Shown: positions 1 to 64,000 of the stretch, one piece after another
Layout of the letters: every line of letters begins with the position of its first letter
How positions within the stretch are numbered: the stretch's first letter is position 1
NCBI GenBank assembly: GCA_012441205.1
Contig: GCA_012441205.1_4705.1
Origin: a phage
Strand: one strand, 5' to 3'
Length of the DNA: 64,000 nt
Program-made: the position numbers and the translations under genes
The notes under the pieces: model-generated
Database searches by the model: none
The model's input: only the letters and a program-made list of their open reading frames with translations
What the model was told of the DNA's origin: nothing

Positions 1-365
1 TCATCGCCCCTAACACCATCATGGTGAACAACGTCACGCCTGTACAATTTCCCCTGAGCCTACGCTGTTTCCTTGCCCACGATCCGGAACTTACCAACCT
101 CAGCATGGAGGTTTGGAACGACTTCTACAAACTCTGTTTATACGCCACGCAAAGTGACATCTACAACAGAACCGTTATCCGTCTCGATAGAGGTGTTACA
201 GCACAAGGACAAGAAGTCGGTGCATTCAAGGAATACATCGATCGCTTTGCTGATGCTGAAAACACATATCAGGAATTCCTGAACGAAACGTGGGCTGGCG
301 TTGCTGCCTGGAACGATCCACAAACTAAACGTCGCGCCATTCGACTACAAACCGGTTACTTCTGA
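1..365 (+). CDS. hypothetical protein, probably 5'-partial at window edge
   Basis: ORF 21..365 stays open in frame back to position 1 and has no convincing RBS before the ATG at 21, so the gene probably starts upstream of the window. Stop TGA at 363-365. Confidence 0.4.
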   Translation, partial: IAPNTIMVNNVTPVQFPLSLRCFLAHDPELTNLSMEVWNDFYKLCLYATQSDIYNRTVIRLDRGVTAQGQEVGAFKEYIDRFADAENTYQEFLNETWAGVAAWNDPQTKRRAIRLQTGYF

Positions 366-892
366 TTAACGACAGCTTCCTCCCTCGGTGTTTTCGAGGG
401 AGGTATTTGCCGTTTAAACACTTTCAGCACGTTCGCAAATTCAGCGGCAATAATACAGGCCGAGGTTGATAGCTTATTACTGAAAATGAGATCGTCCGGT
501 AAACAATCGAACTGAATACCGTATTGCGTCTTTGTCTCATCAACGATCAATGACGGTGTCGATCTTGTCTTCGCGATGTCGGTGATATACAAACGTAGAA
601 ATAATTCACCGTCTTCGCTATCCATAAAACGATAGGCGTTACCAGAAAACGCAACACATGGCGTAACGATAAATTGAACACGATCGTCGGTCGGATGGAT
701 ATTTAACCAACGTTCGATATCATTACTACTCACATTTCGCATATTTACTACGGTAAAAGCAAATAGCGTATCGTGATGTTTGGAATAATGCAGCACGTAC
801 GCCGCACCTTTCTTTCTGTGAATCCCTTCAATGTATTCTATTGTCGTATAGCCGGATTTATATAGCTTTACTTGCGGTTTATCACTCATCAT
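356..892 (-). CDS. hypothetical protein
   Basis: ORF track 356..973; I prefer the ATG at 892 (MMSDKPQV...) because it forms an ATGA overlap with the stop of the upstream 99-aa gene and has AAGGG about 8 nt upstream. Confidence 0.5.
   Translation of the reverse strand: MMSDKPQVKLYKSGYTTIEYIEGIHRKKGAAYVLHYSKHHDTLFAFTVVNMRNVSSNDIERWLNIHPTDDRVQFIVTPCVAFSGNAYRFMDSEDGELFLRLYITDIAKTRSTPSLIVDETKTQYGIQFDCLPDDLIFSNKLSTSACIIAAEFANVLKVFKRQIPPSKTPREEAVVNQK
379..403. terminator. GC-rich hairpin between convergent genes, putative intrinsic terminator
   Basis: CCTCCCTCG-(7 nt loop)-CGAGGGAGG followed by TATTTGCCGTTT on the plus strand; overlaps the last codons of the minus-strand ORF ending at 356. Confidence 0.4.
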
Positions 893-1188
893 AACAACCC
901 TTCCCGTTTCATCGCAGCACGCATACTTGCGTAAAGCGCATTCTTCATCGCACCTGGACGCAACGGATAACAAATCTCATATCGACGTCCTTGTTTTACA
1001 GCAATTTTCCTTCCATTCAGAAACAACGTGCCATTATCCAGCAACAACTCACCTTGTAGTACCATGAGTCCTGCTTTAACATGACGTCCTTCTTCTTTCG
1101 TTAAGACCTTATAGCCGTGTTTATCCAATAACCACAATTCGTAGATACCATGCGCAGCCTTCGGCATTACTTTCTTCTTCGTCGTCAT
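889..1188 (-). CDS. hypothetical protein (99 aa)
   Basis: ORF in same-strand operon; stop overlaps start of downstream gene. Confidence 0.45.
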   Translation of the reverse strand: MTTKKKVMPKAAHGIYELWLLDKHGYKVLTKEEGRHVKAGLMVLQGELLLDNGTLFLNGRKIAVKQGRRYEICYPLRPGAMKNALYASMRAAMKREGLL

Positions 1189-1200
1189 GGAAGATCCTCC

Positions 1201-1575
1201 TTAAACTCCTTGTCGGATCATCACCAACCGGAGCATGTTGTATTCCAATGTAGCGCTTTCTAATTCGAATTCATATCGATACCAGAAATTCGGCTCTAAT
1301 TGACCTACAACACATTTACGAACATCTGTCTGCACCTTCCTCGACAACACCTGTAACAGTTGTGTTATCTCCGGCTTGAAGTAATGCGCCAAACCTAACT
1401 GATCAGAATAAAACAGGCCACAATCAAAGATGGCCTGTAAAATAACATATTCAACCATCAGGTGACGCGCATCGGGGTCAGGGAATGGCGAACGTAAAGC
1501 GAGATCTAACACATCGACGATTGGGCCGACATAAATGGCGGCACGGTACTCACGAATAACACTGATGTTATCCAT
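1201..1575 (-). CDS. hypothetical protein (124 aa)
   Basis: ORF in same-strand operon, 13-nt spacing to the next gene. Confidence 0.5.
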   Translation of the reverse strand: MDNISVIREYRAAIYVGPIVDVLDLALRSPFPDPDARHLMVEYVILQAIFDCGLFYSDQLGLAHYFKPEITQLLQVLSRKVQTDVRKCVVGQLEPNFWYRYEFELESATLEYNMLRLVMIRQGV

Positions 1576-1588
1576 GATAACCTATTCG

Positions 1589-2413
1589 TTAACTATCGCT
1601 TTCTGACGTATCGACGTAGTTGAAAATACGATCCCGTAAACACTCGTAACGAGGCAACGCGCTAAGAATGATCATCTTCAACTGCATCGCGATCGATACA
1701 CGTTCTTCATTCGATGCATCGTCTCCCCATTTACCCGGCTTAACCTGAATGGGTTCGTGCGGATCCTGCGGGAATATAAAACTTAACAACAGATAATCTG
1801 TGCGGAACTCCCACACTTCTCGACCGTCGTTATCGGTTTCCTTACGCAACGTGAAGAGTTGACGTTCGGTGGTTGGATCCAACATCAGCGGTCGGCCACG
1901 AACAATCTCCAGTTTACGTGGGCTGACGAACGTCGTACGTTCAGGAAGGTATTTTTCAACATCATCCGTATCCAACAAGAACAAAATGATGTCGTCGAAA
2001 TACTTCGGTGCGTACGTGTGTATCGGTTCACCGTCGCTATACGAAGAGATCTCTTGAAGTATTGGTGTCTTACACGAAAAGTTCTGGCATGAGCCGCGGG
2101 TGATCGGTAAGGTGGTCCATTGATGTTCTGTAGACAATTCAACAGGCACTAACGGATAGTCATCAATGAAAACCACACACGTTGTACTAATGGGTATTCT
2201 TCCATCATTACCGGGTTCAAAAACCAAACGTATCTTACCGGTAATCAACGCCATCTCATCTGGCATTAAATGGCTTGCTGAACGGGCAAGTCTGAAACCG
2301 CTCGCCTGTTTATAAGGTTCGGGTTTATAGCCACGGACAATAAGAGACACATCCGCAAGTTCAACGCTCACGAATGCATCTTTGATGTCTTCATTGTTCG
2401 TCGTTAACGTCAT
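1589..2413 (-). CDS. hypothetical protein (274 aa)
   Basis: Long ORF, same-strand operon; exact start uncertain because it overlaps the 3' end of the upstream gene. Confidence 0.5.
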   Translation of the reverse strand: MTLTTNNEDIKDAFVSVELADVSLIVRGYKPEPYKQASGFRLARSASHLMPDEMALITGKIRLVFEPGNDGRIPISTTCVVFIDDYPLVPVELSTEHQWTTLPITRGSCQNFSCKTPILQEISSYSDGEPIHTYAPKYFDDIILFLLDTDDVEKYLPERTTFVSPRKLEIVRGRPLMLDPTTERQLFTLRKETDNDGREVWEFRTDYLLLSFIFPQDPHEPIQVKPGKWGDDASNEERVSIAMQLKMIILSALPRYECLRDRIFNYVDTSESDS

Positions 2414-3428
2414 TGTTCATTTTCTCCATTGCAACGAATCGTTCAAGCTCGCGTAATAAACGCTCTTTTAACGCAGGATCAACTTCCGGAGCATGTTTAT
2501 CACGATACCACTCTGTCCCGTTGTATTGCAGGCTAACATGCCATGTTCCTAACGGGCTTTCCTCTGCAGCGGCGATGAAATTCTTAACGCCGGTTTTGGT
2601 AGGATACTCCATGATAGGAATAGCCTGCTTCAGATCCATTACGGTAAGATCCTGGAAGTTATAATCCAGGAGCGTTAATGCACGTTTGTCGCGTAACAGT
2701 AACCCGCAATCCAAGATAGTGAAATCGATACCCCAAAATTGTAGCTTACCGCCCGTACTGATAGGAATATGACCGCGATAAACCGCGAGATAAATCTCAC
2801 CTTTATCGGTTTCTTTATTGTATCCTGCGATGAATGCTGCGGTAATTAACGGCTGATCGCCTTTCGCAAAGAAAACAGGATGCGTACGATAAAGCCAATC
2901 ATTACGGATTAAATCGGATACCTGACCTAAACGTGCCGTGGGCACCATTGTCGATCCTAAGTCACTATTACTAACTTCGAATTGGTAATATTCAAACAGA
3001 ACACCGTCGACTTCTTCTTTAGCGTATGGTTCACGATCCGGATTAGCGAGTATATAACGCAACTTATTATCGATTTCGGCTACGCGTTCCTCATGGGTAT
3101 CCATAAGGCTAGTGACGACGAAAGCAGCCAGATTACGTACGCTAAGGAACACGTCGTCTTTCTCCTGGTCGCTTAGTCCTTCTTCATCTGCTAGCGTTGT
3201 CCAATGCAGTGGTCCCTCCACCATTTTCAACCATTTGTCTTCACGCTCTGGGTAAACAAAGGGCTTGTGTACAGGAACGCTGGTATGCTGCACACGCAAT
3301 AGTAACGAACAAGGGGATTGCATTATCGACTCCCATGGCACTATACCACTCGTGACAGCGATGACGTGACGATTAAGAACAAGAGAAGCTGAATAAGTAA
3401 TGTTATCTAATCCTGGTAATTGATCCAT
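2391..3428 (-). CDS. hypothetical protein (345 aa)
   Basis: Long ORF immediately downstream of an AT-rich intergenic region; no recognisable motif. Confidence 0.55.
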   Translation of the reverse strand: MDQLPGLDNITYSASLVLNRHVIAVTSGIVPWESIMQSPCSLLLRVQHTSVPVHKPFVYPEREDKWLKMVEGPLHWTTLADEEGLSDQEKDDVFLSVRNLAAFVVTSLMDTHEERVAEIDNKLRYILANPDREPYAKEEVDGVLFEYYQFEVSNSDLGSTMVPTARLGQVSDLIRNDWLYRTHPVFFAKGDQPLITAAFIAGYNKETDKGEIYLAVYRGHIPISTGGKLQFWGIDFTILDCGLLLRDKRALTLLDYNFQDLTVMDLKQAIPIMEYPTKTGVKNFIAAAEESPLGTWHVSLQYNGTEWYRDKHAPEVDPALKERLLRELERFVAMEKMNNDVNDEQ

Positions 3429-3736
3429 GATAGAAATCCTTAGTATGTTTGATATGTTGTTTAATTAACATATTAAGTTTAAAAGAGGTTATGTTTTACG
3501 TATTGTTAATAACGTATTCTTATCTCTATTAAGTTATGTTCTATCTAAAGATAGTAAACAGATATAATGCTCCCCACCTCCCCATTCTCCCAAGTAATAC
3601 TGGCCTACCGGCCCTCTCCTTTTTAAGGGAGAGAGTAAGCATTCAGTATTGCTCAAATGAATAAGCAAAACAGTATAAACTTACCGTCTCGAGTTATCTC
3701 GAGACGGCGTAGTAGTATCTGTTTATCTCTTTTATG
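3429..3736 (-). promoter_or_regulatory. AT-rich intergenic regulatory region with several hairpins
   Basis: 308-nt non-coding, AT-rich stretch between two minus-strand genes; contains C-rich/G-rich inverted repeats around 3585-3640 and the terminator hairpin at 3684-3707. No confident -35/-10 assignment. Confidence 0.4.
3684..3707 (-). terminator. intrinsic terminator
   Basis: Perfect 10-bp inverted repeat CCGTCTCGAG-TTAT-CTCGAGACGG, followed on the minus strand by TAAGTTTATACTGTTTTGC; sits just 3' of the stop of gene 3737..4090. Confidence 0.6.
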
Positions 3737-4090
3737 CTAACAGCCTATTTCTGCATGAACCTTTAACGATTCGAATACATCTTGCTTCTTTATCATCGTC
3801 TTGTATAAACGTGATTGAGCAATGATCTTTATCCATTGTTGTGGATCGCGTAAATTCACATTTTCAAAACGGGGTGGGGTATTATCTCCGTCGAGTCGGA
3901 TATACCCTAAGAGCAATCCTTCATGGTCTCCTCGACGGATTTCGATATGCGGTTTGAGGAAGACATGATTGTCTGGTGGATACCAGCTTACGGTGTAGTA
4001 ATGGTTTCCTGAAACAACGAATTCGTGAACGGCTTTTGTCTCATCGTCAATGACCGCATTTACGCTGGGAATCATTAATTTTTGAAGCAT
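3737..4090 (-). CDS. hypothetical protein (117 aa)
   Basis: ORF followed by terminator hairpin; start overlaps the upstream gene's stop. Confidence 0.45.
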   Translation of the reverse strand: MLQKLMIPSVNAVIDDETKAVHEFVVSGNHYYTVSWYPPDNHVFLKPHIEIRRGDHEGLLLGYIRLDGDNTPPRFENVNLRDPQQWIKIIAQSRLYKTMIKKQDVFESLKVHAEIGC

Positions 4091-4674
4091 GGGACATAAA
4101 CCTCCATCAACATCGCATAAAGCGCACCAAGCCCATGCAGGACTTGGTTAGGTGCAAAGGTCGGAGTGTAGCATACTTGTTCGGTTGGTGCTTGTTGACG
4201 TAAGTCTAACGGATCTCCGTTGATAAGCATCTGCAGGAGATCAGCATCATCTTGCAATGTGTCTTCATCGATATACGCATCAACACAAAGCAGTCGGTGT
4301 AACTGTTCTGGTTTAATTGAAATACCTACAACCATGCAGTTGTTGTAGGTGGCGTTGTCCAGAAAGAAGTGAATGACGCCCGCTTGAGGATCGCCACCGT
4401 AGTGGAGCCAACGCGTAAAACCAGCCGACATCATCCATAGCGGGTTGTGTTGTAACGCACTGACGACGCGGGTCTCGAAATCCAAACCAAACTTCTGGAA
4501 GATTGCGCCCATCTGGAAACGATCTTCATCGAGACGGTAACGGAATATACAGGCATCCGATCCCGTTGAGTTATCATACACCGAAAGATACCCACGATGG
4601 ATTTCCACGGTAACATTGTTGTCGTCAAGCGTGGCGCTCGCAACGCCGTTAGAAAAGGTTGGAACAAAGCTCAT
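4075..4674 (-). CDS. hypothetical protein (199 aa)
   Basis: ORF, start/stop overlap with neighbours (4671-4674). Confidence 0.5.
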   Translation of the reverse strand: MSFVPTFSNGVASATLDDNNVTVEIHRGYLSVYDNSTGSDACIFRYRLDEDRFQMGAIFQKFGLDFETRVVSALQHNPLWMMSAGFTRWLHYGGDPQAGVIHFFLDNATYNNCMVVGISIKPEQLHRLLCVDAYIDEDTLQDDADLLQMLINGDPLDLRQQAPTEQVCYTPTFAPNQVLHGLGALYAMLMEVYVPCFKN

Positions 4675-5222
4675 CTTGTAATCCTTAATTTACCTGAATG
4701 AATTATCGTTGATGGGTCCACGACGCGACCGTATTTCGCGTTACGTAATACACGATGCCCAAAGAAGTCAGCGGTTTCCAAAACAACCGTGTAACAACCC
4801 AGCTGATGTTGATGTCCCCAAAACCGTTCAATGGGAATCCAGCAGGGCGACATGCCTTTGTGTCGCCAATCCGTAACACAGCCGAATTCAGCAAACTGTT
4901 CAGTAAACCACTCGTCAATGTCGGTATCCGTAAAGAGAAACACGTGGTTTTTAACCAGATAAGCGAACCCAGGATAAAAAAGCTGAGGGTCATCTGGGTC
5001 ACGGAGATAAACACGAAGTTTGTCTAGCGTACCCTCGACAACGATTGTATCGGGTAATCCTGGCGGCGTGAACCGAAGTTGGAAGTTATCCTCGTTTGCC
5101 GAGGCGTTAACCAAATACCCCAGTTGAAGGGGTCGATGCAATTCGAAAAGGTTAAACGTTAATGCATATTCGATATACTCTAATCCTATATTCATGTCTG
5201 ACCTATGTGGTATGGACGGCAT
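4671..5222 (-). CDS. hypothetical protein (183 aa)
   Basis: ATG at 5222 with GGAAGG about 8 nt upstream; first gene of the minus-strand block. Confidence 0.5.
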   Translation of the reverse strand: MPSIPHRSDMNIGLEYIEYALTFNLFELHRPLQLGYLVNASANEDNFQLRFTPPGLPDTIVVEGTLDKLRVYLRDPDDPQLFYPGFAYLVKNHVFLFTDTDIDEWFTEQFAEFGCVTDWRHKGMSPCWIPIERFWGHQHQLGCYTVVLETADFFGHRVLRNAKYGRVVDPSTIIHSGKLRITR

Positions 5223-5333
5223 TGCATTGCCTTCCGCGAGTGTAATCAGGAAGGTAATGTAGGTTTATTTTAATCTCCATTTCGCGATGATATGACAGTC
5301 TTTATTACGTTTACCATCTGAGGGAGCATGCTC

Positions 5334-6572
5334 ATGTCTTCTATTTTACAGGTGTTTAATGCGCATGCGGAAGGCATTGACATCGACGAGTATTTTGTTA
5401 ATCAGGTTATCCGTTACGCGACACGCTTCCGTACGCAAGACCAAGAACACATGCGTTTTTTCGGTGGGGTTCTGTTAGGTGTACAGAAAATCCGATTCAC
5501 AACAAGACATAACGATACATGGTTTTCCGACGTCTTGATGATGGATGAAGAAAGCTTACGGCGCGATTTGAGTAAACTACCCTTCTACAATACGCAGACC
5601 AACCGTGTTGCCTCAAACGCCTTTAACCTAAGTTGCTGTTGGTTGCTTTATGCGATCTTCCACAGCAAACAAATCAAAAAAGAAAAGGTTCGTGAAGCCG
5701 GGATGCTTGCAGCAATGCAAGTCCTCCATTATAAATTCATTTGCGGTCTGGTAGCACGACGTTATCCTTATAACGCCGATCCGGCTATCGCCATTAAGGC
5801 GTACGATGAGTTAACCCTCAAATCAGGCATCAAGCGCATGAATAGCTGGAATGAGTACATCGACGAACGCTGTAACGCCATCATTGCGCGCAATAGCACG
5901 CATTTCAGTCGCTGGTCAACCCTGGAACCAGATAGTGTCGCCGAACGTTTTGTGCGTGATGTGAATACCGGAATCCGTAAGGTTATCAACCGTATCACCG
6001 ATACGTACTATGCGATGTATGAAGAGGGTAAGAAGATAGGCACGTCCTCTCAAACTGTAGAATTAGACGACGGCCTCGCTGTTCGCGATATCAAACGCAA
6101 CGAAACCACTTATCGTCAATATCTGTTCGAAATCGCTTATGACCGAACAAGTTTCGTTAAACGTGAACTCATGGTCGTCATCCTCGACGTGCATCATACT
6201 ACCAATCTTTTATCCCTTGAGCGAGCGTTAAGCTATATCAGCGCTAACGTAGAACGACCGACAAGAGACGGAAAACAGGTCTCTCAGATGTTGCGGCTTG
6301 TAATGGAGCATGCTATCGAGTATATCATCTTGAATAAGGTCGATATGCGCGATCTTACGTTCTTATTCTACATGCGTAACGTGTACACGTCCAACCGTAC
6401 CAGCAACCCGAAACTGTTAGAACTGCGTAAACTTGGCTCTGAAGTCATTAAGAAAGCAACCAACGCGAGAAACGACGCTGAAGCTGCAGCGACACGTACC
6501 GGTGTCTTTCTGTATATCCTGCTTCGTGTGTTTAGCCGTAACTATTACGTTCGACGTGCGATGTCACGTTAA
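5334..6572 (+). CDS. hypothetical protein (412 aa)
   Basis: ORF track starts at 5328; the second ATG at 5334 has better spacing (7 nt) to the GAGGGAG RBS at 5320-5326. Plus-strand gene between minus-strand blocks; no motif recognised. Confidence 0.5.
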   Translation: MSSILQVFNAHAEGIDIDEYFVNQVIRYATRFRTQDQEHMRFFGGVLLGVQKIRFTTRHNDTWFSDVLMMDEESLRRDLSKLPFYNTQTNRVASNAFNLSCCWLLYAIFHSKQIKKEKVREAGMLAAMQVLHYKFICGLVARRYPYNADPAIAIKAYDELTLKSGIKRMNSWNEYIDERCNAIIARNSTHFSRWSTLEPDSVAERFVRDVNTGIRKVINRITDTYYAMYEEGKKIGTSSQTVELDDGLAVRDIKRNETTYRQYLFEIAYDRTSFVKRELMVVILDVHHTTNLLSLERALSYISANVERPTRDGKQVSQMLRLVMEHAIEYIILNKVDMRDLTFLFYMRNVYTSNRTSNPKLLELRKLGSEVIKKATNARNDAEAAATRTGVFLYILLRVFSRNYYVRRAMSR

Positions 6573-6714
6573 CAATGTAACGGTAAAACTTTACTGACGT
6601 TGGTTATTATTTGAAGCATAGGGCTTCACCCAGGAGTACCATCCCTTTAAGTCGTTTGTCCTCTCCTGGTTAACTGTCGTTCTCTCACAGTGCTCGACAG
6701 ACCAAAAATGCTCA

Positions 6715-6743
6715 GGCCTCATAGCCTCCTCTGGGAATGGAAC
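6715..6743. terminator. bidirectional hairpin terminator between convergent genes
   Basis: CCTCCTCTGGG-AATGGAA-CCCAGAGGAGG (11-bp stem) followed by ACTATGTTTGCC on the plus strand. Confidence 0.5.
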
Positions 6744-6765
6744 CCAGAGGAGGACTATGTTTGCC

Positions 6766-7086
6766 TTAAAATTCAACGCGACCTTTTGTCGTAAACAATA
6801 CACCTCTTTGCCAACAGAAAAGATCCTCCGATTGAGCGCAAACACGAATACCCGCATCGAATAGATGTTTTGTTCTAGCGCTTAAACAATCAGGATCTTC
6901 TACATACAACAGAAGACGTTGGCATTTATTTTGAATGCGTTCGACAAGGATGTTCTTATCGCTTAAAATAAAATGCGCGTTATCTGTTAAGTTATCGTCG
7001 GTTTCCAGCTGCTTGACAAGTTTGATTAAAATACGTAATTGCTCAAGTGTGTCATGATCAAGTGAATCACCCATGGCGTACCTCAA
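6766..7086 (-). CDS. hypothetical protein (106 aa)
   Basis: ATG at 7086 with GAGGT RBS about 6 nt upstream; lies downstream of the terminase gene after a hairpin-rich spacer. Confidence 0.45.
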   Translation of the reverse strand: MRYAMGDSLDHDTLEQLRILIKLVKQLETDDNLTDNAHFILSDKNILVERIQNKCQRLLLYVEDPDCLSARTKHLFDAGIRVCAQSEDLFCWQRGVLFTTKGRVEF

Positions 7087-7159
7087 CGTTATACGTCGTT
7101 TGTATTATAATACGCTATCGTCTCCCCGCCAGTATTAACGGGGAGTCTGCAGACTACTC

Positions 7160-9391
7160 TTAGAAAAAACCGCCCGGGCGGTATTGGCCCATCGTCATCC
7201 ACGCATTACGAGAAATATTCCGTTCATTCGAAGAGCGGCTTATTTGACGATAAGTATTCGCTCGTTCCTCCCTTGCTTTCGTGATCATCGCATCAATAGA
7301 AACAGCCGCTGAATCCTCCCCACGTATTTTTCCTTTATACGTAAGAAGCTCTGCCTCCAATCGATCCAAGATAAGGCCGTTGGTTTCGGTCTTAAGCAAC
7401 TCATAGATTTCAGCAACGCGTTGACGTAGCTTCGCCTGCTGTTGGTTAAGATACGCTTCATACGGATCGATTTCACCCGTTACAGATGCTGGTAAACGAC
7501 TCATGACTTTAAGTGGATCGATACCGTAATGGATCTGTTTCTTAGCACGCTTGATGAACCACATCGCTAACATCCATGCGAACGTCATGTCATCGTGCAT
7601 TCCATCCTGGTGATCGACACGCCCATCTTTGATAACCAATCCGAGGATCTCGGAACACAGCATCTTGTCACGTAACTGCCCGCGGGTTTCTACAATACCT
7701 TCCATCAAGATGTCGGAATACAACTCCATACGTTTGCGCGCATCCGTTGTGAAGCCTAAATGCCGTTTACGTTGAGCATACCAACTTTCATCACGCATGC
7801 TCAATGGTAATTTCAGGTCTTCGAACATCGCTGGATTATCAGCATGCCTGTCTACAATCGTGTTGTATACGCGTTTGAACACGTCGATGCCCGCTTGCCG
7901 CAAGAACTCTTCAATTGCGTCTAACAGCATGATTGCACTGCTTTTACGTTCAGGAATCAACGTAACGTTCTTAAAACGCATCATGAAGTTGGCCATCCAA
8001 CGAGCAAAAGAAAGCAGACTCAGTTTATTAAAACGTCCTGTCGCAACAACTTCTGCTGTTTCTACATCCACCATCACCAAACCGATAGCGTCACGACCTA
8101 TTGCATCGCTGGTGTCTAAACCAGCAACCACCTTATTGTTCTGCATGTATGTCTCGATTTTACCTCGAGGTATATACCAGTTAATGCAGTAGCCTTCAGG
8201 TGAGATCTCGATATGGTCGATTTCACGTTGTCCCGCCATGATCATCTCAACCATCTCAGCGGTTAACGGGCTTTCTGCTGAACCGTTGGTCCAGATGTTC
8301 ATGTAGTCGCGGTCTTTCTGAAGTTTATCACCTTCCGTTTCGTTCATGGTTTTTGCTAACCATTCATCACTGAAGCCCAGCTGAGCGTGGTTCCATTGTG
8401 CCCCGATCCTGACGGTTGCTTTGCTGAGCTCGCACGGCACGTTGTTCAATACCGTCTGATGCAGATGCTTTTCATTACGGCAGTCAAAGAAACTTTCAGA
8501 GAACGGCGCTGAACGCATGAAAACTTCATAAGCCCATTTGCCTTCGCGTTTATCCAATTCACCTGCTGTTGTCGTATAGATGATACTCGTCAGGTCGCCG
8601 TTGCTTAATGCTTCATCGCGTGCCGCACCCATCGCACCGATACCAGCAGGAACAATGATTTCGATGTATTTCGTAAACGCGGTTTCGTCGCTATGGAATA
8701 GCGGGGTTGTTAGACCACGGCCGATGTTTGTTGCTTGTTTCTTATCCGAACGTGGAATCTTTACCGATAACTTGTTCTTGAAACGTGTGTAGGTTACGTT
8801 CTCTTTGTTCGATGAATCACGGCTATCCAGCGTCCAGAGATACGCAGGCAGCAGATCACGTATACTACGCACATCTTCTACTGTTTTCGTACGGGCATCA
8901 CCGTCTTTTGTTAACTGAATAACCTCGGTGTTTCGACTACGAACATAGGTTAGATAGCAGAACAATCCTAACATGGTCATGGATTTACCCGTCTGACGTA
9001 TCTGTATCTGATACCAGTTCGTTCGGGTAAATATTCCCCAGAGCATCGGAATGTTACCGCGGTTAGCACGGAATGAAATTTTGTTATCACCCGCTTTAGC
9101 CGGAACACGCATCACTTCACGGAAGAAGTACCATGGATTAAGATAGCATTCCGCACTGATCATCTGAATCTGTTCTGACGTCAAATTCGGTGCATGAGGA
9201 TCAACACCAATCAATCTTGGGTTTAATAACGCCATGAAAAACGCAGAGTTTCGGACACCGAATTCACGACGATACAAGATCGCTAAATCACGCCAACTTG
9301 TGTTTGTTGTTTCCCAGTGTGGAACAGCCTGAGGAAAATAATCCCAATCTTCCTCAAACAGGATGATTTTCTTCGGATCGACAATCGACAT
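7160..9391 (-). CDS. terminase large subunit (putative)
   Basis: 743 aa; Walker A-like IRQTGKSMTMLGLF resembles the terminase-type SRQLGKTT pattern (recalled from T4 gp17); strong GGAGGAG RBS; adjacent to large structural-looking genes. The last codons (RPGGFF-stop) coincide with a CCGCCCGGGCGG hairpin plus T-run. Confidence 0.6.
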   Translation of the reverse strand: MSIVDPKKIILFEEDWDYFPQAVPHWETTNTSWRDLAILYRREFGVRNSAFFMALLNPRLIGVDPHAPNLTSEQIQMISAECYLNPWYFFREVMRVPAKAGDNKISFRANRGNIPMLWGIFTRTNWYQIQIRQTGKSMTMLGLFCYLTYVRSRNTEVIQLTKDGDARTKTVEDVRSIRDLLPAYLWTLDSRDSSNKENVTYTRFKNKLSVKIPRSDKKQATNIGRGLTTPLFHSDETAFTKYIEIIVPAGIGAMGAARDEALSNGDLTSIIYTTTAGELDKREGKWAYEVFMRSAPFSESFFDCRNEKHLHQTVLNNVPCELSKATVRIGAQWNHAQLGFSDEWLAKTMNETEGDKLQKDRDYMNIWTNGSAESPLTAEMVEMIMAGQREIDHIEISPEGYCINWYIPRGKIETYMQNNKVVAGLDTSDAIGRDAIGLVMVDVETAEVVATGRFNKLSLLSFARWMANFMMRFKNVTLIPERKSSAIMLLDAIEEFLRQAGIDVFKRVYNTIVDRHADNPAMFEDLKLPLSMRDESWYAQRKRHLGFTTDARKRMELYSDILMEGIVETRGQLRDKMLCSEILGLVIKDGRVDHQDGMHDDMTFAWMLAMWFIKRAKKQIHYGIDPLKVMSRLPASVTGEIDPYEAYLNQQQAKLRQRVAEIYELLKTETNGLILDRLEAELLTYKGKIRGEDSAAVSIDAMITKAREERANTYRQISRSSNERNISRNAWMTMGQYRPGGFF

Positions 9392-9403
9392 ATAAACTCC
9401 TCC

Positions 9404-9430
9404 GATGGAGGGTGCCGAGCACCCTCCATC
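9404..9430 (-). promoter_or_regulatory. stable hairpin in the 47-nt spacer upstream of the terminase RBS
   Basis: About 11-12 bp stem GATGGAGGGTGC / GCACCCTCCATC with a short loop, directly followed by GGAGGAGTTTAT-ATG. No U-tract, so more likely a processing or attenuation element than a full terminator. Confidence 0.35.
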
Positions 9431-9441
9431 GTTGTATTACC

Positions 9442-11175
9442 TTATGCGACTTTACTAATAACGACTGCTGTGATACCGAGATGTAGGTCGACGCCATTCT
9501 GTACTTTAATCCAGCGGATATACAGGTTAGCGTTATCCTGTCCCGTACCACCTGGGACGTTATTGTTCCTATTCCATTGCGAGATTTCGAAACGTTTCTG
9601 CACGTTAGGACCAACCATGATTTCAAAGTGGGTCGGTTCTGGTGCTTTCGATTCCGTTTTCTCAAGATAGAGCGGATGTGTCGCGTAGTAAAGTTGGTTC
9701 AACCATTCACCCAGATCTGAGTGTTTGTTCGTCAAGTCAACATACGCGTTACCAGCAACATCGTAAGTAAACAACGCTTTCGTGTTACGACCGTACACAT
9801 CCGTTGTCGTCGGCGTTGTTTGCGAGCTGAACGTTACTGTCCAGTAATCACCGGATGTTGCCGAACCTGCTTGCAATAGCGTCATTCGAATAGTCTGCGT
9901 ATGACGTACGCGTTTGTAAACGGTAGGATCGACTTCATCTAACCAGATGTTGTACGCAAATTCCTGAGGTTGTCCGTATTTCTTCGGATTAAACTCAGGG
10001 CTGTTCAGCGCCAATTGTACTTTATCGGTTACGTTGTAGTAACGTTCACGGTCGACGTTGTACAACCAGAACACCAGCTCGTATCCCACAGCATCAGATA
10101 CCCATTGCGGATAGCAGAACAGTTTAACACTGTAAGCCCCTTTCGCTTCTTTAGAAACGACGGTATAAGGCACACTGATGTGTTTCACCGCTCCTGGTAA
10201 CGCGTAGGATGTGTCCTCATCGTCGTCCAGGTAGTAGTGTAACGCCAGCGGATGTTTGCTGTTGATGACCTGGGACGTGAAGACGTTAAGGCCGTCCAAC
10301 ACAACCTTGTTACCAGTAACCGGCCAATGTTTAATGGAACCATCACTGTAAGTGACTTCAGCCTGAAGGTCGACGGAATCCAGGTTGACGTTGATCGGTA
10401 ACTCAAGCAGTTTGGTATCGCTGCTGCTCAGCCACGTTGATTTCAGTCGTACCCCGTCTTCCAGAATATATTTAATACCCTGGTCTGGGGTGCGTACATA
10501 GTCAGTGATACGAACGATCATGCGTTTCATGGATAGCGGCTGCGGACCGTCACCATAACCTACTACCATCACCTGCTCAAAATCTTCGACAGGCTTAATG
10601 CAGTAACCTTCACGAGGTGCCCAGATAGCTTTATTCGTTCCGTCTTTGTAAGCGATAAGCTGACACGGAATGAAATCGCTGATCTTATTCCCGCTGTTGT
10701 CATACATCGCACTGATGATTTCGCCTTTGGCGCTGATATCAGAACCGCGGAACACTGCGATACGTCGAATATCCGAGCCATGCAGATGGAAACGACGATC
10801 GATGTTCATTGTAGCAGGGATCGTGTTCGTATTAATCAATACACGCCATGTATCGTACGACCACGTCGGGTCAATACCTTCAAAGGTTGTCGTCCCATCG
10901 CCCTGACCATCGAACGGAGCAGACAGCTGACCGATAAGTTTAAGGGTACTTAGTTTTGTGCGATCGTCTACGGCGATAACACGGTACACCGCATTCGTAT
11001 CCCAGTCTTCAACTTTATCGTCCACGTTGGGGACGTAAAGTTTCCAGTCTTCTTCAACGCCATTATAGATCTCTTTATACGCATAGGTGGTATAGCGTCT
11101 GTCGAGATCCTGAATAGCGAGTTTATCCGGATGCTGTTGTGCATAAAGCACCGGATTGGTAATCTCTCTTCCCAT
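9442..11175 (-). CDS. hypothetical protein, possibly virion structural
   Basis: ORF track starts at a GTG (11181) that overlaps the upstream stop (GTGA); the ATG at 11175 has AAAGGTGAG upstream. About 577 aa, no recognisable motif; function guessed only from neighbourhood with the terminase. Confidence 0.45.
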   Translation of the reverse strand: MGREITNPVLYAQQHPDKLAIQDLDRRYTTYAYKEIYNGVEEDWKLYVPNVDDKVEDWDTNAVYRVIAVDDRTKLSTLKLIGQLSAPFDGQGDGTTTFEGIDPTWSYDTWRVLINTNTIPATMNIDRRFHLHGSDIRRIAVFRGSDISAKGEIISAMYDNSGNKISDFIPCQLIAYKDGTNKAIWAPREGYCIKPVEDFEQVMVVGYGDGPQPLSMKRMIVRITDYVRTPDQGIKYILEDGVRLKSTWLSSSDTKLLELPINVNLDSVDLQAEVTYSDGSIKHWPVTGNKVVLDGLNVFTSQVINSKHPLALHYYLDDDEDTSYALPGAVKHISVPYTVVSKEAKGAYSVKLFCYPQWVSDAVGYELVFWLYNVDRERYYNVTDKVQLALNSPEFNPKKYGQPQEFAYNIWLDEVDPTVYKRVRHTQTIRMTLLQAGSATSGDYWTVTFSSQTTPTTTDVYGRNTKALFTYDVAGNAYVDLTNKHSDLGEWLNQLYYATHPLYLEKTESKAPEPTHFEIMVGPNVQKRFEISQWNRNNNVPGGTGQDNANLYIRWIKVQNGVDLHLGITAVVISKVA

Positions 11176-11177
11176 TA

Positions 11178-13772
11178 TCACTCACCTTTGATTGTGTAAA
11201 ACTTCGTGAAGTCCACGCGATCTTTCAAGAACTCACGACTGACGCGTTCTAAGAACCGCAGTTGTTTAACCGTAACTTCAAGCGGCGTCCAACTGTCGTG
11301 TGGATGAATAGAGACCATCCGCCAATCGTAATTACGTAACGCAGGATCGTAGTCATAGAACCATTTATACGGCTCCATGAAATCCATCAGTTTAACGTCC
11401 TGCATATCAGGATCGGGATCGATAACACCATTGATAAGATCGTACGTTACCGCCATCAACGTTGGGCTGATAAGCTGGTATTTGTTTTCAATCGTTACCG
11501 GCGTATCGTACTTCACACGAGGGAAATACAAGGACATATAGTCTTCAACGCGTTTATCGGTTTCAAGACTTTTGTCGCGTAGATAATACGTGTCTGTGTT
11601 CACGAGACCACGGATAGGGGCAATAACATGGTAAATCGCATAAGGCACCCCATCGTTGACTTTGATGTCGGCAGGGTATTGCGTGTCCTCTGCGGTAACC
11701 ACTTCGCTACGATCGTAAATACGTCCACCAACCACAATACGAACAACATGGTCGTCACGAACATTAAACACGTCGTCGTAAGAAAGCTGATTATGCATCG
11801 TCCAACCGGTATCGTAAACGGTTTCACCGGTTAAGTCCGTACGTGGAAAACCAGTACATCTCACGGTAACCGTGTGCGTGTTCCCTTCACTGAAATACCG
11901 TTTCGCGTTGATCATGATCGTTGGCCATTTTACGATATAATCGATATCGCGTACCAAGCTGTAGCTTTTGGTTGCTCGCTCGTCACCTAACCATACTTCG
12001 ATTTGACCAGGTTCGAAAGGCAGCGGATATTCAACATCAATACCCGTCGTAACATCCAACCATACGGTGTGGTTACGATGTTGTATTGTGGTCTTATACG
12101 CTAAGAAGTAGGTGTCGAACAATACTAAACCGGTTTGCTTTCTTCCATCCAACGACCATTTTATTACCCCGTTCTCTTCCGTTACCACAGAAGCATCGTC
12201 GGTAACATCCTTCCATGTGTTCGCGACAGGTTGTCCGTTACGAAGATTTACGCTATAACAGCGGTAACTCGCCCATTCACGGATTGGGACGTCGGCAACA
12301 CCCATCACGTAATCAAGCGTTCTCCCACCAACACCCGATCGACCCTCAACATAGGACGTGGTTTCATATTGCGGATAAAAATGTCGGCCTGCCGGATGTT
12401 GCGTGATACCCAATAATAGACCGTCACTGTCGTACTCAAAGAACGTCGCATTTGCACGTAAACCCCATGGTACTTCAGCGGTAGGGGTACCCATATCGTC
12501 AGTAACGCGTTGTGGACTATCTGCAACCAGTTTTGCCATCGCGTTATACCCGTAAGCGGAGGTCACCATGTCGATCGTGATATTGCTTTCCTTATTACGC
12601 ATGATGCGTGTATAATCACTGGCTTCAAGCGTGCGTGCAAAGAACTCGGGTATATTAGCGTTCTGTTCTAACATCGCACCGACGATGACGTCGTCTGGAA
12701 GTTTATACAGTTCGTGGATGCGGTTATGTTCGAAGGTTAACTGCGTTTTCAAACCGCTATCACGGACAACCACTTCCAGGGTTAAATCACGAAGCGATTC
12801 TGCTCCATCAACCCGTTCAACGAAGTAGCTGACATAATCAACAGGAATCCCGTAATCACGATGCGTGAGCATGCGGATACTATTTTCCTGGTTGGTATGG
12901 TAATAACGTCCTTTTCCGTTAGGCCCTTTCACGTAGATATCAACGTCATCACGATACCGGATTTTAGTATCCGCTTCATCTTTCGGCGGATGAATAAGAT
13001 ACTTCACTTTTTTGTCCAGATCGCCGTTGTACGTTTTAAGATCTTCTACACGGAAGCTGTACCGATGAACAACGGTACCGTCATAGACGACCTGAATGCT
13101 ATCACCGATCTTAAAACTTGTCGGCGGAATGTCTTCAACCGCTTCACCATTGATACTGCAGTGCGTCCAGCCGATACCGGTTTCCTGAATCTTTTTACGC
13201 CAGGCGTATAGCTGACGCTGCCACTGTAGAACCTGTGTCGAGCTGGTTACAATCCCCCCAAGGACATGCACTTCACGCCCCGTCGGTTTCGTGTATGACG
13301 GATAGCCTTCTGCGAAGTCGGCGTTGAGATAGGTGCGCCAGTAATAATCACCAACGCCAAGGTCAGCGATATTCGGTTGGTCGAGCACACAGACCAGCAT
13401 CGTTTCGTTTTCCAGATTACCCGTCCACGTTAATGTCAACGGGAATTCTTTACCGTCCTCGGTATAGATATTGTAATACGATCCCTTCACCTCACAGAAC
13501 TTGCTGAGTTCTCGCCACCACAACCGACCCGCCCCGACATTAAAATCCTCCCCCATATGTCGTCCAATAACAAACACATGGAACGTATTGGTATCATCAG
13601 GAAGATTGAATGTACGATGCCAAGCCGTAAAGTTTTTTACTGCGCCGGTCTTTCCGGTAATACGACGCATCTTGATACGATGCTGGTTGTCCATTAATGG
13701 ACGGCAGTTCACATTCAGCGCAGCATGATTTATCAAGTATTGCGCTGTAGGATTAGAAGCGTTCAACACCAC
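11178..13772 (-). CDS. hypothetical large protein (about 860 aa), possibly virion structural
   Basis: Very long ORF in the terminase block; the ORF-track start is a GTG overlapping the upstream gene, so the true start is uncertain. Confidence 0.45.
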   Translation of the reverse strand: MVLNASNPTAQYLINHAALNVNCRPLMDNQHRIKMRRITGKTGAVKNFTAWHRTFNLPDDTNTFHVFVIGRHMGEDFNVGAGRLWWRELSKFCEVKGSYYNIYTEDGKEFPLTLTWTGNLENETMLVCVLDQPNIADLGVGDYYWRTYLNADFAEGYPSYTKPTGREVHVLGGIVTSSTQVLQWQRQLYAWRKKIQETGIGWTHCSINGEAVEDIPPTSFKIGDSIQVVYDGTVVHRYSFRVEDLKTYNGDLDKKVKYLIHPPKDEADTKIRYRDDVDIYVKGPNGKGRYYHTNQENSIRMLTHRDYGIPVDYVSYFVERVDGAESLRDLTLEVVVRDSGLKTQLTFEHNRIHELYKLPDDVIVGAMLEQNANIPEFFARTLEASDYTRIMRNKESNITIDMVTSAYGYNAMAKLVADSPQRVTDDMGTPTAEVPWGLRANATFFEYDSDGLLLGITQHPAGRHFYPQYETTSYVEGRSGVGGRTLDYVMGVADVPIREWASYRCYSVNLRNGQPVANTWKDVTDDASVVTEENGVIKWSLDGRKQTGLVLFDTYFLAYKTTIQHRNHTVWLDVTTGIDVEYPLPFEPGQIEVWLGDERATKSYSLVRDIDYIVKWPTIMINAKRYFSEGNTHTVTVRCTGFPRTDLTGETVYDTGWTMHNQLSYDDVFNVRDDHVVRIVVGGRIYDRSEVVTAEDTQYPADIKVNDGVPYAIYHVIAPIRGLVNTDTYYLRDKSLETDKRVEDYMSLYFPRVKYDTPVTIENKYQLISPTLMAVTYDLINGVIDPDPDMQDVKLMDFMEPYKWFYDYDPALRNYDWRMVSIHPHDSWTPLEVTVKQLRFLERVSREFLKDRVDFTKFYTIKGE

Positions 13773-14700
13773 GGCATGCCTCCAGGAGGTATTTCATGTT
13801 GGCTTGGAAATCATTGACGTCACGCGCCATACGACGCTGATCCGCCATGAGACGAGCCAACACGGTATCACGGTAACCACGATCGTGGTCAGCAGCAGAG
13901 CATAAAAGAATAAATGTTGGTGGATGCTCTAAAGCAATCCCAGCAACTTCTTTACTATAACCCCCAACCCAGCTGTAAGCGGTGATTTCAAACAACAACG
14001 CTTGGGTTAACGTGTTCAAACGGGGACTAATATTACTTTCTTTTAATGCTGTTACGAAAGCTGCCATGTTAGGGATATAACCCAGGTTTTCGGTTACGAT
14101 ACCGATGCTCGCAAAATCGTAACGAAGCGTTGTCTGGATGGTGCGCACCATAGTTAGTCTTTCATTATTTGTAAGGCTATCTTTAAACAGGCAAAGATAA
14201 TACCATGCTGTTATGATGGCAACATCACGACGTTGTTGAAGGTCCAGCCCTAAACGTTGTGTGATTTGTCCGCTAATCCAATCACAAAAGACACGCATCG
14301 GGATAGGGCCAAGACGTTCAAAAGGACGTGTGCCCAAGGATTCCCATCCTACCTGAAGATACGCACGTGATTGAAGAAAGTTATATTCACGTTCGTTAAC
14401 AACGGTAGTACGCGATCCTGGGCGTGAAGTATCTGTTGGGGTGCGCGCGTAAGCGCGTTGGTCGATAACAACGCGCTGTCCGTCCATCACTGTTTTAATG
14501 ACCAACGGATGACCAAAAGAAGGGATATCGTCCAACGTATTTTTGTTGCCGATGACTTCGAGAACGGGAGTGTTTACGCCACTTTCTTCACCGGGTGCAC
14601 TTAACAATCCGCCGACGTAAGCAACTTCGATAGCGGTTCGGATACGGTCAATGCCTTTTAGTTTTGTTCCAACAGTTGTGTCGTAAGGAGAGATGAACAT
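13753..14700 (-). CDS. hypothetical protein (315 aa)
   Basis: ATG at 14700 with AAAGGAA RBS; first gene of the minus-strand block that runs through the terminase. Confidence 0.5.
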   Translation of the reverse strand: MFISPYDTTVGTKLKGIDRIRTAIEVAYVGGLLSAPGEESGVNTPVLEVIGNKNTLDDIPSFGHPLVIKTVMDGQRVVIDQRAYARTPTDTSRPGSRTTVVNEREYNFLQSRAYLQVGWESLGTRPFERLGPIPMRVFCDWISGQITQRLGLDLQQRRDVAIITAWYYLCLFKDSLTNNERLTMVRTIQTTLRYDFASIGIVTENLGYIPNMAAFVTALKESNISPRLNTLTQALLFEITAYSWVGGYSKEVAGIALEHPPTFILLCSAADHDRGYRDTVLARLMADQRRMARDVNDFQANMKYLLEACRGVERF

Positions 14701-14762
14701 ATGTAATTCCTTTATTACGGCATATAAGAAAACGGGTTAAGCACACAGATTTACGCATAATT

Positions 14763-14774
14763 GTAATATTTTAC
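14763..14774. promoter_or_regulatory. quasi-palindromic promoter-like motif in divergent intergenic region
   Basis: GTAATATTTTAC reads as AATATTAC on the minus strand and TATTTTAC on the plus strand; a second copy TTTATTACG lies at 14711-14719. Both resemble the recurring CTATATTAC motif. Confidence 0.3.
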
Positions 14775-14843
14775 GTTATGCCTATGACATTGTGTCACGT
14801 GTGCAATTATGTCATACAATTTCCTTAAATTAAGGAGAGTTCC

Positions 14844-16916
14844 ATGAGGCTTAAGAATAGCACGCCTCGCGCGATTTTTACGGGCTTTAAAGAGGGTCTT
14901 ACCACGGATCCGGTTACAGCCCCAGAGATCACGCCCATTCACCTCCCGTATGTTTTCATTCAGGGTGGTCGTGGTAAAGAGGACACCTTGCTGTTAACAG
15001 GGGACGCCCTGTCTACAGTCTACGGTGAAGATATGCTGAACTACCGCAGTAAGTACGCTTCTCCAGCAACACTGATTGCTCGCCAGGCGGCTTCTACAGG
15101 TAGCGCGATCTTCACAAAACGTTTGGTTGCGCCGGATGCAACGGCAGCACGCATCCGTATCGGTGTTGAAGTGGTCGCCGATAAACTGGTCGTTTACCAG
15201 CGTAACGCTGACGGGTCCTTTATGAAGGACACCGACGGCAACAAAATCCCTGACGGCGATAAAACCGTTGACGGGGTGAAAATGCGTTGGATTGTTAACC
15301 ACGACAAAGATGCCGTAGCGCCTAACGCCTTCGGTAAAGATGAAGTGGTTATCGGACAAATGACCGCAGCTGATGGTACCCAGAGCAACTACTATCCTAT
15401 TCTGGATGGAATGGTGAGCTGGCGTGGTGCTGAAGGGGACAACATCGGCTTACGTCTGGAAGCACCGACCGCGCTGAGCAGCAACCCTACCCGTACCGAT
15501 ATCATCGAACGTATCGGTGCTTTCCTGTACCGCATTCAGTTCGTGGAACGTAAGTCTTCACGAACTGCGCCGACGGTCATTCGTACGATCAGCGGTATGG
15601 AACAAGAAACCTTCGCGTTGCAGGAAGGTGTTATCCAGCCTGATGACGAAACCGATCTGTCCTTCGGTAAAGTGGTCGTTGATGCCTACGAGTATAATGA
15701 AACGGGTAACACCCCGATCTTTGCTCCGATGGATCAGATGCATCTTTATCAGAAGAACATCGATGAAGTCGTCAAGAAGCTGTACGAATCTGAAAGCAAA
15801 GTTAACAAAGATCTGTTAACCGACGTTGAATTCGTCGAAGGTCAGATGAACATCTTCACCGGTGTCGATTACAACGGCATCCCGTATCAAACCATCGAAG
15901 TTCTCGATGCGGATCAGGGCGGCGTCATCTTTGATGGTACCAGCACCTTCTACGCAATTGATGGTAGCGACGGTGACGTCGACTGGGATACCTTCGACGC
16001 GTTAGCGAAACAGCAGTTCGAATCGTTCGGCAGAATGGGCGAAGATCTGGAAGACATGGCTTTCTATCCGTTCTCCATCGTGTATGATATTGGTTACAAA
16101 GTCGACACGAAGAAAGCGATGGCAAACGTCTTGTCTCTGCGTCCGGATGTCATGATCATTGCGTCAACCCATACCTGGAAGGGTGTGGAACTGAATGTCG
16201 ATGAAGAAAGCTCCATGGGCGCGATGCTGCGTAACTACTATCGTCTGCATCCAGAAAGCGTGCTTTACAATACCCCAGCTTGCCGTGCTGCGGTATTCAT
16301 GCAATACGGTGAAAGCATCGAAGCGCCAAGCCTGGGTAAAGTTCCGTTGACGCTGGAAGTTGCTAATAAACTTGCAACTTACATGGGTGCTTCGGATGGT
16401 GTTATCCGCGGTACCCGCATCGATAACAACCCTGGTAACGTTGTCACAACGATGCGTAAAATCAACAAGACGTATCGTAACGCAACGGTCCGCGATCGTG
16501 ATTGGGAAAACGGCTTGAACTATGTTCAGACCTACAACCGTAATTCCAACTTCTTCCCGGCTTGGGGCACGATCTACAATAACGACCGTTCGGTATGGCG
16601 TTCGTTGATCAACGTGATCATCGGTTGCGATCTGACTCGCGTGTGCTATCGTCTCTGGGCAGAAACCACCGGTACTACAGGAATGGATGAAACCCTGTTC
16701 CTGAAACTGATGGGCGAACGCTTCCTGGAATACACCACGGGCCGTTACAACGACCATGTGACTGTTAAGGGACGTTTCTACCTGGATAAAGAAGACGGTT
16801 ACAACGGCTTCAGCTATCACGGCGATATCAGCCTGATCGGCGATCCAGGCATGACCGTGGGTACGTTTACCATCACCGGGCTGCGTCGTAACACCGAAGC
16901 AGCAGAAGCGGCGTAA
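14844..16916 (+). CDS. putative tail sheath protein
   Basis: 690 aa, consensus RBS AAGGAGAG, own upstream region and downstream terminator; size and the following about 296-aa gene fit a jumbo-myovirus sheath/tube pair. No diagnostic motif, so a capsid or other abundant protein is possible. Confidence 0.4.
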   Translation: MRLKNSTPRAIFTGFKEGLTTDPVTAPEITPIHLPYVFIQGGRGKEDTLLLTGDALSTVYGEDMLNYRSKYASPATLIARQAASTGSAIFTKRLVAPDATAARIRIGVEVVADKLVVYQRNADGSFMKDTDGNKIPDGDKTVDGVKMRWIVNHDKDAVAPNAFGKDEVVIGQMTAADGTQSNYYPILDGMVSWRGAEGDNIGLRLEAPTALSSNPTRTDIIERIGAFLYRIQFVERKSSRTAPTVIRTISGMEQETFALQEGVIQPDDETDLSFGKVVVDAYEYNETGNTPIFAPMDQMHLYQKNIDEVVKKLYESESKVNKDLLTDVEFVEGQMNIFTGVDYNGIPYQTIEVLDADQGGVIFDGTSTFYAIDGSDGDVDWDTFDALAKQQFESFGRMGEDLEDMAFYPFSIVYDIGYKVDTKKAMANVLSLRPDVMIIASTHTWKGVELNVDEESSMGAMLRNYYRLHPESVLYNTPACRAAVFMQYGESIEAPSLGKVPLTLEVANKLATYMGASDGVIRGTRIDNNPGNVVTTMRKINKTYRNATVRDRDWENGLNYVQTYNRNSNFFPAWGTIYNNDRSVWRSLINVIIGCDLTRVCYRLWAETTGTTGMDETLFLKLMGERFLEYTTGRYNDHVTVKGRFYLDKEDGYNGFSYHGDISLIGDPGMTVGTFTITGLRRNTEAAEAA

Positions 16917-16931
16917 TGAGAGGAGTCCATA

Positions 16932-17822
16932 ATGCGTCCTGATAATACCCTACTCGGTGAACAGGGTGTTGGTGCTCTTAGCAACGCGGCTATGGTCGAT
17001 ATTCGTGCAGGTGCCCAAAACGGGTACATCAGCAATATCGGTACGTACGTTGCTAACGCCAACTACATTCCGAACCAAATGTTCTGTCTCCTGCTGGAGG
17101 CACCACGTGGTTTCAACTATCTACCTAACCCGGATGTACAGATTGGTTATCTGAAGGCGTTGGTAGAAGAAGTTGCGCATTCGATTACCGGTCTGCAACG
17201 CGGATTGGAAGTTGAATTCGTTAGCGTCCCGGTTTCTGGTTCCGGTGAAATCCAGGAAGAAGTCTCTGACGTTAAACGTCCTCGCTCTAACCCGACTTTC
17301 GGGATCTATGAGAAAGAAGGTCGTTCCGTTAGTTACTTCCTGGAACAATGGATCACGTATCTGTTGATGGATCCGGATGCCAAATACCCGATGTTGTCGT
17401 CTATCGTATCCACTGGTGGTCCAACCGACCTGCTGGCGGATTATCGTAGCGCAACAATGCTGTTCGTTGAGCCAGACCGCCAACACAAAAAAGTGGTTAA
17501 CGCCTGGCTGTGCACGAACATGATGCCTCACGGTACCGGTGACTGGACATCACGTCGTAACAAGAACGATGCGCCAAACGTGGTAGAATTGAGCATTCAG
17601 TTCACAGCGTTAACACAGACCAACTACGGCGTGCGTGCTTTTGCACAACGTCTGCTGGATAAGATGAACCTGCTCAAAGTGAACCCGGATTTCCGTCCGG
17701 CTTATCTGAGCGACATCGATCCGGCTGTGGCAGCGCAGAAGGTTGGCTACACCTTCGACTTTGATAACAACGATACCTTTGAGGTACCGAATACTTATCA
17801 AAACGTAACACCTCGCGTGTAA
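16932..17822 (+). CDS. putative tail tube protein
   Basis: 296 aa, starts 15 nt after the sheath candidate with GAGAGGAG RBS; followed by an A9 run and a hairpin terminator. Confidence 0.3.
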   Translation: MRPDNTLLGEQGVGALSNAAMVDIRAGAQNGYISNIGTYVANANYIPNQMFCLLLEAPRGFNYLPNPDVQIGYLKALVEEVAHSITGLQRGLEVEFVSVPVSGSGEIQEEVSDVKRPRSNPTFGIYEKEGRSVSYFLEQWITYLLMDPDAKYPMLSSIVSTGGPTDLLADYRSATMLFVEPDRQHKKVVNAWLCTNMMPHGTGDWTSRRNKNDAPNVVELSIQFTALTQTNYGVRAFAQRLLDKMNLLKVNPDFRPAYLSDIDPAVAAQKVGYTFDFDNNDTFEVPNTYQNVTPRV

Positions 17823-17847
17823 CGTAAAAAAAAAGCATATTAACCTC

Positions 17848-17884
17848 CCTTCCTTCCCCGGCCTTGACGGCTAGGGAAGGAAGG
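17848..17884. terminator. hairpin terminator between convergent genes
   Basis: CCTTCCTTCCC-(15 nt)-GGGAAGGAAGG followed by TTTATGGTTTATTT. Confidence 0.55.
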
Positions 17885-17896
17885 TTTATGGTTTAT

Positions 17897-18436
17897 TTAC
17901 TGTTTGTTCGTGGCTTCACGAATGAAAATGACATCAGGATATTCTTGAGATTCAATGAATTCAGGATTACGATAACGACGAATATGACGCATCGTTGTAC
18001 AAGCAAGTTTGTAAAGATGTTCCTCCTCACGTTGTGTTAATAACATCAGTTGCGCGTCTGGAATCACGAATGGGAGTCTTTCATTCACGTATTCCCGAAG
18101 GTCATCGAGATCATCGTGATGAATGCCCTCTGAGAGCTTATATAACGCTTCCAGCAATTCTAATCCACCGAACTGGTAACTTCCTATTGTCGTCTTAAAC
18201 AATGCGCCAGAACGCGTGGTGGATGCTCTATCGGCGACATCGTATTGTTCTAACATATATCCGTAGACCATGCTACGTCGATCCAGTGTATCCGTAACGA
18301 GATTACGCCACCGTTCCAGTCTTTCGAGCGCTTTGTCGATAGAGTAAACGATCATGCCATGTTCATCCAACTCTTCCGCAATACCCAATAGTTCATTGTT
18401 GTTAGGTTTTGCTGCACCGATAAGAAAAACACTCAT
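17897..18436 (-). CDS. hypothetical protein (179 aa)
   Basis: ORF; stop/start overlap with the upstream gene at 18436. Confidence 0.45.
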   Translation of the reverse strand: MSVFLIGAAKPNNNELLGIAEELDEHGMIVYSIDKALERLERWRNLVTDTLDRRSMVYGYMLEQYDVADRASTTRSGALFKTTIGSYQFGGLELLEALYKLSEGIHHDDLDDLREYVNERLPFVIPDAQLMLLTQREEEHLYKLACTTMRHIRRYRNPEFIESQEYPDVIFIREATNKQ

Positions 18437-18897
18437 TACTCAAACTCCTTATTCCAAAACTCGATTAATGAATCGAGCTGTTCCTTACTGGTTATCTCAC
18501 CTCCCCTAACAAAATGAAATCGTTCTTGAATGGCGATCTTTTCAAGGATATCGGTAAGCAAATGACGGTGACAGAAATTTCCTGCAGGACAATAACACCC
18601 TAACACCACAACCGGATGGGAGAATAAAGCCAACCATTCCGGTGTATGATCAACAAAGCTTTTGCGCATAAGCGCGTAGTAGCCTATGGTATATTCATCC
18701 TCGGTTAACGTTTTTGATTTGATTCCTGTAACAAGTTCCCATGAAGGTGCGAAGAGTGGGTTACCTGTTTTCACCGTCGTGTCCAGTAGAAACGCTCGTG
18801 TGTCTGAAAGCCAACGATATTTGGCTAATTGAAGGGTGTATAAAAACACAGCGCTAACCCCAAAGGATAAAAAATAAAACCTTGACATAACCACCAC
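18436..18897 (-). CDS. hypothetical membrane-anchored protein with Cys/His motif
   Basis: 153 aa; hydrophobic N-terminus (FYFLSFGVSAVFLYTL) and a conserved-looking VVLGCYCPAGNFCHRHLL motif. Confidence 0.45.
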   Translation of the reverse strand: MVVMSRFYFLSFGVSAVFLYTLQLAKYRWLSDTRAFLLDTTVKTGNPLFAPSWELVTGIKSKTLTEDEYTIGYYALMRKSFVDHTPEWLALFSHPVVVLGCYCPAGNFCHRHLLTDILEKIAIQERFHFVRGGEITSKEQLDSLIEFWNKEFE

Positions 18898-18953
18898 CGC
18901 AACCCCATACAGGGCTACGGTGGGGTCATACAGAGAGACGTGTTAAGTTACAA

Positions 18954-19433
18954 TCAGTCTTTCAGCAGCTCAGCTGCATACGCACTGATGTTGTCGCGAA
19001 TATGCTTAACCTGAGTTGTTGGGAAAGATTTCTTATACGCGGTGGTCAGGCGTCCGTAAACCTGTTTCTTCTCGTTAGAGCCGAAACCAACTTCAGCGCT
19101 ACGTTGAACCGTTGCGGACACAACGTCTTTGCCCAGCGGCAGGGTTACAGAAACAACGTCAACCTGCTTGTTATCCGCCATGAACTGCGCGCCAACGCGA
19201 CCTACCGCCAGACCATGAGCCAGACCGATATCGGTGGTCAGTTTCTGTGCTTTTTCCAGGATTTCTTTTTCTTCCGGCGTTACCAGAGTACCCAGGAAAT
19301 CACTGCCTAACTTCTGGCTACCAGATTCGTCCAGTTTAATACCAGCGGCGATTTTATCAGAAAGAGCCTGAACTTCCGGACGTACGTTAGAAGTGGTTTC
19401 AGTCGCTACGGTGGTTTCTACAGCTTCAGACAT
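18954..19433 (-). CDS. hypothetical protein (159 aa)
   Basis: ATG at 19433 with GGAG about 9-12 nt upstream; the CTATATTAC motif lies about 125 nt upstream. Confidence 0.5.
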   Translation of the reverse strand: MSEAVETTVATETTSNVRPEVQALSDKIAAGIKLDESGSQKLGSDFLGTLVTPEEKEILEKAQKLTTDIGLAHGLAVGRVGAQFMADNKQVDVVSVTLPLGKDVVSATVQRSAEVGFGSNEKKQVYGRLTTAYKKSFPTTQVKHIRDNISAYAAELLKD

Positions 19434-19555
19434 GTTAATACTCCAATTAGTTTTTTCGATCGATCAAAAGGATAAAATCAGAAGATTCTTTCTTCATAGG
19501 GAAAACACAAGTCGGTTAAGGTTTACTTCTTAAACTCCTTGCGTTCTATCAGTTA

Positions 19556-19568
19556 GGTAATATAGACC
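19556..19568 (-). promoter_or_regulatory. putative phage promoter motif (GGTCTATATTACC on minus strand)
   Basis: Plus-strand GGTAATATAGACC; near-identical copies at 44242-44254 and 57368-57378, each 30-125 nt upstream of a minus-strand gene start. Confidence 0.4.
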
Positions 19569-20369
19569 TCAACTTTTTTCCAATAATGCTGCAACGTTCC
19601 GCGCGAAACGAATTACCTTGTAATTGCGGGTCTGTTTGATATCTTCTTCCCCATCACTGTCACCTTCAGACGGATCTTCCCACATGAAGTCTTGTTCGTC
19701 CGCTTTCTGTAAGTAGCGGTATAACTGCACCATGCTGCGTGCGGTCGGAGAGATAGCGCGAAGCTCATCCAATTCTTCATCCGTGAGCAGAACATGCGGT
19801 GAACGCAGTGGTTCCATTGTTGTATTACACAACAGACGAATCAGCAGATCGACGCACGGAATAACCGAACCTGGTGAGGCGATTTCTGGGTGTAATGTAT
19901 AACCCCAATATACGGTGTTAAAATACGTCAAAACAGCAGGTAGTGACGGATGTTCCATCGCACGGCCAATTTGCTGTCTTACGATAGATGCACGATCGTT
20001 CAATACATCGAAAGTAATCTGCTGCGGTTCCATAACCGCAAGTGAAATACCGTATGCGTCAGCCACACCCAGGATTTCATGAAGGGCCGAACGTTCTTCT
20101 TCGGTGGATATTGTCCCGATTGCCTTACGCCCTGCAAGGTCAATCAGCATCGGTGAAACAGCTTCTTTAACCGCATTAAAAGAAGCCTGGTAAGCGTGTT
20201 TGTGAATATACAGTGTCCACGCTAATGCGCGCTCAGCCGCATGAAGCAGATCGACATAAGACAGTTCTTGATGGCATGGGCCATACACACTCACAGCAAG
20301 CTTGGTGGCTTTCTCAGAGGCTTGCATAATAACATCTGGTGATTTAGGCATATCGCGTTCTTCTTGCAT
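19569..20369 (-). CDS. hypothetical protein (266 aa)
   Basis: Long ORF; no motif recognised. Confidence 0.5.
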   Translation of the reverse strand: MQEERDMPKSPDVIMQASEKATKLAVSVYGPCHQELSYVDLLHAAERALAWTLYIHKHAYQASFNAVKEAVSPMLIDLAGRKAIGTISTEEERSALHEILGVADAYGISLAVMEPQQITFDVLNDRASIVRQQIGRAMEHPSLPAVLTYFNTVYWGYTLHPEIASPGSVIPCVDLLIRLLCNTTMEPLRSPHVLLTDEELDELRAISPTARSMVQLYRYLQKADEQDFMWEDPSEGDSDGEEDIKQTRNYKVIRFARNVAALLEKS

Positions 20370-20471
20370 CTTTTAAATTCCTACTTAACAATAAAGTTCA
20401 TATACGGCGTATGTATCCGTAGAATAATGGGTTCTGGTAAGATCTTACATCAAAATGACGGCATAAAAAGT

Positions 20472-20499
20472 ACCTCCTTACCCACATGGGTAAGGAGGT
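20472..20499 (-). terminator. intrinsic terminator
   Basis: 12-bp stem ACCTCCTTACCC / GGGTAAGGAGGT with a 4-nt loop, followed on the minus strand by ACTTTTTATGCCGTCATTTTG. Confidence 0.55.
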
Positions 20500-20651
20500 T
20501 CGTCCATCACGACGAAAGGACGTTATGTGACGCGGTGTCCATAACGGCCCTGGTAGCAGGCATCAAAGATAACAAAAAGGATGTAAGTTGAGCTAAACCA
20601 CCTAAATACGGTAACGATTACTTCCGTACACAATATAACGCAACATCTTTT

Positions 20652-21461
20652 TTACCAATGATTAAAGCTGCCCGCTTTAACGACATCACAACGTAGGTGG
20701 TTACGTAACTGATCCAGGAAGACAACCGGACTGTCGCCAGACAACATAGCCAGCGCGTGTTGGCCACCGGAACGAACAACAAGCTCATCGACCATTGGTG
20801 CTGTAATCGGGAGATCATACGCATCCATGATTGCTTTGGCTTCCTGTTCTACGTCTTTCTGGAACCCTTCCATCGTCGGAGAGTCATATTTGGTTGCAAA
20901 CTCGATCCCAGGCAAGTTAACGTAATCGTAAGTCATGACACGGGTCATAACACGACGGCGCTCACGTTGCCAGATCTGAGGATCGGTTAACGCGCGAACC
21001 GAAAAACACACGTTCACCAACGGCGTTTCAAAATCTTTACGTAATGGATCACCGTACGGCCCGCAAGGAATAACATCCCCCATCACCATCACGACAGGAC
21101 GACCACGACGATCGCGTCCCGCTTCTTCTAACCAAATCTTAGAAAAGCAATGGCTTACCTTCGTTTCTTCGATTCGTAACGCTCGCTGCAAAAAGCTGGT
21201 TGCATCCTGACCGATCTCTGGTTTAGGGTGACCGTATTCACCTTTCAACGAACGATTGCGTGCGTTTGTTTGCAGTAAGCTGTTTTCCAGAAACAGCGGT
21301 TTCGAACGCTCAAGTTCGTAATATTCTTCGGTATTGTTAAAACAGTTAAATCCGCCGATAACACAGGTGTAGGCACCGTCAGCATTAGGACGGATAATAC
21401 CTTTCTTATTCACACCAAGATAACTGGTGCAAACAAGATTACTAATTGGTGGTTGCATCAT
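20652..21461 (-). CDS. hypothetical protein (269 aa)
   Basis: ORF followed about 150 nt downstream by a terminator hairpin. Confidence 0.5.
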   Translation of the reverse strand: MMQPPISNLVCTSYLGVNKKGIIRPNADGAYTCVIGGFNCFNNTEEYYELERSKPLFLENSLLQTNARNRSLKGEYGHPKPEIGQDATSFLQRALRIEETKVSHCFSKIWLEEAGRDRRGRPVVMVMGDVIPCGPYGDPLRKDFETPLVNVCFSVRALTDPQIWQRERRRVMTRVMTYDYVNLPGIEFATKYDSPTMEGFQKDVEQEAKAIMDAYDLPITAPMVDELVVRSGGQHALAMLSGDSPVVFLDQLRNHLRCDVVKAGSFNHW

Positions 21462-21539
21462 AACCCCTTTATAAGCAACTGAATGAAAAAAGCGTTACAT
21501 TCCCGCTTTTACGTCAGAAGGTGACGCGTAAGCGTTATA

Positions 21540-22271
21540 TCACCATTCATACGATCCGGCGCACTGATGCCCCAACAGTACCAACGCGTCGTCTTTGGCA
21601 GCTAGGTATTTCTCTAACGTTATCCGTGAAACAGACACATTAGAGAAATCCATCACACCTAAGCGATGATCGTAATGGTTAATTTGCATCCGGTAATAAC
21701 CTTTCTTTACCACCAGAAACTCGCCTTGACGCAACCATAGCGGAACGTTATCAACCTCCGCATGGATATAAAACACCGGACATTCTGTCGTAACGGAGTT
21801 TTCCTTCCCATCGCTATCTGTAATCTTCCCTTTGGGAACAGCCGCGATAAAACATTCTCCGATACGCTCGGTTTGATACCCGTTTGGATAGCGCGGATCG
21901 TGAAATAACCAGTGCTCATCGCTAATATCAACATCGGATAATAACGTACGATGTGGACGTAAGGCGATATCAAACGGAACACGATAAATAACGTACCCGC
22001 CTAACCAATGGGCTAAGTGACCGCCAGAAAAATACTGCTTGATTGCGGTACTGTAACCGTATATACAACCCATCAAACTGCTGGACACACAGATCCTTGG
22101 AAACGACCCGTCTTCCATACGCAAGGTACGTTGAGGGATACGTGGCATCATCGTTTTCAGTTCGGTATCGGTGCTAATATGCAATAAACCGAAAGGAAGC
22201 GTTTTGCTCGGCACCCACACACAACGTTCCATAATCGCTCTTGGGACAATAGTCTCGATAGACGATAACAT
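21540..22271 (-). CDS. hypothetical protein (243 aa)
   Basis: ORF in minus-strand block. Confidence 0.5.
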   Translation of the reverse strand: MLSSIETIVPRAIMERCVWVPSKTLPFGLLHISTDTELKTMMPRIPQRTLRMEDGSFPRICVSSSLMGCIYGYSTAIKQYFSGGHLAHWLGGYVIYRVPFDIALRPHRTLLSDVDISDEHWLFHDPRYPNGYQTERIGECFIAAVPKGKITDSDGKENSVTTECPVFYIHAEVDNVPLWLRQGEFLVVKKGYYRMQINHYDHRLGVMDFSNVSVSRITLEKYLAAKDDALVLLGHQCAGSYEW

Positions 22272-22272
22272 A

Positions 22273-22983
22273 TCACCCCCTCAGAATCGCTTCTGTTTCG
22301 CTGATCGTATCCGCAGGATAAACCAAACTACTATCGATTGCGTTATTCACGTAACCACCCATTAAGTTGGTGATGGTGTTTGTACCACTATCGATAATGT
22401 TTCGTAATCCGATATCGATGGCTTTTAACGTGCTGCGTTCCTCATCCGAAAGCAAACGCCATGCTCGACGACGATCGTTGGGGTCACGTGTGGTGATAGA
22501 AGCCAGAACAGAATAGATGCTGCTATCCGCATTCAGTTTAACGCCTGCCAATTTCGCTGACGTGTAGAGCAGCTGATATTTTTCTTTCTCAGTGTACCAC
22601 CATGGCACTTTACCGAGCGTATAGATCTCGTTATACATCAGCCATGGGAAAGAGTTTCGCATCACGACATCGGTTGACACCAACACCGTGTCACCGGGAA
22701 GAAACACAAACTCATAAAACGGCTGGCCATCCATGGTAATTTCACGGATGTCAGACGGGTCGATATGGAGCTGGGTCAATGCGTGGCTGACACCATACTG
22801 ACCATCGGGAAGAATAATCGGGCAGCACGCACAAACCCGGTTCTCACTCCCGATGATAGATAAACCCAATCCCTCGTAACGGACGGGTGTCAGAATCGAA
22901 CACCCGCCACGAGTAACAACAGATTTATCTTCTTGTATGTCCCAGTCCGCAAGCACCGCAGCACCGTTGCGGACAAGCGCCAT
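22273..22983 (-). CDS. hypothetical protein (236 aa)
   Basis: ORF, 1-nt spacing to neighbours. Confidence 0.5.
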   Translation of the reverse strand: MALVRNGAAVLADWDIQEDKSVVTRGGCSILTPVRYEGLGLSIIGSENRVCACCPIILPDGQYGVSHALTQLHIDPSDIREITMDGQPFYEFVFLPGDTVLVSTDVVMRNSFPWLMYNEIYTLGKVPWWYTEKEKYQLLYTSAKLAGVKLNADSSIYSVLASITTRDPNDRRRAWRLLSDEERSTLKAIDIGLRNIIDSGTNTITNLMGGYVNNAIDSSLVYPADTISETEAILRG

Positions 22984-24507
22984 TTACACCTCGCTAATCT
23001 GGATAACGTAAAGCTGCTGGGCCACGTAATCGGTGGTCAGATGCATCGTTGCGATGGTCGCTGCTTCGAACACCGTGAGTTCAGGACGTTCACGCATAAT
23101 CAAATCGATCTCATCGATGAGACGGTTAACGCCTTGAGCGTCTTCGTGATGCATGGTTTTCACGTACAGCGTACGGAAATACTGCTGGAAGTTAGCTACG
23201 TCGGTATCGGTAAGGGTAGCAACTTCACCACGTACGATTTCCATAACCTTCTTACGGGTATCTTCATCGAGGTCCACTGTAATCAGGTCAGCAAATACGC
23301 CCTGCAATGCCAACGCGTATGCACGTAAGCGGTTTGCGGCCTGCTGACTGGCTTTCATGTTGATGTAGTTACGGTAATGCTGCATGAAGCCTGCACCGTT
23401 AGCCAACAGCTCATCTTTACTGATGAGTTCACGTTCTAACAGGACAGCTGCGGTCAGTGCTTCCGGCGAACCACCTTCTTGCAGATAACCCATGTAGACA
23501 TCTGCGTTAACGAAAATCGTCATCGTTGACGCATCTTCAGCACGTTGAATCTGAGAAGCCGACGGTGCAGAAAGAATCAGCTCACCACGCTCCATACGCA
23601 GGATACGATCACGACCGACGCGGGCCATCCCGTTGATCGCCGCAGCGCGAGCTTGTTGCATTTTAGCGCGGTAGTTTTCAAGCATCATGTCGTTGCCGTC
23701 CTGGATATCTTCCAGCAGGTTAACGGCCCACATATAGCAGAGGAATGCAGGAGTTGCCGCAGCGCGGGAACCGTGGAATGCAACGTTATCGCTATCCGGA
23801 TATGTAATCAGATAAGCGGTGTTGTTCGAAGAAGGAGCGGAACCACGGAAGAAATAGTTGTAGATGTCTTCCAGTGCCTGATCGCTCATCCCTTCCGTTG
23901 CTTGCTGTACAAAACGATCCAGGTTTTCATTACCGGTATACAGCAACGTACGCAGCTTATCACCGGTGATAAACGCAAGCTTTCCGGTTGGAGTGAAATC
24001 GTTATTAATCGAAATCAAGCCATTGAGGTCATAATCGCTAACTAAGGCCTGGTACTCTTCGGAGTTATAAAACTCAGGATAGTAACTCAGACTTACTGTC
24101 GGGATCAGTTTCGGTGCCAGGATGATCGAATCGATGCGTTTTTCCAGTTCCGGGTACAGCGCACGGCATTTCGGCAGGATGGTATTACGCGCCAACTCTT
24201 TGGCATACACCACTTTTTCCACCACGTCTTGAACTGCGGTCTGTAAAACTTCATCGTGGATATAAACCTCGCGTTCGCTGGCAGGTGCTACAACGCCATC
24301 TTCGGTTTCATCAAGTGTTTCAGCAACAACCATACGTTCAGCACTAAGCTGCACCAACGCATCCGCGTCTTCCGGCGGCTGGTTCCAGTGCATGGTTTCA
24401 CAAACCGCGGCTAACGGCGTGCCCGGAATGGCTGCGACGATTTGGTTACGTTTGATAAACCCTTCGACAATAGGCTCAACAGCATAAACGGTTTTATTGG
24501 TGATCAT
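22984..24507 (-). CDS. hypothetical protein (507 aa)
   Basis: Long ORF; start overlaps the stop of the upstream 77-aa gene. Confidence 0.5.
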   Translation of the reverse strand: MITNKTVYAVEPIVEGFIKRNQIVAAIPGTPLAAVCETMHWNQPPEDADALVQLSAERMVVAETLDETEDGVVAPASEREVYIHDEVLQTAVQDVVEKVVYAKELARNTILPKCRALYPELEKRIDSIILAPKLIPTVSLSYYPEFYNSEEYQALVSDYDLNGLISINNDFTPTGKLAFITGDKLRTLLYTGNENLDRFVQQATEGMSDQALEDIYNYFFRGSAPSSNNTAYLITYPDSDNVAFHGSRAAATPAFLCYMWAVNLLEDIQDGNDMMLENYRAKMQQARAAAINGMARVGRDRILRMERGELILSAPSASQIQRAEDASTMTIFVNADVYMGYLQEGGSPEALTAAVLLERELISKDELLANGAGFMQHYRNYINMKASQQAANRLRAYALALQGVFADLITVDLDEDTRKKVMEIVRGEVATLTDTDVANFQQYFRTLYVKTMHHEDAQGVNRLIDEIDLIMRERPELTVFEAATIATMHLTTDYVAQQLYVIQISEV

Positions 24508-24740
24508 TACTGCGCTCCCTCCAACGCATTACTACCTACGGGTTCTTTGGTTTCCAGACGGCTGTTTAAGCGCGCAGCAACCGCATCTTCCAATCCCAAC
24601 GGCATAACCTTTTTGTTCACGTCAGGATCGGCGGCATCATTACCAACGGTTTGACGTACGACCTCAGCAACCAACGTTACCGCGTTCGTCAGCGCAACAA
24701 AGCTCGCTGCCCGAGCCGTGTTAAGTTGTTCTTGGTTCAT
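24507..24740 (-). CDS. hypothetical small protein (77 aa)
   Basis: Short ORF preceded by a terminator and a 20-bp perfect palindrome. Confidence 0.4.
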   Translation of the reverse strand: MNQEQLNTARAASFVALTNAVTLVAEVVRQTVGNDAADPDVNKKVMPLGLEDAVAARLNSRLETKEPVGSNALEGAQ

Positions 24741-24771
24741 TCACTTTTCCTTTTAATGTCAGAGCATCGCA

Positions 24772-24791
24772 TTCTTGACGTACGTCAAGAA
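24772..24791. promoter_or_regulatory. 20-bp perfect palindrome, putative operator or regulatory hairpin
   Basis: TTCTTGACGTACGTCAAGAA equals its own reverse complement; lies about 35 nt upstream of the start of gene 24507..24740 and just downstream of the beta-gene terminator. Confidence 0.4.
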
Positions 24792-24815
24792 GGTACTGCG
24801 TTCAGCGAAATAAAC

Positions 24816-24841
24816 GAGCAGGGGCATGAAGCCCCCTGCTC
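24816..24841 (-). terminator. intrinsic terminator after the RNAP beta-like gene
   Basis: 10-bp stem GAGCAGGGGC / GCCCCTGCTC with loop; on the minus strand it begins right after the TAA stop and is followed by GTTTATTTCGC. Confidence 0.6.
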
Positions 24842-27800
24842 TTATTTGGCGTCGTTAAAATAAATATCAACAGCTCGTTCCGTTGCGTAGAGGAGACCAA
24901 GATTCACAGTCCCAACCACTTCCGGTGAACCGATGATACGGTTAGCGATACTGGTGCCACTGAAGATAGCATCAAGGGTGTGCCCGTCTTCGGTTTTGTT
25001 CACACCATGACCCACGGAAGAGACAACGGATTTCGCTTGAGCTGCGAAGGTACCTTTATCGCCCATCCCCGCACCAAGGTCGTAACGCATGAAAATACGG
25101 ATTGCGATCTGGTTCTCGCCTAACGGATTACCGTCTATTCTCACGTTACTGTTATTGATACGCCCCGTAGTTGCTTCGTTGAGTTTCAGTTCCTTAACGC
25201 GTTTAGCTCGCGCTTTATCTGCATCACCGACGAGCGCCGCCATGGTTTCACTCATATCCTCAATCTGAGCGCGGTACAGCACATCGATCTGTACAACTTC
25301 ACCATGAACGTCAGCACGTGGGTTATACTGACTCATACGACGTAATGCTTCAACGGCTTCCTGACTCTCATCACTCAGATCGGTCGCAATCGGTTCTTCC
25401 AGTGTTGCAAGGATCGTTCGTGGTTCAACATGATCGCCGATTTTCACGAGACCACGAATGTTGAGATGGGCGTCAACGATGAGCGTACGGCTCTTAATCG
25501 ATGGTGTTACGAGACGATCGGCAAGATTGTCGAAGATATACGAACTGTCCTCGTGAGTCTCTGGAATATCCAGAATACCGACAAGAGACAGAACACCTGC
25601 GCGCCAAACAACCTGACCTGGGTTCCACCAATCGCGTTTAAAATAAAGACGATGGAAGACCACCACATCCTGATCCTTAACGCGATCCCCGACTTTATAA
25701 TCGGTAATGAGATCGTGAGGATAATACTTACCTGGTCCTTTCCCGATTATCGTACCGAGCTGGAAAACCTCTTCCCCTAACTCTGGATCGTCGTATTGTA
25801 TCGTCAGCGCAGTTTTGGTGACCTTCTTAACAACACCGTCACCTTGGGCGGCAGCTGCAAAGAGTTTACCAACACGATGCGCGATGACAGTCTCACCGCC
25901 GGTGCGCCACGGTTGTACATCGTAACCCTCAGCGGCAATCATGCGGTTGTGTTGGATCCCGACGAAGACCAGACGTTTTCCATCATCACGGTCTACAGCC
26001 GGAACAGCTAACGCTGACGTACTCATTACCGATGAGATGCCGTCTGTCTTTTCATCGAATGGTCGTGTTTCACCATACACCGACACGATATTAGCATTAG
26101 GTGCAAGGTAAGCAGAGATACCCACATCCCCACTATCTTTCGTACCCTCTGACACAATACCAACATCGGACTTGTCGTATTCACGATCACGTGCGCGTCG
26201 AAGCGATGTCTTTGAACGACCCCCGATACCGGTCATCGTTGCTTCTTCACCCTGCTTGATATCCAGCATCGGGTTGGTTTCATCGATCACGATGGACGCG
26301 CTGTCGTCGAGAATTTGGTTCCAGACACTTACCGGACTGATTGAGATTTTCTGGCGGTTTCCTTGACTGCTGTTCTCATTCTGACGAATAGCGCCAACCA
26401 GATCCTTATACACCAATTCAGCGAACTTATCGTACGTTTTAAAACGTTGGTAGTTCACATCGTTCGTGTTAGGTGCCCAATCATCCAGAAGCAGTTCAAC
26501 AGCACGCAGTAACAACATGGCGAAATCGGTAGGTTCTCCCATGTTCTGTAGCAACGTACGGCTTACCGGATCAACGAAAAGACGCTCCATGAGTTCAAGT
26601 TCGCGTAAATGGCGAACCTTAAGTCCGGCACCATCGACAACGTTAAAATAGATATCTCGATTGTCGAAAGCACCGCGAGCGTAACCGATGTAGTTACGGT
26701 ACTCGTTAAATCCGCCCAGCAACAACGTCGTCATGCGATCGTCTTTACTGAAGATCAAACTTTCGTCATCAAAGCTCACCGCGAATTCATCGGGTGCTAG
26801 ACCCATACGAGAACCGCGAGGTACCGTACGATAGTTCGCTTTAAGATGTTCTAATAACGGGGTAAGTCCACCCAGATAACTTAGAACAACACCAACCGGA
26901 ATACGTACACCCATGAATTCAAGATCGGCGGCTTCGATCGGCATCTTAGCCGCATTGATACCGAAGAAATCAGGGAACGTCCCTACAGGTGTTGGTGTTT
27001 GTCCTGACTGACAGATATAGAGCTGATTGCGTTTATCGATTGCTAAGAATTCACCCAGCGTGTTACGCGCAAACGTCAGGAGCCCTTCGGCTAACTGTTC
27101 GTTGAACCGATCTTCCCCGATGAACTCCGGTAGCGTTTTTATATCGAGACGTATATCCCAATCAGCAAATTGGATTTGGGTATAGTTGCGTGCAAGCACA
27201 GCGAAGTAATACGGGACTTTGACGGCCGGATCAAAGACGTTACCACGTTTTAACGTGGTTAAGGGTGAGGACTTATCGTAATACATCGCTGTAAGTTGGC
27301 GTGTTAACCAACGACCGGCGTTATTAACGACACGCTCTGAACGTTTAACAAACACCTTACCGTAGGCGGTACTCAACGCAACTTCGGATGATGATACCTT
27401 TCTAATAGGTTTATCAACACGTTGTTTACGCATCCGGTATTTGATGCCGTTAACGACATAAATGCCGTCCTTACGAACCTTCGGCAACATCACCGGGAAC
27501 GTGGTTGGGACACCGCCTACAGGGGCCAGTTTAATCGTGATGACTTGATAATCCCCCATCACGTCAACAACATCTTCAACTTTATATCCCGTGACAGGGT
27601 AACCTGCCTGTTGTACGGCAACAACAGCGGCTGCGATGTCCTTTTGCATCACGTGTTCAACGTAATGTTTATCCCACACCGCAAGCGTCGATTTACATAG
27701 GCTCTTATCGACGATAACATCCGCTTCCGGCATAACCTTTGCTGGCGCTAATTTCGCGGCTTTTGGTTTAACTTCAACATACTCAGCAAGTGTTAATCCA

Positions 27801-29188
27801 GAACCGTCGGGTGCTTCGATTTCATGGATGGCGTCAGCATTACGCATCGCTGCTTTATATTGGACGCCGCTTAACTGACCCGCATCAGCCAGATCGCTCG
27901 CGCGTACCAACACCGCATCCGATAACGACTGAATATATTCACCGTGCGTTTTTGGTAACGTTGCCGCGTCAAAGACATCAACCTTTTCTTCTTCGGTATC
28001 GTCGGTAACGACTTCGAAGAGATCGTCGGTAATGTCCTGATCTTCATCAGGTTGAAAATCCGGCTGTACTTCTACCCCGGGTACTTCACGGACATCTTCG
28101 AACGAGCGTTCTACAATGGCGTTCCACGCATCAGCGTCATCGTCTTCATCCGACCCACCAACCAACTCCGCTTCTAACTCATCGGAATCAAGAACAGTGG
28201 CCAGATCCTCACCGTTAGGAAGCACGACGTCGCGATCATCGTACTCTGCATCCGGGCTGTCCGCAAGAATATCTCGCTCTTGACGAAGAACCTGTTCCTC
28301 TTCTTGTTTCTGTTCTTCTTCATTCGCGCTCTGCGACCATAGACGTGTTACCGCCATCATCCAACGACGCTGGAAGGTTTCGAGTGTCGTTTTATCGAGT
28401 TCTTCCCCTTCCTTTACAAGCCCGGTACGCCATTCTTCCAACAGGCCGAGATTCAGCGTAAAGAAGTACACACCGTCTGTAAATACAACGTTAAGCTTAT
28501 CCAGCGTGGCTCTGTCTAACGAAGCCATTGTGCTGTTCTCACGATCGGTTCCCAACCAGCGGAAGAAGTCAAAGAACGACAGCTCCTCCGGCGTGGCGAA
28601 ATTCATGAGGTTGTTACGGGTCGGTGCCTGTTGCGTGGTACGCATCAACGAAATCTTCGGCAATGTTGACGGTATACGGAACAACAAAAAGTGTTGGCGA
28701 TCGCTTTGCTGCGCGATTTCGTTGGCTTTCGACCAAATTGTTTTACGTACGTTGAACCATTCATCATACCAACGGGTGAGCGTTGGACGATAGATGTACA
28801 TGTGGTTAAGATGTGCGTAGTTAGCAACGATCTGAGCGTTGATGTTTTTCTCCACCGTACTTAGATCGGTAACCAAACGAAAACGACGATGTGACGCACG
28901 ATAATCCAATTTCGCTCGTGGGAGCTGGAATCGCTGATCACGTCGAGGTGCACCCTGTTTGGTTGCGAGATCATCAGCAAACGAAATCCATAGTTGAGCA
29001 CTTTCTTTACTCAACATGTATTCGTTTTCTGGAGGACCTATCAATGAAGGATCCGTTGCGGTGTAATGATAGACAGCATAACGTGGCAGCTGCAATAGCT
29101 GCACTAAACGTAATCTCGGTGACAATAGCTCTTGGTATCGTCTGACGCCAAACTGTCGGTAGTAATCAAGGTATTTAAGTTTTGCCAT
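24842..29188 (-). CDS. multisubunit RNA polymerase beta-like subunit (divergent)
   Basis: 1448 aa. GIGGRSK...DVGIVSEGTKDSGDVGI parallels the bacterial beta region GPGGLTRER...GRVCPIETPEGPNIGL, and GMGDKGTFAAQAKS...DAIFSGTSIANRIIG parallels GDKMAGRHGNKGVIS...DIVLNPLGVPSRMNIGQ (E. coli beta recalled from memory). Contains a long acidic insertion. GGAG RBS 8 nt before the ATG at 29188. Confidence 0.65.
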   Translation of the reverse strand: MAKLKYLDYYRQFGVRRYQELLSPRLRLVQLLQLPRYAVYHYTATDPSLIGPPENEYMLSKESAQLWISFADDLATKQGAPRRDQRFQLPRAKLDYRASHRRFRLVTDLSTVEKNINAQIVANYAHLNHMYIYRPTLTRWYDEWFNVRKTIWSKANEIAQQSDRQHFLLFRIPSTLPKISLMRTTQQAPTRNNLMNFATPEELSFFDFFRWLGTDRENSTMASLDRATLDKLNVVFTDGVYFFTLNLGLLEEWRTGLVKEGEELDKTTLETFQRRWMMAVTRLWSQSANEEEQKQEEEQVLRQERDILADSPDAEYDDRDVVLPNGEDLATVLDSDELEAELVGGSDEDDDADAWNAIVERSFEDVREVPGVEVQPDFQPDEDQDITDDLFEVVTDDTEEEKVDVFDAATLPKTHGEYIQSLSDAVLVRASDLADAGQLSGVQYKAAMRNADAIHEIEAPDGSGLTLAEYVEVKPKAAKLAPAKVMPEADVIVDKSLCKSTLAVWDKHYVEHVMQKDIAAAVVAVQQAGYPVTGYKVEDVVDVMGDYQVITIKLAPVGGVPTTFPVMLPKVRKDGIYVVNGIKYRMRKQRVDKPIRKVSSSEVALSTAYGKVFVKRSERVVNNAGRWLTRQLTAMYYDKSSPLTTLKRGNVFDPAVKVPYYFAVLARNYTQIQFADWDIRLDIKTLPEFIGEDRFNEQLAEGLLTFARNTLGEFLAIDKRNQLYICQSGQTPTPVGTFPDFFGINAAKMPIEAADLEFMGVRIPVGVVLSYLGGLTPLLEHLKANYRTVPRGSRMGLAPDEFAVSFDDESLIFSKDDRMTTLLLGGFNEYRNYIGYARGAFDNRDIYFNVVDGAGLKVRHLRELELMERLFVDPVSRTLLQNMGEPTDFAMLLLRAVELLLDDWAPNTNDVNYQRFKTYDKFAELVYKDLVGAIRQNENSSQGNRQKISISPVSVWNQILDDSASIVIDETNPMLDIKQGEEATMTGIGGRSKTSLRRARDREYDKSDVGIVSEGTKDSGDVGISAYLAPNANIVSVYGETRPFDEKTDGISSVMSTSALAVPAVDRDDGKRLVFVGIQHNRMIAAEGYDVQPWRTGGETVIAHRVGKLFAAAAQGDGVVKKVTKTALTIQYDDPELGEEVFQLGTIIGKGPGKYYPHDLITDYKVGDRVKDQDVVVFHRLYFKRDWWNPGQVVWRAGVLSLVGILDIPETHEDSSYIFDNLADRLVTPSIKSRTLIVDAHLNIRGLVKIGDHVEPRTILATLEEPIATDLSDESQEAVEALRRMSQYNPRADVHGEVVQIDVLYRAQIEDMSETMAALVGDADKARAKRVKELKLNEATTGRINNSNVRIDGNPLGENQIAIRIFMRYDLGAGMGDKGTFAAQAKSVVSSVGHGVNKTEDGHTLDAIFSGTSIANRIIGSPEVVGTVNLGLLYATERAVDIYFNDAK

Positions 29189-29191
29189 GGG

Positions 29192-29380
29192 TTAGGCTCC
29201 ACGAGGTCCCGTTAAGTTGCGTAATAGGAACGCAACCGTATCGTAACCAATATCGATGTTGAATTTATTTTTACCACTTACCCAGAAAGCTCGCTTCTTG
29301 TGCGAGTTGGTAATTTCGTCAATAGCTTCCATGGAATAAAGAACGTTAACCGAGACCGTATCACCGTCGAACCTTATCTT
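29192..29380 (-). CDS. predicted exon 2 of the RNAP beta-prime-like N-terminal subunit gene (contains the DFDGD-type catalytic motif)
   Basis: Minus-strand frame between an in-frame TAG and the TAA at 29192-29194 translates to ...AKIRFDGDTVSVNVLYSMEAIDEITNSHKKRAFWVSGKNKFNIDIGYDTVAFLLRNLTGPRGA-stop. FDGD (codons at 29360-29371) matches the beta-prime NADFDGD active site. It has no ATG start, so it is not in the ORF track. The 5' boundary (3' splice site) is approximate. Confidence 0.55.
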   Translation of the reverse strand, partial: KIRFDGDTVSVNVLYSMEAIDEITNSHKKRAFWVSGKNKFNIDIGYDTVAFLLRNLTGPRGA

Positions 29381-29450
29381 CGCCTCAGGTCGCTACGCTG
29401 AGACCGCCTGCATGGATACGTACATCACAGGCTGCTTGCACTTTCATGCA

Positions 29451-29756
29451 AGAGGAGACTATATCAAACCGGCAGCACAACCTGCTACGGTAACCTACAC
29501 TTCGAAGACGCTCGTCCTCTACAGGGTGGTAAATCCCTTAGTCGTTGAACCTGCGTTGTTTCCCATTCTTGCAAACAAGAATGCCGTATTGCTACGCAAC
29601 AACCAGGCTGCTGATTGCCCATTGTTTCGCACCTTAGCACCGCTTACGCGGCTTTTCTTTCAGCCTAAGCCTCTTACGGAGTTAGTGCATCTCAACTGTT
29701 GTTTCTGCCTTTCGGCACCTCATGGGTCGTTGAGCTTTAGGGGTTCCCAGCAATTC
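29451..29756 (-). ncRNA. group I intron catalytic core (P3-P9 region)
   Basis: P, Q, R and S elements as above; GNRA-loop hairpins flank the core (CCCGAAAGGG near 29775-29790 and CTTGCATGAAAGTGCAAG near 29435-29452). Confidence 0.7.
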
Positions 29757-29805
29757 GTAGGTTTTTCAAGCACTCCCTTTCGGGAATACCGGACTCATTA
29801 TTAGC

Positions 29806-31278
29806 TTATTTATTCAAGTATCTGAAATCCCACTTATCTTTACGTCGTTTATCGCACTTAATGTCAGGATGATTAACACGATGCCTAATAGTTGTTGCCG
29901 ATAGCTGGCTGAGATTCTCAGCAGATCGTGCGCCAAGAACAACGAGTTTTGTGTCGTCTGGACGCGTAACTTCTACTGCCCGATAATGCTTACGTAACAC
30001 ATCACGCCAATATTCACGACGTTCTGGTTCAGCATACTCAAGCATGTAACCGTTAACATCTACTAAACCGTAGCTTTCGTTTAATCGAGAGGTAGCGGCT
30101 GGTTTACTAATACCGATTGCTTTAGCCGCATCGACCACGGTTTTATACGGGGTCTCATTACCGTCTCTATCTACAACCACAATGAAATCTGGACGTGAAT
30201 CGAGTAGCTGCTGTCTGCGTTCGACGGCTTGTTGATGAAGCACCATGTTAACGTGTTCGAACCCGTAACCTTCTGGGCCACGCCATCCTGGATTGTTGTT
30301 CGCTCGATAAAGTATCGTCGATGATTTCACTCCAGTCTGACGCGATGCCTCGTTTGCGCTATGAACAACCGTGGTAGAGCCATCAGGATGATATATCCGT
30401 ATCTGGTTCATTATACCGGAACCAATGAAGTTACCATCGGCTGATTTAATGTCCGGCCATGGTTGCGGGTCATCTTTGAATTTAACCACCCAGCGGTTGT
30501 TAAACAGCTTAACTTTTCGAACATGTTTGCCTAATGTCGTATCCGTAACACCTGCGACCACTGACGCTTGTGTAATGCTCAGGTACTCAGTAACGGTATC
30601 GTTCCAAGTATCCCAGAGCAGAACCGGTTTATTGTCGTCACGTAAACCATGTTCGATAGCATGCAGGACATTACGACTTCTGGTTGCCCATTCCAGATTG
30701 TCAAGAGAATAGTTCCACTTATCAGCATCAAGATGATTAACGTCCATCTTATCGACATTAGCCGGATATTCCCGCCACGCCAACATCAAGCAGCGATGTA
30801 AAACCTTAGTTCTCGTTGTATCTCGACAATCGTGACGTAGACTAATGAATACGTAGTTATCCTTTTTCGGATACGATCTGCATTCCTGTCCATCCTTGCG
30901 GGAGATAACTCGCCCTTTCTCATTTATCAGATAACGAGTATGTCCAGGAATAACACGATAACCAGGGTACTTAGCGATCTCATAAGCAGGCTCGAAACGA
31001 TAGGATAAGTTATCAACATCCCAATTAGATTCGTCGCCGTCAACAAACATCGCTTTGACGTACTTCTGTGTTTCAATATCAACCAGGATGTTTTTGTGTG
31101 CGATACAAATCAATGCTGGGATATTGAATTCGCGACCAGCTAAAGTAACAGTGTCGCCGTTTCTCGGTATCGCGACGTGGGTATCACGATACCGTAAGTT
31201 TCCATAGCCGTCTATTTCAATCCAGCTCAGAAACGGAATAGATATAAATTCTTTTTCAGATACTCGCCATTTAAACAT
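29806..31278 (-). CDS. HNH homing endonuclease (intron-encoded)
   Basis: 490 aa; HNH motif VNHLDADKWNYSLDNLEWATRSRNVLHA and an N-terminal NUMOD4-like segment YPGYRVIPGHTRYLINEKGRVIS; own ATG at 31278 with AGGTG RBS; located in the 5' peripheral region of the intron. Confidence 0.8.
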   Translation of the reverse strand: MFKWRVSEKEFISIPFLSWIEIDGYGNLRYRDTHVAIPRNGDTVTLAGREFNIPALICIAHKNILVDIETQKYVKAMFVDGDESNWDVDNLSYRFEPAYEIAKYPGYRVIPGHTRYLINEKGRVISRKDGQECRSYPKKDNYVFISLRHDCRDTTRTKVLHRCLMLAWREYPANVDKMDVNHLDADKWNYSLDNLEWATRSRNVLHAIEHGLRDDNKPVLLWDTWNDTVTEYLSITQASVVAGVTDTTLGKHVRKVKLFNNRWVVKFKDDPQPWPDIKSADGNFIGSGIMNQIRIYHPDGSTTVVHSANEASRQTGVKSSTILYRANNNPGWRGPEGYGFEHVNMVLHQQAVERRQQLLDSRPDFIVVVDRDGNETPYKTVVDAAKAIGISKPAATSRLNESYGLVDVNGYMLEYAEPERREYWRDVLRKHYRAVEVTRPDDTKLVVLGARSAENLSQLSATTIRHRVNHPDIKCDKRRKDKWDFRYLNK

Positions 31279-31344
31279 ATTAACACCTATTAAATAGGAA
31301 ACATCATATTAATAGGTTTAAAAGTTAAAAATGACAGAAAATGG

Positions 31345-32820
31345 CTAAATTGAATCACCACCAAGTCCGGCGAGGTATGGCGCAGGGACAATAGTCGTTT
31401 CTACGAACGAAGCATTAGGTAACCAGTCGGGGTATTCCCATGCGATAAATCGTTCATCCGTTATTGGTTCCCAGTTACTATCCAGTTCGGTTTTCGGTTT
31501 TGCGGCGACGGTTGTACGTGCGTAACAGGTTAACGGGATAACGGATTGCATACCTGATACCGGATAACGTGTTACCATCGCAGCCAGGTTATTCCAGTAC
31601 TTATATCCGGCAATATAGATAAGCTCGGTGTAAGTAATGGGGTGAACATCCGCGCCAGGTTTATTCAACATCTCCGGGGGTAATTCACTCATGTCACGGA
31701 ATAACCGAAACGAATCGTTGTTCACATAGACGAGGCAAAGATATCGTCCATTGACCATGATAGGCTCGTTACGCACGCCAGGATCGCTTAAGGTGTTCAG
31801 TAAACGTTCTATTCCGTCCCATGTTGTAAAGTCATCGATGGTGTCTGGATCAAGCGTGACGCGCTCACGTTCCATCGTTTCGGTATCAATAAGTTCAACT
31901 TCTGTAACATCACGGACAAATATTTCCTGCAAAATACCGGTACGTAACGCATGTTGCGTTACTGGGAGAGCGGCTTTACTCATCTGGTATAACCCTAACT
32001 GAACCGCGGTACAGGAAGGCTGGTTAGGCGACCCTAATACCTCCGTTGTGGGGTTAATTGCCGAAATAACGTTACGGGTTGAGTTCCAAACGCGACGTGA
32101 ACCAAACTTACCTTGGAAGATCCCTTTCTTACCCTGGAACATATCCAACAGTAAAGCGTAGATATCGTTGAATGTTCTCTGTAAGCTCCAGCGCTGGCCG
32201 TCGTAAACGGGATCGGAATAATCTTTTAATCCATCAGGGACGGTGTTAGAAATTGCAAGGAAACGACGATACAACTCCGTGATTTCTTGCTCGCTTTCAT
32301 ACCCACCTTCTTTTACTTCTATTTCACGTAAGCCTGCAGGCAATACCAGTAAGTGACGGGTCATCGCTTTGAACATGTTCTCTTCGACAACTTTAATTCG
32401 TAGCTCTCGTTGAGCTGAACCCGTTGAAACGAACTTGATATCCGCGACGTGTTGTGCAAAGAACCCGTATCCTGTTTGTCCTGTTAATGCATCAGACGCA
32501 ACGAAGTCGCGTTGTTCGGGATCCCACCGAGCGTACGCCTTCCCCGACATGATATCGCCATAGAGGTGTTTTAATCGAATGAGACGGTCGTAAATGACAG
32601 GATGCAGGATTTCAACCTTGCATTCAATCACCGCAAATCGACGGTCTCGATCTTCACTACCCGCACTACCAAAGATGGTGTAAGAATAGAAACCATCATC
32701 GTGGAAATTACCGGTGCTTGGGTCACGAATGCTCATGCTCGTGATCTTGGGGAGAAAACGTAACTGCTGTTTATCGAGGTGTAAAATACTAATATTAAAC
32801 GGCTCTCTGACTTTAGCCAT
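31345..32820 (-). CDS. RNAP beta-prime-like N-terminal subunit, exon 1 at ORF level (last about 57 codons are probably intron sequence)
   Basis: Start moved to the ATG at 32820 (MAKVREPF..., AGAGGAG RBS about 9 nt upstream). MFQGKKGIFQGKFGSRRVWNSTRNVISAINP matches the beta-prime [27 protein letters not shown] region, and TRYPVSGMQSVIPLTCYA matches NRAPTLHRLGIQAF...HPLVCAA. The ORF then runs into a stop at 31345 without the expected DFDGD; the likely 5' splice site is near 31516. Confidence 0.65.
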   Translation of the reverse strand: MAKVREPFNISILHLDKQQLRFLPKITSMSIRDPSTGNFHDDGFYSYTIFGSAGSEDRDRRFAVIECKVEILHPVIYDRLIRLKHLYGDIMSGKAYARWDPEQRDFVASDALTGQTGYGFFAQHVADIKFVSTGSAQRELRIKVVEENMFKAMTRHLLVLPAGLREIEVKEGGYESEQEITELYRRFLAISNTVPDGLKDYSDPVYDGQRWSLQRTFNDIYALLLDMFQGKKGIFQGKFGSRRVWNSTRNVISAINPTTEVLGSPNQPSCTAVQLGLYQMSKAALPVTQHALRTGILQEIFVRDVTEVELIDTETMERERVTLDPDTIDDFTTWDGIERLLNTLSDPGVRNEPIMVNGRYLCLVYVNNDSFRLFRDMSELPPEMLNKPGADVHPITYTELIYIAGYKYWNNLAAMVTRYPVSGMQSVIPLTCYARTTVAAKPKTELDSNWEPITDERFIAWEYPDWLPNASFVETTIVPAPYLAGLGGDSI

Positions 32821-33065
32821 GGAGACACTCCTCTTTACCACCACCGGCTGCGGCGGTATCATCTGAACACACGAGAGACGTAATGGGTGATGGCGTCACC
32901 CATCGCTTCCTTGCTTGAGGCGAGGAAGTTATTAGGTTACGTACCTGCCTGATTTTATCAGGTGGGCGATGTGTGAAGTTACGCTTCAACATTATCAATG
33001 CCGAAGGTAAACTTCGTGCATCACGTTCCAACGTAACATGGGAACGTATCGAACTGGAGGTATAC

Positions 33066-36000
33066 ATGGTAGATAAAACCCGTGTTGAGGGTGATGATAA
33101 TTGGGACAACTGGGATGAAGACTTCTCCCTGGATCTCGATTTTAACGAACCCAAAGACGATCGTAAACCGATAACACGCTTTGCGATAGGAGCGGTTAAA
33201 GGTGCTGCTGAGGATCTTACTTCCTACGAAAGAATGAAGGAGATCGCCAGAAACGCATTGCCTAAGGGCTACAGCGACGGTATGGATCTTATTGATTCCG
33301 CCGTCGGATCCACGAAGGAACTATACAATGAAGCCGTTCGTGACGTTCTTCCTAAGGTCCAAAGCTCAAAACGGTTAGCCGCACAACTGACCAAGAAATA
33401 CCGTGCGAGCATGCCCGATTTCTCGAAGAAAATTCTTGAACAATGGGAGCGAGAAGCCAAGGAAGAAGACGAACGTAAACAAGCTGAAGAAACCCTTCGT
33501 CAACGCATGGCGAGCGCGGGGGACGATGAGATCGCCCGCAAGGTTGCCGAGGCATTAGGCGAATCAGCAAACCAAAGCGCGGATCAGTTCGCTGAACAGC
33601 AAGCGAAAGAGAGTATCCGTGACGATATCGCTGACAAACGGTACGCTGTAACCAACAAACAAATGAGCGCGATGCAAGAAGGCGTCGCCAAGATGGTTGG
33701 TTTCAACAACGAATTCGCTGCACGCTACATGCGTAAAAGCCTGGAACTGAAATATCGTTCCTTAGCGATTCAACGTGCAAGTTTTGATCAGCATAAAAAG
33801 TTAGCCGAAGTCTATATCGGTTTATTACAAAACATCCAGAAGAATACGGCTTTACCTGATGCGGCTAAAGCAAAAATGTCGGAAGAATTCCGCCGTAGCG
33901 CGTACCAACGTTTCTTTGGTAATGCGTTAGATGCGATGAGTTCTTTCGAGAACCGTTTCTTTGCCGATGTTAAGAAGAACCTTGCCACCAACGCATTAGG
34001 CGCTTTAAAAGGTGTCGTGTCCGGCGCAAACGATGCGTTATACGGTTTAAACGAAGCGCGTGACTCGATGTCCATGATGGACGGGATGGGGTCAGAAGGC
34101 GATATTAAGGAAATGCAAGGAAAGATGTTGGGTCAGTTCATTGGCTCAACTGTCGCGCCGTGGATGGCTAATAAAGGCAGGATGGCGTTACGCGATTTAG
34201 CAAAACGTCACCCCAATGCTAAATTCGCTAGCGCATTAAAAGCCGTGGATCAAGGTGGTGAGGCTGCCGCTTACACGACGCGTAATCTCGGTAAACTGCT
34301 CCAGGAAGATATTCGTAAAAACGAATTCAATCTTAGCGATCCGTTTTACAAGCAATTGTTACGCGGTGCAGGGCGTTGGGCGTTCAACATGGACAGCGGA
34401 CGTAACTTCCGCGTGATGAACGACACCGCTGAAACACTGGCGGAGCAAACATCTTTCGACGGTTTAACTTACCGCAGTATCAATGAAGTTATTCCTGGTT
34501 TTCTTGCACGCATTCTGAAAAGCAGTGAAGGTATCCGCACCGGAAACAGCGATCCTGACTACGAGGTCTATGACGGCATCAGCGGACAATTCGTGTCTCA
34601 GCGCACGCGTGAACAAAGCGTCAATGACACGCTGTTTAACAAACGTACATTTGGTTATTACGCCAGCCGTTTCAACGAGGTTATCTCGGTCATCGATCCC
34701 GATAAGCAATTATCGGAAAAAGCCAGAAAGGCGCTGGCCAAGCAGTTGGCGCGAGATAGCGACGCGAACATCGCATTCGACCCGGCTCGTTTTACGGATG
34801 AAAGCAACTTCGATCGTAGTATTGACCGCGACGCTATTAAGGAACTTTCCACGTACTTTCGTGACCGTTACGGTATTCGTGATGATGTCAACGATAAGGG
34901 CGAACGTCATCAGGTCATTGGAAACCGCGGGCAATATTACACGGAACGTAACCGAGCCGATCTTCGTTACGGTCATCTGAAATCTTTACAACCGGATATC
35001 CAGCGTAACCTTAACCTGCTGAAACGTACTGGTGACGTCCAATATCTGGAACGGATTGGGATTGTAACGAGAAATAGCGACGGAAGCTACTCGGTTAATC
35101 ACGATCGGTATTTCTCTGAAATCGATCAATACATCGACCGACCGGAGTACGCTGACCGCGGCGATGTCAATACGCGATTAACCGCTCAGGAAACAAGAGC
35201 GCTGGCGCTGGGTTATCGTGACGCAAAACCATCAGCTGGTGACGTCCAAAATGTCGGCCTGCCGAACATCGGTCGTAAGGCTGCTGGAACAGTAACCGTT
35301 GATGAAAACATCGGCTACGATAAATGGTGGAACGACACAGGTGTTATCACCACATCGCTTGAAGAACAGAATCGAGCGTGGCAAGAGCTTTATCTCGAGG
35401 CGTTGTCCGAAGCATCCGAACAACGTGTTGAAATGCTTGCGCTGCTGAAAGCCATTTCTGAGAAAGACTGGTCTAATAACGTTTCGCTGGATGGTGAAGA
35501 TGTACCTGAAGGTACAGCACCCATTTCATTTATCGATCGTGCCAAACAAAAACTCGGCGGACGCAACCTGTTTAAAGGCGGCCGCAATCTCCTCTGGAAA
35601 GGAATTAAAAATACCGCACGTTTAGGTGTTAAAGGCGCACGCTGGGGTGCAGAACGCACGTTGGGTAGTTTGGTAAATTCTGGCCGACGCATTATCAATT
35701 TCAACCGCTTCGTGTTCGGCGCATTATCCAAGGTTGATCAGGTTCCGTTTGACATTTACGTTAAAGGGGAATCCCAACCACGCATACTGGCTGCCAAACT
35801 TCGTCAGGGGTTATACTTCGACGAAGCGACAGGAAAAGCCGTAAAACGGATGAAGGATATCAAAGGCCCACTCGTTGATGCGGATGGAAACATCGTAATC
35901 AGCAACGAGGATATCGAGAAAGGGTTGGTCACTCGCGCTGGTCGTGCCTTTGAGAATTCAGGACTTAAAGCATGGGCACGTGAAGGTCTTAATGGAATAA

Positions 36001-39000
36001 CGACGGCATTAAGTCTCCCACGGATGTTAAAACGCGGTGCGGTTGAGATCTACAAACAGCTTGACAAAACACCCGACGTTTACGTCAAGGGAGAATCAAC
36101 GCCTCGTCTGTTGTCCATGGTGTTAGCAGCGGGTGGGTATTTCCGTCGCTCGGATGGACAAGTCATCAAAAATCTTGAAGACATCGATGGTGATGTTGTT
36201 GATGCACAAGGTAACGTCGTACTTACGCTTGCCGACATGCAGAAAGGACTTGTCGATAAATACGGTAAAGCGATTCGTCGTTTAAAAGAAAAGCTCATCA
36301 ACTTCGGTGTAAAAGCTTTTACGTTACCGTTAACGTTGCTACGTAAGACAAAGGACATCCTTAAAGCCCTTCCAGGTAAAACCGTTAACGGTCTACGGCG
36401 GATGGGATTAAATTTCCAATCACCCGACGCATTACTGGTGGGAACAACGTCGAGCATGGTAGATCGCCTCGATGCTATTTACCAGCTTCTTGACCAGCGT
36501 ATGCCGGGAGGTGATAAGGATTACCGCGATTGGAATGGCGATGGTGTTCGAGAAGGATCGTTGGAAGACCTGAAACGTAAGCGTGAAGCCAAGGAAAACG
36601 GTAAGGATGACATCGGCAAAGATTCCAATAAAGGAGAAGAAAAGGAGAAGAAACGAGGGTTACTCGGAAGCCTTTTCGATATGCTCGGTGATACCGCAAT
36701 AGGTAAACGTCTCATGGCGAGTCCGCTTGGAAAAATTCTGGGTGGTCTTGGGGCGGTGTTAAGCGGCGGTGCGTCGTTAACTGGGTTGTTGGGCAAAGGT
36801 CTCATTAGAGGAACCGGCGCGCTGGTCAAGGGAGGACTAAGTGCGGCAGGATGGTTAGGACGTGGTGCGTTAATGGCGGGTGGGGCCGCGTTGAACGCCG
36901 TTGGTGGGTTATCGGGATTAGGTGCATTCCTCATCTCACCTGTTGGGCTTGCTATCGCTGGCGGTGCGTTGGCTGCTTATGCTGGATGGAAGATCTATCA
37001 GCATTTCGCCGAGAAGCCTGACCCGATGCAGAAGCTCCGTCTTATTGCATACGGTGCAAAAGGGGATGATAAAGACTTCAATAAGAAGCTGCTTGCGACA
37101 GAAACATACCTCACCGACCATGTGGTCATGACCGGGGATACCATCGGATTCGATCCGAAAGCCGATTCTGAAAAGATTCTCGAAATCTGGGAATTGTCTC
37201 TGGAAGATTCCGACCGAATGAACGAATGGAAACGCTGGTATCTGCATCGTTTTATTCCTGTTTTCGCTCGTGCGTACAAACTCTGGAAAGAGCATATGCC
37301 GGACGAGAAGAAATACATGGAAATGGATAAATATCCGAACGGTGAGAACAAAGTGAAATGGTCGGAAGCGTTTATCTGGCCTTCCGATAGTCCTGATGGT
37401 CCGTATTACGTCGAAGCTAACCCGTTGGGTTCTTCTGGTGCGACGCGTTATATTGCTGGTCAAGACGTCAAAACCTTGATGCTGAAACAGCTCGAAGCCA
37501 TCAAGAAAGAGTACCAGAATCAGATTAAGCAATACACTCATGATGAGGCTATTGCTGATTGGTCACGGATGTCTGACACACAACGTAAATCCGTTGCGCC
37601 TAACGCATTACGTGGTCAGAAAGCGTCATTACGTTTTAACGATAAACGTTACAACAGCGCTGGTGCTAAAGGACGACAGAAACTGGATGCAACCGCGGTT
37701 ATTGAAAGCGTAGACCGTCGTGGTAGAAAATGGGTTGCCGGTGGATACATCGATGAACTCACCAGTCTCCGTGTTCGTGCGTACGGTATTAAGGTTCCGT
37801 TGTTAAGTCAGATAAAAGTGCTGATGGAACTCGAAGACGCTGTAGAACCTGGCGTTGTCGCTGAAGGTAAAGGTGTTAAATACGGTGGCGATCTTGTCGC
37901 GCTCTACAAGAAATTCGCGACGAAGTTCGGAAGAGACGTTAACAGCAAGCATGATCAGGATATCTGGTTTGCTTGGATGAACAACCGTTTCCTGCCCGTC
38001 TTTTTAACCTATTACCAACAAGTTAGCGACATGGGCGGTCAAGGACTTCTGTCCGACGTGGTACAGAACCTGAAAGACAGCCAACGTTGGGAAATCGGTG
38101 AAGAACTTGTCGCAGCGCAATACCGTGATGAGAAAGGTACACTGCAGCCCGTATGGTCGTGGAACAGTTGTGGTTTCTCCGGTACTGAAGCTAACACCAC
38201 CAGCAGTTCAACAAAGAGTCAGCTCGATCTGTTAAAAGAATATGCGGATAAAGAGAAGGTTCGTGAGAAGAACGCGGAAGCATCGCAAGAGGATACCGAT
38301 AAATTATCGAAGATCCAAGAGCTGATGATGAAGCAGGCTGGGTACGAGAAGAAAGACGGTGTCTGGCAGAAGAAATCTCGCATTACCGGCGGGATGAGTA
38401 ACTCCGAAGCGAATTACAACCCCAATGGGAATAAGGTCGGTGCAAGCAGCTTTACTGCTTCAGCTACTTCCAGTGCGGGATTGGGGTCAACCGGCGATCT
38501 TACCGGATTGCCTAACATGGGCTTACAGAAACCTGCAACGGGGCCAGGTCCCGAAGCTGGACGTCGTGCGCTTGTTAAATCCGCTGTGAAACGCGGTATT
38601 ACCGATCCAATGGAAATGGCGATGTTCCTTGCAAACATCGAACATGAATCGGGGAACTACACTCACGTACGTGAGGGGAACTATAAGACACCAGAGCATC
38701 TTAAACAGGTCTTCCCTTACAAATTCCGTGACGTGCAGGATGCAGCGCAGACGATTAGCATGGGGCCGGAAGCGGTGTTCGAACGCGTGTACGGTAATCG
38801 TAAAGACTTAGGGAACACGCAGAAAGGAGACGGGGCGAAGTATTTAGGACGTGGCTTCATTCAGGTTACCGGTAAAGCTAACTACGCTCGTCTGTCCAAG
38901 ACCTTGAATAAAGATCTTGTCAGCGATCCATCATACCTGGAAACGCCGGAAGGTGCGGCGGAAGGTAGTGTCGCGTGGTGGCTCAACCGAGGCAATGTGT

Positions 39001-39731
39001 TACGCGATCCTGCGAAACGGGGTGATGTGCGCCAAGTTCGTTATCTGGTTAACGGTGGCTATAATGGATTACGTGACGTTGAACAGCGCTCTGCTTATTG
39101 GATTCAGGCGGCTAAGAATGGCACCCTGAAGAAAATGATGGATGAGTTATCGGGATCAACATCAGGCGATCAAGCTGAAGGACCGACTACCGCCGAGCAG
39201 GTGAAGAATGAAGCAGCCCAAGAGGCAAACGGAACGCCAACTGTAAGCAACGATCCGCAAGCCCCAGCACCTTCAACCACCCCTGAAGCTAAACCGTCTG
39301 CGGCTGCCGGTACGGCTCCAGCACCCGGAGAAGCATCACCAGCGCCTGGAAGTTTCGAAACAGCGAAAGCTGCGGCAGGACAACCGACATCAACGCCAGC
39401 ACTTAGCGATTTGCCGTCAAACCCTGGCGCAAATCGAGGGATATCGGTTCCGAATACGCCTGCACAGGTCGCGCAGTCTGCGACACAAACATCGGCCGCG
39501 AGTGAGAACTTCTACGGTAGCGCAGGTGAAATTCTCCGACAGCAGCTGACCACGCAGCAGAACATCGAGAAGAACACCGGTAGAACGAATGAACTTATTT
39601 CGGAATTAATCCAAGCCGTTAAGGGTTCTTCTATCGGTAAGGGTTCTGCAAGTCCTTCTCAACAACAGGCGATGTCGCTACCTAATCGTCCGCAAGGAAT
39701 CTCTCCAACACGGACAAGGTACGCGCAGTAG
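33066..39731 (+). CDS. giant virion-associated protein with C-terminal GH19 lysozyme domain (phiKZ gp181-like by size and architecture)
   Basis: ORF track starts at a GTG (32973); the ATG at 33066 has GGAGG about 5 nt upstream, giving 2221 aa. Near the C-terminus MAMFLANIEHESGN and YLGRGFIQVTGKANY match the GH19 catalytic region (AFLAQTSHETTG and YYGRGPIQLS patterns). Also a Gly/Ala-rich hydrophobic segment (about 36650-37000), two tandem ~105-aa repeats (about 35745-36380) and a Pro/Ala/Thr-rich C-terminal linker. Confidence 0.7.
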   Translation: MVDKTRVEGDDNWDNWDEDFSLDLDFNEPKDDRKPITRFAIGAVKGAAEDLTSYERMKEIARNALPKGYSDGMDLIDSAVGSTKELYNEAVRDVLPKVQSSKRLAAQLTKKYRASMPDFSKKILEQWEREAKEEDERKQAEETLRQRMASAGDDEIARKVAEALGESANQSADQFAEQQAKESIRDDIADKRYAVTNKQMSAMQEGVAKMVGFNNEFAARYMRKSLELKYRSLAIQRASFDQHKKLAEVYIGLLQNIQKNTALPDAAKAKMSEEFRRSAYQRFFGNALDAMSSFENRFFADVKKNLATNALGALKGVVSGANDALYGLNEARDSMSMMDGMGSEGDIKEMQGKMLGQFIGSTVAPWMANKGRMALRDLAKRHPNAKFASALKAVDQGGEAAAYTTRNLGKLLQEDIRKNEFNLSDPFYKQLLRGAGRWAFNMDSGRNFRVMNDTAETLAEQTSFDGLTYRSINEVIPGFLARILKSSEGIRTGNSDPDYEVYDGISGQFVSQRTREQSVNDTLFNKRTFGYYASRFNEVISVIDPDKQLSEKARKALAKQLARDSDANIAFDPARFTDESNFDRSIDRDAIKELSTYFRDRYGIRDDVNDKGERHQVIGNRGQYYTERNRADLRYGHLKSLQPDIQRNLNLLKRTGDVQYLERIGIVTRNSDGSYSVNHDRYFSEIDQYIDRPEYADRGDVNTRLTAQETRALALGYRDAKPSAGDVQNVGLPNIGRKAAGTVTVDENIGYDKWWNDTGVITTSLEEQNRAWQELYLEALSEASEQRVEMLALLKAISEKDWSNNVSLDGEDVPEGTAPISFIDRAKQKLGGRNLFKGGRNLLWKGIKNTARLGVKGARWGAERTLGSLVNSGRRIINFNRFVFGALSKVDQVPFDIYVKGESQPRILAAKLRQGLYFDEATGKAVKRMKDIKGPLVDADGNIVISNEDIEKGLVTRAGRAFENSGLKAWAREGLNGITTALSLPRMLKRGAVEIYKQLDKTPDVYVKGESTPRLLSMVLAAGGYFRRSDGQVIKNLEDIDGDVVDAQGNVVLTLADMQKGLVDKYGKAIRRLKEKLINFGVKAFTLPLTLLRKTKDILKALPGKTVNGLRRMGLNFQSPDALLVGTTSSMVDRLDAIYQLLDQRMPGGDKDYRDWNGDGVREGSLEDLKRKREAKENGKDDIGKDSNKGEEKEKKRGLLGSLFDMLGDTAIGKRLMASPLGKILGGLGAVLSGGASLTGLLGKGLIRGTGALVKGGLSAAGWLGRGALMAGGAALNAVGGLSGLGAFLISPVGLAIAGGALAAYAGWKIYQHFAEKPDPMQKLRLIAYGAKGDDKDFNKKLLATETYLTDHVVMTGDTIGFDPKADSEKILEIWELSLEDSDRMNEWKRWYLHRFIPVFARAYKLWKEHMPDEKKYMEMDKYPNGENKVKWSEAFIWPSDSPDGPYYVEANPLGSSGATRYIAGQDVKTLMLKQLEAIKKEYQNQIKQYTHDEAIADWSRMSDTQRKSVAPNALRGQKASLRFNDKRYNSAGAKGRQKLDATAVIESVDRRGRKWVAGGYIDELTSLRVRAYGIKVPLLSQIKVLMELEDAVEPGVVAEGKGVKYGGDLVALYKKFATKFGRDVNSKHDQDIWFAWMNNRFLPVFLTYYQQVSDMGGQGLLSDVVQNLKDSQRWEIGEELVAAQYRDEKGTLQPVWSWNSCGFSGTEANTTSSSTKSQLDLLKEYADKEKVREKNAEASQEDTDKLSKIQELMMKQAGYEKKDGVWQKKSRITGGMSNSEANYNPNGNKVGASSFTASATSSAGLGSTGDLTGLPNMGLQKPATGPGPEAGRRALVKSAVKRGITDPMEMAMFLANIEHESGNYTHVREGNYKTPEHLKQVFPYKFRDVQDAAQTISMGPEAVFERVYGNRKDLGNTQKGDGAKYLGRGFIQVTGKANYARLSKTLNKDLVSDPSYLETPEGAAEGSVAWWLNRGNVLRDPAKRGDVRQVRYLVNGGYNGLRDVEQRSAYWIQAAKNGTLKKMMDELSGSTSGDQAEGPTTAEQVKNEAAQEANGTPTVSNDPQAPAPSTTPEAKPSAAAGTAPAPGEASPAPGSFETAKAAAGQPTSTPALSDLPSNPGANRGISVPNTPAQVAQSATQTSAASENFYGSAGEILRQQLTTQQNIEKNTGRTNELISELIQAVKGSSIGKGSASPSQQQAMSLPNRPQGISPTRTRYAQ
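35745..36380 (+). repeat. internal tandem duplication (two ~105-aa protein repeats) inside the giant gene
   Basis: Protein segments PFDIYVKGESQPRILAAKLRQGLYFDEATGKAVKRMKDIKGPLVDADGNIVISNEDIEKGLV... and TPDVYVKGESTPRLLSMVLAAGGYFRRSDGQVIKNLEDIDGDVVDAQGNVVLTLADMQKGLV... align position by position. Confidence 0.6.
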
Positions 39732-39742
39732 TCATTAGTTAA

Positions 39743-39761
39743 GGGCGGGAATCTCCCGCCC
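39743..39761 (+). terminator. short hairpin after the giant gene
   Basis: GGGCGGGA-ATC-TCCCGCCC followed by TCTTCTTG, then RBS and the ATG at 39781. Confidence 0.4.
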
Positions 39762-39780
39762 TCTTCTTGAGGAATGTTAC

Positions 39781-41922
39781 ATGGGTATTCTTGTTCAAAA
39801 CGCCCTAATCACCAAACAGGCGTTTTTATTACCGGGCGATAGCAGCACGCTTAGTGCTGACATGATTAAAGCGAGACATACACCGTATTCCTACGATAAC
39901 GTCGATGATACCACCTTAGGCGGGAACTGGGTGCTTAACCCACCACCGCAATATACCAAATTTGCCGACATCAAGGAACGCCGACGTGCGGTTATGCCTG
40001 GATCAACGGGCATGGGCCGAGGCTATAGTGAAAGCATTAACAGCTTTAAAGAGGTCGTTACGTTACGATTCGGTAAACCTCGCTTTACAGGCGCAAGTAT
40101 CTTCTTTACTGATTTCTACGATGCCGATGTTGCCGTAACGGTTAAAACCGGTCGCGATCCCGGTATTCTTTATTACGCAGCCAAAGCGTATACCACCGTT
40201 CTTTCTTACCTCACACCTCTACCCTACTTGTATATGGTTGGACGTATCGGTCGATATTTCCTGGGTAAGCCTACCAGTCAATATTACTATCAAGTACCAA
40301 CCATGCACGTGTATTGGGCGTCTTTCCAAACGCTGGTAAACCAAACAGCGATAAACATGGGTCTTATCGCCGGTGCCGGTAAAGATAAAGGCTATGTGGA
40401 AGAAGGGGGTACCGTACTCCACCAATATTCAATCGGTGGTCAGAACGTTGAAGAATTCATCAACTACGCCTCTAAGACGCTACCGGGGATTTATAAGAAA
40501 GGTGGTGGGATCGATATCTACCAGATCGCAACACGACGTCAGCGCATACAGAACGCATGGGTACGTCGTATTCAATCCATGATGGAAAACGATTACTCGT
40601 CTTACGAGGAGTTCTGGAACGATCTTGATAAACGACTTGATAGCGGAGCATTTCCATCGGATGTAACCGGCCGTACGTTAACGCAGTATCTCGCCGACAC
40701 GCAGAAGTCTGCTGTTTACAGTGCGACAGCTGGTGATAATAAACAAACGATGGACGACCTTTTATTTGGAAGAGCCTCGTACACCAATAAAGATGCCGAT
40801 GCTAACTTCAATGTCTCAGCGGCTACCTCCGACGGCGGTACGTCAACACAGAGTCAGGGTACAACAGCCAATGTCGGTAATTCGACGTCAGGGACAACGC
40901 AGGCTTCAACAACAGCATCAACGGCTGGAGGCGCGAACGTACAGAGCAAAGGAATCGGTCAAACGAACGCAGCCGAAGAAGCTACGTTTCTTGATCTGAT
41001 GGATGCTGAACTGGCCGATGGTGCTCAGTTTATCAGTTTTCGAGTCGACTCTGTCACCAGTGTAACCGAAACGTTTTCAAACAGCGCTTCAGAAAGTTCA
41101 ATCGCACAGACGATGAATAGCCGTGCACAAGCGAACATCGAACGTCGTTTCACCCTCTCCGGTGGTAATACAGGTTGGGCTGTACTAGACGAAGCCATCA
41201 AAGCCGGTTCCGATCTCGTTAATGGTGCTATTTCCGGGATGGGCCTGGATGGTATTTTTGGTGCCTTCATGGGTTCCGGCTTCGCCGACATTCCGAAATT
41301 CTATTCCGGATCATCGGTAAGTCTTCCGCGTGCAGATCTGACGATGGAATTGCGTTCCTGGAGCGGGGACCGCTGGTCGATCTTTACGAACCTCATGGTA
41401 CCTCTTTTAGCGATCCTTGCAGGTGGTTTACCTCAGGCTACCGGTAAATCGTCCTACGGGATGCCGTTCATGTGTGAGTGTTATATTCCAGGTAAAGTCC
41501 AGATTAAAATGGGCCTTATCGATAATATCACTGTGACGCGCCATGTTGGAAACGTACCATCAACACGCGAGCGATTACCGTTGGGGATCGACGTCAGCTT
41601 CAGCGTTTATGACCTGTCGTCTATCGTCGCCATGCCGATCACAACGACGGCCGCATCGATCGCAAAATTGGATCCTCGTGGCTTCTTAAGCGATCTTCTT
41701 GCTGACGATACGCCGCTCAACAACTATCTTGCTGTATTATCAGCATTGACACTTACGGAACAAGTTTACATGATTCCGGATTTAAGTCGTCGCATGCATA
41801 AAACCATGGCTGATATCGATAGTTTCTGGAGCAAAGGTAATTTTGCTAGCTGGTTGTCTGACACCATGCCTGGCAGGATAGCATCAGGGCTGTTATGGAA
41901 ACGTACAGAACGGCCGTTCTGA
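39781..41922 (+). CDS. hypothetical protein, possibly virion structural (713 aa)
   Basis: Follows the giant gene on the same strand; contains a Ser/Thr/Gly-rich linker; no catalytic motif seen. Confidence 0.5.
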   Translation: MGILVQNALITKQAFLLPGDSSTLSADMIKARHTPYSYDNVDDTTLGGNWVLNPPPQYTKFADIKERRRAVMPGSTGMGRGYSESINSFKEVVTLRFGKPRFTGASIFFTDFYDADVAVTVKTGRDPGILYYAAKAYTTVLSYLTPLPYLYMVGRIGRYFLGKPTSQYYYQVPTMHVYWASFQTLVNQTAINMGLIAGAGKDKGYVEEGGTVLHQYSIGGQNVEEFINYASKTLPGIYKKGGGIDIYQIATRRQRIQNAWVRRIQSMMENDYSSYEEFWNDLDKRLDSGAFPSDVTGRTLTQYLADTQKSAVYSATAGDNKQTMDDLLFGRASYTNKDADANFNVSAATSDGGTSTQSQGTTANVGNSTSGTTQASTTASTAGGANVQSKGIGQTNAAEEATFLDLMDAELADGAQFISFRVDSVTSVTETFSNSASESSIAQTMNSRAQANIERRFTLSGGNTGWAVLDEAIKAGSDLVNGAISGMGLDGIFGAFMGSGFADIPKFYSGSSVSLPRADLTMELRSWSGDRWSIFTNLMVPLLAILAGGLPQATGKSSYGMPFMCECYIPGKVQIKMGLIDNITVTRHVGNVPSTRERLPLGIDVSFSVYDLSSIVAMPITTTAASIAKLDPRGFLSDLLADDTPLNNYLAVLSALTLTEQVYMIPDLSRRMHKTMADIDSFWSKGNFASWLSDTMPGRIASGLLWKRTERPF

Positions 41923-41939
41923 TATTCACTGCATAAACC

Positions 41940-41971
41940 CCCTCTCCCTTCCCTGCTGGGTTGGGAGAGGG
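41940..41971. terminator. hairpin terminator between convergent genes (conserved family)
   Basis: CCCTCTCCC-TTCCCTGCTGGGTT-GGGAGAGGG followed by ATTATGTTAACC; near-identical to the element at 54803-54834 with compensatory stem changes. Confidence 0.55.
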
Positions 41972-41977
41972 ATTATG

Positions 41978-43045
41978 TTAACCTAACGTCACCGTCGGTA
42001 AATCAGGATAAAGTTTCTTCAAGCCTGCCATCGTGGTGGTAGTTGTATAATTCTTACCCATCGCAGCAAGAGATGCGTATTTCCTACTGCGAGAGAAAAG
42101 AGAATAGAACCCACTGGATGTTTCCATCCACATCGTGAGGAGTTCTGCATCGTTACCGTGATAGTTCGTTTTACCCCATCCAGGTTTAAACGCATCGGCA
42201 AAATCAATTAAACGCGAGGCTTCAGCGTCGTATTCTTTAAGGGTAAGGTACGATGGAATGCGGTAGTTACGAAACAGTAACGTAATGAGTTCAGGGACAA
42301 CGCTACGGGCACGTTCAGCCGTGATAAGTTCGGTGATCACAGCAGCTGTACGGAAATCGCCGTTAAGACCAACGCTGCTTAACGATTCCGCTAAAGTGGT
42401 CGCCATCGCCACTTTATCCTCCGCTGACCCAGAGTCATACAGACTACGCACATCGATGTAGTTGCCTGCTAATGCGGCTTGACGAATCAACGATGTGACA
42501 ACTGTCCGGTTCGTCTTATAGTCGTTGTAACTGAATTCGGTTCGCGTTTTCCCTTGATCGTCGAGATACCGATCGACAATCGTTGAAAGTTTATAATACT
42601 CATCGCCCGACATCAGACTATCGAGAAGCTTAACGTTTCCATCTTTATCAATAAGCTTCCCTAACGCACCATTGGATTGCTGGTTAATGGTACTGTAAAT
42701 CTGGTCTTTTACTTGCGATAGAATGTTATCGGTTGACGATATATTCAGGCCAGTAACATCTTTGATCTTATTCATCAACGCGTTTTCATTCAGGGAGATT
42801 TTGCCTCCGCTGATATCGATGAAAGAATTAAGATCGCTTATGGAAATCAGGTTTCCTGTTAACGCCGATAATGTACTATTGATACTGTTCGTAATACTGC
42901 TGCGAAAACTGGTTAACGCATCCGCCGCTGAAACAGCGGTACCGCTAACCGCTTTAAGGAGCGTATCACGCCCTGTCGAAAAATCGCTGGTGATGGTTTT
43001 GATCTTGGACGTATCTATACTCGGCAGTTTGTCGTAAAGACTCAT
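41978..43045 (-). CDS. hypothetical protein (355 aa)
   Basis: ORF track starts at 43096; the ATG at 43045 (MSLYDKLP...) has AGGAGG 6 nt upstream and sits just after a terminator hairpin. Confidence 0.5.
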   Translation of the reverse strand: MSLYDKLPSIDTSKIKTITSDFSTGRDTLLKAVSGTAVSAADALTSFRSSITNSINSTLSALTGNLISISDLNSFIDISGGKISLNENALMNKIKDVTGLNISSTDNILSQVKDQIYSTINQQSNGALGKLIDKDGNVKLLDSLMSGDEYYKLSTIVDRYLDDQGKTRTEFSYNDYKTNRTVVTSLIRQAALAGNYIDVRSLYDSGSAEDKVAMATTLAESLSSVGLNGDFRTAAVITELITAERARSVVPELITLLFRNYRIPSYLTLKEYDAEASRLIDFADAFKPGWGKTNYHGNDAELLTMWMETSSGFYSLFSRSRKYASLAAMGKNYTTTTTMAGLKKLYPDLPTVTLG

Positions 43046-43083
43046 CACGTCCTCCTGAAAAAGAAAAAAGAAATACGGCATAA

Positions 43084-43111
43084 AGCCTACCCACACAATG
43101 GTGGGTAGGCT
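43084..43111 (-). terminator. intrinsic terminator
   Basis: 10-bp stem AGCCTACCCA / TGGGTAGGCT, followed on the minus strand by TTTATGCCGTATTTCTTTTTTC. Confidence 0.55.
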
Positions 43112-43127
43112 AAGATCAACATCGATG

Positions 43128-43640
43128 TTAAACTTCTTCGTTTTCTGAACCTAATGATTCAGCATCTGGATCGTCAACAGGAATGGTTGCATCAAAATAC
43201 CGTTTCGTATGCGTGGTTGTATATCCTACGCTATCTGTGATGGAAATCGTAAACGTGACTTCCCTTGCACGGATTAAGCGTAGTTTATTCATGAAGTTAC
43301 GGAACGGCATCGATCCCCGATTCAACTCCTTAATGACGTTTCCCCGAATACTGGAAATGTCTTTATTCGTTTTATCAGGGTGTCGTTTCTTCACATCACG
43401 CATATGTCGGGTAATATACGAATTGAGCTGATTTGCGCCGATCCCTCTCTCCGTATAAATCTGCAACAGGAACTCCGTAAGGAAATCCTGTCTACCCGTA
43501 GGCGTCCAGAAATTGTTACCGTGATTGTAGTTAGTCGCTCGTCCTCGATTGCTTTGAGGATTTTCATCATCGCTTTCATCACGACGCTTAAGCGGATTAA
43601 TGCGTGCGCGGAAAGAGACTTCATTATATTTATTTGTCAT
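43128..43640 (-). CDS. hypothetical protein (about 170 aa)
   Basis: The ORF-track start at 43685 is a TTG; the ATG at 43640 forms an ATGA overlap with the upstream gene's stop. Confidence 0.45.
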   Translation of the reverse strand: MTNKYNEVSFRARINPLKRRDESDDENPQSNRGRATNYNHGNNFWTPTGRQDFLTEFLLQIYTERGIGANQLNSYITRHMRDVKKRHPDKTNKDISSIRGNVIKELNRGSMPFRNFMNKLRLIRAREVTFTISITDSVGYTTTHTKRYFDATIPVDDPDAESLGSENEEV

Positions 43641-44152
43641 AATACACCAGTGTACTGACTGAGTGCGAAGGTTAGGAGTTCGCAACAGTCTCTCGCTAGT
43701 TTCCTTGTTTTGCGTAATCCATAAGCCGCATCCAAATCGTCACGTTCCGCCAGCGCGTCTAACCACGTCGCAAGTATGCGTCCATACTCGATAACGTCAC
43801 GCATGAGAACGTCGAACCGGATAACACGACCATCGGCATCAGCAAGCCAACGATTGAACGTGATTTGTGGTGCTAGTATTGCATATGTTCTCTCCTCTAA
43901 TGCGATTATGTTTATGTTGCCTTCGTTATCGAACGCTTGATGCCAACGGCGAAGGTCAAGCATCAACGACTCAGCGTCCATATACCACAACGGTAAATAC
44001 GTTTTACGTGCAACGCGTATATCGTAGATGTTGTGAACCCAGGACGTTGTTTTGTAAAGCAACAAGAGTTCGTTTAACCGTTGCCTATCATCTTGAAACG
44101 TCTTCCTTTTATAACGTTGGAACGCACGCCTCAAGAAAAAGCGATGTAACAT
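43637..44152 (-). CDS. hypothetical protein (171 aa)
   Basis: ORF; the CTATATTAC motif lies about 95 nt upstream. Confidence 0.45.
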   Translation of the reverse strand: MLHRFFLRRAFQRYKRKTFQDDRQRLNELLLLYKTTSWVHNIYDIRVARKTYLPLWYMDAESLMLDLRRWHQAFDNEGNINIIALEERTYAILAPQITFNRWLADADGRVIRFDVLMRDVIEYGRILATWLDALAERDDLDAAYGLRKTRKLARDCCELLTFALSQYTGVL

Positions 44153-44241
44153 GGCATCACCTATGTATCATTCTTGCAGGCATCAATGAAGCCATCACAA
44201 GAAGGTAACGTTATACGTCGCCTTCATGACTGTCATCATGA

Positions 44242-44254
44242 AGGTAATATAGTC
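44242..44254 (-). promoter_or_regulatory. putative phage promoter motif (GGACTATATTACC on minus strand)
   Basis: Plus-strand GGTAATATAGTCC in a divergent intergenic region; same motif as at 19556 and 57368. Confidence 0.4.
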
Positions 44255-44285
44255 CTGTTATTTTTTTCAATACGGAGAATGTAAA

Positions 44286-44915
44286 ATGAGCGAATATGGT
44301 GTTGCCCCCGTAGATGATGAACCGCAAGAAGCACCTGATAAATTCGAGGTCCGTCTTGACGAAACCCGTAATATCCGCCAACGATTTATTCAACGCCTTG
44401 AAATGCTGTTAGATAGCGAATTCAAAGATTTCGAGCTTAATCCTGGCGCTGATAACAAAGCCATCGTCGACGTCGAAAACGTCGACCGAATAGGTAAGCT
44501 GTTGTTGAAATCGTTGGGCGATAACGACAAAGTCGACTTAACGTTGAAACGTATCAGTGCCGACCAGGCCATGAATGACAGCGCACTGAAAACAGCACAA
44601 GCCCTAACCGAAACCATGCTGCGCCGCTTAGGTCAGATGGATCAACATCCTCTCGCAGCAGGGGCTGTTTATGAAGGCGAAGTCGTGAAGCCAGTCACGC
44701 CTGAAGAACGTGATCGTCGACTTGGTTTTGCGTCATTGGAAGAGTTCGATAGCAAGGAGTTCTCACCAGGCGTTCTCATCCAGGGACGTGTCGAAGAAAC
44801 CAGCGATGCTTTCTATGCTAGAATGGCTCAACTGACGGCGTCGGTTCGTGAGGAGGTATCTCAGAAGATGGCTGCAGATCATCAGTCTTCGGAGGCGTCA
44901 CACGAGGAGGAATAA
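44286..44915 (+). CDS. hypothetical acidic protein (209 aa)
   Basis: ATG with GGAGAA RBS; acidic C-terminal tail; its 3' end overlaps the convergent gene 44818..45606 by about 98 nt. Confidence 0.5.
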   Translation: MSEYGVAPVDDEPQEAPDKFEVRLDETRNIRQRFIQRLEMLLDSEFKDFELNPGADNKAIVDVENVDRIGKLLLKSLGDNDKVDLTLKRISADQAMNDSALKTAQALTETMLRRLGQMDQHPLAAGAVYEGEVVKPVTPEERDRRLGFASLEEFDSKEFSPGVLIQGRVEETSDAFYARMAQLTASVREEVSQKMAADHQSSEASHEEE

Positions 44916-45606
44916 AATAACTGAACCATTTTATTCCAAAGAACCGCATGAACATCACAGGCGCGTTAGAAAGTTCGATTGCTTCGTAAAGTTTGTCATA
45001 AGCCAGATCGGAATCAGGGATGGTTTCACTGATTCGTCTGGCTACAACCAATACGTTACAAATCGGATTGTCTTCTAACAGCATCTGATTGGGGAGGTGC
45101 CAGCGTTTGAAATCGTAAAAGAACATCGCATTATACGTCTTACGGATTTCTGACGGATGCAGTGTGGCCGGATGACGGTAAATAATCTCAACGCTATCTT
45201 GCGCGCCGAGGTATTGCTGGATGCCTTCTTTTAACGCAATTGCAGCATCTCCCACAAATTCAAACGGGTACGTATTCACATGAACCGAAAAATCCGGTGC
45301 GGCAATCCCTGTCAAGCGGTCTTTCATGTAGTCCGCAACCACGTAACATAATCGCCACATCAACTCCGTCGGAATACATTTATCAAGAATGGTTTCATCG
45401 ATATTTGCCAACGCACCCTTAAACTCTTCGTAAGTGTAAGTAACACCCGCCTGCTTTTCCGGCTCCAGGTTATAGGGTCGGTAATGCCATTTCTTCCCCC
45501 ACTTTCTGATAGCCTCAGGATCCAACGTTGTTGCTACCGCCATTTCGATATCAAGCAGCGCCTCGAGTTCTACGTACACCGTCACTAACGCCGCATTTCC
45601 AGTCAT
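44818..45606 (-). CDS. hypothetical protein (262 aa)
   Basis: Long ORF with a Pro-rich C-terminal tail lying in the overlap with the convergent plus-strand gene. Confidence 0.45.
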   Translation of the reverse strand: MTGNAALVTVYVELEALLDIEMAVATTLDPEAIRKWGKKWHYRPYNLEPEKQAGVTYTYEEFKGALANIDETILDKCIPTELMWRLCYVVADYMKDRLTGIAAPDFSVHVNTYPFEFVGDAAIALKEGIQQYLGAQDSVEIIYRHPATLHPSEIRKTYNAMFFYDFKRWHLPNQMLLEDNPICNVLVVARRISETIPDSDLAYDKLYEAIELSNAPVMFMRFFGIKWFSYFIPPRVTPPKTDDLQPSSEIPPHEPTPSVEPF

Positions 45607-46310
45607 CGTTGCTCTCCAGCTTCACCGGTTAACATCTGCATATCGGGAGACGTTTTAATTTTCTTCTCGTACTCTTTTGTTTGTTTGAATACCAACTCAC
45701 CGATTTCTTCCAATTCTTCAACGGTGACGGTATGCAAATAAAGCAACGGAATAATCCAGGTATTCGCACGAAGCATATCCCGAATATCATCAATGGTGGG
45801 TAATTCCGTAAAGAACTGTTCGTCTACCGCGAATAAATCCCGGGCGATACCATCCACCAGTTTATGATTGCTTTCATGGATCCATGCAAAACTTCCAGCA
45901 AGATGATCGATAAGCATATCGATGTCATCGACAGTTGAGAACACTGTACGCCGAACGTGCGTTGTGAGGTCCATCGTAAAACCCATTAACGAAGGGGTTT
46001 CCTCAGAACGGAGTTCACGCCAAAGACGGATCATGTTTTCAGGGATAAACAAATCATGGATGAACGTCACACTGAATTTCGTAACCCAGTCACGAATTGT
46101 TGCCCCTTTGGAATATTGTTGCGGTGGGGAATACAAATACACCCAGCGTTTCGTGTACGCGATAACTTCCTTTCGCATCGCCGCATCTAAAACAAGCACG
46201 TAACGATCGGAAGCAAGCTCTTCTAATAAAAGCTCGAACGCAGTATCACTCTCTGGGGAGAACGATCGTTTTATTTCTGCGATACGTCGTGATAACCGAC
46301 CACGTAACAT
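45603..46310 (-). CDS. hypothetical protein (235 aa)
   Basis: ORF, start/stop overlap with neighbours. Confidence 0.5.
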   Translation of the reverse strand: MLRGRLSRRIAEIKRSFSPESDTAFELLLEELASDRYVLVLDAAMRKEVIAYTKRWVYLYSPPQQYSKGATIRDWVTKFSVTFIHDLFIPENMIRLWRELRSEETPSLMGFTMDLTTHVRRTVFSTVDDIDMLIDHLAGSFAWIHESNHKLVDGIARDLFAVDEQFFTELPTIDDIRDMLRANTWIIPLLYLHTVTVEELEEIGELVFKQTKEYEKKIKTSPDMQMLTGEAGEQR

Positions 46311-46312
46311 AA

Positions 46313-46987
46313 TTAGCCCTCATCAAGGTTATTCTGGAGATGCATCGCGGTGAGGATAACGCCAACCGCCGAAACCGATTTTGCCTTGCTGTCTTCAGGG
46401 AGCTGCTCCAAGCTTACGGTACCTGTTTCTAACAGCATGCGGTTCATCGCGTTGAACTTCTTATCGTCACCACCACGAGCCTGCATCAGCTCTCGGTTCA
46501 CGTTCGGCATCGACCGTCCTAACGTCGCTTGCATTTCCGGCTGGCTCCAAGTGGAACCTTTACTATCACCCGTCGGCTGATTGGTGAGCTGGTCCTTGGT
46601 GTTGTTGTTTTTCGGAATCGAAATTTTAGCACTCAACGTTTCGGCTTGTCGGCGGTTTGGAATCAGGTACAATCTGGTTGGGCGGTCACGAAGCACCAAT
46701 TGCCCTGTTTTCTGGTCGGTGAGATAAATGCGTTGGAAGAAAGGGAAACCGTATTTCTTACCGACTTCCAACGCACGTTTTATCGTCACCTCGTTTTTGT
46801 TCATGTTGGGTACCCAGATGGGTAGAATCTCTTTCTTATCCCGACATAAACGCATATAGGCATCAAACGTCTCATCATCGATTTCAGCAAAACGTTTTTT
46901 GTAAATAGCGTAAGTCGGGCTCGATTCACCCACCAGGTCTTTGATATACCCAAGAATGAATTTTTCTGCTGCAGCGCGGTTGGACAT
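46313..46987 (-). CDS. hypothetical protein (224 aa)
   Basis: ORF in minus-strand block. Confidence 0.5.
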   Translation of the reverse strand: MSNRAAAEKFILGYIKDLVGESSPTYAIYKKRFAEIDDETFDAYMRLCRDKKEILPIWVPNMNKNEVTIKRALEVGKKYGFPFFQRIYLTDQKTGQLVLRDRPTRLYLIPNRRQAETLSAKISIPKNNNTKDQLTNQPTGDSKGSTWSQPEMQATLGRSMPNVNRELMQARGGDDKKFNAMNRMLLETGTVSLEQLPEDSKAKSVSAVGVILTAMHLQNNLDEG

Positions 46988-46996
46988 AAACGTCTC

Positions 46997-47338
46997 CTAT
47001 TGTCGTGTCTGTTGCGGAAATACCCGAAACACCTGGACAATGATGTTCTTGTCCTCGCGGTTGGCGATGTCGATCATGTGTTTTGTTCCAGGACTTTTGA
47101 AATCCCAGAACGCAATTAAATGCGTAATGACATCGCCCATCCACTCATTGCGTCTGAATCCAGCACCTTTACGATAAGGACCATCCCAATCGGCAGGAAA
47201 CGTGGTGTATTTAAACCCGTAATCCTTCGCGTAGCGGCGCACATGCAAATCAGCGCCTGAATGCGCACCGCCAGCAATGAGATGAACTTTGTCGTGAGGA
47301 AGGTTGTGTAACATCTGGTTCATACGCTTTTCGAACAA
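46997..47338 (-). CDS. hypothetical protein, possible SLOG/DprA-like Rossmann-fold domain
   Basis: 113 aa; LIAGGAHSGADLH resembles the GGAxGxD glycine-rich loop of SLOG/LOG/DprA-type proteins. Weak, motif-only call. Confidence 0.3.
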   Translation of the reverse strand: MFEKRMNQMLHNLPHDKVHLIAGGAHSGADLHVRRYAKDYGFKYTTFPADWDGPYRKGAGFRRNEWMGDVITHLIAFWDFKSPGTKHMIDIANREDKNIIVQVFRVFPQQTRQ

Positions 47339-47391
47339 GGGATAATCATCCCAGTAGCGTGATCCCGATACCCCTACACGATAGGGTTCGC

Positions 47392-47712
47392 TTATCTTCC
47401 ACCGCGCAATGACTTTACGTTGCGTGCGATAAAGGGTGCAACGTAATCACGGAAATTATGGATCCATCCTTTAATGGGTTGGTTGTCTAGTAAGCACTCA
47501 CGTACCGAAAACGTACTTACTTCTAATACACCAAACTGTAGTCGCCAATAGCGATTGATTTCAGCTTGGGTATGTTCTAATGTCATGTACTCAGGAACAC
47601 GAGCCAATAGGTCGTGTTTAAATTGCTCAGCAATCGCTGGTTGATGTGACGCAATTGTCTGCGTGATAACATCAATCAGTTCATGTGCATGCTTGATAGC
47701 AGGTGCGGTCAT
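47392..47712 (-). CDS. hypothetical protein (106 aa)
   Basis: ORF downstream of the RecA-like gene. Confidence 0.4.
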   Translation of the reverse strand: MTAPAIKHAHELIDVITQTIASHQPAIAEQFKHDLLARVPEYMTLEHTQAEINRYWRLQFGVLEVSTFSVRECLLDNQPIKGWIHNFRDYVAPFIARNVKSLRGGR

Positions 47713-47724
47713 TTATTTAGCCTT

Positions 47725-49215
47725 TTATTTTTTACTCGGACGATTCAATGCGGGTACCGGGTTCTTTGGTTGCTTTGTCTTTTCATCCATCCAGTACGGG
47801 AAGTACTCACCAGTACGCATACGCAATAAGTCCATTGTGGACAGGAACGGCAGCGGGTTAGGATCGTCCAGATACGTCCAGTAACCACGCGTGTTTAACA
47901 ATACATCCCAATCGAAACCTTTTGCTTTAAGATCGTCGTACAGTTCCTGTGGGGTGCAATACAGCTGTGGGTTTTCGTAAACCTCTTGACGCCAGAGATT
48001 ATGCATTTGACACAGCTCCGACGTAATTTCCAGAGCACGCTGTAAATACTCATCCTCTTCGCAGAGAGAACGAATGGTCGTACGCTGCAACGCAACATCC
48101 GGATAAATATCCAAATATACCGTTGAAGCACCATCAGCTGACTTACCACCTGACGCATGCATACCCCAACCACGCATCCAATCTTTATCACGCAGGTAGT
48201 GGTATTCCGTTAATGATGGTTTAACCCCTTCGCTCTGACTAACCACAATCGGGAACGGTAAGCCGGTGGGTCCGTTTTTAGCGCGCATGTTAAAGACTTG
48301 AATCAACTGCAGATCGGTATCCCCGATAAGGTTGTCACCAGGCCCACGCGGATAAAGGACGCGTTTATCCGCGTTCTGAAGAATCGTCAGTTTATCGATT
48401 TTCCAGAGGTTATTCGTATAAAACGTGAAGCGTTCCGGGACGTTCTTAAACTTCTCATCGCCCTTAAACCCTTTCAGTTTTCGTACCGGTTGCTGTCCCG
48501 GCATACCACCAACGTTTACACCGTCACCAAGGTGGGCGGTCATGGTAATGTAGATACCCGCCGACGCTGTGAGTACTGGCATCTGTGATAGAATCTGGCT
48601 TTTCGCAGCTGCTGAACGCATCGCTTCAGCATTCAGTTTTGCGCCACCCGCGGTTTCTTTATCGAACAGTGCATCAACGGCATCGATTGGTAATCCAGAG
48701 AAACTGTCGATGAGTACAACGGTCGGCAACCACCAGGTATAGTTCTCACCGTGTTTATTAATAAACGGAACGGCTTTGCGTTGAGATTTATCTTTGACCT
48801 TGTCGTCACGGAATTTCTTAATCGCATCAAACCAAATGTTACCGCTCATCTGAACAGCATCGGTGATAAACACACGTTCTTCTTCGAAAAGATCGACACC
48901 TGCGATATTAGACATGTTCATCGCAAGCGTTAAGATACGTGTTGTCGTTAACGACATTTCTGTGTCGTAAACGCTACTATTGCTGTTTGCGTAACGATCG
49001 ATAACGCGTAACAAGCGAAACATTATGAACGTGGTTTTGTTCATGTTGCCGCGAGCGCCTGCGCCCTCAACAAGCATCATGCCGCCGTTACAAATGCTTT
49101 CACCGTGTTTACCGACATAGTACCGACCACCAGATGTGGGAATATCCATTAAGCAACCAATGTTGAGATTAAAACGCATCTCTTCACCAGGAGAAAGGTA
49201 CTTATTAAGATTCAT
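47725..49215 (-). CDS. RecA/UvsX-like ATPase with deviant P-loop (putative recombinase)
   Basis: 496 aa; NGGMMLVEGAGARGNMNKTTFIMF aligns to the RecA P-loop region (GRIVEIYGPESSGKTTLTL) and TVVLIDSFSGL to the RecA Walker B (VIVVDSVAAL). The P-loop reads GNMNKTT rather than SSGKTT. Confidence 0.45.
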   Translation of the reverse strand: MNLNKYLSPGEEMRFNLNIGCLMDIPTSGGRYYVGKHGESICNGGMMLVEGAGARGNMNKTTFIMFRLLRVIDRYANSNSSVYDTEMSLTTTRILTLAMNMSNIAGVDLFEEERVFITDAVQMSGNIWFDAIKKFRDDKVKDKSQRKAVPFINKHGENYTWWLPTVVLIDSFSGLPIDAVDALFDKETAGGAKLNAEAMRSAAAKSQILSQMPVLTASAGIYITMTAHLGDGVNVGGMPGQQPVRKLKGFKGDEKFKNVPERFTFYTNNLWKIDKLTILQNADKRVLYPRGPGDNLIGDTDLQLIQVFNMRAKNGPTGLPFPIVVSQSEGVKPSLTEYHYLRDKDWMRGWGMHASGGKSADGASTVYLDIYPDVALQRTTIRSLCEEDEYLQRALEITSELCQMHNLWRQEVYENPQLYCTPQELYDDLKAKGFDWDVLLNTRGYWTYLDDPNPLPFLSTMDLLRMRTGEYFPYWMDEKTKQPKNPVPALNRPSKK

Positions 49216-49314
49216 TGGGTAAAGACTCCTTCGATTCTTCGACTAATTCTTAGTGTTCAGAGAATAACTATTTTTTAGTTAAGACTGACAACCGCTATTT
49301 CCACGAGGACAATC

Positions 49315-50157
49315 ATGCATAAATTTACCATTCCTGAAGACCCGATTACACTGCAGACCCTTTGGGATTCACATCGTGCTTTATCAATGGAAGGCTTTGC
49401 GCAAGACTTCGCTTCACTTACCGCAGTAACGAATCTTCGCAGTATGTTTACCAACGGTAAGAAGTTTGTTACCGATTGGCTTAAGAAACGTGATGTGACG
49501 GTTTATCCTAAAGTTTTCGATGACCTCGATACGATTTTTAGCAACAACGCTTACAGCGATCTCATTGGGTATCGTGCTTTTATTCCGAATGGTTTAAATG
49601 CGCCGATGTCAGATTATGTTGTTGCTTTAACTCAGAGCCTGGATAGCGTGATTGGCACCATCCTACCTGATTTGGATAAGCTGACCGTAACGTGCGCTAA
49701 AGCCGTCAACGACGTTAACTTCCGTCGTAGTAGTGGTATGGCTCAAACGCTACCTAAAAACGATCCAGAGAACGTTCTAGAGACGTTACGTGCGATGTTC
49801 AAACAAGGGACGGTAACACAGACCACTGTAGGCCGTGCATATAAGAACGAAGATGATATTCGTCAGATCGGAAAAGATCTGGATGCTTCCCGTATCCGTG
49901 CGCTTGACGTTAATCCTAAAGACGTGAAGAAGGCAATCGAACGTTTCATGGAGGTAGCTGACCGTTTAACCGAAATCCTGGTTCAAGACTACAATGAAGG
50001 TGCGGTGAGCAACGCGATGATTCGCGATATTAGTGACGCTATCTACCAAACAGCCAAGCAGGCTGAACTGTATGCGTTTCTCGTGAACGCTTTGGCTGAG
50101 GCGATCATCGCATATAACGACACTTGGGACGCCGTTAAAAAGAACGCGAAAAAATAA
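49315..50157 (+). CDS. hypothetical protein (280 aa)
   Basis: ATG at 49315; followed by a terminator hairpin. Confidence 0.5.
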   Translation: MHKFTIPEDPITLQTLWDSHRALSMEGFAQDFASLTAVTNLRSMFTNGKKFVTDWLKKRDVTVYPKVFDDLDTIFSNNAYSDLIGYRAFIPNGLNAPMSDYVVALTQSLDSVIGTILPDLDKLTVTCAKAVNDVNFRRSSGMAQTLPKNDPENVLETLRAMFKQGTVTQTTVGRAYKNEDDIRQIGKDLDASRIRALDVNPKDVKKAIERFMEVADRLTEILVQDYNEGAVSNAMIRDISDAIYQTAKQAELYAFLVNALAEAIIAYNDTWDAVKKNAKK

Positions 50158-50165
50158 CATAATAA

Positions 50166-50201
50166 CCCACCCTACTACCCCGTTAAGGGCGGTAGGGTGG
50201 G
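50166..50201. terminator. bidirectional hairpin terminator between convergent genes
   Basis: CCCACCCTAC...GTAGGGTGGG (10-bp outer stem plus inner pairing), followed by GATAAGGTTTATTTGCCG on the plus strand and by TTATTATGTTATTTTTTCG on the minus strand. Confidence 0.5.
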
Positions 50202-50208
50202 ATAAGGT

Positions 50209-50640
50209 TTATTTGCCGTATAGTTGTACCACTCGTTGTGTCGTAGGAACGCAGACTCTTACCAGAAGCTTTTTAATCTCCTGACGAATCGTTGCTTTAT
50301 CATCATAATAAAGCCATGGCGGAACGCGTTGCATTATGCACTGCACGGCTTCATCGTAGTTCGTCGTCTCATTAAGTAACGTCTCACTATCCAGATCTTT
50401 CCATGCAGTAATACCAAGTCGCGCAGCAAACATCAACGCTGAAACCGACTCAGCTATCTCCAATCGCTCATTCATATCCGCAAGACCTTTTAGCATGATG
50501 TAATTATCGTCATGCTGGTGCAGGGTACCATACAAACTTCCGAAGAGAAGTATGCGTTTAGCTTTTGCGGTTAAGAGGAACGATAGGAGAGCGTGTTTCA
50601 ACGGTTGTTTCTCACGTTCTACCTGTTCGACCATCACCAT
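50209..50640 (-). CDS. hypothetical protein (143 aa)
   Basis: ORF immediately downstream of the RNase H gene. Confidence 0.45.
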   Translation of the reverse strand: MVMVEQVEREKQPLKHALLSFLLTAKAKRILLFGSLYGTLHQHDDNYIMLKGLADMNERLEIAESVSALMFAARLGITAWKDLDSETLLNETTNYDEAVQCIMQRVPPWLYYDDKATIRQEIKKLLVRVCVPTTQRVVQLYGK

Positions 50641-50643
50641 TGA

Positions 50644-52170
50644 TTACTCCAACACATAACGTGGGTTACTGTATATGTTAGCCCATATACCAACGTCGTC
50701 TCCCGACTCAATAATCACAGCGAAACGAAACGCAACATCAGACTCGCGATATGTTACCGCGTACGCTTTCGTTTCCGGTGATGCTAAATAGCTCAAGTTC
50801 AGACGTTGAGGCAGGTCTAACCCCAAGGACATGGTACAAGACGTAACGCCCTGCTTATCGGGGGTCAGTCTGTAATTCACGTCCACCTTCAAGCTTTTCG
50901 TAACCTGCGTAATCGCACTATGCACTTTGGTAACCGTTTTGCCTTTCTTATCCTTTTCTGTTTCGAAAAGAACGTCGGTAATTTCGGTTACGACTAGACG
51001 CGGTGTGGATTCGCGGTTAGCGTCAAGCCATTCATCCAGTAACGTCTTTAAGAAGTTCAAGGAATCAATCGCACGCCAAGCAAGGTTAGGCGGGTTGCAC
51101 GCTTCCATTAAAATGGCTGTGTTGGATCCACCTAGCGGAAGATGCACGCTCTTACCGAGGCCTGTCGGACGCATCGTAAGATCGCACTCACCCTCAAGAA
51201 TATCGCGATGATATTGACGATGATGAAGGTTATCCGTGTATGCGATATACACTGACTCCGTTGTCCCATGCTCTAATACCCGAGATGCATGCGTACGCAT
51301 AATCTCAACAGCATCATCCGGCTTGCTTAGATAGATAACACTGTACGCACTATCGCTAATCCTTTTCCCTAACTCAAGACGTCCCTTGTTGTCTTTATCG
51401 GTGTTACCACCGAAATAGATGTAGCGGCCATCTTTCGCACGCTCTTGCTGCTGGTTGGTGGTAAAGTAGCAGCGTGAGAACGTAAAGAACGGGCTTATTT
51501 CCGGTTCGGGGCTCCAATACCCCTTAGCCGGAAGTTCGCGGCGTATTTGGGTTCTTACAGCCCAGTCCTGGTTTTGTGATAGATATGTTCCACGCGTTGC
51601 CAACATATCCGCACGTTCGTTACCAACATTGCCCTCATGTCCAGGAACATAGCGCAGCGAAATATCGATAGCGTCGCGCTTCGCATCCCTTATCGCGCTA
51701 TCGAGTTTCCGCCACCGTTCCGCATTCATTAACGGTTTATTGTCGGATTTAACCCAGTTGTTCTCTCGCCAATTAGCAAGATGGTTGGTGGCACCTACAA
51801 CAACATATTGGCTGTCCGACAACAGCTGGATCCGTTTTGCCCCCTTTGCTTTTCCAAGTTCAATCGCACGTATTGCGGCATCCAACTCAGCCTGATTGTT
51901 CGTTACATTGAAACCCAAAGCCTCTAACTCATCCACGTATTCCTTGGGTTCGACCAGCACAGCGTCTTTAGGAAAGTCGAGTTTAGGGTCAACATAACCG
52001 TATTGCGTTGGTTTGGGCTTCCCACTTTTTGAAGGTTCCAAGGTGCCTTTTATTTCTTTCACCATATCGTAGGTGTAGCCATGCACGCCATAGCCACCAT
52101 ACCCACTCGATGTTGGACGGGATCCTCCATCACAGTAGAAAACGGCACCAAGCTCAGTATTTCCTGCCAT
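50644..52170 (-). CDS. RNase HI domain protein fused to an uncharacterised ~330-aa C-terminal domain
   Basis: Start set to the ATG at 52170 (TGAGG RBS). The N-terminal about 180 aa match RNase HI: FYCDGGS (catalytic Asp), TNNQAELDAAIRAIE (catalytic Glu), LLSDSQYVV (catalytic Asp), YVPGHEGNVGNERADMLA (His/Asp), with a roughly 45-aa insertion after the first strand. Confidence 0.8.
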   Translation of the reverse strand: MAGNTELGAVFYCDGGSRPTSSGYGGYGVHGYTYDMVKEIKGTLEPSKSGKPKPTQYGYVDPKLDFPKDAVLVEPKEYVDELEALGFNVTNNQAELDAAIRAIELGKAKGAKRIQLLSDSQYVVVGATNHLANWRENNWVKSDNKPLMNAERWRKLDSAIRDAKRDAIDISLRYVPGHEGNVGNERADMLATRGTYLSQNQDWAVRTQIRRELPAKGYWSPEPEISPFFTFSRCYFTTNQQQERAKDGRYIYFGGNTDKDNKGRLELGKRISDSAYSVIYLSKPDDAVEIMRTHASRVLEHGTTESVYIAYTDNLHHRQYHRDILEGECDLTMRPTGLGKSVHLPLGGSNTAILMEACNPPNLAWRAIDSLNFLKTLLDEWLDANRESTPRLVVTEITDVLFETEKDKKGKTVTKVHSAITQVTKSLKVDVNYRLTPDKQGVTSCTMSLGLDLPQRLNLSYLASPETKAYAVTYRESDVAFRFAVIIESGDDVGIWANIYSNPRYVLE

Positions 52171-52220
52171 TGTAAACCTCATTAATCATTGTCCGTATGA
52201 TAGCCCAAAGTTGTACGGTA

Positions 52221-52772
52221 TTACCGATTACCGTCAGTTGACGTTGGTTGATTGCGATCGATTTTCATTGACCGTAATTTTCCACCATTAGTTACACACT
52301 GATTGCGCTGTTCGACGGAGGCCAGACTGTTACAGACATAATAAGTATCGATAAAACGCTCAACGCGTTCTTGAAACTTCCTCCCGGCAACTTGCTCTTT
52401 TTCAAAAGTTCGTAATGCACGATCGACCTCACCTTGGAGAATCCGGTTCTGTTCAACCATACTGTCTATTAAACGGCCTCGCACTTCGTTCGATGTGTAG
52501 AGTTGATGAATCAGTTCTCGGTTGGTGTCTCGCGCATAACGCAATGTTGCATTTTCCTGACGTAAACTACTCACGTCAGCCATCAAGGTAATGATTTTTT
52601 CGCCAGCGAATAACGTCACGATACCCAATACGATGAAAAAGCCCGTAATCAAGAATATCGAGGACTGTCGAGCTCCATCTCGACGATAGCGTGTGGGCGG
52701 TCGCTTACTTCGCCGAAACAACTCGCGAAGAAAAGGGAAAAGCCAGGGCAACGCCTTGAGTGTAGTAAACAT
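52221..52772 (-). CDS. hypothetical membrane protein with coiled-coil region
   Basis: ORF track starts at 52916; the ATG at 52772 gives a 183-aa protein with one predicted transmembrane helix (IFLITGFFIVLGIVTLFAG) and a heptad-like C-terminal region. Confidence 0.4.
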   Translation of the reverse strand: MFTTLKALPWLFPFLRELFRRSKRPPTRYRRDGARQSSIFLITGFFIVLGIVTLFAGEKIITLMADVSSLRQENATLRYARDTNRELIHQLYTSNEVRGRLIDSMVEQNRILQGEVDRALRTFEKEQVAGRKFQERVERFIDTYYVCNSLASVEQRNQCVTNGGKLRSMKIDRNQPTSTDGNR

Positions 52773-52826
52773 GCGTGTGTCCTTGATAGTATGAAATTTC
52801 CAATACAACTTAACCGAGGACGTCGA

Positions 52827-54167
52827 ATGATTAGTATTTTTGGTTTTTATACGTACAAAGGGTACGCTAATAACCACCCAAAAACCACGGCGAAATTCGG
52901 TGAGTTCAGTCAGCACAGTGCTACGTTCAGTCGCGAAATCGGCATCTATACCAACACGGCGTACGCACGTACGACCTTATTAGTGTTGAATGCCGAAAAC
53001 GAAGCTGGTGAAGCACAAACGCTGAATGACGACACCGCAGGCCGCATTCTTCAGGTTGGTCAATGGTTGCTGGAAAAAGCCTCATCAGGCGAAATCCAGG
53101 ATGACCGAGACCAGGTTATCGGCTACCTAAAAGACGACTTCACAACGTATCTGGATTCTATCGACATCCCAACACCCACCACCGATGGTACCGTCTATCT
53201 ACCGGCGTGGATCAGTTTCAAGATAACCGCCACCGGCGATGTCGTCAAGATTTGGTTGTCTGATAGCGTATTCCAAAGTCAATATCCAAAATACGAATAT
53301 GAAGTCGTTCCCCCTGTTCCTAAGGATCAGTTAGATACCTTCTTCGAAGATCTGGCAACATTGAAGAAACTGGTTGACAGTCGAAGCAGCGAGAAACTGA
53401 CCGAAGAAATCAACGAGGTGCGCGACCAATTCCCAGACACACAATTGTGGACGAAAACATATAAAGCGTACGATTACACCGACGATTCGAAATATATTAA
53501 TACCGATTGGACGGTGATTATCTACGGTGCAGCAGGTAACAACATTGATAATATCAAGGAGTTCCTGCAAAACTGGATTCTTAGCAATAGCACGCACGGA
53601 CGTCCAGACTGGGAAATCGTTCTGCCGGATCTTTTTATTCCGACGGAACACATCTTCATTCCAATCTGGAACCGCCACAGTGCGCCAGAAATGACCAATC
53701 AGGCACGTATCTATAGTCCTATATTCGATGATTCGTTGATGGATACCTACCTGAAAAACTTTGCTGATGGTTACGGCGAAACCGCCGAAGTCCGTAAATC
53801 GCTTCAAGCGGTGCCGACGTTGTGGCGCTCGATCGGTTTCTTAAGCGTTGGTAACTCACGTAACCGAGACGGTAAACTTAAGTTCTACGATCGTTGGCCG
53901 CAATACGCGCTCATCAGCACAACCAGCATCGATATTAACCGTATCGATGATGCGACACGTGAATTCATCACGTTCACTTACGAAATGCTGAAACTGGCAG
54001 AATCGCTGACCGAAGACGACCCGGTACCGTTGGGTTATAGTCGTGTTACGCGTGGTAGCAATAGCTTCTTAGCGAAAAGCCACAACGATGTTCAGTATCT
54101 CTTCTTAACAAAAGAAGCGTTCCTGAAGAAAATGCCGGATGAAGCCGACACGCCTGTTGGAGGTTGA
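52827..54167 (+). CDS. hypothetical protein (446 aa)
   Basis: ATG at 52827 with GAGGA RBS 6 nt upstream; stop overlaps the RBS/start of the next gene. Confidence 0.5.
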   Translation: MISIFGFYTYKGYANNHPKTTAKFGEFSQHSATFSREIGIYTNTAYARTTLLVLNAENEAGEAQTLNDDTAGRILQVGQWLLEKASSGEIQDDRDQVIGYLKDDFTTYLDSIDIPTPTTDGTVYLPAWISFKITATGDVVKIWLSDSVFQSQYPKYEYEVVPPVPKDQLDTFFEDLATLKKLVDSRSSEKLTEEINEVRDQFPDTQLWTKTYKAYDYTDDSKYINTDWTVIIYGAAGNNIDNIKEFLQNWILSNSTHGRPDWEIVLPDLFIPTEHIFIPIWNRHSAPEMTNQARIYSPIFDDSLMDTYLKNFADGYGETAEVRKSLQAVPTLWRSIGFLSVGNSRNRDGKLKFYDRWPQYALISTTSIDINRIDDATREFITFTYEMLKLAESLTEDDPVPLGYSRVTRGSNSFLAKSHNDVQYLFLTKEAFLKKMPDEADTPVGG

Positions 54168-54169
54168 TT

Positions 54170-54796
54170 ATGGCTGTAACACGCATGACGCCAAGTCCCG
54201 GTGCGGTCGGGGTATTCACAGTATCAGCGCCGTTTACCGTTGGTGCGTCAACGCTATATACCGTTACAGCGTTGCGAAGATTCAGCGAAGTCATCGGTAG
54301 TGGAATCGATCTATTTACGGAACTGTACGAACCGTTATCAATAGACAAATCCACATTCGAAGCGCATCTCGAAGCGAATGCTTATCTCGTCACGTTGCAA
54401 CCGGATTACGGTGCACCCGTACTGGTACCTGATACGTATATCACGTCGTACCCAAAGAACGATTCATTGCGGTATCGTCGCATTATTCTGGGTATCGATT
54501 TCGGGCCTCTTCCTCCCGGTCTTGACCTTTCGTATTTAACAACGATATTGAAAGGTAAGGCCAGTGATATTCTTGGTGTCGAACCTGAAGTTAAAACGAT
54601 GGAAATCACTCTCGATGATACCGTTACTCAGGAACAACATCAGATAAACGAAGCCCGTCGTCAGGCCGCGATAAAAGAGCGAGATACCATATACGCACGT
54701 TGTGAAACGCAAGAGAAGCAGATAACGGCTTTACTTGCAACCCAAAAGCAACTTATCAAATTGCTTCAAGACGCCGGTATCAATCCGACACCTTAA
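54170..54796 (+). CDS. hypothetical protein (208 aa)
   Basis: ATG at 54170 with GGAGG 8 nt upstream (ORF track starts at a TTG at 54164); translationally coupled to the upstream gene. Confidence 0.5.
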   Translation: MAVTRMTPSPGAVGVFTVSAPFTVGASTLYTVTALRRFSEVIGSGIDLFTELYEPLSIDKSTFEAHLEANAYLVTLQPDYGAPVLVPDTYITSYPKNDSLRYRRIILGIDFGPLPPGLDLSYLTTILKGKASDILGVEPEVKTMEITLDDTVTQEQHQINEARRQAAIKERDTIYARCETQEKQITALLATQKQLIKLLQDAGINPTP

Positions 54797-54802
54797 CATA
54801 TT

Positions 54803-54834
54803 CCCTCCTCCTTCCCTGTTGGGTTGGAGGAGGG
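54803..54834. terminator. hairpin terminator (conserved family)
   Basis: CCCTCCTCC-TTCCCTGTTGGGTT-GGAGGAGGG followed by TTATGCTGTC. Confidence 0.55.
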
Positions 54835-54848
54835 TTATGCTGTCAAGC

Positions 54849-54864
54849 AAAAAAAAAAAAAAAA
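54849..54864. repeat. 16-nt poly(A)/poly(T) homopolymer tract
   Basis: A16 on the plus strand between two hairpins in a convergent intergenic region; reads as T16 downstream of the minus-strand gene ending at 54910. Confidence 0.8.
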
Positions 54865-54875
54865 TGATAGTCACA

Positions 54876-54897
54876 GGCTCTCCAATGAAGGAGAGCC
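54876..54897 (-). terminator. hairpin after minus-strand gene 54910..55611
   Basis: GGCTCTCC-AATGAA-GGAGAGCC; on the minus strand it is followed about 11 nt later by the T16 tract. Confidence 0.45.
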
Positions 54898-54909
54898 GTG
54901 ACCGTCAGT

Positions 54910-55611
54910 TTAAGATGCAGATAATCTCGCGTACTTCTGGCGAACATGGTTCTTACGGCGAACTTCGTCGTCCTCGTCGCGCCATTCGAGGTAAGCAACG
55001 AATCGACGTAACTGCGCCGCCGTCATCGTTGACGAGCGGTCTTCTACGTCTAGAACAACGTAACGAACATCACCAACGCCATCGCAATCAACGTAACTGA
55101 ATACCAAAAGGCCATCGCCGTACTCAACGATGGTAACTTCGAATCGTTTATCGAACAAATAAAACAGTTCCGATTCAATGATCATCGGAATGACGCATAA
55201 ATCAGCACGATTGAGGATTTCCATCATCACCCGTAACGCGCGAGGAGTATGGCGAGCGAACTGGTCGTTAAAACGTTGTTTCATCGCTTGTTCCACGCCA
55301 TCTGTTTTTGTTCCAAACCACGGACGTACTACAGATTTCGGTGGTGTAAGACGAAAGCGATATGCTTGTATAAACAACAGAATATCAGCGACGTTAGGAA
55401 ATTCTTCCTGGTCTTCGTATATCTTGCGGATAATATCCGGAATCGTAACCATCAAGTATTTCTTATCGCCTCCCACTTTCTCGAGATTAGCAATATGTCC
55501 TTCTACCACAGGCTGGTAAACGAAATTATACCAATGACGGTATCTTTCAGTACGTTGGTAGTTTGGGATAAAATTAAGAATAATACTCACTGCGCGTTTT
55601 AATGGGTTCAT
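54910..55611 (-). CDS. hypothetical protein (233 aa)
   Basis: ATG at 55611 with AGAAGGA RBS; last gene of a four-gene minus-strand operon. Confidence 0.5.
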   Translation of the reverse strand: MNPLKRAVSIILNFIPNYQRTERYRHWYNFVYQPVVEGHIANLEKVGGDKKYLMVTIPDIIRKIYEDQEEFPNVADILLFIQAYRFRLTPPKSVVRPWFGTKTDGVEQAMKQRFNDQFARHTPRALRVMMEILNRADLCVIPMIIESELFYLFDKRFEVTIVEYGDGLLVFSYVDCDGVGDVRYVVLDVEDRSSTMTAAQLRRFVAYLEWRDEDDEVRRKNHVRQKYARLSAS

Positions 55612-55625
55612 CGGAAGGATCCTTC

Positions 55626-56039
55626 TTATGTTTTAATATGCACATCGTCAATCCCCTCGGTAATCCAGCCGATGGGAAGGACAATCGTTGTTATCCTGTT
55701 ATGGGTGTAGTGGTTGAGAAAATGGAAATAGTAATTTTTGTTAGACTGTTCGATCCGCAGGTCGAGATGCGCGTCTTCAGGTAACCGTAACCAAGCACCG
55801 TACAGTTCATTAAACTTACGCTGAATTTTACCGGGGTTCATTGGAACCCCACGACCACGACGATGTAGCTGACGTAATGATTCAATCAAACACTCAGAGA
55901 TACCCGTTGTCGTTCCGTTATCGCTTGTATCAATAACGATGAACTCTCGTGACCCACGACCGAGATAAAAGCCAGCGACAAAAGCTGCAGCAACAAAAAT
56001 TATCGTACCGATACCAATATACCAATAGTAAGTATCCAT
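55626..56039 (-). CDS. hypothetical membrane protein (N-terminal transmembrane anchor)
   Basis: ATG at 56039 (MDTYYWYIGIGTIIFVAAAFVAGFYLG...) with GTGAGGT RBS; 137 aa. Confidence 0.45.
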   Translation of the reverse strand: MDTYYWYIGIGTIIFVAAAFVAGFYLGRGSREFIVIDTSDNGTTTGISECLIESLRQLHRRGRGVPMNPGKIQRKFNELYGAWLRLPEDAHLDLRIEQSNKNYYFHFLNHYTHNRITTIVLPIGWITEGIDDVHIKT

Positions 56040-56050
56040 AACGACCTCAC

Positions 56051-56578
56051 TTATACCCAATAGTCGGCAAGCGGTTTTACCTTATTAATGGGCAACTGTA
56101 CTTTACCGATGTTCTCTACATCCGCATCAGCGTAGAGAACAATTTTATCACCGTCTCTTTCCCAACGAATAATGAATCGACCAGGAAGAAGATTACTCTG
56201 TTCAAGAGACGCAGTAACCTGTTGTGTTAAAACAGACAACCAAGCAGGCATCAGTGTTGCAACATCTAAGTCATTTGACCATTCAGCGCGTTGCTCCACT
56301 GGACGTAACATACGTTCGACGGTGCGTTGAACTGTTGCGGTGATATAGCCTTTATCTTCGTCACTGATTGGATCAGGACGAGACACAAAACGTTCAGCAG
56401 GCTTGTGGGTAATATATTCATGCAAATCGATGAGTGGTGTTGTCATAGTACTCGCTCCATCAGAATGTAATTGGGTAACCCGTAGGGTTGTCTGCATGCT
56501 ATTCAGCAGCGCAAAAGCGCCATAAACAACAACGATACCAAGTATAGCCAAAACAGAAATCATTAACGTGTATTGCAT
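56051..56578 (-). CDS. hypothetical membrane protein (N-terminal transmembrane anchor)
   Basis: ATG at 56578 (MQYTLMISVLAILGIVVVYGAFALL...) with GGGGAG 6 nt upstream; 175 aa. Confidence 0.45.
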   Translation of the reverse strand: MQYTLMISVLAILGIVVVYGAFALLNSMQTTLRVTQLHSDGASTMTTPLIDLHEYITHKPAERFVSRPDPISDEDKGYITATVQRTVERMLRPVEQRAEWSNDLDVATLMPAWLSVLTQQVTASLEQSNLLPGRFIIRWERDGDKIVLYADADVENIGKVQLPINKVKPLADYWV

Positions 56579-56679
56579 TGTCATCTCCCCTACATACGCA
56601 TCTTGAAGATCGGTTAAAAACAACAAAAGAAAAAACGATATAAAGCAAGGTCCTCTGATATCAGAGGACCTTGGATCAA

Positions 56680-57336
56680 TTAGCTTGCAGCTTCTTCATT
56701 TGTATCAGGTTTGCTTCCCCCTAACAAACCGTCAAACAGACCCGTATGTTTCAGGTAGAAGAGAGCGATAGCGCCCATTGCTGCTGCGCTCGTCGCCGTT
56801 AACGCAACCCCGGCACGATACTGCCATTTACGGTCAGGCTTTTGATCAAGAGCCATACGACGCATGTATTCAGCCTCTGCTTCATTCCGATGAATTTCGG
56901 ATTCAGCCAAGCGGGCTAAGGTATCGCGGTCAAGGTTATCATAACGTACGTTCATGGTGGTTTCCTCTTGTTTGGAAGTTGATTGCTTAGTGGATTCTTG
57001 GTCAACAGTCGTTTCAGATGGTTCAAACGGCTGGTTGTTCATTTTCTGATCTTTATTGGTCATGATAGACTCCTTCGATTTTTGAGACGAAATTGATTTA
57101 AACCATCGTGGATGGCGGTATTCAGTTTTACATGTGCAGTTAAGTTTCTCGTGCAGGAAAGCGTAAAAACGTTTTGCGCCTACACGTAAGGCTTTCAGCA
57201 TTACCCATCCACGAGCACTCAAACGGTGTAGCTGTTGCGGTATGTCGAGTTTCCTAGCCAAGCGAAAGTATCTTTCAATCACTTCGATAGGAAACCATTG
57301 TTGTTCCACATCGGTGAGACTGAAAGTCTTATCCAT
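56680..57336 (-). CDS. hypothetical protein with C-terminal transmembrane segment; alternative internal start at 57063
   Basis: 218-aa ORF from the ATG at 57336 (weak RBS, about 30 nt after the promoter motif). The in-frame ATG at 57063 has a strong GGAG RBS 7 nt upstream and would give a 127-aa tail-anchored protein (C-terminal ALTATSAAAMGAIALFYL). Confidence 0.45.
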   Translation of the reverse strand: MDKTFSLTDVEQQWFPIEVIERYFRLARKLDIPQQLHRLSARGWVMLKALRVGAKRFYAFLHEKLNCTCKTEYRHPRWFKSISSQKSKESIMTNKDQKMNNQPFEPSETTVDQESTKQSTSKQEETTMNVRYDNLDRDTLARLAESEIHRNEAEAEYMRRMALDQKPDRKWQYRAGVALTATSAAAMGAIALFYLKHTGLFDGLLGGSKPDTNEEAAS

Positions 57337-57367
57337 GATTGAAATCTCGCTGGCTTACTTCACTTAA

Positions 57368-57378
57368 GTAATATAGCC
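57368..57378 (-). promoter_or_regulatory. putative phage promoter motif (GGCTATATTAC on minus strand)
   Basis: Plus-strand GTAATATAGCC, about 30 nt upstream of the ATG at 57336. Confidence 0.4.
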
Positions 57379-57486
57379 GTGAAAAATGTTGGATTAAGTT
57401 AAATACCGCAACCGCAGCTAATTTTATAGGCTTTTAGCCTAAACCAATCATCTTCGGAATCATCATCTTTGAAACAGGAATCTATC

Positions 57487-58308
57487 ATGGAAAAAGTATT
57501 TGTTTGTAAGTTGTTTACCAACGGCAATAGCCAACCAATGTATCTGACCGATCCTGTTCTAGGTAATCGGAACAGTACCGTATTCAAAGAGGCTTTCGAA
57601 TACGCTAAAAATAAAGCCGTGAGAACACTGACGTCTGATGACTGTATCAACGGTATCACGTGGGCAGAGTTAATCGGTGATGCCGTTCGACACTTCGTTC
57701 GGGATGCGAGAAAACGGGAAATCTGTCTCACGACTATTGTTGTGCGTGAAAACGCAGAAATTTTATCAAACGTTTTGGTTGATTTTAATGACGTTTGTGT
57801 GTTTAATCCAGAGAACACGTTTGAACAATACCTTACTGCCCTGAACAACCAGCTCGGTAAAGATATTCATCCCGAATTCGCCAAGTTAACATATCAGTTA
57901 CTTTTTGACGACGTCGATCCAAATACGAAGATCGATACCAGCTTATCGCCCCTGGTAAAGAAATACGGATCGGTTCTCGCTACGGCAACACCCACCACCG
58001 ATGGTGGTTATGATATCGAATTGGATGATCCATTAAAAGAACAAGAGCCTACTGGGGTTAGGGCGGTACATCACAACCTCGTCGTTAAATCTGATGGATG
58101 CGATGAACATTACGCTATGATAAACGATGAAAACAATTACCGTTTAAGTCAAGCGATTGGTGTTCTACGCTATACCGAACCCACTGTTGTAGACGATTAT
58201 ACATCGACAACAACGCACACCACGTGTTTCATTTTCATCTATCCCAATGAAAGTGTGTACATTACCGACTGCTATGGCAATACCGTAGATAGCTTACGTC
58301 GTTATTGA
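57487..58308 (+). CDS. hypothetical protein (273 aa)
   Basis: ATG at 57487 (ORF-track start 57469 is a TTG); followed by a classic terminator. Confidence 0.5.
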   Translation: MEKVFVCKLFTNGNSQPMYLTDPVLGNRNSTVFKEAFEYAKNKAVRTLTSDDCINGITWAELIGDAVRHFVRDARKREICLTTIVVRENAEILSNVLVDFNDVCVFNPENTFEQYLTALNNQLGKDIHPEFAKLTYQLLFDDVDPNTKIDTSLSPLVKKYGSVLATATPTTDGGYDIELDDPLKEQEPTGVRAVHHNLVVKSDGCDEHYAMINDENNYRLSQAIGVLRYTEPTVVDDYTSTTTHTTCFIFIYPNESVYITDCYGNTVDSLRRY

Positions 58309-58314
58309 TTATCG

Positions 58315-58345
58315 AGCCTGTCCTTCGGGGCAGGCTTTTTATGCT
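58315..58345 (+). terminator. rho-independent terminator
   Basis: 9-bp stem AGCCTGTCC / GGGCAGGCT with TTCG loop, followed by TTTTTATGCTGTT. Confidence 0.65.
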
Positions 58346-58411
58346 GTTAAATATCAGGAATAAGAATTAACAAAATAGGAAAATGGTGTGTATATAACAC
58401 AAAGGAGGGAG

Positions 58412-58534
58412 ATGATTATGTTACTCATTCTAATGGAGAGAGCATTGCTGGCGGGTATCTGCGCATTCTCTGTTAAACACGCTGTTGCTATCATGGCTGA
58501 AGAAAGGCGTAATACGCATAATGTATTACGCTGA
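58412..58534 (+). CDS. small hydrophobic protein (38-40 aa) not in ORF track
   Basis: AAAGGAGGGAG RBS (58401-58411), then ATG at 58412 or 58418. Translation MIMLLILMERALLAGICAFSVKHAVAIMAEERRNTHNVLR-stop, with a hydrophobic N-terminal half and basic C-terminus. Preceded by TGTATATAACAC and a TTAACA hexamer about 18 nt further upstream. Confidence 0.4.
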   Translation: MIMLLILMERALLAGICAFSVKHAVAIMAEERRNTHNVLR

Positions 58535-58644
58535 AAACACTGTGTGCATTAGTGTATGACGAGAAATCGTCGAGGCCCCCGTCTTCACGAGGGCCAACAC
58601 CTATGCATGATTATTCATCGTCTGTTAAACAAAAGGTTATAAAC

Positions 58645-58953
58645 ATGAGCAATTTGAACGTTGAATTTACTTCAACAACGCCTGTCATGAATGGTGTTGG
58701 CACTGAAACCAAAATCGTATTAGAACCCATTCCAGGGTTACGCGATCTCGGTGATTTTTATCCACTGATGCCGCGTATACGGAAGGCCTTAAACAGTATC
58801 GATCTTGATTCCAATAAAGATTTCCAACACGATACAGAAAATACCGATCATGTATTGCTGCCATCAGGGATCGCAAAATTCACCTACACGCAAACATTGA
58901 AAGCCTCTGATGGTGAAATCCGTCGTTTTATCGTTGAAGTAGAAAGCGCATAA
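58645..58953 (+). CDS. hypothetical protein (102 aa)
   Basis: ATG at 58645 with AAAAGG about 9 nt upstream (ORF-track start at 58552 looks too early). Confidence 0.45.
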   Translation: MSNLNVEFTSTTPVMNGVGTETKIVLEPIPGLRDLGDFYPLMPRIRKALNSIDLDSNKDFQHDTENTDHVLLPSGIAKFTYTQTLKASDGEIRRFIVEVESA

Positions 58954-58957
58954 AAAC

Positions 58958-58989
58958 CATCCTCCCAACCCGTAAGGGAAGGGAGGATG
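58958..58989. terminator. bidirectional hairpin terminator (conserved family, inverted orientation)
   Basis: CATCCTCCC-AACCCGTAAGGGAA-GGGAGGATG; followed by AAATATGCCGTT on the plus strand and by GTTTTTATGCGCT on the minus strand. The loop is close to the reverse complement of the loops at 41949 and 54812. Confidence 0.55.
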
Positions 58990-59006
58990 AAATATGCCGT
59001 TAAACG

Positions 59007-59636
59007 TTATTCAACAAACCCTGCATTCAACAGATTGTCGTAAACACGATTAGCGACATCAACAGGAGAATGTGTGTTACTGGTATCTATACGCAGCGTT
59101 TTCGCGTCGCCGAGATAGTCCATAAAATCCATGTAACGATAACGTCGTTTATTGAATGTCGCTTCATCGATGTTATCAAACATCTGATGTTTAGCGTGAC
59201 GAACACGGAACCGCCTTAAATACGTAGGATAGTCGATATCCAGATAAACATAGTAAGACGGCATGATAATCGACGGTAGGTTCGGCAACAATGCGTCAAA
59301 CAACTTAACGTTGGCATCATTAACCTGATAAACATACGTCGAAGCAATCGAACGATCGCTAAGCACAGTCTTCCCTTCGTTAAGGGCTGGATGAATCACC
59401 TTGTTGAAGAGATGATTACGTTGCGACATCATCGCCAATAGTTCAGTTTCTGGATCGAATCTGTTCGTTGGTGTCTGATCTTCCAGGATAAGTTTACGAA
59501 TGGCTTCTCCGTAGAGCGTACCACCGGGTTCACGTACGACACAGACGTTGTTTAAACGACTGTGTAAAGACGAGATAACCGAACTCTTTCCTGAATAATC
59601 CAGACCTTCAATAACGATATATTTATTACGAGACAT
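59007..59636 (-). CDS. tmk: thymidylate kinase
   Basis: Start set to the ATG at 59636 (GGAG RBS). YIVIEGLDYSGKSS (P-loop), REPGGT and IHPALNEGKTVLSDRSIASTYVYQ match the Tmk P-loop, REPGGT and DRY/lid regions. Confidence 0.85.
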   Translation of the reverse strand: MSRNKYIVIEGLDYSGKSSVISSLHSRLNNVCVVREPGGTLYGEAIRKLILEDQTPTNRFDPETELLAMMSQRNHLFNKVIHPALNEGKTVLSDRSIASTYVYQVNDANVKLFDALLPNLPSIIMPSYYVYLDIDYPTYLRRFRVRHAKHQMFDNIDEATFNKRRYRYMDFMDYLGDAKTLRIDTSNTHSPVDVANRVYDNLLNAGFVE

Positions 59637-59652
59637 TCCCCGCTCCAATTAA

Positions 59653-60879
59653 CTACTTCGTTTTCGCCGTTATCGGCTGCGATACTGTAATCTCGACCCG
59701 ATCGACATCGGTACGTTTAACGATGATAAGGCTGCGTTCATCACCGAATGGTTCTGAGATCTTACAAGCCTCTTTAAGATTTTCGAGAATCGTGCCATGG
59801 GGTTCAAACACCGCAAAACCGGAACTAGCGTCGATTCTTATTAAATATACACGCACATTGTTTACGGTAATGGTGTCATCCGTCTTGAACCCACAGCAGG
59901 AGGGTAGACAGAACTGACCATTAACGCAATTAGCTAAGTATGCCTCACCACCGAACATTTCTATTAACGTCACCGGTTTAAATGTTTTCTCTGGGAAAGC
60001 ATTATTAAGAATATCGTTTCCATTCACAAACCAGATCGTTACTTTATCTTCGGAATACGCTAGTCTGTATGGTTGGGTTGCGGACGCCTGCGCTTTATGC
60101 TGGTTAAATAACTTTGATTTTGTCGCAATCACAGCACGACCTTGGGCGTCAAAGTACAGAACTTCATACCCAACACATCCGATAAACACGCGACGGTTAT
60201 TAAGTTCCGGAATTCTGACTACTAACGCATTACCATCTTCCGTCGGTGTAATACCACGTAGGATGATAGATTCGTTGTTCAATGTTGAGTTGCTCACGAT
60301 GACGCTTCGCATTACCGCTGGCGACACTATTTCATCTGCTGCAGGTTCAAGTTGCTCCGCTGTTACAGTCACGGATCTGTCTTCCTTTTCAACTGGCCAG
60401 TTGAAAAGGATTGTTTTATTAAGACAAACAATTGGGGTAATTTCGCCGATACTCCGTATCTTGACTGAGGGGCAATTGCACACATACGGAACAAAAACAT
60501 CAATATCGTTGGTCGCTTCTTCAAGCATGCTAGCATACGCCATTGCTTCGGGACGATCGGTGAGATGAATAACAGCATAGACGATATCGTCTTTTAACCA
60601 CGCACGTTTCACTCGTCCTATAACACGATTGATGTCTACAATAACTCTCTGAGCTTTCATCTCCCATTTTACTGCATCAGTACCACCCGCAACCACGTTC
60701 GGTTTATCCGTGTTTACACGATGAAGGAAACTATTGATTATTTCCTCATCGATCTGGATATCCTTTCTCGCAAAATTCAACAACGGAATAACGAACTCAT
60801 TGTTACCGCACTTCTCTGCTCCGCGAATGATAGGAGTACACTTCTTGTTCTCATCTGATCCCCAGATAACTTTAGTCAT
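59653..60879 (-). CDS. hypothetical protein (408 aa)
   Basis: Start set to the ATG at 60879 (GAAGGAAA RBS); Cys-rich in places; no nuclease or phosphoesterase motif recognised. Confidence 0.45.
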   Translation of the reverse strand: MTKVIWGSDENKKCTPIIRGAEKCGNNEFVIPLLNFARKDIQIDEEIINSFLHRVNTDKPNVVAGGTDAVKWEMKAQRVIVDINRVIGRVKRAWLKDDIVYAVIHLTDRPEAMAYASMLEEATNDIDVFVPYVCNCPSVKIRSIGEITPIVCLNKTILFNWPVEKEDRSVTVTAEQLEPAADEIVSPAVMRSVIVSNSTLNNESIILRGITPTEDGNALVVRIPELNNRRVFIGCVGYEVLYFDAQGRAVIATKSKLFNQHKAQASATQPYRLAYSEDKVTIWFVNGNDILNNAFPEKTFKPVTLIEMFGGEAYLANCVNGQFCLPSCCGFKTDDTITVNNVRVYLIRIDASSGFAVFEPHGTILENLKEACKISEPFGDERSLIIVKRTDVDRVEITVSQPITAKTK

Positions 60880-60912
60880 TTTCTGTTTCCTTCTTGGGTT
60901 TTGCACAAGTTT

Positions 60913-61527
60913 CTAACGGCGTTTTGTACCGACCTTCCCATTTCGATGGTCATCAAGAATACGCCATTCTTCGAACAGGAGTTCGGCTGCGAAATAACCT
61001 ACAGCGATGCTGTCTATCGCATGCTCATCAAGATTCGCTAACACAACACCGTTTCTGGGTGTGATGTTCATGAGGTTCAACACTTTCTGGCGAACATCGT
61101 CCTTACCAACACGGGACGTCATAATCCCAACAGCGCGTTTTGCGCTTCGGTTATCAACCCCTAAGAAAGATACCGTAGGATCAAAATCGATAACCGTTGT
61201 ATGAATCGCTGAAAACAGCTCGCTGAGCGCCATACCGCTTTGCTTGAAACGACCGATGAATGGCGTCTCACAAGCGACCGCTTGCGGCTGGTACTCTTGC
61301 AATAACGTTGTCAGTGAACGACGGTGTTCTTGGATACGTGCGGCACGATTACCGTATCCAAGCGCAATATCGCCATCGGGATCATATCGACGTGAAGCGT
61401 GCCATGTCCCTGCATACAGCAGTTCAATATCTTCGACACGCACGTCCAAACGTAGTAACGACGCACCGAGTGTATCGGTGCCAGGGTCGATTGCCAGAAT
61501 ATCGTAAGCGTATTCTGGTGGGATCAT
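60913..61527 (-). CDS. RuvC-like Holliday junction resolvase
   Basis: Start set to the ATG at 61527 (ATGA overlap with the upstream stop). ILAIDPGTDTLGASL, QPQAVACETPF, KRAVGIMTSRVGKDDV and DEHAIDSIAVGYF parallel RuvC ILGIDPGSRVTGYGV, QPDYFAIEQVF, KQTVVGIGSAEKSQV and ADAADALAIAITH. Confidence 0.8.
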   Translation of the reverse strand: MIPPEYAYDILAIDPGTDTLGASLLRLDVRVEDIELLYAGTWHASRRYDPDGDIALGYGNRAARIQEHRRSLTTLLQEYQPQAVACETPFIGRFKQSGMALSELFSAIHTTVIDFDPTVSFLGVDNRSAKRAVGIMTSRVGKDDVRQKVLNLMNITPRNGVVLANLDEHAIDSIAVGYFAAELLFEEWRILDDHRNGKVGTKRR

Positions 61528-62339
61528 GGTGTTACAACAGCCTCTACTGACCATGGGAAGGTTTTCGCAACAACACCTTCCAGGAAGCGTTCAACTTCCG
61601 ATTGCTCATACACCGAAAGCTTTTCGAACGGCGTTTGGTCTTCGGTTAAACCTATCGCGTGAATAGGACCCAGGTCTTTAACCAGAGTGACTTCGCCTTT
61701 AACGCCTTCGCGTTTAACGATGATCGCATGATCATTAACCTTGGGATCATACAGCACGCGCATCATGGTTACCGCGTCATCCGGTTCATGACCGAAATCG
61801 ATGGCAACACGAGCATTCGTCCCTTCATCATCCAGAAGCTTGCTCAGCGCTTTACAACGGTCTTCAATCCAATCCAACGCAACCACGGTTTCTTGGCGTA
61901 GCTGAACCTCAACTTCTTTTCCTTGTTCGTCGATACGTTTCACGGTAACAAAATCGTGTAATAGGCGGTCAGGAAGGAGGGAAGCAATAAGCTCAATGTT
62001 GGGTTCAGGTTTTTCGTTTTCCAGAATGATGGTCGCTTGTGCGTCCAGATGTTCTTTAAAACGGATGTAGCGCGTTAATCGCAGAACTTCATCTTGGGAT
62101 TTTGCGTCTTCGGGAATAATCTCCGTCATGACGTTATAAATCTTTTCAGCGAACGTCGGAATTACGGTGATTGTAATTCGTGCTGGTGTACCACGCTCCT
62201 GGTACTCATCGGCTAACTTCTTCGCCATCCCGTTAAAGTAGGTCTGGAGAAACGGTTGCTGCGTTAAAAACATTTTCTCCAGATCGGAATAGCGATGCTT
62301 GCGTGCATGGCCTAGCTTCTTCATGGGTTTTTTCATCAA
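61524..62339 (-). CDS. hypothetical protein (271 aa)
   Basis: Lies between the SbcC-like and RuvC-like genes; lacks the metallophosphatase motifs expected of an SbcD/Mre11 partner. Confidence 0.45.
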   Translation of the reverse strand: MMKKPMKKLGHARKHRYSDLEKMFLTQQPFLQTYFNGMAKKLADEYQERGTPARITITVIPTFAEKIYNVMTEIIPEDAKSQDEVLRLTRYIRFKEHLDAQATIILENEKPEPNIELIASLLPDRLLHDFVTVKRIDEQGKEVEVQLRQETVVALDWIEDRCKALSKLLDDEGTNARVAIDFGHEPDDAVTMMRVLYDPKVNDHAIIVKREGVKGEVTLVKDLGPIHAIGLTEDQTPFEKLSVYEQSEVERFLEGVVAKTFPWSVEAVVTP

Positions 62340-62357
62340 CAGAAATCCTTATTTGTC

Positions 62358-64000
62358 TTAAATAATCGTGACGTGTTCGTTATATGTTTCAGGGAGAATG
62401 ATGTTCGTTTTATCAAGAACCATACACTCGGCTTTACGGAATGATGCATGGTTGATCACATAGTGACTGATGAACCACACCTGGCTTACGCGGTGACCAT
62501 CAACCAGACGACGAACAAAATCCATGGCATTAGATTGGTGCTGCGGATCAAATGTTGATGCGAATTCATCTAACATCAACGGATAATCCGTAAACCCCTT
62601 GTAATGCATCATCGCGATGATGAACGCGATATTGATAATTTCCTTTTGTCCCTTACTCCCATAAACAATATCTTTTCGCGGTGTCGGATACTTCTCAGTT
62701 AAAAGCGGAAAACGATAGTTCAATCCTTGCGCGTCGATAGCACACGGGAGTATCTGAAGTTGGTATTCCCAAATACTCGCAATGATGCCGTTCATGTACT
62801 CAACGAACGCGTTGATGGGACCCGCAATTGTTTCGGCAATCAGTCCGTTGGATGGACTCAACTCATCCAGAACAAGTTGTGCGTAACTGAGCTGTTCTTC
62901 CACCTCTTTTTGTGTCGTTTCCAACTGAGCCAGAAGCTGCTGGTCGGTTTTAGCTTCCTGTAGTTGCTGTTCGACATGACTTATTCGGCGAACTGTATCA
63001 GACATCGCAGCACGTAACGATTTCGTGTAGAGGTGTTGCAGATACTCTAACCACAGTTGCGTTAACGCTTTATCGCTGTTATCAGAACGTACCTGATCTT
63101 CCATAATCGCCGTAATGGTTTCCAATCTACCTTCCGTAGCTGTGATGGCTTGTGTTAACCGCTCAACGGTTGTTAACAACTCTGTCCTGTTCTTATAAAG
63201 CAATTCTCGACGTTGCTGTAACGGTTCAACATCAACCGCTTGTACACGTTCGAGCATGCCTTGAAGATGTTTACGTTCTTGTTCGGCTTGTGTATAACGT
63301 GCGAGTTTCTCGAATGCAAGCAACCAATCATTAATGATTCCAATGCTGCGGAATCCTAATCCGTTTTTACGTCCTTCTTCCAGCAGATTGTCCCACATGG
63401 GTTTAATGGCGTAATAATCCTTCGTCCAACGTGTTAACTGACGATGTTGTTCCATCCAGAGCGTATAACGCTGAACCTTCTCGCTAAGCTCAGCTAACGA
63501 TTTCTCTTGTTCTTCAACCCAAGCACGGCCTTTCTGAATGCGTTGTTCAATACTCGCTTTGCTGGTCTTTTCCGTTTCACCAACATGAAAGCGATAATTG
63601 CATTTTGGACAGCTGGTCTGGGGTTGATGATTCAGATGGTCGAGATGCGCTTCCAAATCGGCTAACGCATGTTTCGCGTTACGCAAACGCATTCTTGCTG
63701 CCTCTTCCTCCTTGATGTAAGCTTCAGCATCGTAAACATGATAGGTGTTGTCGGTATCAATCCATTCTTGCAATAGTTCCGTTAACGGAGCCTGAACTTG
63801 TGTGAGCTGTTGTAAACAAACCGCAGCGTCCAGATTCATCGTTAAAAGCTCACCTGGATGATCTTGCTGAAGTTGTTCGTCCAAACATGCAATGCGGGCT
63901 TTAATTTGATCGATATCACCTTCGCCAGACTGTTTCAACTGGTCAAGGATATTATCGATACCCAACAGCTCGTCAACCTGACTTTCGAGTTTTGCATTCG
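62358..64000 (-). CDS. SbcC/Rad50-like SMC-family ATPase, 5'-partial (N-terminal Walker A lobe lies beyond the window)
   Basis: C-terminal ABC lobe: degenerate signature motif YGSKGQKEIINIAF, Walker B LMLDEFAS, H-loop VWFISHY; long coiled-coil region with a CPKC zinc-hook-like motif. The reading frame is open to the window end. Confidence 0.7.
   Translation of the reverse strand, partial: NAKLESQVDELLGIDNILDQLKQSGEGDIDQIKARIACLDEQLQQDHPGELLTMNLDAAVCLQQLTQVQAPLTELLQEWIDTDNTYHVYDAEAYIKEEEAARMRLRNAKHALADLEAHLDHLNHQPQTSCPKCNYRFHVGETEKTSKASIEQRIQKGRAWVEEQEKSLAELSEKVQRYTLWMEQHRQLTRWTKDYYAIKPMWDNLLEEGRKNGLGFRSIGIINDWLLAFEKLARYTQAEQERKHLQGMLERVQAVDVEPLQQRRELLYKNRTELLTTVERLTQAITATEGRLETITAIMEDQVRSDNSDKALTQLWLEYLQHLYTKSLRAAMSDTVRRISHVEQQLQEAKTDQQLLAQLETTQKEVEEQLSYAQLVLDELSPSNGLIAETIAGPINAFVEYMNGIIASIWEYQLQILPCAIDAQGLNYRFPLLTEKYPTPRKDIVYGSKGQKEIINIAFIIAMMHYKGFTDYPLMLDEFASTFDPQHQSNAMDFVRRLVDGHRVSQVWFISHYVINHASFRKAECMVLDKTNIILPETYNEHVTII

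Follow-up and report, generated by a model that had tools for sequence, protein, structure and literature searches.

Giant tail proteins of the phiKZ gp181 type (PHROG 3201) form a family of jumbo-phage proteins, roughly 2000–3400 aa in length. In phiKZ itself, gp181 has 2237 aa and carries as its lysin an SLT lytic transglycosylase (PF01464, aa 1885–1978); lytic activity has been measured for this protein, which the older literature placed in the cell-puncturing device and not in the tail lumen (review PMC5380687). In SPN3US, gp239 (2372 aa, also with an SLT domain) has been called the tape measure protein. Published work regards both gp181 and gp239 as probable tail tape measures, and gp181 is believed to fix the length of the tail and to assist in breaching cell wall and membrane as DNA enters. 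The functional logic is shared by Pb2 of T5, a tape measure that is both fusogenic and muralytic. This long helical ruler bears a hydrophobic stretch for which a role as membrane channel has been proposed; its cell-wall enzyme lies toward the C-terminus, which is itself lodged in the hub, and cleavage separates the enzyme from the hydrophobic stretch. Likewise, the tape measure of the myophage phiTE binds the hub through its C-terminus.

The stretch of DNA analyzed here (64,000 nt, hereafter the window) comes from a relative of the Escherichia phage Goslar (Chimalliviridae), to which it is 96% identical. It encodes a 2221-aa protein which, judged by its sequence, is an orthologue of phiKZ gp181 and SPN3US gp239, an identity that was absent from the original prediction. 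It is probably a tail protein of the tape-measure type, from a jumbo phage that is Goslar-like and nucleus-forming, and would act at entry.

The gene and its neighbors

The gene and its surroundings comprise the following features:

31345–32862, − strand: divergent upstream gene for a vRNAP subunit, 505 aa (phiKZ gp180 homologue, Goslar gp205)
33056–33060, + strand: Shine-Dalgarno sequence GGAGG, read from the sequence (with GTG 32973 annotated as an alternative start)
33066–39731, + strand: whole gene for the gp181-like tail tape-measure/lysin protein (Goslar identity, colinearity with phiKZ gp181 and SPN3US gp239, PHROG 3201)
39781–41922, + strand: downstream gene for the tail-tube initiator, 713 aa (Goslar gp203, phiKZ gp182 homologue)

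As originally predicted, translation of the + strand from 33066 to 39731 is uninterrupted and yields 2221 aa plus a stop codon. The longest mechanical ORF, of 2252 aa, opens with GTG 32973, and the GenBank record of Goslar uses this form, with its start 31 codons upstream. ATG 33066 follows the GGAGG at a spacing of 5 nt and is the NCBI start of the identical protein EFE5661924.1 in its 2221-aa form; we consider it preferable to the GTG of the Goslar record. The Goslar counterpart (QBO64023.1/YP_009820915.1; gp204 by genome position, GenBank product "putative chitinase") is identical over its full length at 98.2% of amino acids and 96.0% of nucleotides, and has the same neighbors. The 265 nucleotide differences between the two genes result in only 39 amino-acid substitutions and zero indels, which indicates that the whole ORF is under purifying selection.

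Both flanking genes have recognizable homologues in phiKZ. The upstream protein matches gp180 (BLASTP E 1e-105, 38% identity), and its Goslar equivalent, gp205, is listed as vRNAP (Table S4, bioRxiv 10.64898/2026.04.21.720040). The downstream protein matches gp182 (BLASTP E 3e-59), and its Goslar equivalent, gp203 (77.4 kDa, "Tail tube initiator complex"), has been modeled in the Goslar structure. The window phage, phiKZ, and SPN3US have the same gene order: upstream lies the divergent gene for a vRNAP subunit, and downstream a large gene, which sequence comparison shows to be gp182-like for phiKZ. Upstream, where the neighbor is the divergent vRNAP gene, there is no pair of tail-assembly chaperone genes with programmed frameshifting of the lambda/Mu type. 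Such an arrangement before tape-measure genes is characteristic of lambda- and Mu-type phages and is not universal.

Domain organization and family membership

Within the protein, the following regions were delimited, all on the + strand:

33168–34385, + strand: N-terminal region with predicted long helices, candidate ruler (aa 35–440; AF2, low pLDDT)
34563–35135, + strand: alpha/beta domain, confidently predicted (aa about 500–690; pLDDT 78–90)
35745–36008, + strand: repeat A copy 1, a small beta-rich module (aa 894–981; family HMM E 4.5e-31, pLDDT 70–77)
36066–36359, + strand: repeat A copy 2 (aa 1001–1098; BLASTP between copies, family HMM)
36657–36998, + strand: Gly/Leu/Ala-rich, nearly acid-free hydrophobic segment of 114 aa (aa 1198–1311)
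37020–37514, + strand: module B copy 1 domain (core aa 1319–1400, extending to about aa 1483; family HMM E 5.7e-26)
37749–38369, + strand: module B copy 2 domain (core aa 1564–1647, domain aa 1562–1768; same HMM, E 1.3e-13)
38571–39260, + strand: GH19 peptidoglycan-hydrolase domain (aa 1836–2065; profile, PDB sequence, and fold matches)
39261–39458, + strand: Pro/Ala/Ser/Thr-rich disordered linker (aa 2066–2131; pLDDT <50)
39459–39623, + strand: C-terminal long helix, candidate baseplate-hub anchor (aa 2132–2186; AF2 helix, pLDDT about 55)

The protein belongs with the phiKZ gp181-like giant tail proteins by scaffold homology, gene position, and the presence of a C-terminal hydrolase, and it matches PHROG 3201 with an E-value of 1.9e-295. 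Identity to phiKZ gp181 is about 24–25%, and BLASTP reveals colinearity in two stretches, aa 35–683 (E 5e-45) and a second that starts at aa 887 and reaches at least aa 1636 (E 6e-37). The second of these stretches takes in both A repeats and the hydrophobic segment; the homology also covers both B modules, and synteny is alike. The lysins, in contrast, are of different types (SLT in phiKZ, GH19 here) although they occupy the same relative position. SPN3US gp239 is homologous in its N-terminal and B-module regions and has the same divergent vRNAP neighbor, but its repeat A is barely detectable in pairwise comparison. A tblastn search with aa 1–1200 matched 249 phage records, and all those listed were 210–322 kb in size. 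The repeats, the hydrophobic segment, and the second duplicated module are common to members of the family, whose sole variable part is the lysin cassette: most members carry SLT, the present protein GH19, and others M23, CHAP, or VanY. Sequence comparison thus identifies the repeats and the hydrophobic segment as old family traits that are not peculiar to this gene.

The N-terminal segment (aa 1–450) matches 101 of 105 family members, and long helices are predicted, with low AF2 confidence, at aa 35–440 and 759–892. Adjoining the alpha/beta domain, for which no known fold was found in the PDB (best E 0.56), is the most conserved motif of the family, IPGFLARIL..IRTG (aa 476–493), with invariant columns at P477, G478, L480, I483, R491, T492, and G493. 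The tandem duplication that had been proposed (~105 aa, DNA about 35745–36380) proved genuine, with copies of about 95 aa that span nt 35745–36359, are 39% identical (BLASTP E 1e-23), and recur with a period of 324 nt. Tandem Repeats Finder did not recover them at the DNA level, as the copies are too diverged. One to six copies of repeat A are present in 99/105 family members, two being the commonest number. The two B modules (pLDDT about 80–87 for copy 1 and 77–93 for copy 2) are 28% identical to each other by BLASTP (E 2e-5); from this sequence similarity, they represent a second, older internal duplication, absent from the original prediction.

The hydrophobic segment

The segment begins at aa 1198 with GLLGSLFDMLGD and ends at aa 1311 with GGALAAYAGWKIY. 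A Gly/Ala/Leu-rich hydrophobic stretch of ~100 residues had been anticipated here, and the hydrophobicity scan indeed identifies this region as the only membrane-like stretch of the protein: a 21-residue Eisenberg hydrophobicity of ≥0.42 is reached nowhere else, with a peak of 0.73 at aa 1284–1304. Glycine, leucine, and alanine make up 26, 19, and 18%, respectively, of aa 1205–1312, and the longest acid-free run of the whole protein is aa 1210–1315. Two candidate membrane spans (aa 1221–1241 and within aa 1267–1308) are separated by a cationic amphipathic stretch (aa 1242–1259). GxxxG motifs are not enriched in the segment (3 observed vs 7.5 expected), and AF2 confidence in this region is low. 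Most family members have a Gly/Ala-rich, acid-poor window of 80 aa in mid-protein. The composition of the segment and the analogy with T5 Pb2 suggest that it may insert into a membrane.

The GH19 domain and the C-terminus

The lysozyme domain of GH19 type that had been proposed for the C-terminal region was recovered both by sequence and in the AlphaFold model. The motifs AMFLANIEHESGN and YLGRGFIQVTGKANY are located at aa 1852 (nt 38619) and aa 1926 (nt 38841). In GH19 enzymes the general acid belongs to an HES/HET motif, with another Glu a short distance downstream. Both catalytic glutamates are present, E1861 in IEHES (nt 38646–38648) and E1870 in VREGN (nt 38673–38675); they align with the corresponding residues of 9eoi and 7r6s, and the pair is kept in 10/10 GH19-bearing family members. 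Sequence searches of the PDB matched the solved GH19 phage endolysins 9eoi (E 1.3e-23), 7r6s, and 4ok7 (SPN1S; E 6.8e-19), and the C-terminal region matches PHROG 181 "endolysin" (E 2.4e-52). The domain was modeled with a pLDDT of about 80–92, and in a Foldseek search against the PDB the best matches were 9ms7 (TM 0.75, rmsd 2.7 Å), 9eoi (TM 0.74), and 7r6s (E 4.4e-8), with GH19 chitinases ranking below phage endolysins. The Pfam profile PF00182 did not reach its gathering threshold (18.5 bits with the whole protein and 23.0 bits with the domain alone, for a cutoff of 25.5); this match spans only profile positions of about 102–141, and the phage-oriented profiles and PDB searches were taken as decisive. 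The GH19 phage endolysins (4ok7, the P. aeruginosa endolysin 9eoi, and KTN6 gp46, 8p8e) share with this domain the fold (TM about 0.7–0.75), about 27–31% identity, and a Glu pair nine residues apart. We infer from the sequence and the model that the domain is probably muralytic. Those endolysins, however, are free proteins of ~200 aa that work from inside the cell at lysis, whereas the domain described here is joined to the end of a virion protein and presumably works from the outside during entry.

The domain is followed by the disordered linker and the C-terminal helix. Family alignments reveal a heptad-like Leu pattern close to the C-terminus, and for the final 86 aa, matches are confined to the Goslar clade. 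By analogy with the T5 and phiTE tape measures, the helix (aa 2132–2186) is a candidate baseplate-hub anchor.

Location in the virion

The original prediction envisaged a virion protein, and the 98%-identical Goslar protein (YP_009820915.1) has indeed been detected in purified virions, with 34 peptides, 24% coverage, 3.4–8 copies as estimated by mass spectrometry, and the label "Tail protein" (Table S4, bioRxiv 10.64898/2026.04.21.720040). A peptide from the linker, AAAGQPTSTPAPSDLPSNPGANR, was among those detected, which implies that the C-terminal part is not entirely lost.

These data leave several places in the particle to be considered. The protein could belong to a cell-puncturing device in the baseplate, comparable to the spike-associated lysozyme gp5 of T4, and not to a tape measure in the lumen. 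In reviews that summarize Briers 2008 and Fokine 2008, phiKZ gp181 is given as a putative trimer and described as a "needle-like cell-puncturing device" (PMC5380687); the gene adjoins a baseplate-hub gene, and an estimate of 3–8 copies is compatible with a trimer. However, in Goslar the spike is gp13, the spike cap gp48, and the tube initiator gp203 with gp62, and the protein is not among the hub proteins modeled in the structure. In addition, no beta-helix, OB-fold, or spike fold was found in the AF2 models, and later work named homologues tape measure, so that this location appears unlikely.

Another location, which we regard as distinctly less probable, is the capsid, from which an ejection protein of the inner-body type would travel with the DNA. 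Chimalliviruses package and inject many proteins, and the flanking upstream genes encode head-packaged subunits of the virion RNA polymerase. Yet SPN3US gp239 is absent from tailless particles and strongly reduced in the tail-tube amber mutant 255(am107), and the low copy number and the "Tail protein" label given by the Goslar authors also argue for the tail.

A tail fiber or receptor-binding protein, as implied by the name "tail fiber protein" in NC_048170, NC_004629, and PHROG 3201, is very improbable: predictions contained no fiber, beta-helix, or carbohydrate-binding fold, the protein has a membrane-like segment in its interior as well as a peptidoglycan hydrolase, and the fibers and filaments of Goslar have been assigned to other proteins. 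Automatic annotation seems to have propagated this name. Finally, the annotations "putative chitinase" and "endolysin," which agree with the GenBank product name, the weak Pfam "Chitinase class I" match, and the chitinases lower in the fold search, are scarcely credible as descriptions of a chitinase or an end-of-cycle endolysin, given that the nearest sequence and structure matches are peptidoglycan-acting GH19 phage endolysins, that the domain is terminal in a 2221-aa virion protein, and that homologues hold SLT, M23, CHAP, or VanY cell-wall enzymes at the same position.

A probable tape measure with a lysin

The original reading, a virion protein acting on peptidoglycan and membrane during DNA entry, can thus be sharpened, with support from the evidence above, to a probable tape-measure/lysin protein of the tail lumen, much like T5 Pb2. 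No sequence relationship to Pb2 was found, and there are further differences: the tail of T5 is non-contractile, the enzyme of Pb2 is a zinc peptidase in place of a glycosidase, and the protein is roughly half as large. Outside the family, the fold matches in BFVD were weak; they were tape measure and minor tail proteins of siphoviruses.

Tape measures, as a functional class, are long proteins of mostly helical structure that are present as 3 or 6 copies within the tube and whose length sets that of the tail. According to this tape-measure model, a few copies of the protein, probably a trimer, would occupy the lumen of the tail tube, which is roughly 180 nm long. The N-terminal half, largely helical, would point to the neck, and the baseplate hub would hold the C-terminal helix beside the tube initiator, the product of the neighboring gene. 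Upon contraction of the sheath, the spike would be lost and the protein expelled C-terminus first; once in the periplasm, the GH19 domain could make local cuts in the peptidoglycan. Next to emerge would be the hydrophobic segment (aa 1198–1311), which would insert into a host membrane, where it may open or line a passage for DNA and co-injected proteins.

For an assumed lumen of 4 nm by 188 nm, a trimer was computed to fill about 38% of the space and a hexamer about 75%. With 0.15 nm for each, the 2221 residues would extend over 333 nm, almost double the length of the tube (180 nm; 46 layers of 39.2 Å), and the several folded domains of the protein make a simple helical ruler impossible. No structure places the protein in the tail lumen, and the Goslar cryo-EM preprint neither models nor discusses it. 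The absence of the chaperone pair, the low AF2 confidence for the helices and the hydrophobic segment, the lack of GxxxG enrichment, and the older placement of gp181 in the cell-puncturing device were counted against a tape measure.

Nucleus-forming phages deliver their genome first into a lipid vesicle, the EPI vesicle, thought to be derived from the inner membrane, and the literature passages on this vesicle that we consulted name no phage factor for its formation. It is conceivable, if rather doubtful, that the conserved hydrophobic segment, together with the two B domains peculiar to the family, is what the virion inserts into the inner membrane, and that it stays there as a conduit or seed of the EPI vesicle. 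Such a lasting structure would differ from the merely transient DNA channel of T5. As regards the family itself, the gene is real, but the protein family to which it belongs has been described before.

Identity, Reading Frame and Start Codon

The protein encoded at 33066-39731 (+) is nearly identical to one that is annotated in Escherichia phage vB_EcoM_Goslar and detected in its virions, and it belongs to the well-known gp181 family. The window is 96% identical to Goslar, a nucleus-forming jumbo phage of the Chimalliviridae. In NCBI, the exact protein is EFE5661924.1, "hypothetical protein [Escherichia coli]", from an E. coli assembly (contig of 198,944 bp), and its 90% cluster holds 615 members, Salmonella assemblies among them. 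This agrees with the report that Goslar-like phages are known mostly through bacterial isolate assemblies (bioRxiv 10.1101/2024.12.31.630880). A search of the complete RefSeq E. coli genomes gave zero matches; together with the deposits, this is in keeping with Goslar-like phages being present in isolate cultures and not as prophages.

On translation, the frame is open throughout its 2221 codons, as originally predicted. A mechanical ORF list extends it upstream to GTG 32973 (2252 aa), the form used in the Goslar GenBank record, in conflict with ATG 33066 in the E. coli-assembly protein. ATG 33066, however, has GGAGG 5 nt ahead of it and is also the start of EFE5661924.1 (2221 aa), which makes the predicted coordinates preferable. 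Among the listed peptides of the Goslar mass spectrometry (MS) table, no N-terminal peptide decides the start. Compared with the Goslar gene there are 265 nucleotide differences but only 39 amino-acid changes and no indel, a pattern which indicates that the entire reading frame is under purifying selection. Scans for sigma-70 promoters and terminators gave signal at or below shuffle expectation. On the other strand, three ORFs (125-201 aa) face copy 2 of repeat A, the hydrophobic segment and the first module B domain; these are unlikely to be genuine genes and probably arise from the codon composition of the sense gene:

36080-36457 (-): antisense ORF
36521-36934 (-): antisense ORF
36936-37541 (-): antisense ORF

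Synteny With Other Jumbo Phages

Two stretches of the protein align colinearly with phiKZ gp181 (2237 aa): aa 35-683 (E 5e-45), and aa 887 to at least 1636 (E 6e-37), the latter spanning both A repeats and the hydrophobic segment. SPN3US gp239 is a further homologue, and gene maps show an identical order across the window, phiKZ and SPN3US. The divergent upstream gene encodes a virion RNA polymerase subunit (38% identity to phiKZ gp180, E 1e-105), and the large downstream gene matches phiKZ gp182 (E 3e-59). The Goslar cryo-EM preprint assigns the product of this downstream gene, gp203, to the two-layer tail-tube initiator, which joins the tube to the spike cap (bioRxiv 10.64898/2026.04.21.720040). 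The position between gp205 and gp203 identifies the protein studied here as Goslar gp204, which the main text of that preprint neither models nor discusses (bioRxiv 10.64898/2026.04.21.720040).

A group I intron, annotated Intron_gpI in Goslar, lies nearby; 16 nt at its 5' end are shared with the end of the 490-aa ORF:

24842-29188: flanking 1448-aa ORF, Goslar_00228, positional counterpart of phiKZ gp178
29435-29821 (-): group I intron (Rfam RF00028, 57.8 bits, E 4.7e-12)
29412-29804 (+): 130-aa ORF on the opposite strand within the intron
29806-31278: flanking 490-aa ORF, annotated as similar to phiKZ ORF179

Domain Architecture

The GH19 lysozyme domain, hydrophobic stretch and tandem duplication of the original prediction were all recovered. 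Module B is a second, older internal duplication that it had missed. Conservation is given for the family members found:

aa 35-440: N-terminal region of predicted long helices; the aa 1-450 segment matches 101 of 105 members
aa ~500-690: globular domain, confidently predicted, adjoining the invariant IPGFLARIL..IRTG (aa 476-493); no PDB fold match
aa 894-981 and 1001-1098 (nt 35745-36359): repeat A, in 99 of 105 members, with one to six copies, two being commonest
aa 1198-1311: Gly/Ala-rich, acid-poor hydrophobic segment, in most members
37020-37514 (+) and 37749-38369 (+): module B (cores aa 1319-1400 and 1564-1647), doubled in 63 of the 96 members that have it
aa 1836-2065: GH19 domain

The motifs cited for a C-terminal GH19 domain are located at aa 1852 (AMFLANIEHESGN) and aa 1926 (YLGRGFIQVTGKANY). 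The Pfam GH19 score is sub-threshold (18.5-23 bits, against a cutoff of 25.5), whereas PHROG 181 "endolysin" is matched with E 2.4e-52 and solved GH19 endolysins with E 1e-23 to 7e-19. The AlphaFold model of aa 1828-2028 (pLDDT ~80-92) superposes on GH19 endolysins (TM ~0.7-0.75), then on GH19 chitinases. Two glutamates nine residues apart, E1861 and E1870, line up with the catalytic pair and are kept in all GH19-bearing relatives. GC content did not mark the GH19 cassette as a recent acquisition. In other searches, NCBIfam gave no match and Pfam, beyond GH19, only a spurious Talin_R4.

The A copies are 39% identical (E 1e-23) with a period of 324 nt. Tandem Repeats Finder found no DNA-level array there, only two trivial 11-nt repeats; the copies have diverged too far, and the duplication is thus visible at the protein level only. 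The highest copy number is illustrated by family member P0007 (3095 aa), which has six. The B copies are 28% identical, and a single family HMM matches both (E 6e-26 and 1e-13); the module is conserved across the family and restricted to its giant proteins. Every significant PDB fold match of the C-terminal half is a GH19 protein, which leaves the B modules without a match. The same search with the N-terminal 1200 aa, which take in the globular domain (aa ~500-690) and repeat A, found no significant match (best E 0.56).

The hydrophobic segment is the sole part of the protein in which 21-residue Eisenberg hydrophobicity reaches at least 0.42. It peaks at 0.73 at aa 1284-1304; aa 1221-1241 form a second candidate span, separated from the first by a cationic amphipathic stretch. 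The segment has uncharged runs of 20 and 42 residues and sits within a 106-residue acid-free run, and AlphaFold confidence over it is low. A glycine zipper was considered and rejected (three GxxxG motifs against 7.5 expected from shuffles; GxxxGxxxG absent).

An Exchangeable Lysin Cassette

A search with aa 1-1800 recovered 104 relatives of ~1000-3100 aa. An exhaustive search with aa 1313-1770 gave 565 clusters at 50% identity; among the matches listed, nearly all proteins have ~2000-3400 aa and align at the same relative position. By tblastn, aa 1-1200 matched 249 phage records, and all those among the matches listed are of 210-322 kb.

Lysin classes were counted from Pfam annotation of the relatives found with aa 1-1800, plus a GH19 check. 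SLT predominates (54 members), followed by GH19 (10), PF21277 (7), CHAP (6), and M23, VanY and PF18013 (4 each); some members have two lysin modules per protein. The lysin cassette is the variable part of an otherwise conserved scaffold. The nearest relatives of GH19-bearing member P0020 carry SLT (54-57% identity over the N-terminal 720 aa), which indicates that the cassette has been exchanged repeatedly in the family.

Location in the Virion and Proposed Mechanism

The prediction of a virion protein is supported by the near-identical Goslar orthologue, recorded in purified virions as "Tail protein" (34 peptides; coverage 24%; copy number estimated at 3.4-8; Table S4, bioRxiv 10.64898/2026.04.21.720040). 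A peptide from the linker downstream of the GH19 domain was also detected (bioRxiv 10.64898/2026.04.21.720040), so the C-terminal part is kept, at least partly. Muralytic activity has been measured for phiKZ gp181 (PMC5380687). In SPN3US, gp239 has been named the tape measure protein, and tailless particles lack it. The reading with the best support is a tail-lumen protein of the tape-measure type that carries a virion-borne lysin; this sharpens the original interpretation.

The hub model of Goslar consists of other proteins, which weakens the older view of the protein as a component of the puncturing device. The data on SPN3US tailless particles contradict the reading as an ejection protein packaged in the capsid. 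The names "tail fiber protein", "chitinase" and "endolysin", common for the family in public records (NC_048170, NC_004629, PHROG 3201; GenBank calls the Goslar orthologue "putative chitinase", RefSeq "tail fiber protein"), do not suit the evidence and are backed by neither folds nor context; a more accurate name would be "tail tape measure / virion-associated lysin".

For the tape-measure-type protein, we infer the position in the lumen, the orientation, the ejection and the insertion into a membrane. In phage T5, the tape measure Pb2 has its C-terminus in the hub and is processed between its hydrophobic stretch and its lysin; the tape measure of the myophage phiTE also binds the hub through its C-terminus. 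On this analogy, the helix at the C-terminus (aa 2132-2186) would be seated in the hub, the GH19 domain would exit first and cut peptidoglycan, and the hydrophobic segment would come next and enter a membrane. In an assumed lumen of 4 nm x 188 nm, a trimer is computed to fill ~38% and a hexamer ~75%; the MS estimate does not separate them. The Goslar tube measures 180 nm (46 layers x 39.2 A), whereas 2221 residues at 0.15 nm would span 333 nm; the protein is not a simple ruler. The 1197 aa before the hydrophobic segment (33066-36656 (+)) would span ~180 nm, the Goslar tube length; this may be a coincidence, and we give it no weight because the region contains non-helical domains.

Significance for Nucleus-Forming Phages

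Published work already describes the gp181 family as virion-borne lysins and probable tape measures, and this gene adds little to it; the family is, however, widely mislabelled "tail fiber protein" or "chitinase". The domain map provides concrete mutagenesis targets: the helical N-terminal half, the conserved globular domain, the A repeats (1-6 copies), the conserved membrane-like segment, the duplicated B domain, the exchangeable lysin cassette and the C-terminal helix. The one point of interest is a possible part of the protein in forming the early infection vesicle of nucleus-forming phages: it is an obvious candidate for linking that event to tail contraction.

Follow-up and report, generated by a model that had tools for sequence, protein, structure and literature searches.

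The 64,000-nt stretch of phage DNA analyzed here, which we call the window, contains four copies of a ~38-nt element that very likely serve a Goslar-like chimallivirus as early promoters, recognized by the injected virion RNA polymerase (vRNAP) and directing transcription from a conserved G. The original prediction had proposed a recurring minus-strand word, CTATATTAC, as a candidate phage promoter, and a promoter role is indeed in line with the location, orientation, genome-wide enrichment, and downstream gene content of the element. The length given there for the motif, 9–13 nt, has to be replaced by the ~38 nt of the actual element. Promoters of this class are already well described for phiKZ, 201phi2-1, phiR1-37, and AR9, so that the Goslar-like element is a further member of the class and not a new kind of element. 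New here are the extended consensus, the genome-wide list of sites, the predicted start nucleotides, and the near-identity of the chimallin promoters of phiKZ and Goslar.

The window belongs to a close relative of phage Goslar

The window aligns over its full length with Escherichia phage vB_EcoM_Goslar at 96–97% identity, and Goslar was the sole match in a megablast search with window positions 40000–48000 (97.9% identity). Goslar, the genome of which comprises 237,307 bp, is a nucleus-forming jumbo phage of E. coli that belongs to the genus Goslarvirus (Chimalliviridae). Positions 1–54864 of the window correspond to Goslar 182379–237307 and positions 54810–64000 to Goslar 1–9141; because the alignment wraps from the end of the Goslar record to its start, the arbitrary ends of that record lie inside the window. 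The record begins and ends with the same 55 bases, of which the window has a single copy across the junction (54810–54864), indicating that the record ends arose as an artefact of assembly or permutation. Directly after this segment come a terminator-type hairpin and ~17 consecutive A.

Two further local differences were observed. A segment of ~0.5 kb (window 60357–60886), for which the Goslar counterpart in the gp009 region measures 482 bp, has no megablast match to Goslar and is locally replaced or highly diverged. In addition, the vRNAP genes gp207 and gp205 are separated in the Goslar annotation by a group I intron (211817–212245) and an ORF resembling a homing endonuclease, and around window positions ~29190–31278 (minus strand) the Goslar-mapped genes 29805–31278 and 31325–32820 differ in their reading frame ends, which implies indels there.

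Genome-wide tests were run on Goslar, rebuilt from matched loci plus 2,444 bases, with valid start and stop codons in all 247 annotated coding sequences. Intergenic DNA makes up 7.06% of this genome, 216 of the 247 genes are on the minus strand, and the GC content of Goslar-type genomes is 46.5%. The literature searched yielded neither a promoter or transcriptome analysis of Goslar or its relatives nor, for Goslar or the window phage, mapped 5' ends of transcripts, data on expression timing, or in vitro assays of transcription.

A recurrent intergenic word is the core of a 38-nt element

The word CTATATTAC occurs three times in the window as an exact match, always on the minus strand, compared with 0.42 copies expected, and none of 100 dinucleotide shuffles reached three copies:

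57368–57376, minus strand, 32–39 nt upstream of the start codon at 57336
44244–44252, minus strand, 92–99 nt upstream of the start codon at 44152
19557–19565, minus strand, 124–131 nt upstream of the start codon at 19433

The original claim that each copy precedes the first gene of a minus-strand block does not extend to the site at 19557, which lies 4 nt past the stop codon of a co-directional gene (19569–20369) and hence not at the head of a block.

Across the whole Goslar genome, the word is far from being as common inside genes as upstream of them, the pattern that had been named as grounds for rejecting it: all six copies of CTATATTAC are intergenic and co-oriented with the downstream gene (P=1.2e-7). 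The octamer within it, TATATTAC, is intergenic in 8 of 10 copies (P=2.4e-8), and the degenerate form TAYATTAC in 12 of 23, against 1.6 expected (P=1e-8). The genome-wide motif search that had been suggested as a check points the same way. In an unbiased 8-mer screen of 138 oriented Goslar upstream regions against coding sequence, which made no use of the originally reported word, TATATTAC ranked second, behind T8 only (8 observed, 0.21 expected).

Alignment of the intergenic Goslar copies identified CTATATTAC as the −10-like core of an element of ~38 nt, in which an A/T-rich block, TTTCACGRC, TAYATTAC, six unspecified nucleotides, and a G follow one another. With the conserved downstream G numbered +1, the parts of the element are:

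about −35 to −24, A/T-rich block in one of two forms, TTAATCCAACA and TATTGAAAAAAA; A−34 and A−29 invariant
−23 to −15, TTTCACGRC block
−14 to −7, TAYATTAC, seven of eight positions invariant across 13 sites and Y the sole variable one
six-nucleotide spacer after the octamer, YTWNRT, with invariant T at −5 and −1
+1, invariant G; the next nucleotide is A in 12 of 13 sites

The information content of the element totals 47.9 bits. A search of Goslar with the 38-column matrix returned 13 sites at 29–50 bits, followed by single sites at 20.7 and 17.2 bits, with everything else at or below 8.5 bits; the maximum over five genome equivalents of Markov sequence was 15.7 bits. When the sites were left out of the matrix in turn, none of them ranked below 15th among 474,000 positions. 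The 13 sites all share the minus strand, and 12 are intergenic (P=1.9e-13), the remaining one (Goslar 49732) being located within the first 40 nt of an annotated ORF of 62 codons. The third position of the octamer is C in five of the 13 sites (TACATTAC). At the level of sequence, the motif, its placement, its enrichment, and, as detailed below for the chimallin genes, its conservation across the family are all evident.

The constraints on placement also bear on the idea that the element is the binding site of a phage DNA-binding protein, such as a repressor or a replication or genome-organizing factor, with no promoter role. A length of 38 nt and the inverted repeats flanking several copies would suit such a site. 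In contrast, the element invariably points in the direction of the downstream gene, the distance to the start codon is constrained (39–166 nt in 12 of the 13 Goslar sites), and the element is found upstream of chimallin family-wide, with a start site mapped there in phiKZ. We consider a pure protein-binding role extremely improbable.

Four predicted early promoters and their transcription units

Four of the 13 strong Goslar sites have counterparts in the window, and we read these as early promoters:

P57375, 57359–57396, minus strand, predicted early promoter; core 57368–57375, predicted start G 57361, 47.8 bits; TAATCCAACATTTTTCACGGC-TATATTAC-TTAAGT-GAA
P44251, 44235–44272, minus strand, predicted early promoter at the anchor site of the original prediction; core 44244–44251, predicted start G 44237, 41.8 bits; TATTGAAAAAAATAACAGGAC-TATATTAC-CTTCAT-GAT
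P19564, 19548–19585, minus strand, predicted early promoter; core 19557–19564, predicted start G 19550, 40.0 bits; TATTGGAAAAAAGTTGAGGTC-TATATTAC-CTAACT-GAT
P5261, 5245–5282, minus strand, predicted early promoter and the weakest of the four; core 5254–5261, predicted start G 5247, 29.0 bits; AAATGGAGATTAAAATAAACC-TACATTAC-CTTCCT-GAT

P57375 is located in a divergent intergenic region, with 39 nt from the start of the core to the ATG at 57336, and all 38 of its nucleotides are the same as Goslar 2551–2588. The upstream half of P19564 overlaps the 3' end of the co-directional gene 19569–20369. The predicted starts of P57375, P44251, P19564, and P5261 correspond to Goslar 2553, 226681, 201930, and 187625, respectively. 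P5261 corresponds to one of two weaker variants reported originally, the one near 5257–5267; it is a true member of the family, retaining 17.9 bits in the leave-one-out analysis against the null maximum of 15.7. The other variant, at 14763–14774, scores −31 bits and was rejected.

P44251, P19564, and P5261 likewise show 0/38 differences from Goslar, and P44251 is unchanged in three further Goslar-like genomes. Over the four 38-nt cores, no substitution separates the window from Goslar, compared with 3.9 expected at the intergenic rate of 2.6% (P=0.02), but conservation within the Goslar group is a test of little power because the relatives are 96–99% identical; around P44251, for instance, three IMG/VR relatives and Goslar are 99% identical. 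At orthologous sites in the IMG/VR relatives, TATATTAC alternates with TACATTAC and GGC with GAC, in support of the Y and the R of the consensus. An exact-pattern scan of IMG/VR with TTTCACGRCTAYATTACYT recovered Goslar, two close relatives, and two unrelated contigs. The matches in the latter two were judged to be due to chance, given that these contigs have no blastn similarity to Goslar and that the matches lie inside ORFs and score below 15 bits.

Each candidate promoter precedes one to three small genes, with a hairpin after three of the four predicted units:

56646–57336, minus strand, P57375 unit; one orphan gene, 56680–57336 (218 aa); terminator-like hairpin 56646–56673 with a 12-bp stem
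43075–44152, minus strand, P44251 unit; two small genes, 43637–44152 and 43128–43640 (170 aa each)
17897–19433, minus strand, P19564 unit; three small genes, 18954–19433, 18436–18849, and 17897–18436; no clear end
3666–5195, minus strand, P5261 unit; three orphan genes, 4671–5195, 4075–4674, and 3737–4090; terminator-like hairpin 3666–3691

The P44251 unit ends in a hairpin at 43084–43111 (−20.4 kcal/mol) followed by TTATGCCGT (43075–43083), a terminator motif of the phiKZ type. Among ten proteins tested, nine lack a Pfam domain, and all PHROG matches are to families of unknown function. The sole Pfam match is a DUF488-N3a domain (E=5.6e-9) in the 137-aa product of the middle gene of the P19564 unit (18436–18849, minus strand), the other genes of which match unnamed PHROGs or nothing; neither the P57375 unit gene (56680–57336) nor the P5261 unit genes have any Pfam or PHROG match. 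Early host-takeover regions of jumbo phages usually hold small orphan genes of this kind.

The window also encodes four of the five vRNAP subunits, which are gp78, gp196, gp205, gp207, and gp210 according to Goslar virion proteomics:

22273–32820, minus strand, vRNAP subunit genes, with homologues of Goslar gp210 (22273–22983), gp207 (24842–29188), and gp205 (31325–32820)
46313–46987, homologue of the fourth vRNAP subunit, gp196

The element precedes chimallin across the family

The Goslar site at 172978 is 80 nt upstream of gp246, which encodes chimallin, the nuclear shell protein. The next gene downstream, gp247, is annotated as an RNA polymerase subunit and is absent from the published list of five virion subunits; we infer that it encodes a subunit of the non-virion RNA polymerase. 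A further RNA polymerase subunit gene that is off the published virion list, gp165, has a weaker site upstream of it, at Goslar 151634 (20.7 bits). Both sites are outside the window.

The Goslar chimallin promoter, TATTGAAAAAAATTTCAGGGTTATATTACCTAGGTGAA, is near-identical over ~35 nt to the region upstream of the phiKZ chimallin gene PHIKZ054, ATGAAAAAAATTTGAGATTTATATTACTAAATTGAA, and P44251 and P19564 in the window belong to this type as well. We compared the upstream regions of the chimallin genes from four other genera, the proteins of which are only ~23–24% identical to that of Goslar. In each of the four regions, the top site found with the matrix built from Goslar alone is the following element:

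phiKZ, ATGAAAAAAATTTGAGATT-TATATTAC-TAAATT-GAA, 28.9 bits
PhiPA3, ATTGAAAAAAATCTCACATC-TATATCAC-AGGTGT-G, 12.5 bits
Erwinia RAY, TTCAAAAAAATTACAAGTC-TATATTAC-GTATGT-G, 28.0 bits
Klebsiella Eowyn, AAATTTACATAAACG-TATATTAC-TTAGGT-GAT, 20.7 bits

The score of the phiKZ site bears out the resemblance to the phiKZ early consensus that was proposed when the motif was first reported. According to published dRNA-seq work on phiKZ, PHIKZ054 has a primary start site associated with the early motif, as well as a middle promoter.

Perfect palindromes were observed in the chimallin 5' leaders of three phages, ~30–55 nt past the predicted start:

phiKZ, CTAAGTACTTAG and TTCTTGATCAAGAA, positions 455–490 of the extracted locus
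PhiPA3, ACTTGATCAAGT, positions ~965–985 of the extracted locus
Goslar, AATGACGTCATT, Goslar 172900–172950

Comparison with known early promoters and probable assignment to the virion polymerase

The early (vRNAP) promoters of phiKZ number 28–32 and combine an AT-rich extended −10 box with T-rich DNA ahead of −19 (Ceyssens 2014; Wicke 2021; Putzeys 2024). The Goslar element has in common with them the octamer TATATTAC, an upstream A-tract followed by TTT, the T-G 6 nt after the octamer, and the position upstream of chimallin in both phages. The two differ in that most Goslar copies have TTAATCCAACA in place of the A-tract, together with the G/C-containing TTTCACGRC block, that Goslar tolerates C at position 3 of the octamer (TACATTAC), and that only 13–14 copies are present per genome; moreover, start sites are mapped in phiKZ, whereas those of Goslar are predicted from sequence. 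Given the difference in the number of sites, part of the Goslar early promoters may have a different form. With a genomic GC content as high as that of the Goslar-type phages, the element is more conspicuous against its surroundings than its phiKZ equivalent.

Similar relationships hold for other phages. The early promoters of the Pseudomonas phage 201phi2-1, mapped by ONT-cappable-seq in 2024, are highly conserved in the −10, −20, and −30 regions, which match the three blocks of the Goslar element in a comparison by description and not base by base. The early consensus of AR9 is AAATATATATTAT-(6N)-G+1, with a −10-like core, TATATTAT, that is near-identical to TATATTAC and the same 6-nt spacer to the G start; AR9 differs in not being a chimallivirus, in having uracil-containing DNA, and in the lack of the TTTCACGRC block. 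In both phiKZ and phiR1-37, the mapped early start is 6 nt downstream of the consensus, and the invariant T-G 6–7 nt after TAYATTAC in Goslar fits this spacing rule of phiKZ, phiR1-37, and AR9. Reviews describe vRNAP promoters as AT-rich elements of ~10 nt centered at −10 that are bioinformatically detectable in every such phage.

Modeled on the mapped early starts of phiKZ, phiR1-37, and AR9, the vRNAP would bind the extended duplex element without a host sigma factor, melt the AT-rich octamer, and initiate at the conserved G located seven bases after TAYATTAC. Each promoter would thereby drive one to three small genes that form a short unit closed by a hairpin. Elsewhere in the genome, the same promoter would serve chimallin and the adjacent RNA polymerase subunit gene, as would suit the first wave of expression. 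Inferred in this scheme are which polymerase acts, at which nucleotide it starts, and that it does so early in infection.

The resemblance of TATATT to TATAAT makes host sigma-70 promoters the obvious alternative, with TATATT serving as the −10 hexamer for E. coli RNA polymerase, as in many smaller phages. TATATT and TACATT agree with TATAAT at its key positions, T−12, A−11, and T−7, and TTAATC is present 16 nt upstream in some copies. Nevertheless, a consensus scan flagged no correctly oriented match at any of the four window sites; in the A-tract copies, TTGAAA is just 13 nt from the hexamer, whereas sigma-70 needs 16–18 nt; and the invariant A−8, C−7, T−5, T−1, and G+1 are not sigma-70 features. 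Compared with shuffled sequence, sigma-70-like matches are depleted in the window (15 against 34 ± 5.8 at positions 1–20000 and 25 against 34.4 ± 5.9 at 40001–60000), which suggests avoidance of host-type promoters. Furthermore, the same element is kept in phages of Pseudomonas, Erwinia, and Klebsiella, making four host genera in all, and published work shows phiKZ infection to be rifampicin-insensitive and independent of the host RNA polymerase, with early transcription carried out in a vesicle by the injected polymerase. Recognition by sigma-70 is therefore very unlikely.

Promoters of a later class in the same phage, read by the non-virion RNA polymerase and starting ~20 nt further downstream as the phiKZ middle promoters do, are a second alternative. 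The phiKZ middle motif, AAanTTACc, is centered near −24 and shares TTAC with the element, so that the assignment to the early class rests on chimallin orthology and spacing rather than on timing. A later class would be compatible with the TTACC that the phiKZ middle motif AAAATTACC and TATATTACC have in common and with the presence of both an early and a middle promoter at PHIKZ054. Yet the element fits the phiKZ site with its A-tract and the extended −10 box described for early promoters, it also fits the AR9 early consensus TATATTAT-N6-G, and the spacing between the octamer and the invariant T−1/G+1 is exactly 6 nt. The pattern AANNTTACY, modeled on the phiKZ middle motif, was rejected as an enriched feature of Goslar intergenic DNA (10 copies against 7.2 expected), and none of its copies is at a TAYATTAC site. 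We regard a later class as improbable and early transcription by the vRNAP as the best explanation of the four window elements.

Hairpins at the predicted 5' ends

At P44251, a 9-bp inverted repeat, CCTTCATGA-N6-TCATGAAGG, spans the predicted start (window 44215–44243, minus strand). A stem begins at nucleotide +1 in seven of the 13 predicted Goslar-type early transcripts, and the segments from +1 to +45 have a mean folding z-score of −1.79 compared with −0.91 for control upstream segments (P=0.025). Relatives have different stems at the same leader position. The leader hairpins are at:

window 44215–44243, minus strand
Goslar 15067, 49732, 86705, 113797, 160791, 166069, and 172978

In a broader and rather doubtful picture, Goslar-type phages would use for early transcription an unusually long duplex promoter of ~38 nt, contacted at −34, −29, −14 to −7, −5, −1, and +1, that perhaps yields mRNAs with the first nucleotide paired in a 5' hairpin, and, separately, terminators doubling as TATG late promoters. 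In that case, a 5'-terminal hairpin might shield early mRNAs or tag them for export out of the injection vesicle.

Terminator motif, TATG, and plus-strand words

The 8-mer screen also returned TTTATGCC, TATGCCGT, and TTATGCCG, which directly follow strong G/C-rich hairpins. The conserved terminator motif of phiKZ, BCCYCCCCHWWDGGGRRGGBYTTATKYYGT, accounts for this second enriched word family (TTTATGCCGT after G/C-rich hairpins) and for part of the TATG signal. Unlike the CTATATTAC element, it is a terminator, located at the end of one of the predicted early units and not at its start. Roughly 25 copies with a strong hairpin (about −14 kcal/mol or stronger) are present in Goslar, nearly all of them intergenic. 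In the window, the copies of the word are at 1411(−), 20466(−), 24813(−), 43083(−), 54835(+), and 58339(+), as parts of hairpins followed by TTATKYYGT with folding energies of −14 to −26 kcal/mol:

43075–43111, minus strand
20458–20500, minus strand
24805–24840, minus strand
54801–54843, plus strand
58305–58347, plus strand
1403–1440, minus strand

The GCCGT conserved after the T-tract is unneeded for intrinsic termination, and the conserved sequence includes the late-promoter word TATG; a combined role as terminator and late promoter is conceivable.

Late genes of phiKZ are preceded by promoters of the form T−3 A T G+1 that overlap the start site, and TATG had been reported upstream of structural-looking genes in the window (14790, 52790, and 58600). 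Across Goslar upstream regions genome-wide, with terminator-type copies masked, TATG shows no overall enrichment (45 against 41.3 ± 5.7). What stands of the claim is a weak positional peak, in that 13 sites fall at −40 to −31 relative to the start codon where ~5.3 would be expected, with window examples at 52790, 58603, and 5291; the word is too short to call single sites. The distance of the peak matches the typical phiKZ leader length of 31–40 nt, which lends weak support to TATG-type late promoters; these are possible but unproven.

The plus-strand word TTTATTACG, put forward as a counterpart upstream of plus-strand genes, is present at 5301 and 14711, but negative matrix scores (−8 and −15 bits, respectively) led us to reject it as a family member. 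The copy at 14711 is no more than the flank of a minus-strand TATGCCGTAATAAAGG element, read as its reverse complement. All of the secondary features reported originally exist in the sequence, but most of them do not exceed chance. In Goslar, 15 of the 18 copies of TTTATTAC are inside genes.

Implications

The element provides short, host-independent promoter parts for engineering, and the list of promoters flags the small orphan genes that are likeliest to act in host takeover. Goslar is an emerging model for the study of the phage nucleus and the early infection vesicle, and the sites identified here amount to a testable map of the first transcription units in a nucleus-forming phage of E. 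coli, with four units in the window and 13–14 in the genome. The near-identity of the chimallin promoters of phiKZ and Goslar, despite the extensive divergence of the chimallins themselves, indicates that promoter recognition by the vRNAP is conserved across the family.

Follow-up and report, generated by a model that had tools for sequence, protein, structure and literature searches.

The closest described relatives of the gene analyzed here are the Rhc proteins of the Chimalliviridae, comprising PhiKZ155 (Nlp2), PhiPA3 gp176 and the members of PHROG 3265; they belong to the same family, and one of them is most likely the very protein encoded at this locus. The PhiKZ orthologue PhiKZ155 was reported in a 2025 Nature paper to be essential and to act as an active RNase H on RNA/DNA hybrids in vitro, and its D102N mutant still complemented the knockdown, meaning that a nuclease-dead form supports infection. 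An October 2026 preprint (PMC13648698) names the protein Rhc (RNase H-clamp) and describes Goslar Rhc as the essential third subunit of a DNAP-N/DNAP-C/Rhc polymerase with DNAP-C as its binding partner. According to this preprint, Goslar Rhc needs catalysis by its RNase H as well as the clamp-derived domain, and has a separable late-transcription role that suggests R-loop resolution. Regarding the need for catalysis, the PhiKZ complementation result thus disagrees with the Goslar result. In a second October 2026 preprint (PMC13648687), the PhiKZ complex was studied by cryo-EM: one Rhc subunit acts together with the polymerase thumb on duplex DNA, while its RNase H domain is unresolved and flexibly linked. 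Rhc is also reported there to boost primer extension strongly. Polymerase binding, the boost of the DNA polymerase, essentiality and the R-loop role are taken from this literature.

The gene resides in a window of 64,000 nucleotides of phage DNA which is from Escherichia phage vB_EcoM_Goslar (MK327938.1, NC_048170.1), a nucleus-forming jumbo phage of the Chimalliviridae. The region of the window around the gene matched the Goslar record with 97.9% identity across 8.9 kb aligned, so that the DNA may stem from a near-identical Goslar isolate or assembly. Window positions 46000-54864 correspond to positions 228444-237307 of the Goslar record, where the linear GenBank record stops, and the window crosses the arbitrary termini of this record at about 54864/54865. 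Elsewhere in the window split RNA polymerase beta subunits, a tail sheath, a large terminase, an SbcC-like protein and virion proteins are encoded, a gene content that fits a jumbo phage. An HNH endonuclease ORF (phrog_59; 29806..31278, minus strand) adjoins an RNA polymerase beta-subunit gene (phrog_2986; 31345..32862, minus strand) and may belong to the type of homing endonuclease known from the polymerase genes of chimalliviruses.

The open reading frame extends on the minus strand from 52182 to 50644 and encodes 512 aa when counted from its first ATG. The complete CDS at 50644..52170 (minus strand; 508 aa plus stop) specifies a protein 100% identical to that of the Goslar record, Goslar_00246 / QBO64037.1, which GenBank labels "putative ribonuclease HI". 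Judged from the sequence, the ATG at 52170, given as the start in the original prediction, is preferable to the one at 52182, since a Shine-Dalgarno-like GAGG read in the sequence at 52177..52180 precedes it with a 6-nt spacer and GenBank uses the same start; the alternative ATG overlaps this ribosome-binding site. A scan for promoters and terminators around the gene yielded counts at chance level. Goslar_00246 is the sole RNase HI-type gene of the Goslar record, has the described architecture and is the orthologue of PhiKZ155; hence, we infer that it is most likely the Goslar Rhc of the October 2026 preprints, whose abstracts name Rhc without gene numbers. The locus tag must be kept apart from "gp246", which denotes the chimallin ChmA in recent papers of the Goslar groups and is therefore unusable for literature cross-reference to the RNase H gene.

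Sequence comparison identifies Goslar_00246 as an orthologue of PhiKZ155 in a conserved syntenic block. PHIKZ155 shares 26% identity with it over aa 8-501 (E 9e-49), PHROG 3265 ("ribonuclease") matches aa 10-508 with an E value of 2.7e-103, and tblastn retrieved 205 phage records in which 80% or more of the protein is covered, with Pseudomonas, Erwinia, Serratia, Ralstonia, Klebsiella, Salmonella and Vibrio as hosts among the matches listed. The small co-oriented gene Goslar_00245 (143 aa; 50209..50640, minus strand; phrog_9853, E 1.9e-18), located 3 nt downstream of the Rhc gene, encodes a homologue of PhiKZ154 (BLASTP E 3e-8). The 2025 Nature paper reported PhiKZ154-156.1 to be co-transcribed with PhiKZ155 and a phenotype upon PhiKZ154 knockdown. 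A UvsX-like recombinase gene (496 aa; 47725..49215, minus strand; phrog_97, E 1.8e-32; no Pfam match) occupies the PhiKZ152 position. It was originally placed upstream as a RecA-like gene; with the Rhc gene being encoded on the minus strand it lies downstream, with the small co-oriented gene and a gene on the opposite strand in between. A further gene (46997..47338, minus strand), situated between the UvsX-like gene and an RNA polymerase beta fragment, encodes 113 aa with a domain of the YspA/SLOG family (PF10686, E 2.1e-8). Goslar_00240 to 00248 keep the order PhiKZ149 (RNA polymerase beta fragment), 152 (UvsX-like by position), 153-156 and 157 (virion protein). The neighborhood taken for a repair/recombination context is thus no repair operon, it is a conserved chimallivirus core block mixing virion, RNA polymerase and recombinase genes.

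The N-terminal part of the protein, aa 1 to about 200 (51571..52170, minus strand), constitutes a type-1 RNase H domain. The blocks YCDGGSR, TNNQAELDAAIRAIE, LLSDSQYVV and GHEGNVGNERAD are all found in the translation, as predicted. Pfam RNase_H (PF00075) matched aa 91-198 with 90.1 bits (cut-off 25.8; E 1.9e-25), covering profile positions 38-139 only, and the RNase H fold was recovered over the entire catalytic domain. All four DEDD carboxylates (D14, E95, D119 and D188) and the conserved H178 are present. The HMMER alignment to RNase HI (query 87-197) includes D119, H178 and D188, the last of which pairs with the aspartate of the conserved NERxD motif, while the assignment of D14 rests on the family alignment and the AlphaFold2 model. 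By sequence, the domain is a genuine, catalytically intact RNase HI with an insertion. Weak sequence and structure matches to retroviral RT-RNase H domains would be in line with a remnant of a retroelement or reverse-transcriptase system, in which RNase H normally follows the RT domain. Against this, the best matches are cellular RNase HI/H1 proteins, none of them RT-linked, a segment aligning with the basic protrusion of E. coli RNase HI is present, and the RNase H domain sits at the N-terminus. Neither the ORF nor the six ORFs flanking it gave an RT domain in a Pfam scan; the arrangement had correctly been noted as unlike that of reverse transcriptases. A retroelement origin was rejected on this basis, and we regard its probability as next to nil.

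The beta2-beta3 hairpin of the RNase H domain carries a family-specific insertion at about aa 36-79 (51934..52065, minus strand; boundaries approximate). In the full-length AlphaFold2 model (20-sequence alignment, pLDDT 88.3, pTM 0.83) the elements are ordered as beta1 (7-18), beta2 (22-40), a loop (41-71), beta3 (72-90) and helix A from residue 91, so that the hairpin spans residues 22-90, which are 69 residues. The corresponding hairpin of E. coli RNase HI comprises residues 18-42, about 25 residues. With this E. coli numbering taken as background, the modeled insertion amounts to about 44 residues, in agreement with the roughly 45 residues predicted after the first block. In global and local pairwise alignments to E. 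coli RNase HI, the N-terminal strands were wrongly placed within the insertion, and its size was taken from the model instead. That the Pfam match begins only at profile position 38 likewise indicates that the N-terminal strands are displaced by the insertion. The latter consists of extended strands and the loop at 41-71 bearing T55, G58 and Y59, which are conserved at 86% or more in homologues. Its occurrence in PhiKZ155 and a Y32-T90 distance with a median of 54 residues in 160 homologues characterize it, by sequence, as a family trait. Two variants of this region were observed: in the homologues P0141 (678 aa) and P0114 (668 aa), a homing-endonuclease module (GIY-YIG or I-TevI-like) occupies about aa 46-145, preceding RNase H profile position 36 and located in or beside the beta2-beta3 insertion. 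This module may represent in-frame read-through of an intron or homing element.

Conservation of the active site was assessed in 166 sequences: the query itself, 20 homologues from the word index and those 150 representatives at 50% identity that scored best, each sequence entering the count once. The D-E-D-D residues and the histidine were kept in 157 of them, and this 95% conservation of DEDD shows that catalysis is normally selected. Six of the remainder are ORFs truncated at the N-terminus. Three are full-length metagenomic homologues with lost catalytic residues (P0018, P0041 and P0044, with N/E/S/T, S/Q/E/- and N/E/S/N, respectively, at the catalytic positions), all of which kept the clamp-like C-terminal domain. 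Klebsiella phage Miami encodes a 496-aa orthologue (CPT_Miami_219; L003:2398-3888) whose N-terminal domain is beyond Pfam recognition, again with a kept clamp-like C-terminal domain. A split gene in Miami, considered because the match comprised aa 218-508 only and occurred at two places in the record, was rejected as there is a single 496-aa ORF. These few naturally dead homologues show that some lineages tolerate the loss of catalysis. They agree with the report that nuclease-dead PhiKZ155 still complements.

These data bear on the possibility that the protein is a stand-alone nuclease for R-loop or primer removal whose C-terminal domain only brings the RNase H to DNA or to the PicA/Imp1 machinery of nuclear import and contributes nothing to polymerase processivity. 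This is essentially how the gene had originally been read. The strong purifying selection on the catalytic residues would be expected in this case, and the 2025 Nature paper described PhiKZ155 as PicA-dependent import cargo whose GFP fusion gives a punctum at the nuclear periphery. Moreover, Rhc depletion lowers the level of some late transcripts, and the pattern suggests R-loops (PMC13648698). However, Rhc boosts primer extension via an interface seen by cryo-EM (PMC13648687), nuclease-dead PhiKZ155 still supports infection, and the C-terminal domain is kept in lineages with a dead RNase H domain. This argues that the C-terminal domain carries an essential function of its own, and makes a stand-alone nuclease highly improbable. 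The original guess of primer removal or R-loop processing agrees with what the preprints describe, namely a role at R-loops and RNA that may be degraded on the incoming template strand; the clamp and the link to the polymerase were missed.

The C-terminal domain, aa 203-508 (50647..51564, minus strand), is predicted to be a sliding-clamp-like DNA-binding domain. It was originally put at about 330 aa matching nothing recognizable; its length is about 305 aa, and profile searches indeed came back blank. Pfam searches of this region with E values up to 1 gave no match except DUF6647 at a non-significant E of 0.1, and the Pfam PCNA, DNA_pol3_beta and gp45 models did not recognize it as a member of these sequence families. 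Searches of PDB sequences with phmmer and a 20-sequence profile returned RNase H chains only and no clamp among the top 60 of 173 matches, and a deposited Rhc structure was not found among the PDB sequence matches listed. The lack of a match to any clamp sequence family explains why neither the original prediction nor GenBank saw anything in this domain. Structure prediction led to a different result, and the claim that the domain is novel has to be abandoned. The region was modeled twice, within the full-length protein and alone (19 sequences, pLDDT 85.3, pTM 0.86), and the predicted structure has the clamp fold. Its four main helices and about 17 strands are consistent with two clamp subdomains at about 203-333 and about 334-508 (boundary approximate). 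In a Foldseek search the first 35 PDB matches were all PCNA, beta-clamp or 9-1-1 chains, the PCNA chain of 3p83 being match 2. The best Foldseek match reached an E value of 5e-4 and a probability of 0.90, with TM-scores of just 0.2-0.3. Further structural neighbors of the model were archaeal PCNA, gp45, bacterial beta clamps, HCMV UL44 and KSHV PF-8. In the model, the domain thus has a diverged sliding-clamp fold, of which the fold class is clear and the divergence large.

A domain of this kind might trimerize like PCNA or T4 gp45, giving a ring-forming clamp with three RNase H domains that serves as a general toolbelt and not as a fixed polymerase subunit. The size and helix count are those of a two-domain clamp protomer, and its best structural neighbors, 9-1-1, PCNA and gp45, are ring-forming protomers. 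Arguing against a ring, the TM-scores suggest that the subdomain geometry of the modeled domain probably differs from that of ring protomers, and the PhiKZ cryo-EM shows a single Rhc subunit working with the thumb (PMC13648687). The same preprint states that chimalliviruses have no identified sliding clamp. We consider a trimeric ring highly improbable.

Within one Goslar_00246 chain, an N-terminal RNase H is combined with a C-terminal clamp-derived domain, and sequence searches show this fusion to be the rule across the family. Using the C-terminal domain only, phmmer detected 685 proteins at E≤1e-3, 444 of them at ≤1e-10, among 1.84 billion cluster representatives. Nearly all of the 150 best matches are 470-550 aa long with the domain beginning at residue 200-260, and three are longer (668-707 aa). 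No convincing case of a stand-alone C-terminal domain was found among these 150 listed matches. Six short matches comprising the C-terminal domain only (233-361 aa) were considered as stand-alone clamps and rejected, as all lack the N-terminal part and look like truncated ORFs; three of the six still bear the last RNase H motif. The RNase H identity, the intact active site, the insertion, the clamp fold, the orthology to PhiKZ155 and the family-wide fusion are results of the present analysis.

Altogether, the clamp-like domain very probably acts as a single-copy processivity subunit that needs no clamp loader and is fixed to the polymerase, with the tethered RNase H removing template-hybridized RNA; the tethered RNA-clearing mechanism is what we infer here. 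In this model, the C-terminal domain with its diverged two-subdomain sliding-clamp fold would form no loaded ring. One Rhc copy would dock on DNAP-C of the split B-family DNA polymerase and, together with the polymerase thumb, would grip the duplex DNA exiting the active site, thereby boosting DNA synthesis. The flexibly tethered N-terminal type-1 RNase H would degrade template-hybridized RNA, be it primers, transcripts or R-loops, and this removal would keep replication and late transcription going in the phage nucleus, which largely shuts out host proteins, presumably including the RNase HI and Pol I of the host.

Since chimalliviruses have no identified primase (PMC13648687), it is conceivable, if unlikely, that the tethered RNase H also makes primers by trimming transcripts of the phage RNA polymerase or R-loops into 3'-OH ends that are extended by the attached polymerase. 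By analogy, such a doubtful route would resemble ColE1 or mitochondrial-style priming. If true, transcription would be coupled directly to the start of replication within the phage nucleus, the conserved insertion, about 44 aa long with T55/G58/Y59, would position the hybrid or dock the nuclease on the polymerase, and lineages with a dead RNase H (Miami-like phages, P0018, P0041 and P0044) would depend on a second RNase H or prime by a different route.

The finding is real and important, and it is already known: the gene is annotated as RNase HI in GenBank and the family was characterized in 2025-2026, the PhiKZ orthologue in Nature in 2025 and, most likely, this Goslar protein in the October 2026 preprints. 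Reading of the raw sequence nonetheless flagged a gene whose unrecognized domain did hide a significant function. Rhc, essential and specific to the Chimalliviridae, links replication to transcription and illustrates how a virus equips itself with a self-sufficient replisome when it keeps its genome walled off from the host cytoplasm. A sliding-clamp fold would have been turned into a fixed, loader-free processivity subunit, and through the attached RNase H the removal of RNA would travel with the polymerase.

Compared to PhiKZ155, the Goslar protein shares the gene neighborhood, the two-domain architecture and whole-length homology, and apart from an insertion slightly above the family median (58 versus 54 residues between Y32 and T90) there is no substantive difference from other Rhc proteins. 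From bacterial RNase HI and human RNase H1 (PF00075) it differs by the beta2-beta3 insertion and by the fusion of the RNase H to the clamp-like domain of 305 aa; cellular RNase HI, with 155 aa, is a free enzyme. The ring clamps (PCNA, 9-1-1, T4/RB69 gp45, bacterial beta and the ASFV clamp) are of the same fold class and provide the best structural neighbors of aa 203-508. Functionally closest to the proposed role are the herpesvirus processivity factors HSV UL42, HCMV UL44 and KSHV PF-8. However, these have no detectable sequence relationship to the Goslar C-terminal domain, their structural similarity to it is weaker than that of the 9-1-1 subunits, and they are without a nuclease domain. The PCNA-RNase HII and PCNA-FEN1 toolbelts (e.g. 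3p83) share the logic of a clamp-fold platform holding an RNA-removing nuclease at the replication fork, but in these a separate nuclease is recruited by a PIP peptide, whereas in the Goslar protein a type 1 nuclease is covalently fused to the clamp-like module.

Follow-up and report, generated by a model that had tools for sequence, protein, structure and literature searches.

Hairpins followed by a TTATG tail as putative phiKZ-type transcription terminators in a Goslar-like jumbo phage

The closest described relatives of the elements analyzed here are transcription terminators of the phages phiKZ and 201phi2-1. ONT-cappable-seq of phiKZ mapped 133 termination regions and revealed the motif 5'-BCCYCCCCHWWDGGGRRGGBYTTATKYYGT-3' at 61 mapped 3' ends (MEME E=1.7e-212), as well as six bidirectional terminators between convergent genes (Putzeys et al. 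2024, Microlife, PMC10914365). The terminator motif A of 201phi2-1 (n=59) was reported to strongly resemble the phiKZ motif, and eight selected terminators of this phage were assayed in vivo, using a terminator trap in P. chlororaphis (PMC11512511). For Escherichia phage vB_EcoM_Goslar an RNA-seq time course is public (bioRxiv 10.1101/2023.09.20.558163), and the published RNA-seq analysis covers the gene level and two start sites. In this work we analyzed a 64,000-nt stretch of phage DNA (GenBank assembly GCA_012441205.1, contig GCA_012441205.1_4705.1; hereafter "the window"), whose intergenic hairpins are probably transcription terminators of the intrinsic type that belong to a Goslar-like chimallivirus and to the phiKZ-type class, as judged from their sequence, position and conservation.

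A megablast search with positions 52000-60000 yielded Goslar as the only match (96.6% identity), and the whole window aligns with Goslar 182379-237307 followed by 1-8188, at 96-97% identity. Goslar is a nucleus-forming jumbo phage of E. coli from the family Chimalliviridae; homologues of the RNA polymerase beta subunit are annotated in its region that matches the window. Two further Goslar-type genomes were found in IMG/VR (here termed relatives A and B), and in the next nearest phages the tail-tube and capsid proteins are only ~26-42% identical. The Goslar catalogue was made from the full sequence and comprises 218 hairpin loci at dG<=-12; the gene contexts outside the window come from a greedy ORF model, which recovered 17/20 annotated gene ends, and the genome-wide counts given below are therefore approximate. 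The window catalogue comprises 18 intergenic hairpins (Table 1), four of which (24814, 50166, 56646 and 58314) were independently marked as putative terminators by the depositors of the Goslar sequence. In an Rfam scan of the whole window none of the hairpins was covered by a family at the gathering score. The scan returned a single match, a group I intron (29435-29821, minus strand).

Table 1. Intergenic hairpins of the window, with their gene contexts, stems and tails (positions refer to the window)
Element	Coordinates	Strand	Gene context	Hairpin and tail
Putative bidirectional terminator (flagged)	54803..54843	both	between convergent 54164..54796(+) and 54910..55611(-)	54803-54834, CCCTCCTCC-TT-CCC-TGTT-GGG-TT-GGAGGAGGG; tails: plus TTATGCTGT at 54835-54843, minus AATATGTTAAGG at 54802..54791
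Second hairpin of the same convergent gap	54849..54897	(-)		54876-54897; on the minus strand 11 nt, then a T16 run (plus-strand A16, 54849-54864)
Putative bidirectional terminator	41928..41982	both	between 39781..41922(+) and gene at 41978..(-)	41940-41971; tails: plus ATTATGTTAAC, minus GGTTTATGCAGT
Putative bidirectional terminator	58946..59000	both	between 58552..58953(+) and 59007..59648(-)	58958-58989; tails: plus AAATATGCCGT, minus GTTTTTATGCGC
Putative bidirectional terminator	17835..17891	both	3' of tail-tube gene 16932..17822(+), facing 17897..18436(-)	17848-17884; tails: plus TTTATGG, minus GAGGTTAATATGC
Putative bidirectional terminator	50149..50219	both	between 49315..50157(+) and 50209..50640(-)	50166-50201; tails: plus ..TTTATTTGCCGT, minus TTATTATGTTATTTTTT
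Putative bidirectional terminator	6721..6765	both	between 5328..6572(+) and 6766..7074(-)	6725-6753, CCTCCTCTGGG-AATGGAA-CCCAGAGGAGG; tails: plus ACTATGTTTGCC, minus CTATGAGG
Putative terminator	377..413	(+)	3' of 21..365(+); overlaps 3' end of a convergent minus-strand ORF	379-403; variant tail TATTTGCCGT
Putative one-directional terminator	58314..58347	(+)	3' of 57469..58308(+)	GAGCCTGTCC-TTCG-GGGCAGGCTT; tail TTTATGCTGT
Putative one-directional terminator	43075..43111	(-)	between two minus-strand genes	43084-43111; tail TTATGCCGT at 43083..43075
Putative one-directional terminator	20458..20501	(-)		20470-20501; tail ACTTTTTATGCCGT
Putative one-directional terminator	18884..18925	(-)		18892-18925, minus-strand stability via G-U pairs; tail GTTATGTC
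Hairpin	9389..9431	(-)	between 9442..11181(-) and 7160..9391(-)	9403-9431; followed by GGAGGAGTTTATATG, which holds the start codon of downstream gene 7160..9391(-)
Hairpin	3671..3709	(-)	3' of 3737..4090(-)	3682-3709; variant tail AAGTTTATAC, TTAT without G
Hairpin	24806..24843	(-)	3' of 24842..29188(-)	24814-24843; variant tail TTATTTCG, TTAT without G
Hairpin	56636..56673	(-)	3' of 56680..57336(-)	56646-56673; tail CTTTATATCGTTTTTT, TTAT without G
Intergenic hairpin	7120..7147	(-)	between two minus-strand genes	no TTAT/TATG tail
Intergenic hairpin	39741..39763	(+)	between 32973..39731(+) and 39781..41922(+)	no TTAT tail (CTTCTTGAGG)

The typical element consists of a stem-loop, 1-3 mostly T residues and then TATG-C-Y-G-T in place of a long U-tract; in the window, 6 sites have a partial or variant tail and 2 lack one. 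A pyrimidine-rich 5' arm is combined with a purine-rich 3' arm (CCCTCCTCC/GGAGGAGGG, CCTCCCTCG/CGAGGGAGG, CCTTCCTTCCC/GGGAAGGAAGG and others), stems of mixed composition being in the minority (43084, 56646, 58314). A sequence-only reading of this DNA had listed ten such hairpins, all of which are present, but the one given as 6715-6743 is offset by ~10 nt and is actually located at 6725-6753; eight more intergenic hairpins lie beyond that list (3682, 7120, 9403, 18892, 24814, 39741, 54876 and 56646). Its statement that most of the hairpins separate convergent genes holds for 7/10 of those listed, and 7/8 of the convergent gene junctions in the window possess a hairpin, with tails on both strands. 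The shared tail that it described is found as TTATGCTGT at 54835, TTTATGCTGT at 58338, TTATGCCGT at 43083 (minus strand) and TTTTTATGCCGT at 20469 (minus strand), but 58957 on the minus strand reads only TTATGCGC. The 43084-43111 hairpin is identical in Goslar and relative A, and the 58314 hairpin has a second copy at Goslar 180586 (minus strand).

The flagged hairpin 54803-54834 is predicted to be highly stable as RNA (dG -26.6 / -27.0, z about -6 (-5.9)); its stem and tail are kept in Goslar and in the two IMG/VR relatives, with a variable loop. It shares with the 41940 and 58958 elements an architecture in which an outer stem of 9 bp is separated by a TT/TT (or AA/AA) internal loop from a CCC/GGG helix capped by a loop of 4 nt, and the predicted RNA folds of the three range from -23 to -27 kcal/mol (z -3.6 to -6.2) on both strands. 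The 41940-41971 hairpin, regarded earlier as a variant with compensating stem changes, indeed combines the architecture of 54803 with the stem CCCTCTCCC/GGGAGAGGG, in which two positions are compensated, and 58958-58989, regarded as an inverted copy, is a 54803-type element with a reverse-complemented apex. Since the apex flips between genomes (see below), this "inverted copy" represents the same element in one of its two flip states. In Goslar the 54803-type palindrome occurs in 15 near-identical copies. A collection-wide search of viral contigs for CCTTCCCTNNNGGGTTGG returned mostly single matches, as expected by chance; multiple copies were found in three Goslar-type genomes only, and their loci were used in the four-genome comparison.

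The window contains 43 strand-specific hairpins with dG<=-15, compared to 9.2±4.1 (maximum 23) in 40 dinucleotide shuffles, and 10 hairpins with TATG at most 12 nt downstream, compared to a mean of 0.33 (maximum 1) in the shuffles. The hexamer TTATGC is not enriched over the whole window (35 vs 33 expected), thus it is the placement of the motif behind hairpins, and not the hexamer frequency, that carries the signal, while the longer TATGCYGT is enriched (10 vs 3.5 expected). A generic terminator scan that requires a T-run yielded a weak excess (32 vs 19.6) and missed most members of the family; it was superseded by the hairpin census. Among the strongest hairpins of Goslar, 24% have TATG at most 11 nt downstream, vs 2.2% at random positions, and only 13/93 (14%) are followed by 8 nt that include 5 T or more. 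The tail follows the direction of transcription: TATG is found at most 12 nt downstream in 41/79 Goslar tails in the terminating orientation, but only in 8/55 in the non-terminating one (Fisher p=9e-6), and in 10/298 hairpin strands inside coding sequence. When aligned on TATG, the Goslar tails reveal a G-rich arm, T(T), TATG, C (27/43), Y (37/43), G (24/43) and T (20/43), followed by a T-rich region, with TATG starting 1-3 nt past the stem in 26/43 cases. Intergenic TATGCYG in Goslar lies 3' of a hairpin at ~24/27 sites, a count that includes sites missed by the strand-specific catalogue and inspected by eye. Of the 16 convergent loci of Goslar, most have TATG or a close variant of it on each strand.

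Several lines of evidence point to selection on the structure of these elements. In the alignment of 17 paralogous copies 99% of stem cells are paired; 6/12 pairs are changed on both sides (28 cells) and none on one side only, the covariation score was reached by 0/500 shuffles, and pairing falls to 51-66% in controls with slid partners. A caveat is that template switching from arm to arm can produce such "compensated" changes in one step. The window differs from Goslar by 3.3% overall, by 1.6% at paired positions (7/430) and in the 15-nt flanks, and by 16.9% at unpaired positions (22/130), i.e. stems and flanks are about twice as conserved as the genome average and loops about five times more variable. 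The RNA fold of the sense strand is more stable in 36/47 one-directional loci (binomial p=3.5e-4), and in 80/143 hairpins of the coding control (Fisher p=0.015 vs the one-directional loci), which implicates G-U pairing and hence selection at the level of RNA; as most genes concerned are on the minus strand, composition may contribute to this asymmetry, and the coding control removes only a part of that contribution. Together, the covariation among paralogs, the conservation of stems and flanks and the bias towards the sense-strand fold back the earlier proposal of selection on RNA structure.

The variability of the loops has a peculiar form. A comparison of the four genomes, which are ~3% apart, reveals several loci at which the loop or apex of one genome is the exact reverse complement of that in another, with the outer stems and tails unchanged. 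The 15-nt apex of 17848 appears as its exact reverse complement in Goslar, as does the 14-nt apex of 58958 in relative A; the loop ACAT of 20470 in the window corresponds to ATGT in Goslar, and the loops of 39741 and 54876 are flipped in relative B and relative A, respectively. At 41940 the orientation of the apex is reversed in Goslar compared to the window, with extra substitutions in the loop. Such flips explain most of the hypervariability of the loops. Small inversions at hairpin-forming inverted repeats are known from chloroplast non-coding DNA and from template switching at quasipalindromes, where likewise a loop between perfect inverted arms is reverse-complemented between close relatives; the difference is that here they occur in putative phage terminators. 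The apex flip is a mutational side-effect and not the function of the element, and its repeated occurrence between near-identical genomes may be new.

The signal is also found in distant relatives. In a 40-kb locus of KTN4 (phiKZ species) 13/46 strong hairpins are followed by TATG (p=7e-7), and in Klebsiella phage Eowyn 13/58 (p=3e-7). The hairpins of Erwinia phage PhiEaH1 exhibit no clear enrichment of the tail (2/39) and are mostly followed by T-runs, so not all members of the family share the tail. Individual sites can be traced across these genomes: the tail-tube gene is followed by a hairpin with a tail in the window (17848), in Eowyn (TATGCCG) and in PhiEaH1 (ATTTATGCTGG), and in KTN4 GCCTCCC-TTCG-GGGAGGC-TTTATGTTGT is found after the tail-tube gene, with a small ORF between. 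The major-capsid gene is followed by a hairpin with a tail in Goslar (…TCTATGCCGT), and GGCCCTCCC-TTCG-GGGAGGGC-TTTATGTTGT is located 3' of the major-capsid gene in fnug (phiKZ species). The elements are therefore conserved at the same intergenic positions in related phages, a point on which the sequence-only reading had made its proposal depend, with the tail-tube and major-capsid sites kept at ~26-42% protein identity. The phiKZ-type signal of a hairpin plus TTATG extends to the enterobacterial chimalliviruses Goslar and Eowyn. As Goslar and Eowyn possess the signal and PhiEaH1 does not clearly do so, it probably goes with the phage polymerases, differing between lineages.

We propose that a hairpin would form in the nascent RNA as the RNA polymerase exits a gene, that the short and weak UUAU hybrid would let the transcript go a few nucleotides past the stem, and that the conserved bases downstream probably assist the release. 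Between convergent genes one hairpin, flanked by one tail per strand (CATAA-hairpin-TTATG), would serve both directions. These putative terminators are likely used by the multisubunit polymerases of the phage itself, since transcription of phiKZ is independent of the host RNA polymerase and homologues of the subunits are encoded here. If so, the catalogue provides a map of predicted terminators for Goslar-like E. coli jumbo phages and defines the likely boundaries of their transcription units.

The tail contains TATG, the tetranucleotide of the phiKZ late promoters, which is possibly a new point. [quoted passage not shown] One may speculate that the same pocket captures TATG during elongation, just after the hairpin has formed, and that the polymerase pauses as a result; the tail would then be a sequence-specific signal read by the phage multisubunit RNA polymerase, beyond the action of a weak U-tract. 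We regard this extension as rather unlikely. If true, termination would depend specifically on the phage polymerase and could be coupled to immediate re-initiation at junctions between genes of the same direction. Termination is not mentioned in the report of that structure (PMC12809450), and neither termination nor pausing nor hairpins are mentioned in another phiKZ polymerase structure paper (PMC7618050). No motif was reported for the RNA-binding data of ChmC, hence they provide no tie to the hairpins.

The sequence-only reading had also considered the tail as a promoter-like element, and we examined a composite unit in which the hairpin terminates transcription and the TATG behind it serves as a phiKZ-type late promoter that restarts the next gene. 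Late promoters of phiKZ consist of TATG, whose G is position +1 (Yakunina et al. 2015, PMC4666361), and this core is present in the tail, of which TATG is the most conserved part. Furthermore, 10/18 intergenic hairpins of the window are located between genes of the same direction, with the downstream gene 3-250 nt off, and the divergent late-gene region 14700-14844 contains TATGCCGT and TTATGC without a hairpin. That region may hold real promoters. However, at convergent pairs, where no gene of the same direction follows, the tail occurs in both orientations, and a promoter there would produce RNA antisense to the facing gene; in general the tails are found 3' of genes and often point into a convergent one, and lone intergenic TATGCYG is rare (~3/27 sites). 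Moreover, phiKZ late promoters need no hairpin, and no conserved C, Y, G and T after TATG have been reported for them: in fnug, the TATG upstream of the gene-119 homologue, which we take as P119L, has neither a hairpin nor YYGT. These four results (tails on both strands, rarity of lone copies, the probable P119L site and the additional conserved bases) speak against a general promoter role, and we treat the tail as part of the predicted termination signal; a promoter-like TATG is possible at some sites but not favored generally, and the composite unit appears unlikely. Two related candidates were rejected as well: TATGCYG as a stand-alone promoter, as nearly all its intergenic copies lie 3' of a hairpin, and a hairpin promoter like those of N4, as the elements come after stop codons and the likely P119L site of phiKZ lacks a hairpin.

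The predicted termination function has further competitors, all less probable. The hairpins might act in RNA processing or stability, by blocking 3'-to-5' exonucleases, with the AU-rich tail as an endonuclease site and with 3' ends that arise post-transcriptionally. They are indeed located in 3' UTRs, the UUAUG tail is single-stranded and AU-rich, which we take as a likeness to a cleavage site, and 3' ends mapped at stable hairpins, those of phiKZ included, cannot by themselves tell termination from trimming. On the other hand, GC-rich sequence such as the GCYGT part of the tail is not typical of RNase E sites. The terminator trap in uninfected P. chlororaphis was reported to confirm several selected terminators of 201phi2-1, with motif A or other (PMC11512511), and ONT-cappable-seq enriches primary transcripts (PMC10914365). 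The processing scenario appears very improbable. Translational control, with the GGAGG of the 3' arm as a Shine-Dalgarno sequence sequestered by the C/T-rich 5' arm and the ATG of the tail as a start codon, would fit the many copies in which ATG follows GGAGG by 4-7 nt, the annotation of Goslar_00183 and Goslar_00047 as starting at a tail ATG, the 9403 site, where ORF 7160..9391(-) starts at the ATG that follows the hairpin, and the ATG at 43081, which is in frame with ORF 41978..43096. Most tail ATGs, however, open frames of only 4-20 codons (e.g. MLSSKKKKK* at 54838 and MPSF* at 20463) or face a convergent gene, the phiKZ consensus permits T in place of G (TTATK), and a conserved YYGT would impose Met-Pro/Leu on unrelated genes; we give this scenario very little credence. 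It is noteworthy that gene callers may be misled into taking the GGAGG...ATG of putative terminator tails for start codons. Finally, the elements could be palindromes that act at the level of DNA (REP-like or cruciform, in recombination, replication or packaging) without a role in transcription, for which one could quote the 15 near-identical copies of one palindrome in Goslar and the inversion of apices between strains, which implies that the DNA arms interact. This is scarcely compatible with tails whose orientation tracks the direction of transcription, with G-U pairs that favor the transcribed strand, with the location directly after stop codons and with the equivalent phiKZ motif marking transcript ends (PMC10914365), and it appears extremely improbable. 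Mobile palindromes of the REP/MITE type were rejected too: the elements are multi-copy, but their placement and the orientation of the tail follow the gene ends.

Compared to known systems, the putative terminators of the window resemble canonical Rho-independent terminators in the combination of a GC-rich hairpin with a U-containing tract and in bidirectional forms with A-rich and U-rich flanks, but have 1-5 T plus ATGCYGT instead of the U-tract, with conserved G/C positions in the tail. An assignment to the canonical class was rejected, since the stems generally lack a U-rich tract of ~7-9 nt directly behind them and the typical tail is UUAUGCYGU. The class II signal of T7 RNA polymerase is a sequence-specific pause and termination signal of a single-subunit enzyme that acts without a hairpin; there too a short conserved sequence beyond a U-tract aids termination by a phage polymerase, and the likeness is an analogy only. 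The agreement with phiKZ and 201phi2-1 is the closest: a GC-rich stem-loop with arms rich in C/T (5') and G/A (3') is followed by YTTATKYYGT, the Goslar consensus fits that of phiKZ position by position, many copies per genome are located in intergenic 3' regions, bidirectional forms lie between convergent genes, and the host genome belongs to a chimallivirus that encodes multisubunit RNA polymerases of its own. This homology of the motif, together with the position of the elements, backs the original idea of a terminator family with a conserved tail other than a U-tract. At 9-15 bp, the stems described here are longer than those of phiKZ and often contain a TT/TT internal loop and another helix of 3 bp, their sequences are lineage-specific, and position K of the tail is nearly always G. 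In further distinction from phiKZ and 201phi2-1, a part of the elements falls into families whose members are nearly identical paralogs, one type having 15 copies in Goslar. Altogether, the comparison supports the assignment of the hairpins as a Goslar-like version of the known phiKZ-type terminator class, a conclusion that is sound but largely known.

In the GC-rich hairpins (putative terminators, many of them followed by a TATG-containing tail), comparison of the window, Goslar and the two IMG/VR relatives revealed loops or apices that are exact reverse complements of each other, while the outer stems and tails remain constant (see the table). The rate of differences between the window and Goslar reaches 16.9% at unpaired hairpin positions vs 3.3% genome-wide; together with the apex flips, this high divergence of unpaired positions suggests recurrent inversion mediated by the hairpin arms or template switching. 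The Goslar genome also contains further families of paralogous terminators, one of three copies with a common apex that occurs in either orientation, and one of two copies, which seem to reflect copying or homogenisation of terminator sequences within the genome.

Coordinates of flipped apices, putative terminator families and tail-like motifs
Feature	Position	Strand	Context
flipped loop/apex	window 17859-17873		
flipped loop/apex	window 20484-20487		
flipped loop/apex	window 39751-39755		
flipped apex, extra loop substitutions	window 41949-41962		
flipped loop/apex	window 54884-54889		
flipped loop/apex	window 58967-58980		
three-copy family	Goslar 11186, 84366, 200229 (window 17848)		apex TAGCCGTCAAGGCCG common to all, in either orientation
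two-copy family	Goslar 3506 and 180586 (window 58314)		identical GAGCCTGTCC-TTCG-GGGCAGGCTT
tail ATG	window 43079-43081	minus	window ORF 41978..43096
tail ATGs	Goslar 166924 and 49772		annotated starts of Goslar_00183, Goslar_00047
TATGCCGT	window 14724-14717	minus	region 14700-14844
TTATGC	window 14760-14755	minus	region 14700-14844
TTATGCC	window 14776	plus	region 14700-14844
stable hairpin, then TTTATTCTG	window 1413-1438	minus	within annotated gene 1201..1575(-)

Positions 54810-54864 of the window (55 nt) align to the start as well as the end of the GenBank record for Goslar; this record therefore begins inside the hairpin at 54803-54834 and has a terminal duplication of 55 nt. Within these positions, an A16 run (54849-54864) corresponds to A13 in one of the IMG/VR relatives.

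The ATG of a terminator tail is sometimes in frame with the start of the next gene or is itself annotated as the start codon, and GGAGG in the 3' arm may be a source of wrong start-site choice by gene callers. Similar motifs occur in the divergent intergenic region 14700-14844, which separates two blocks of virion genes (the plus-strand block includes the tail-sheath gene); here the hairpin is absent from all three, and we regard them as candidate phiKZ-like TATG late promoters. The intragenic hairpin at 1413-1438 (minus strand) may act as an attenuator within the gene or may have arisen by chance.

Elsewhere in the window, there is a group I intron (29435-29821, minus strand; Rfam RF00028, 57.8 bits, full-length model); the same intron is annotated in Goslar, where it adjoins phiKZ ORF178/ORF179-like genes and the gene for an RNA-polymerase beta subunit. 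Within ORF 59653..60906(-), a stretch of ~530 nt (60358-60885) showed no alignment to Goslar (5546-6026) at the BLAST threshold used, nor to the two IMG/VR relatives; its flanks are 94-97% identical, and it may represent a replaced gene segment.

In the chimallivirus PhiEaH1, which infects Erwinia, a TATG tail follows only 2 of the 39 hairpins, with no clear enrichment, and plain T-runs are often used in its place; thus, lineages of the chimallivirus family differ in this tail signal.
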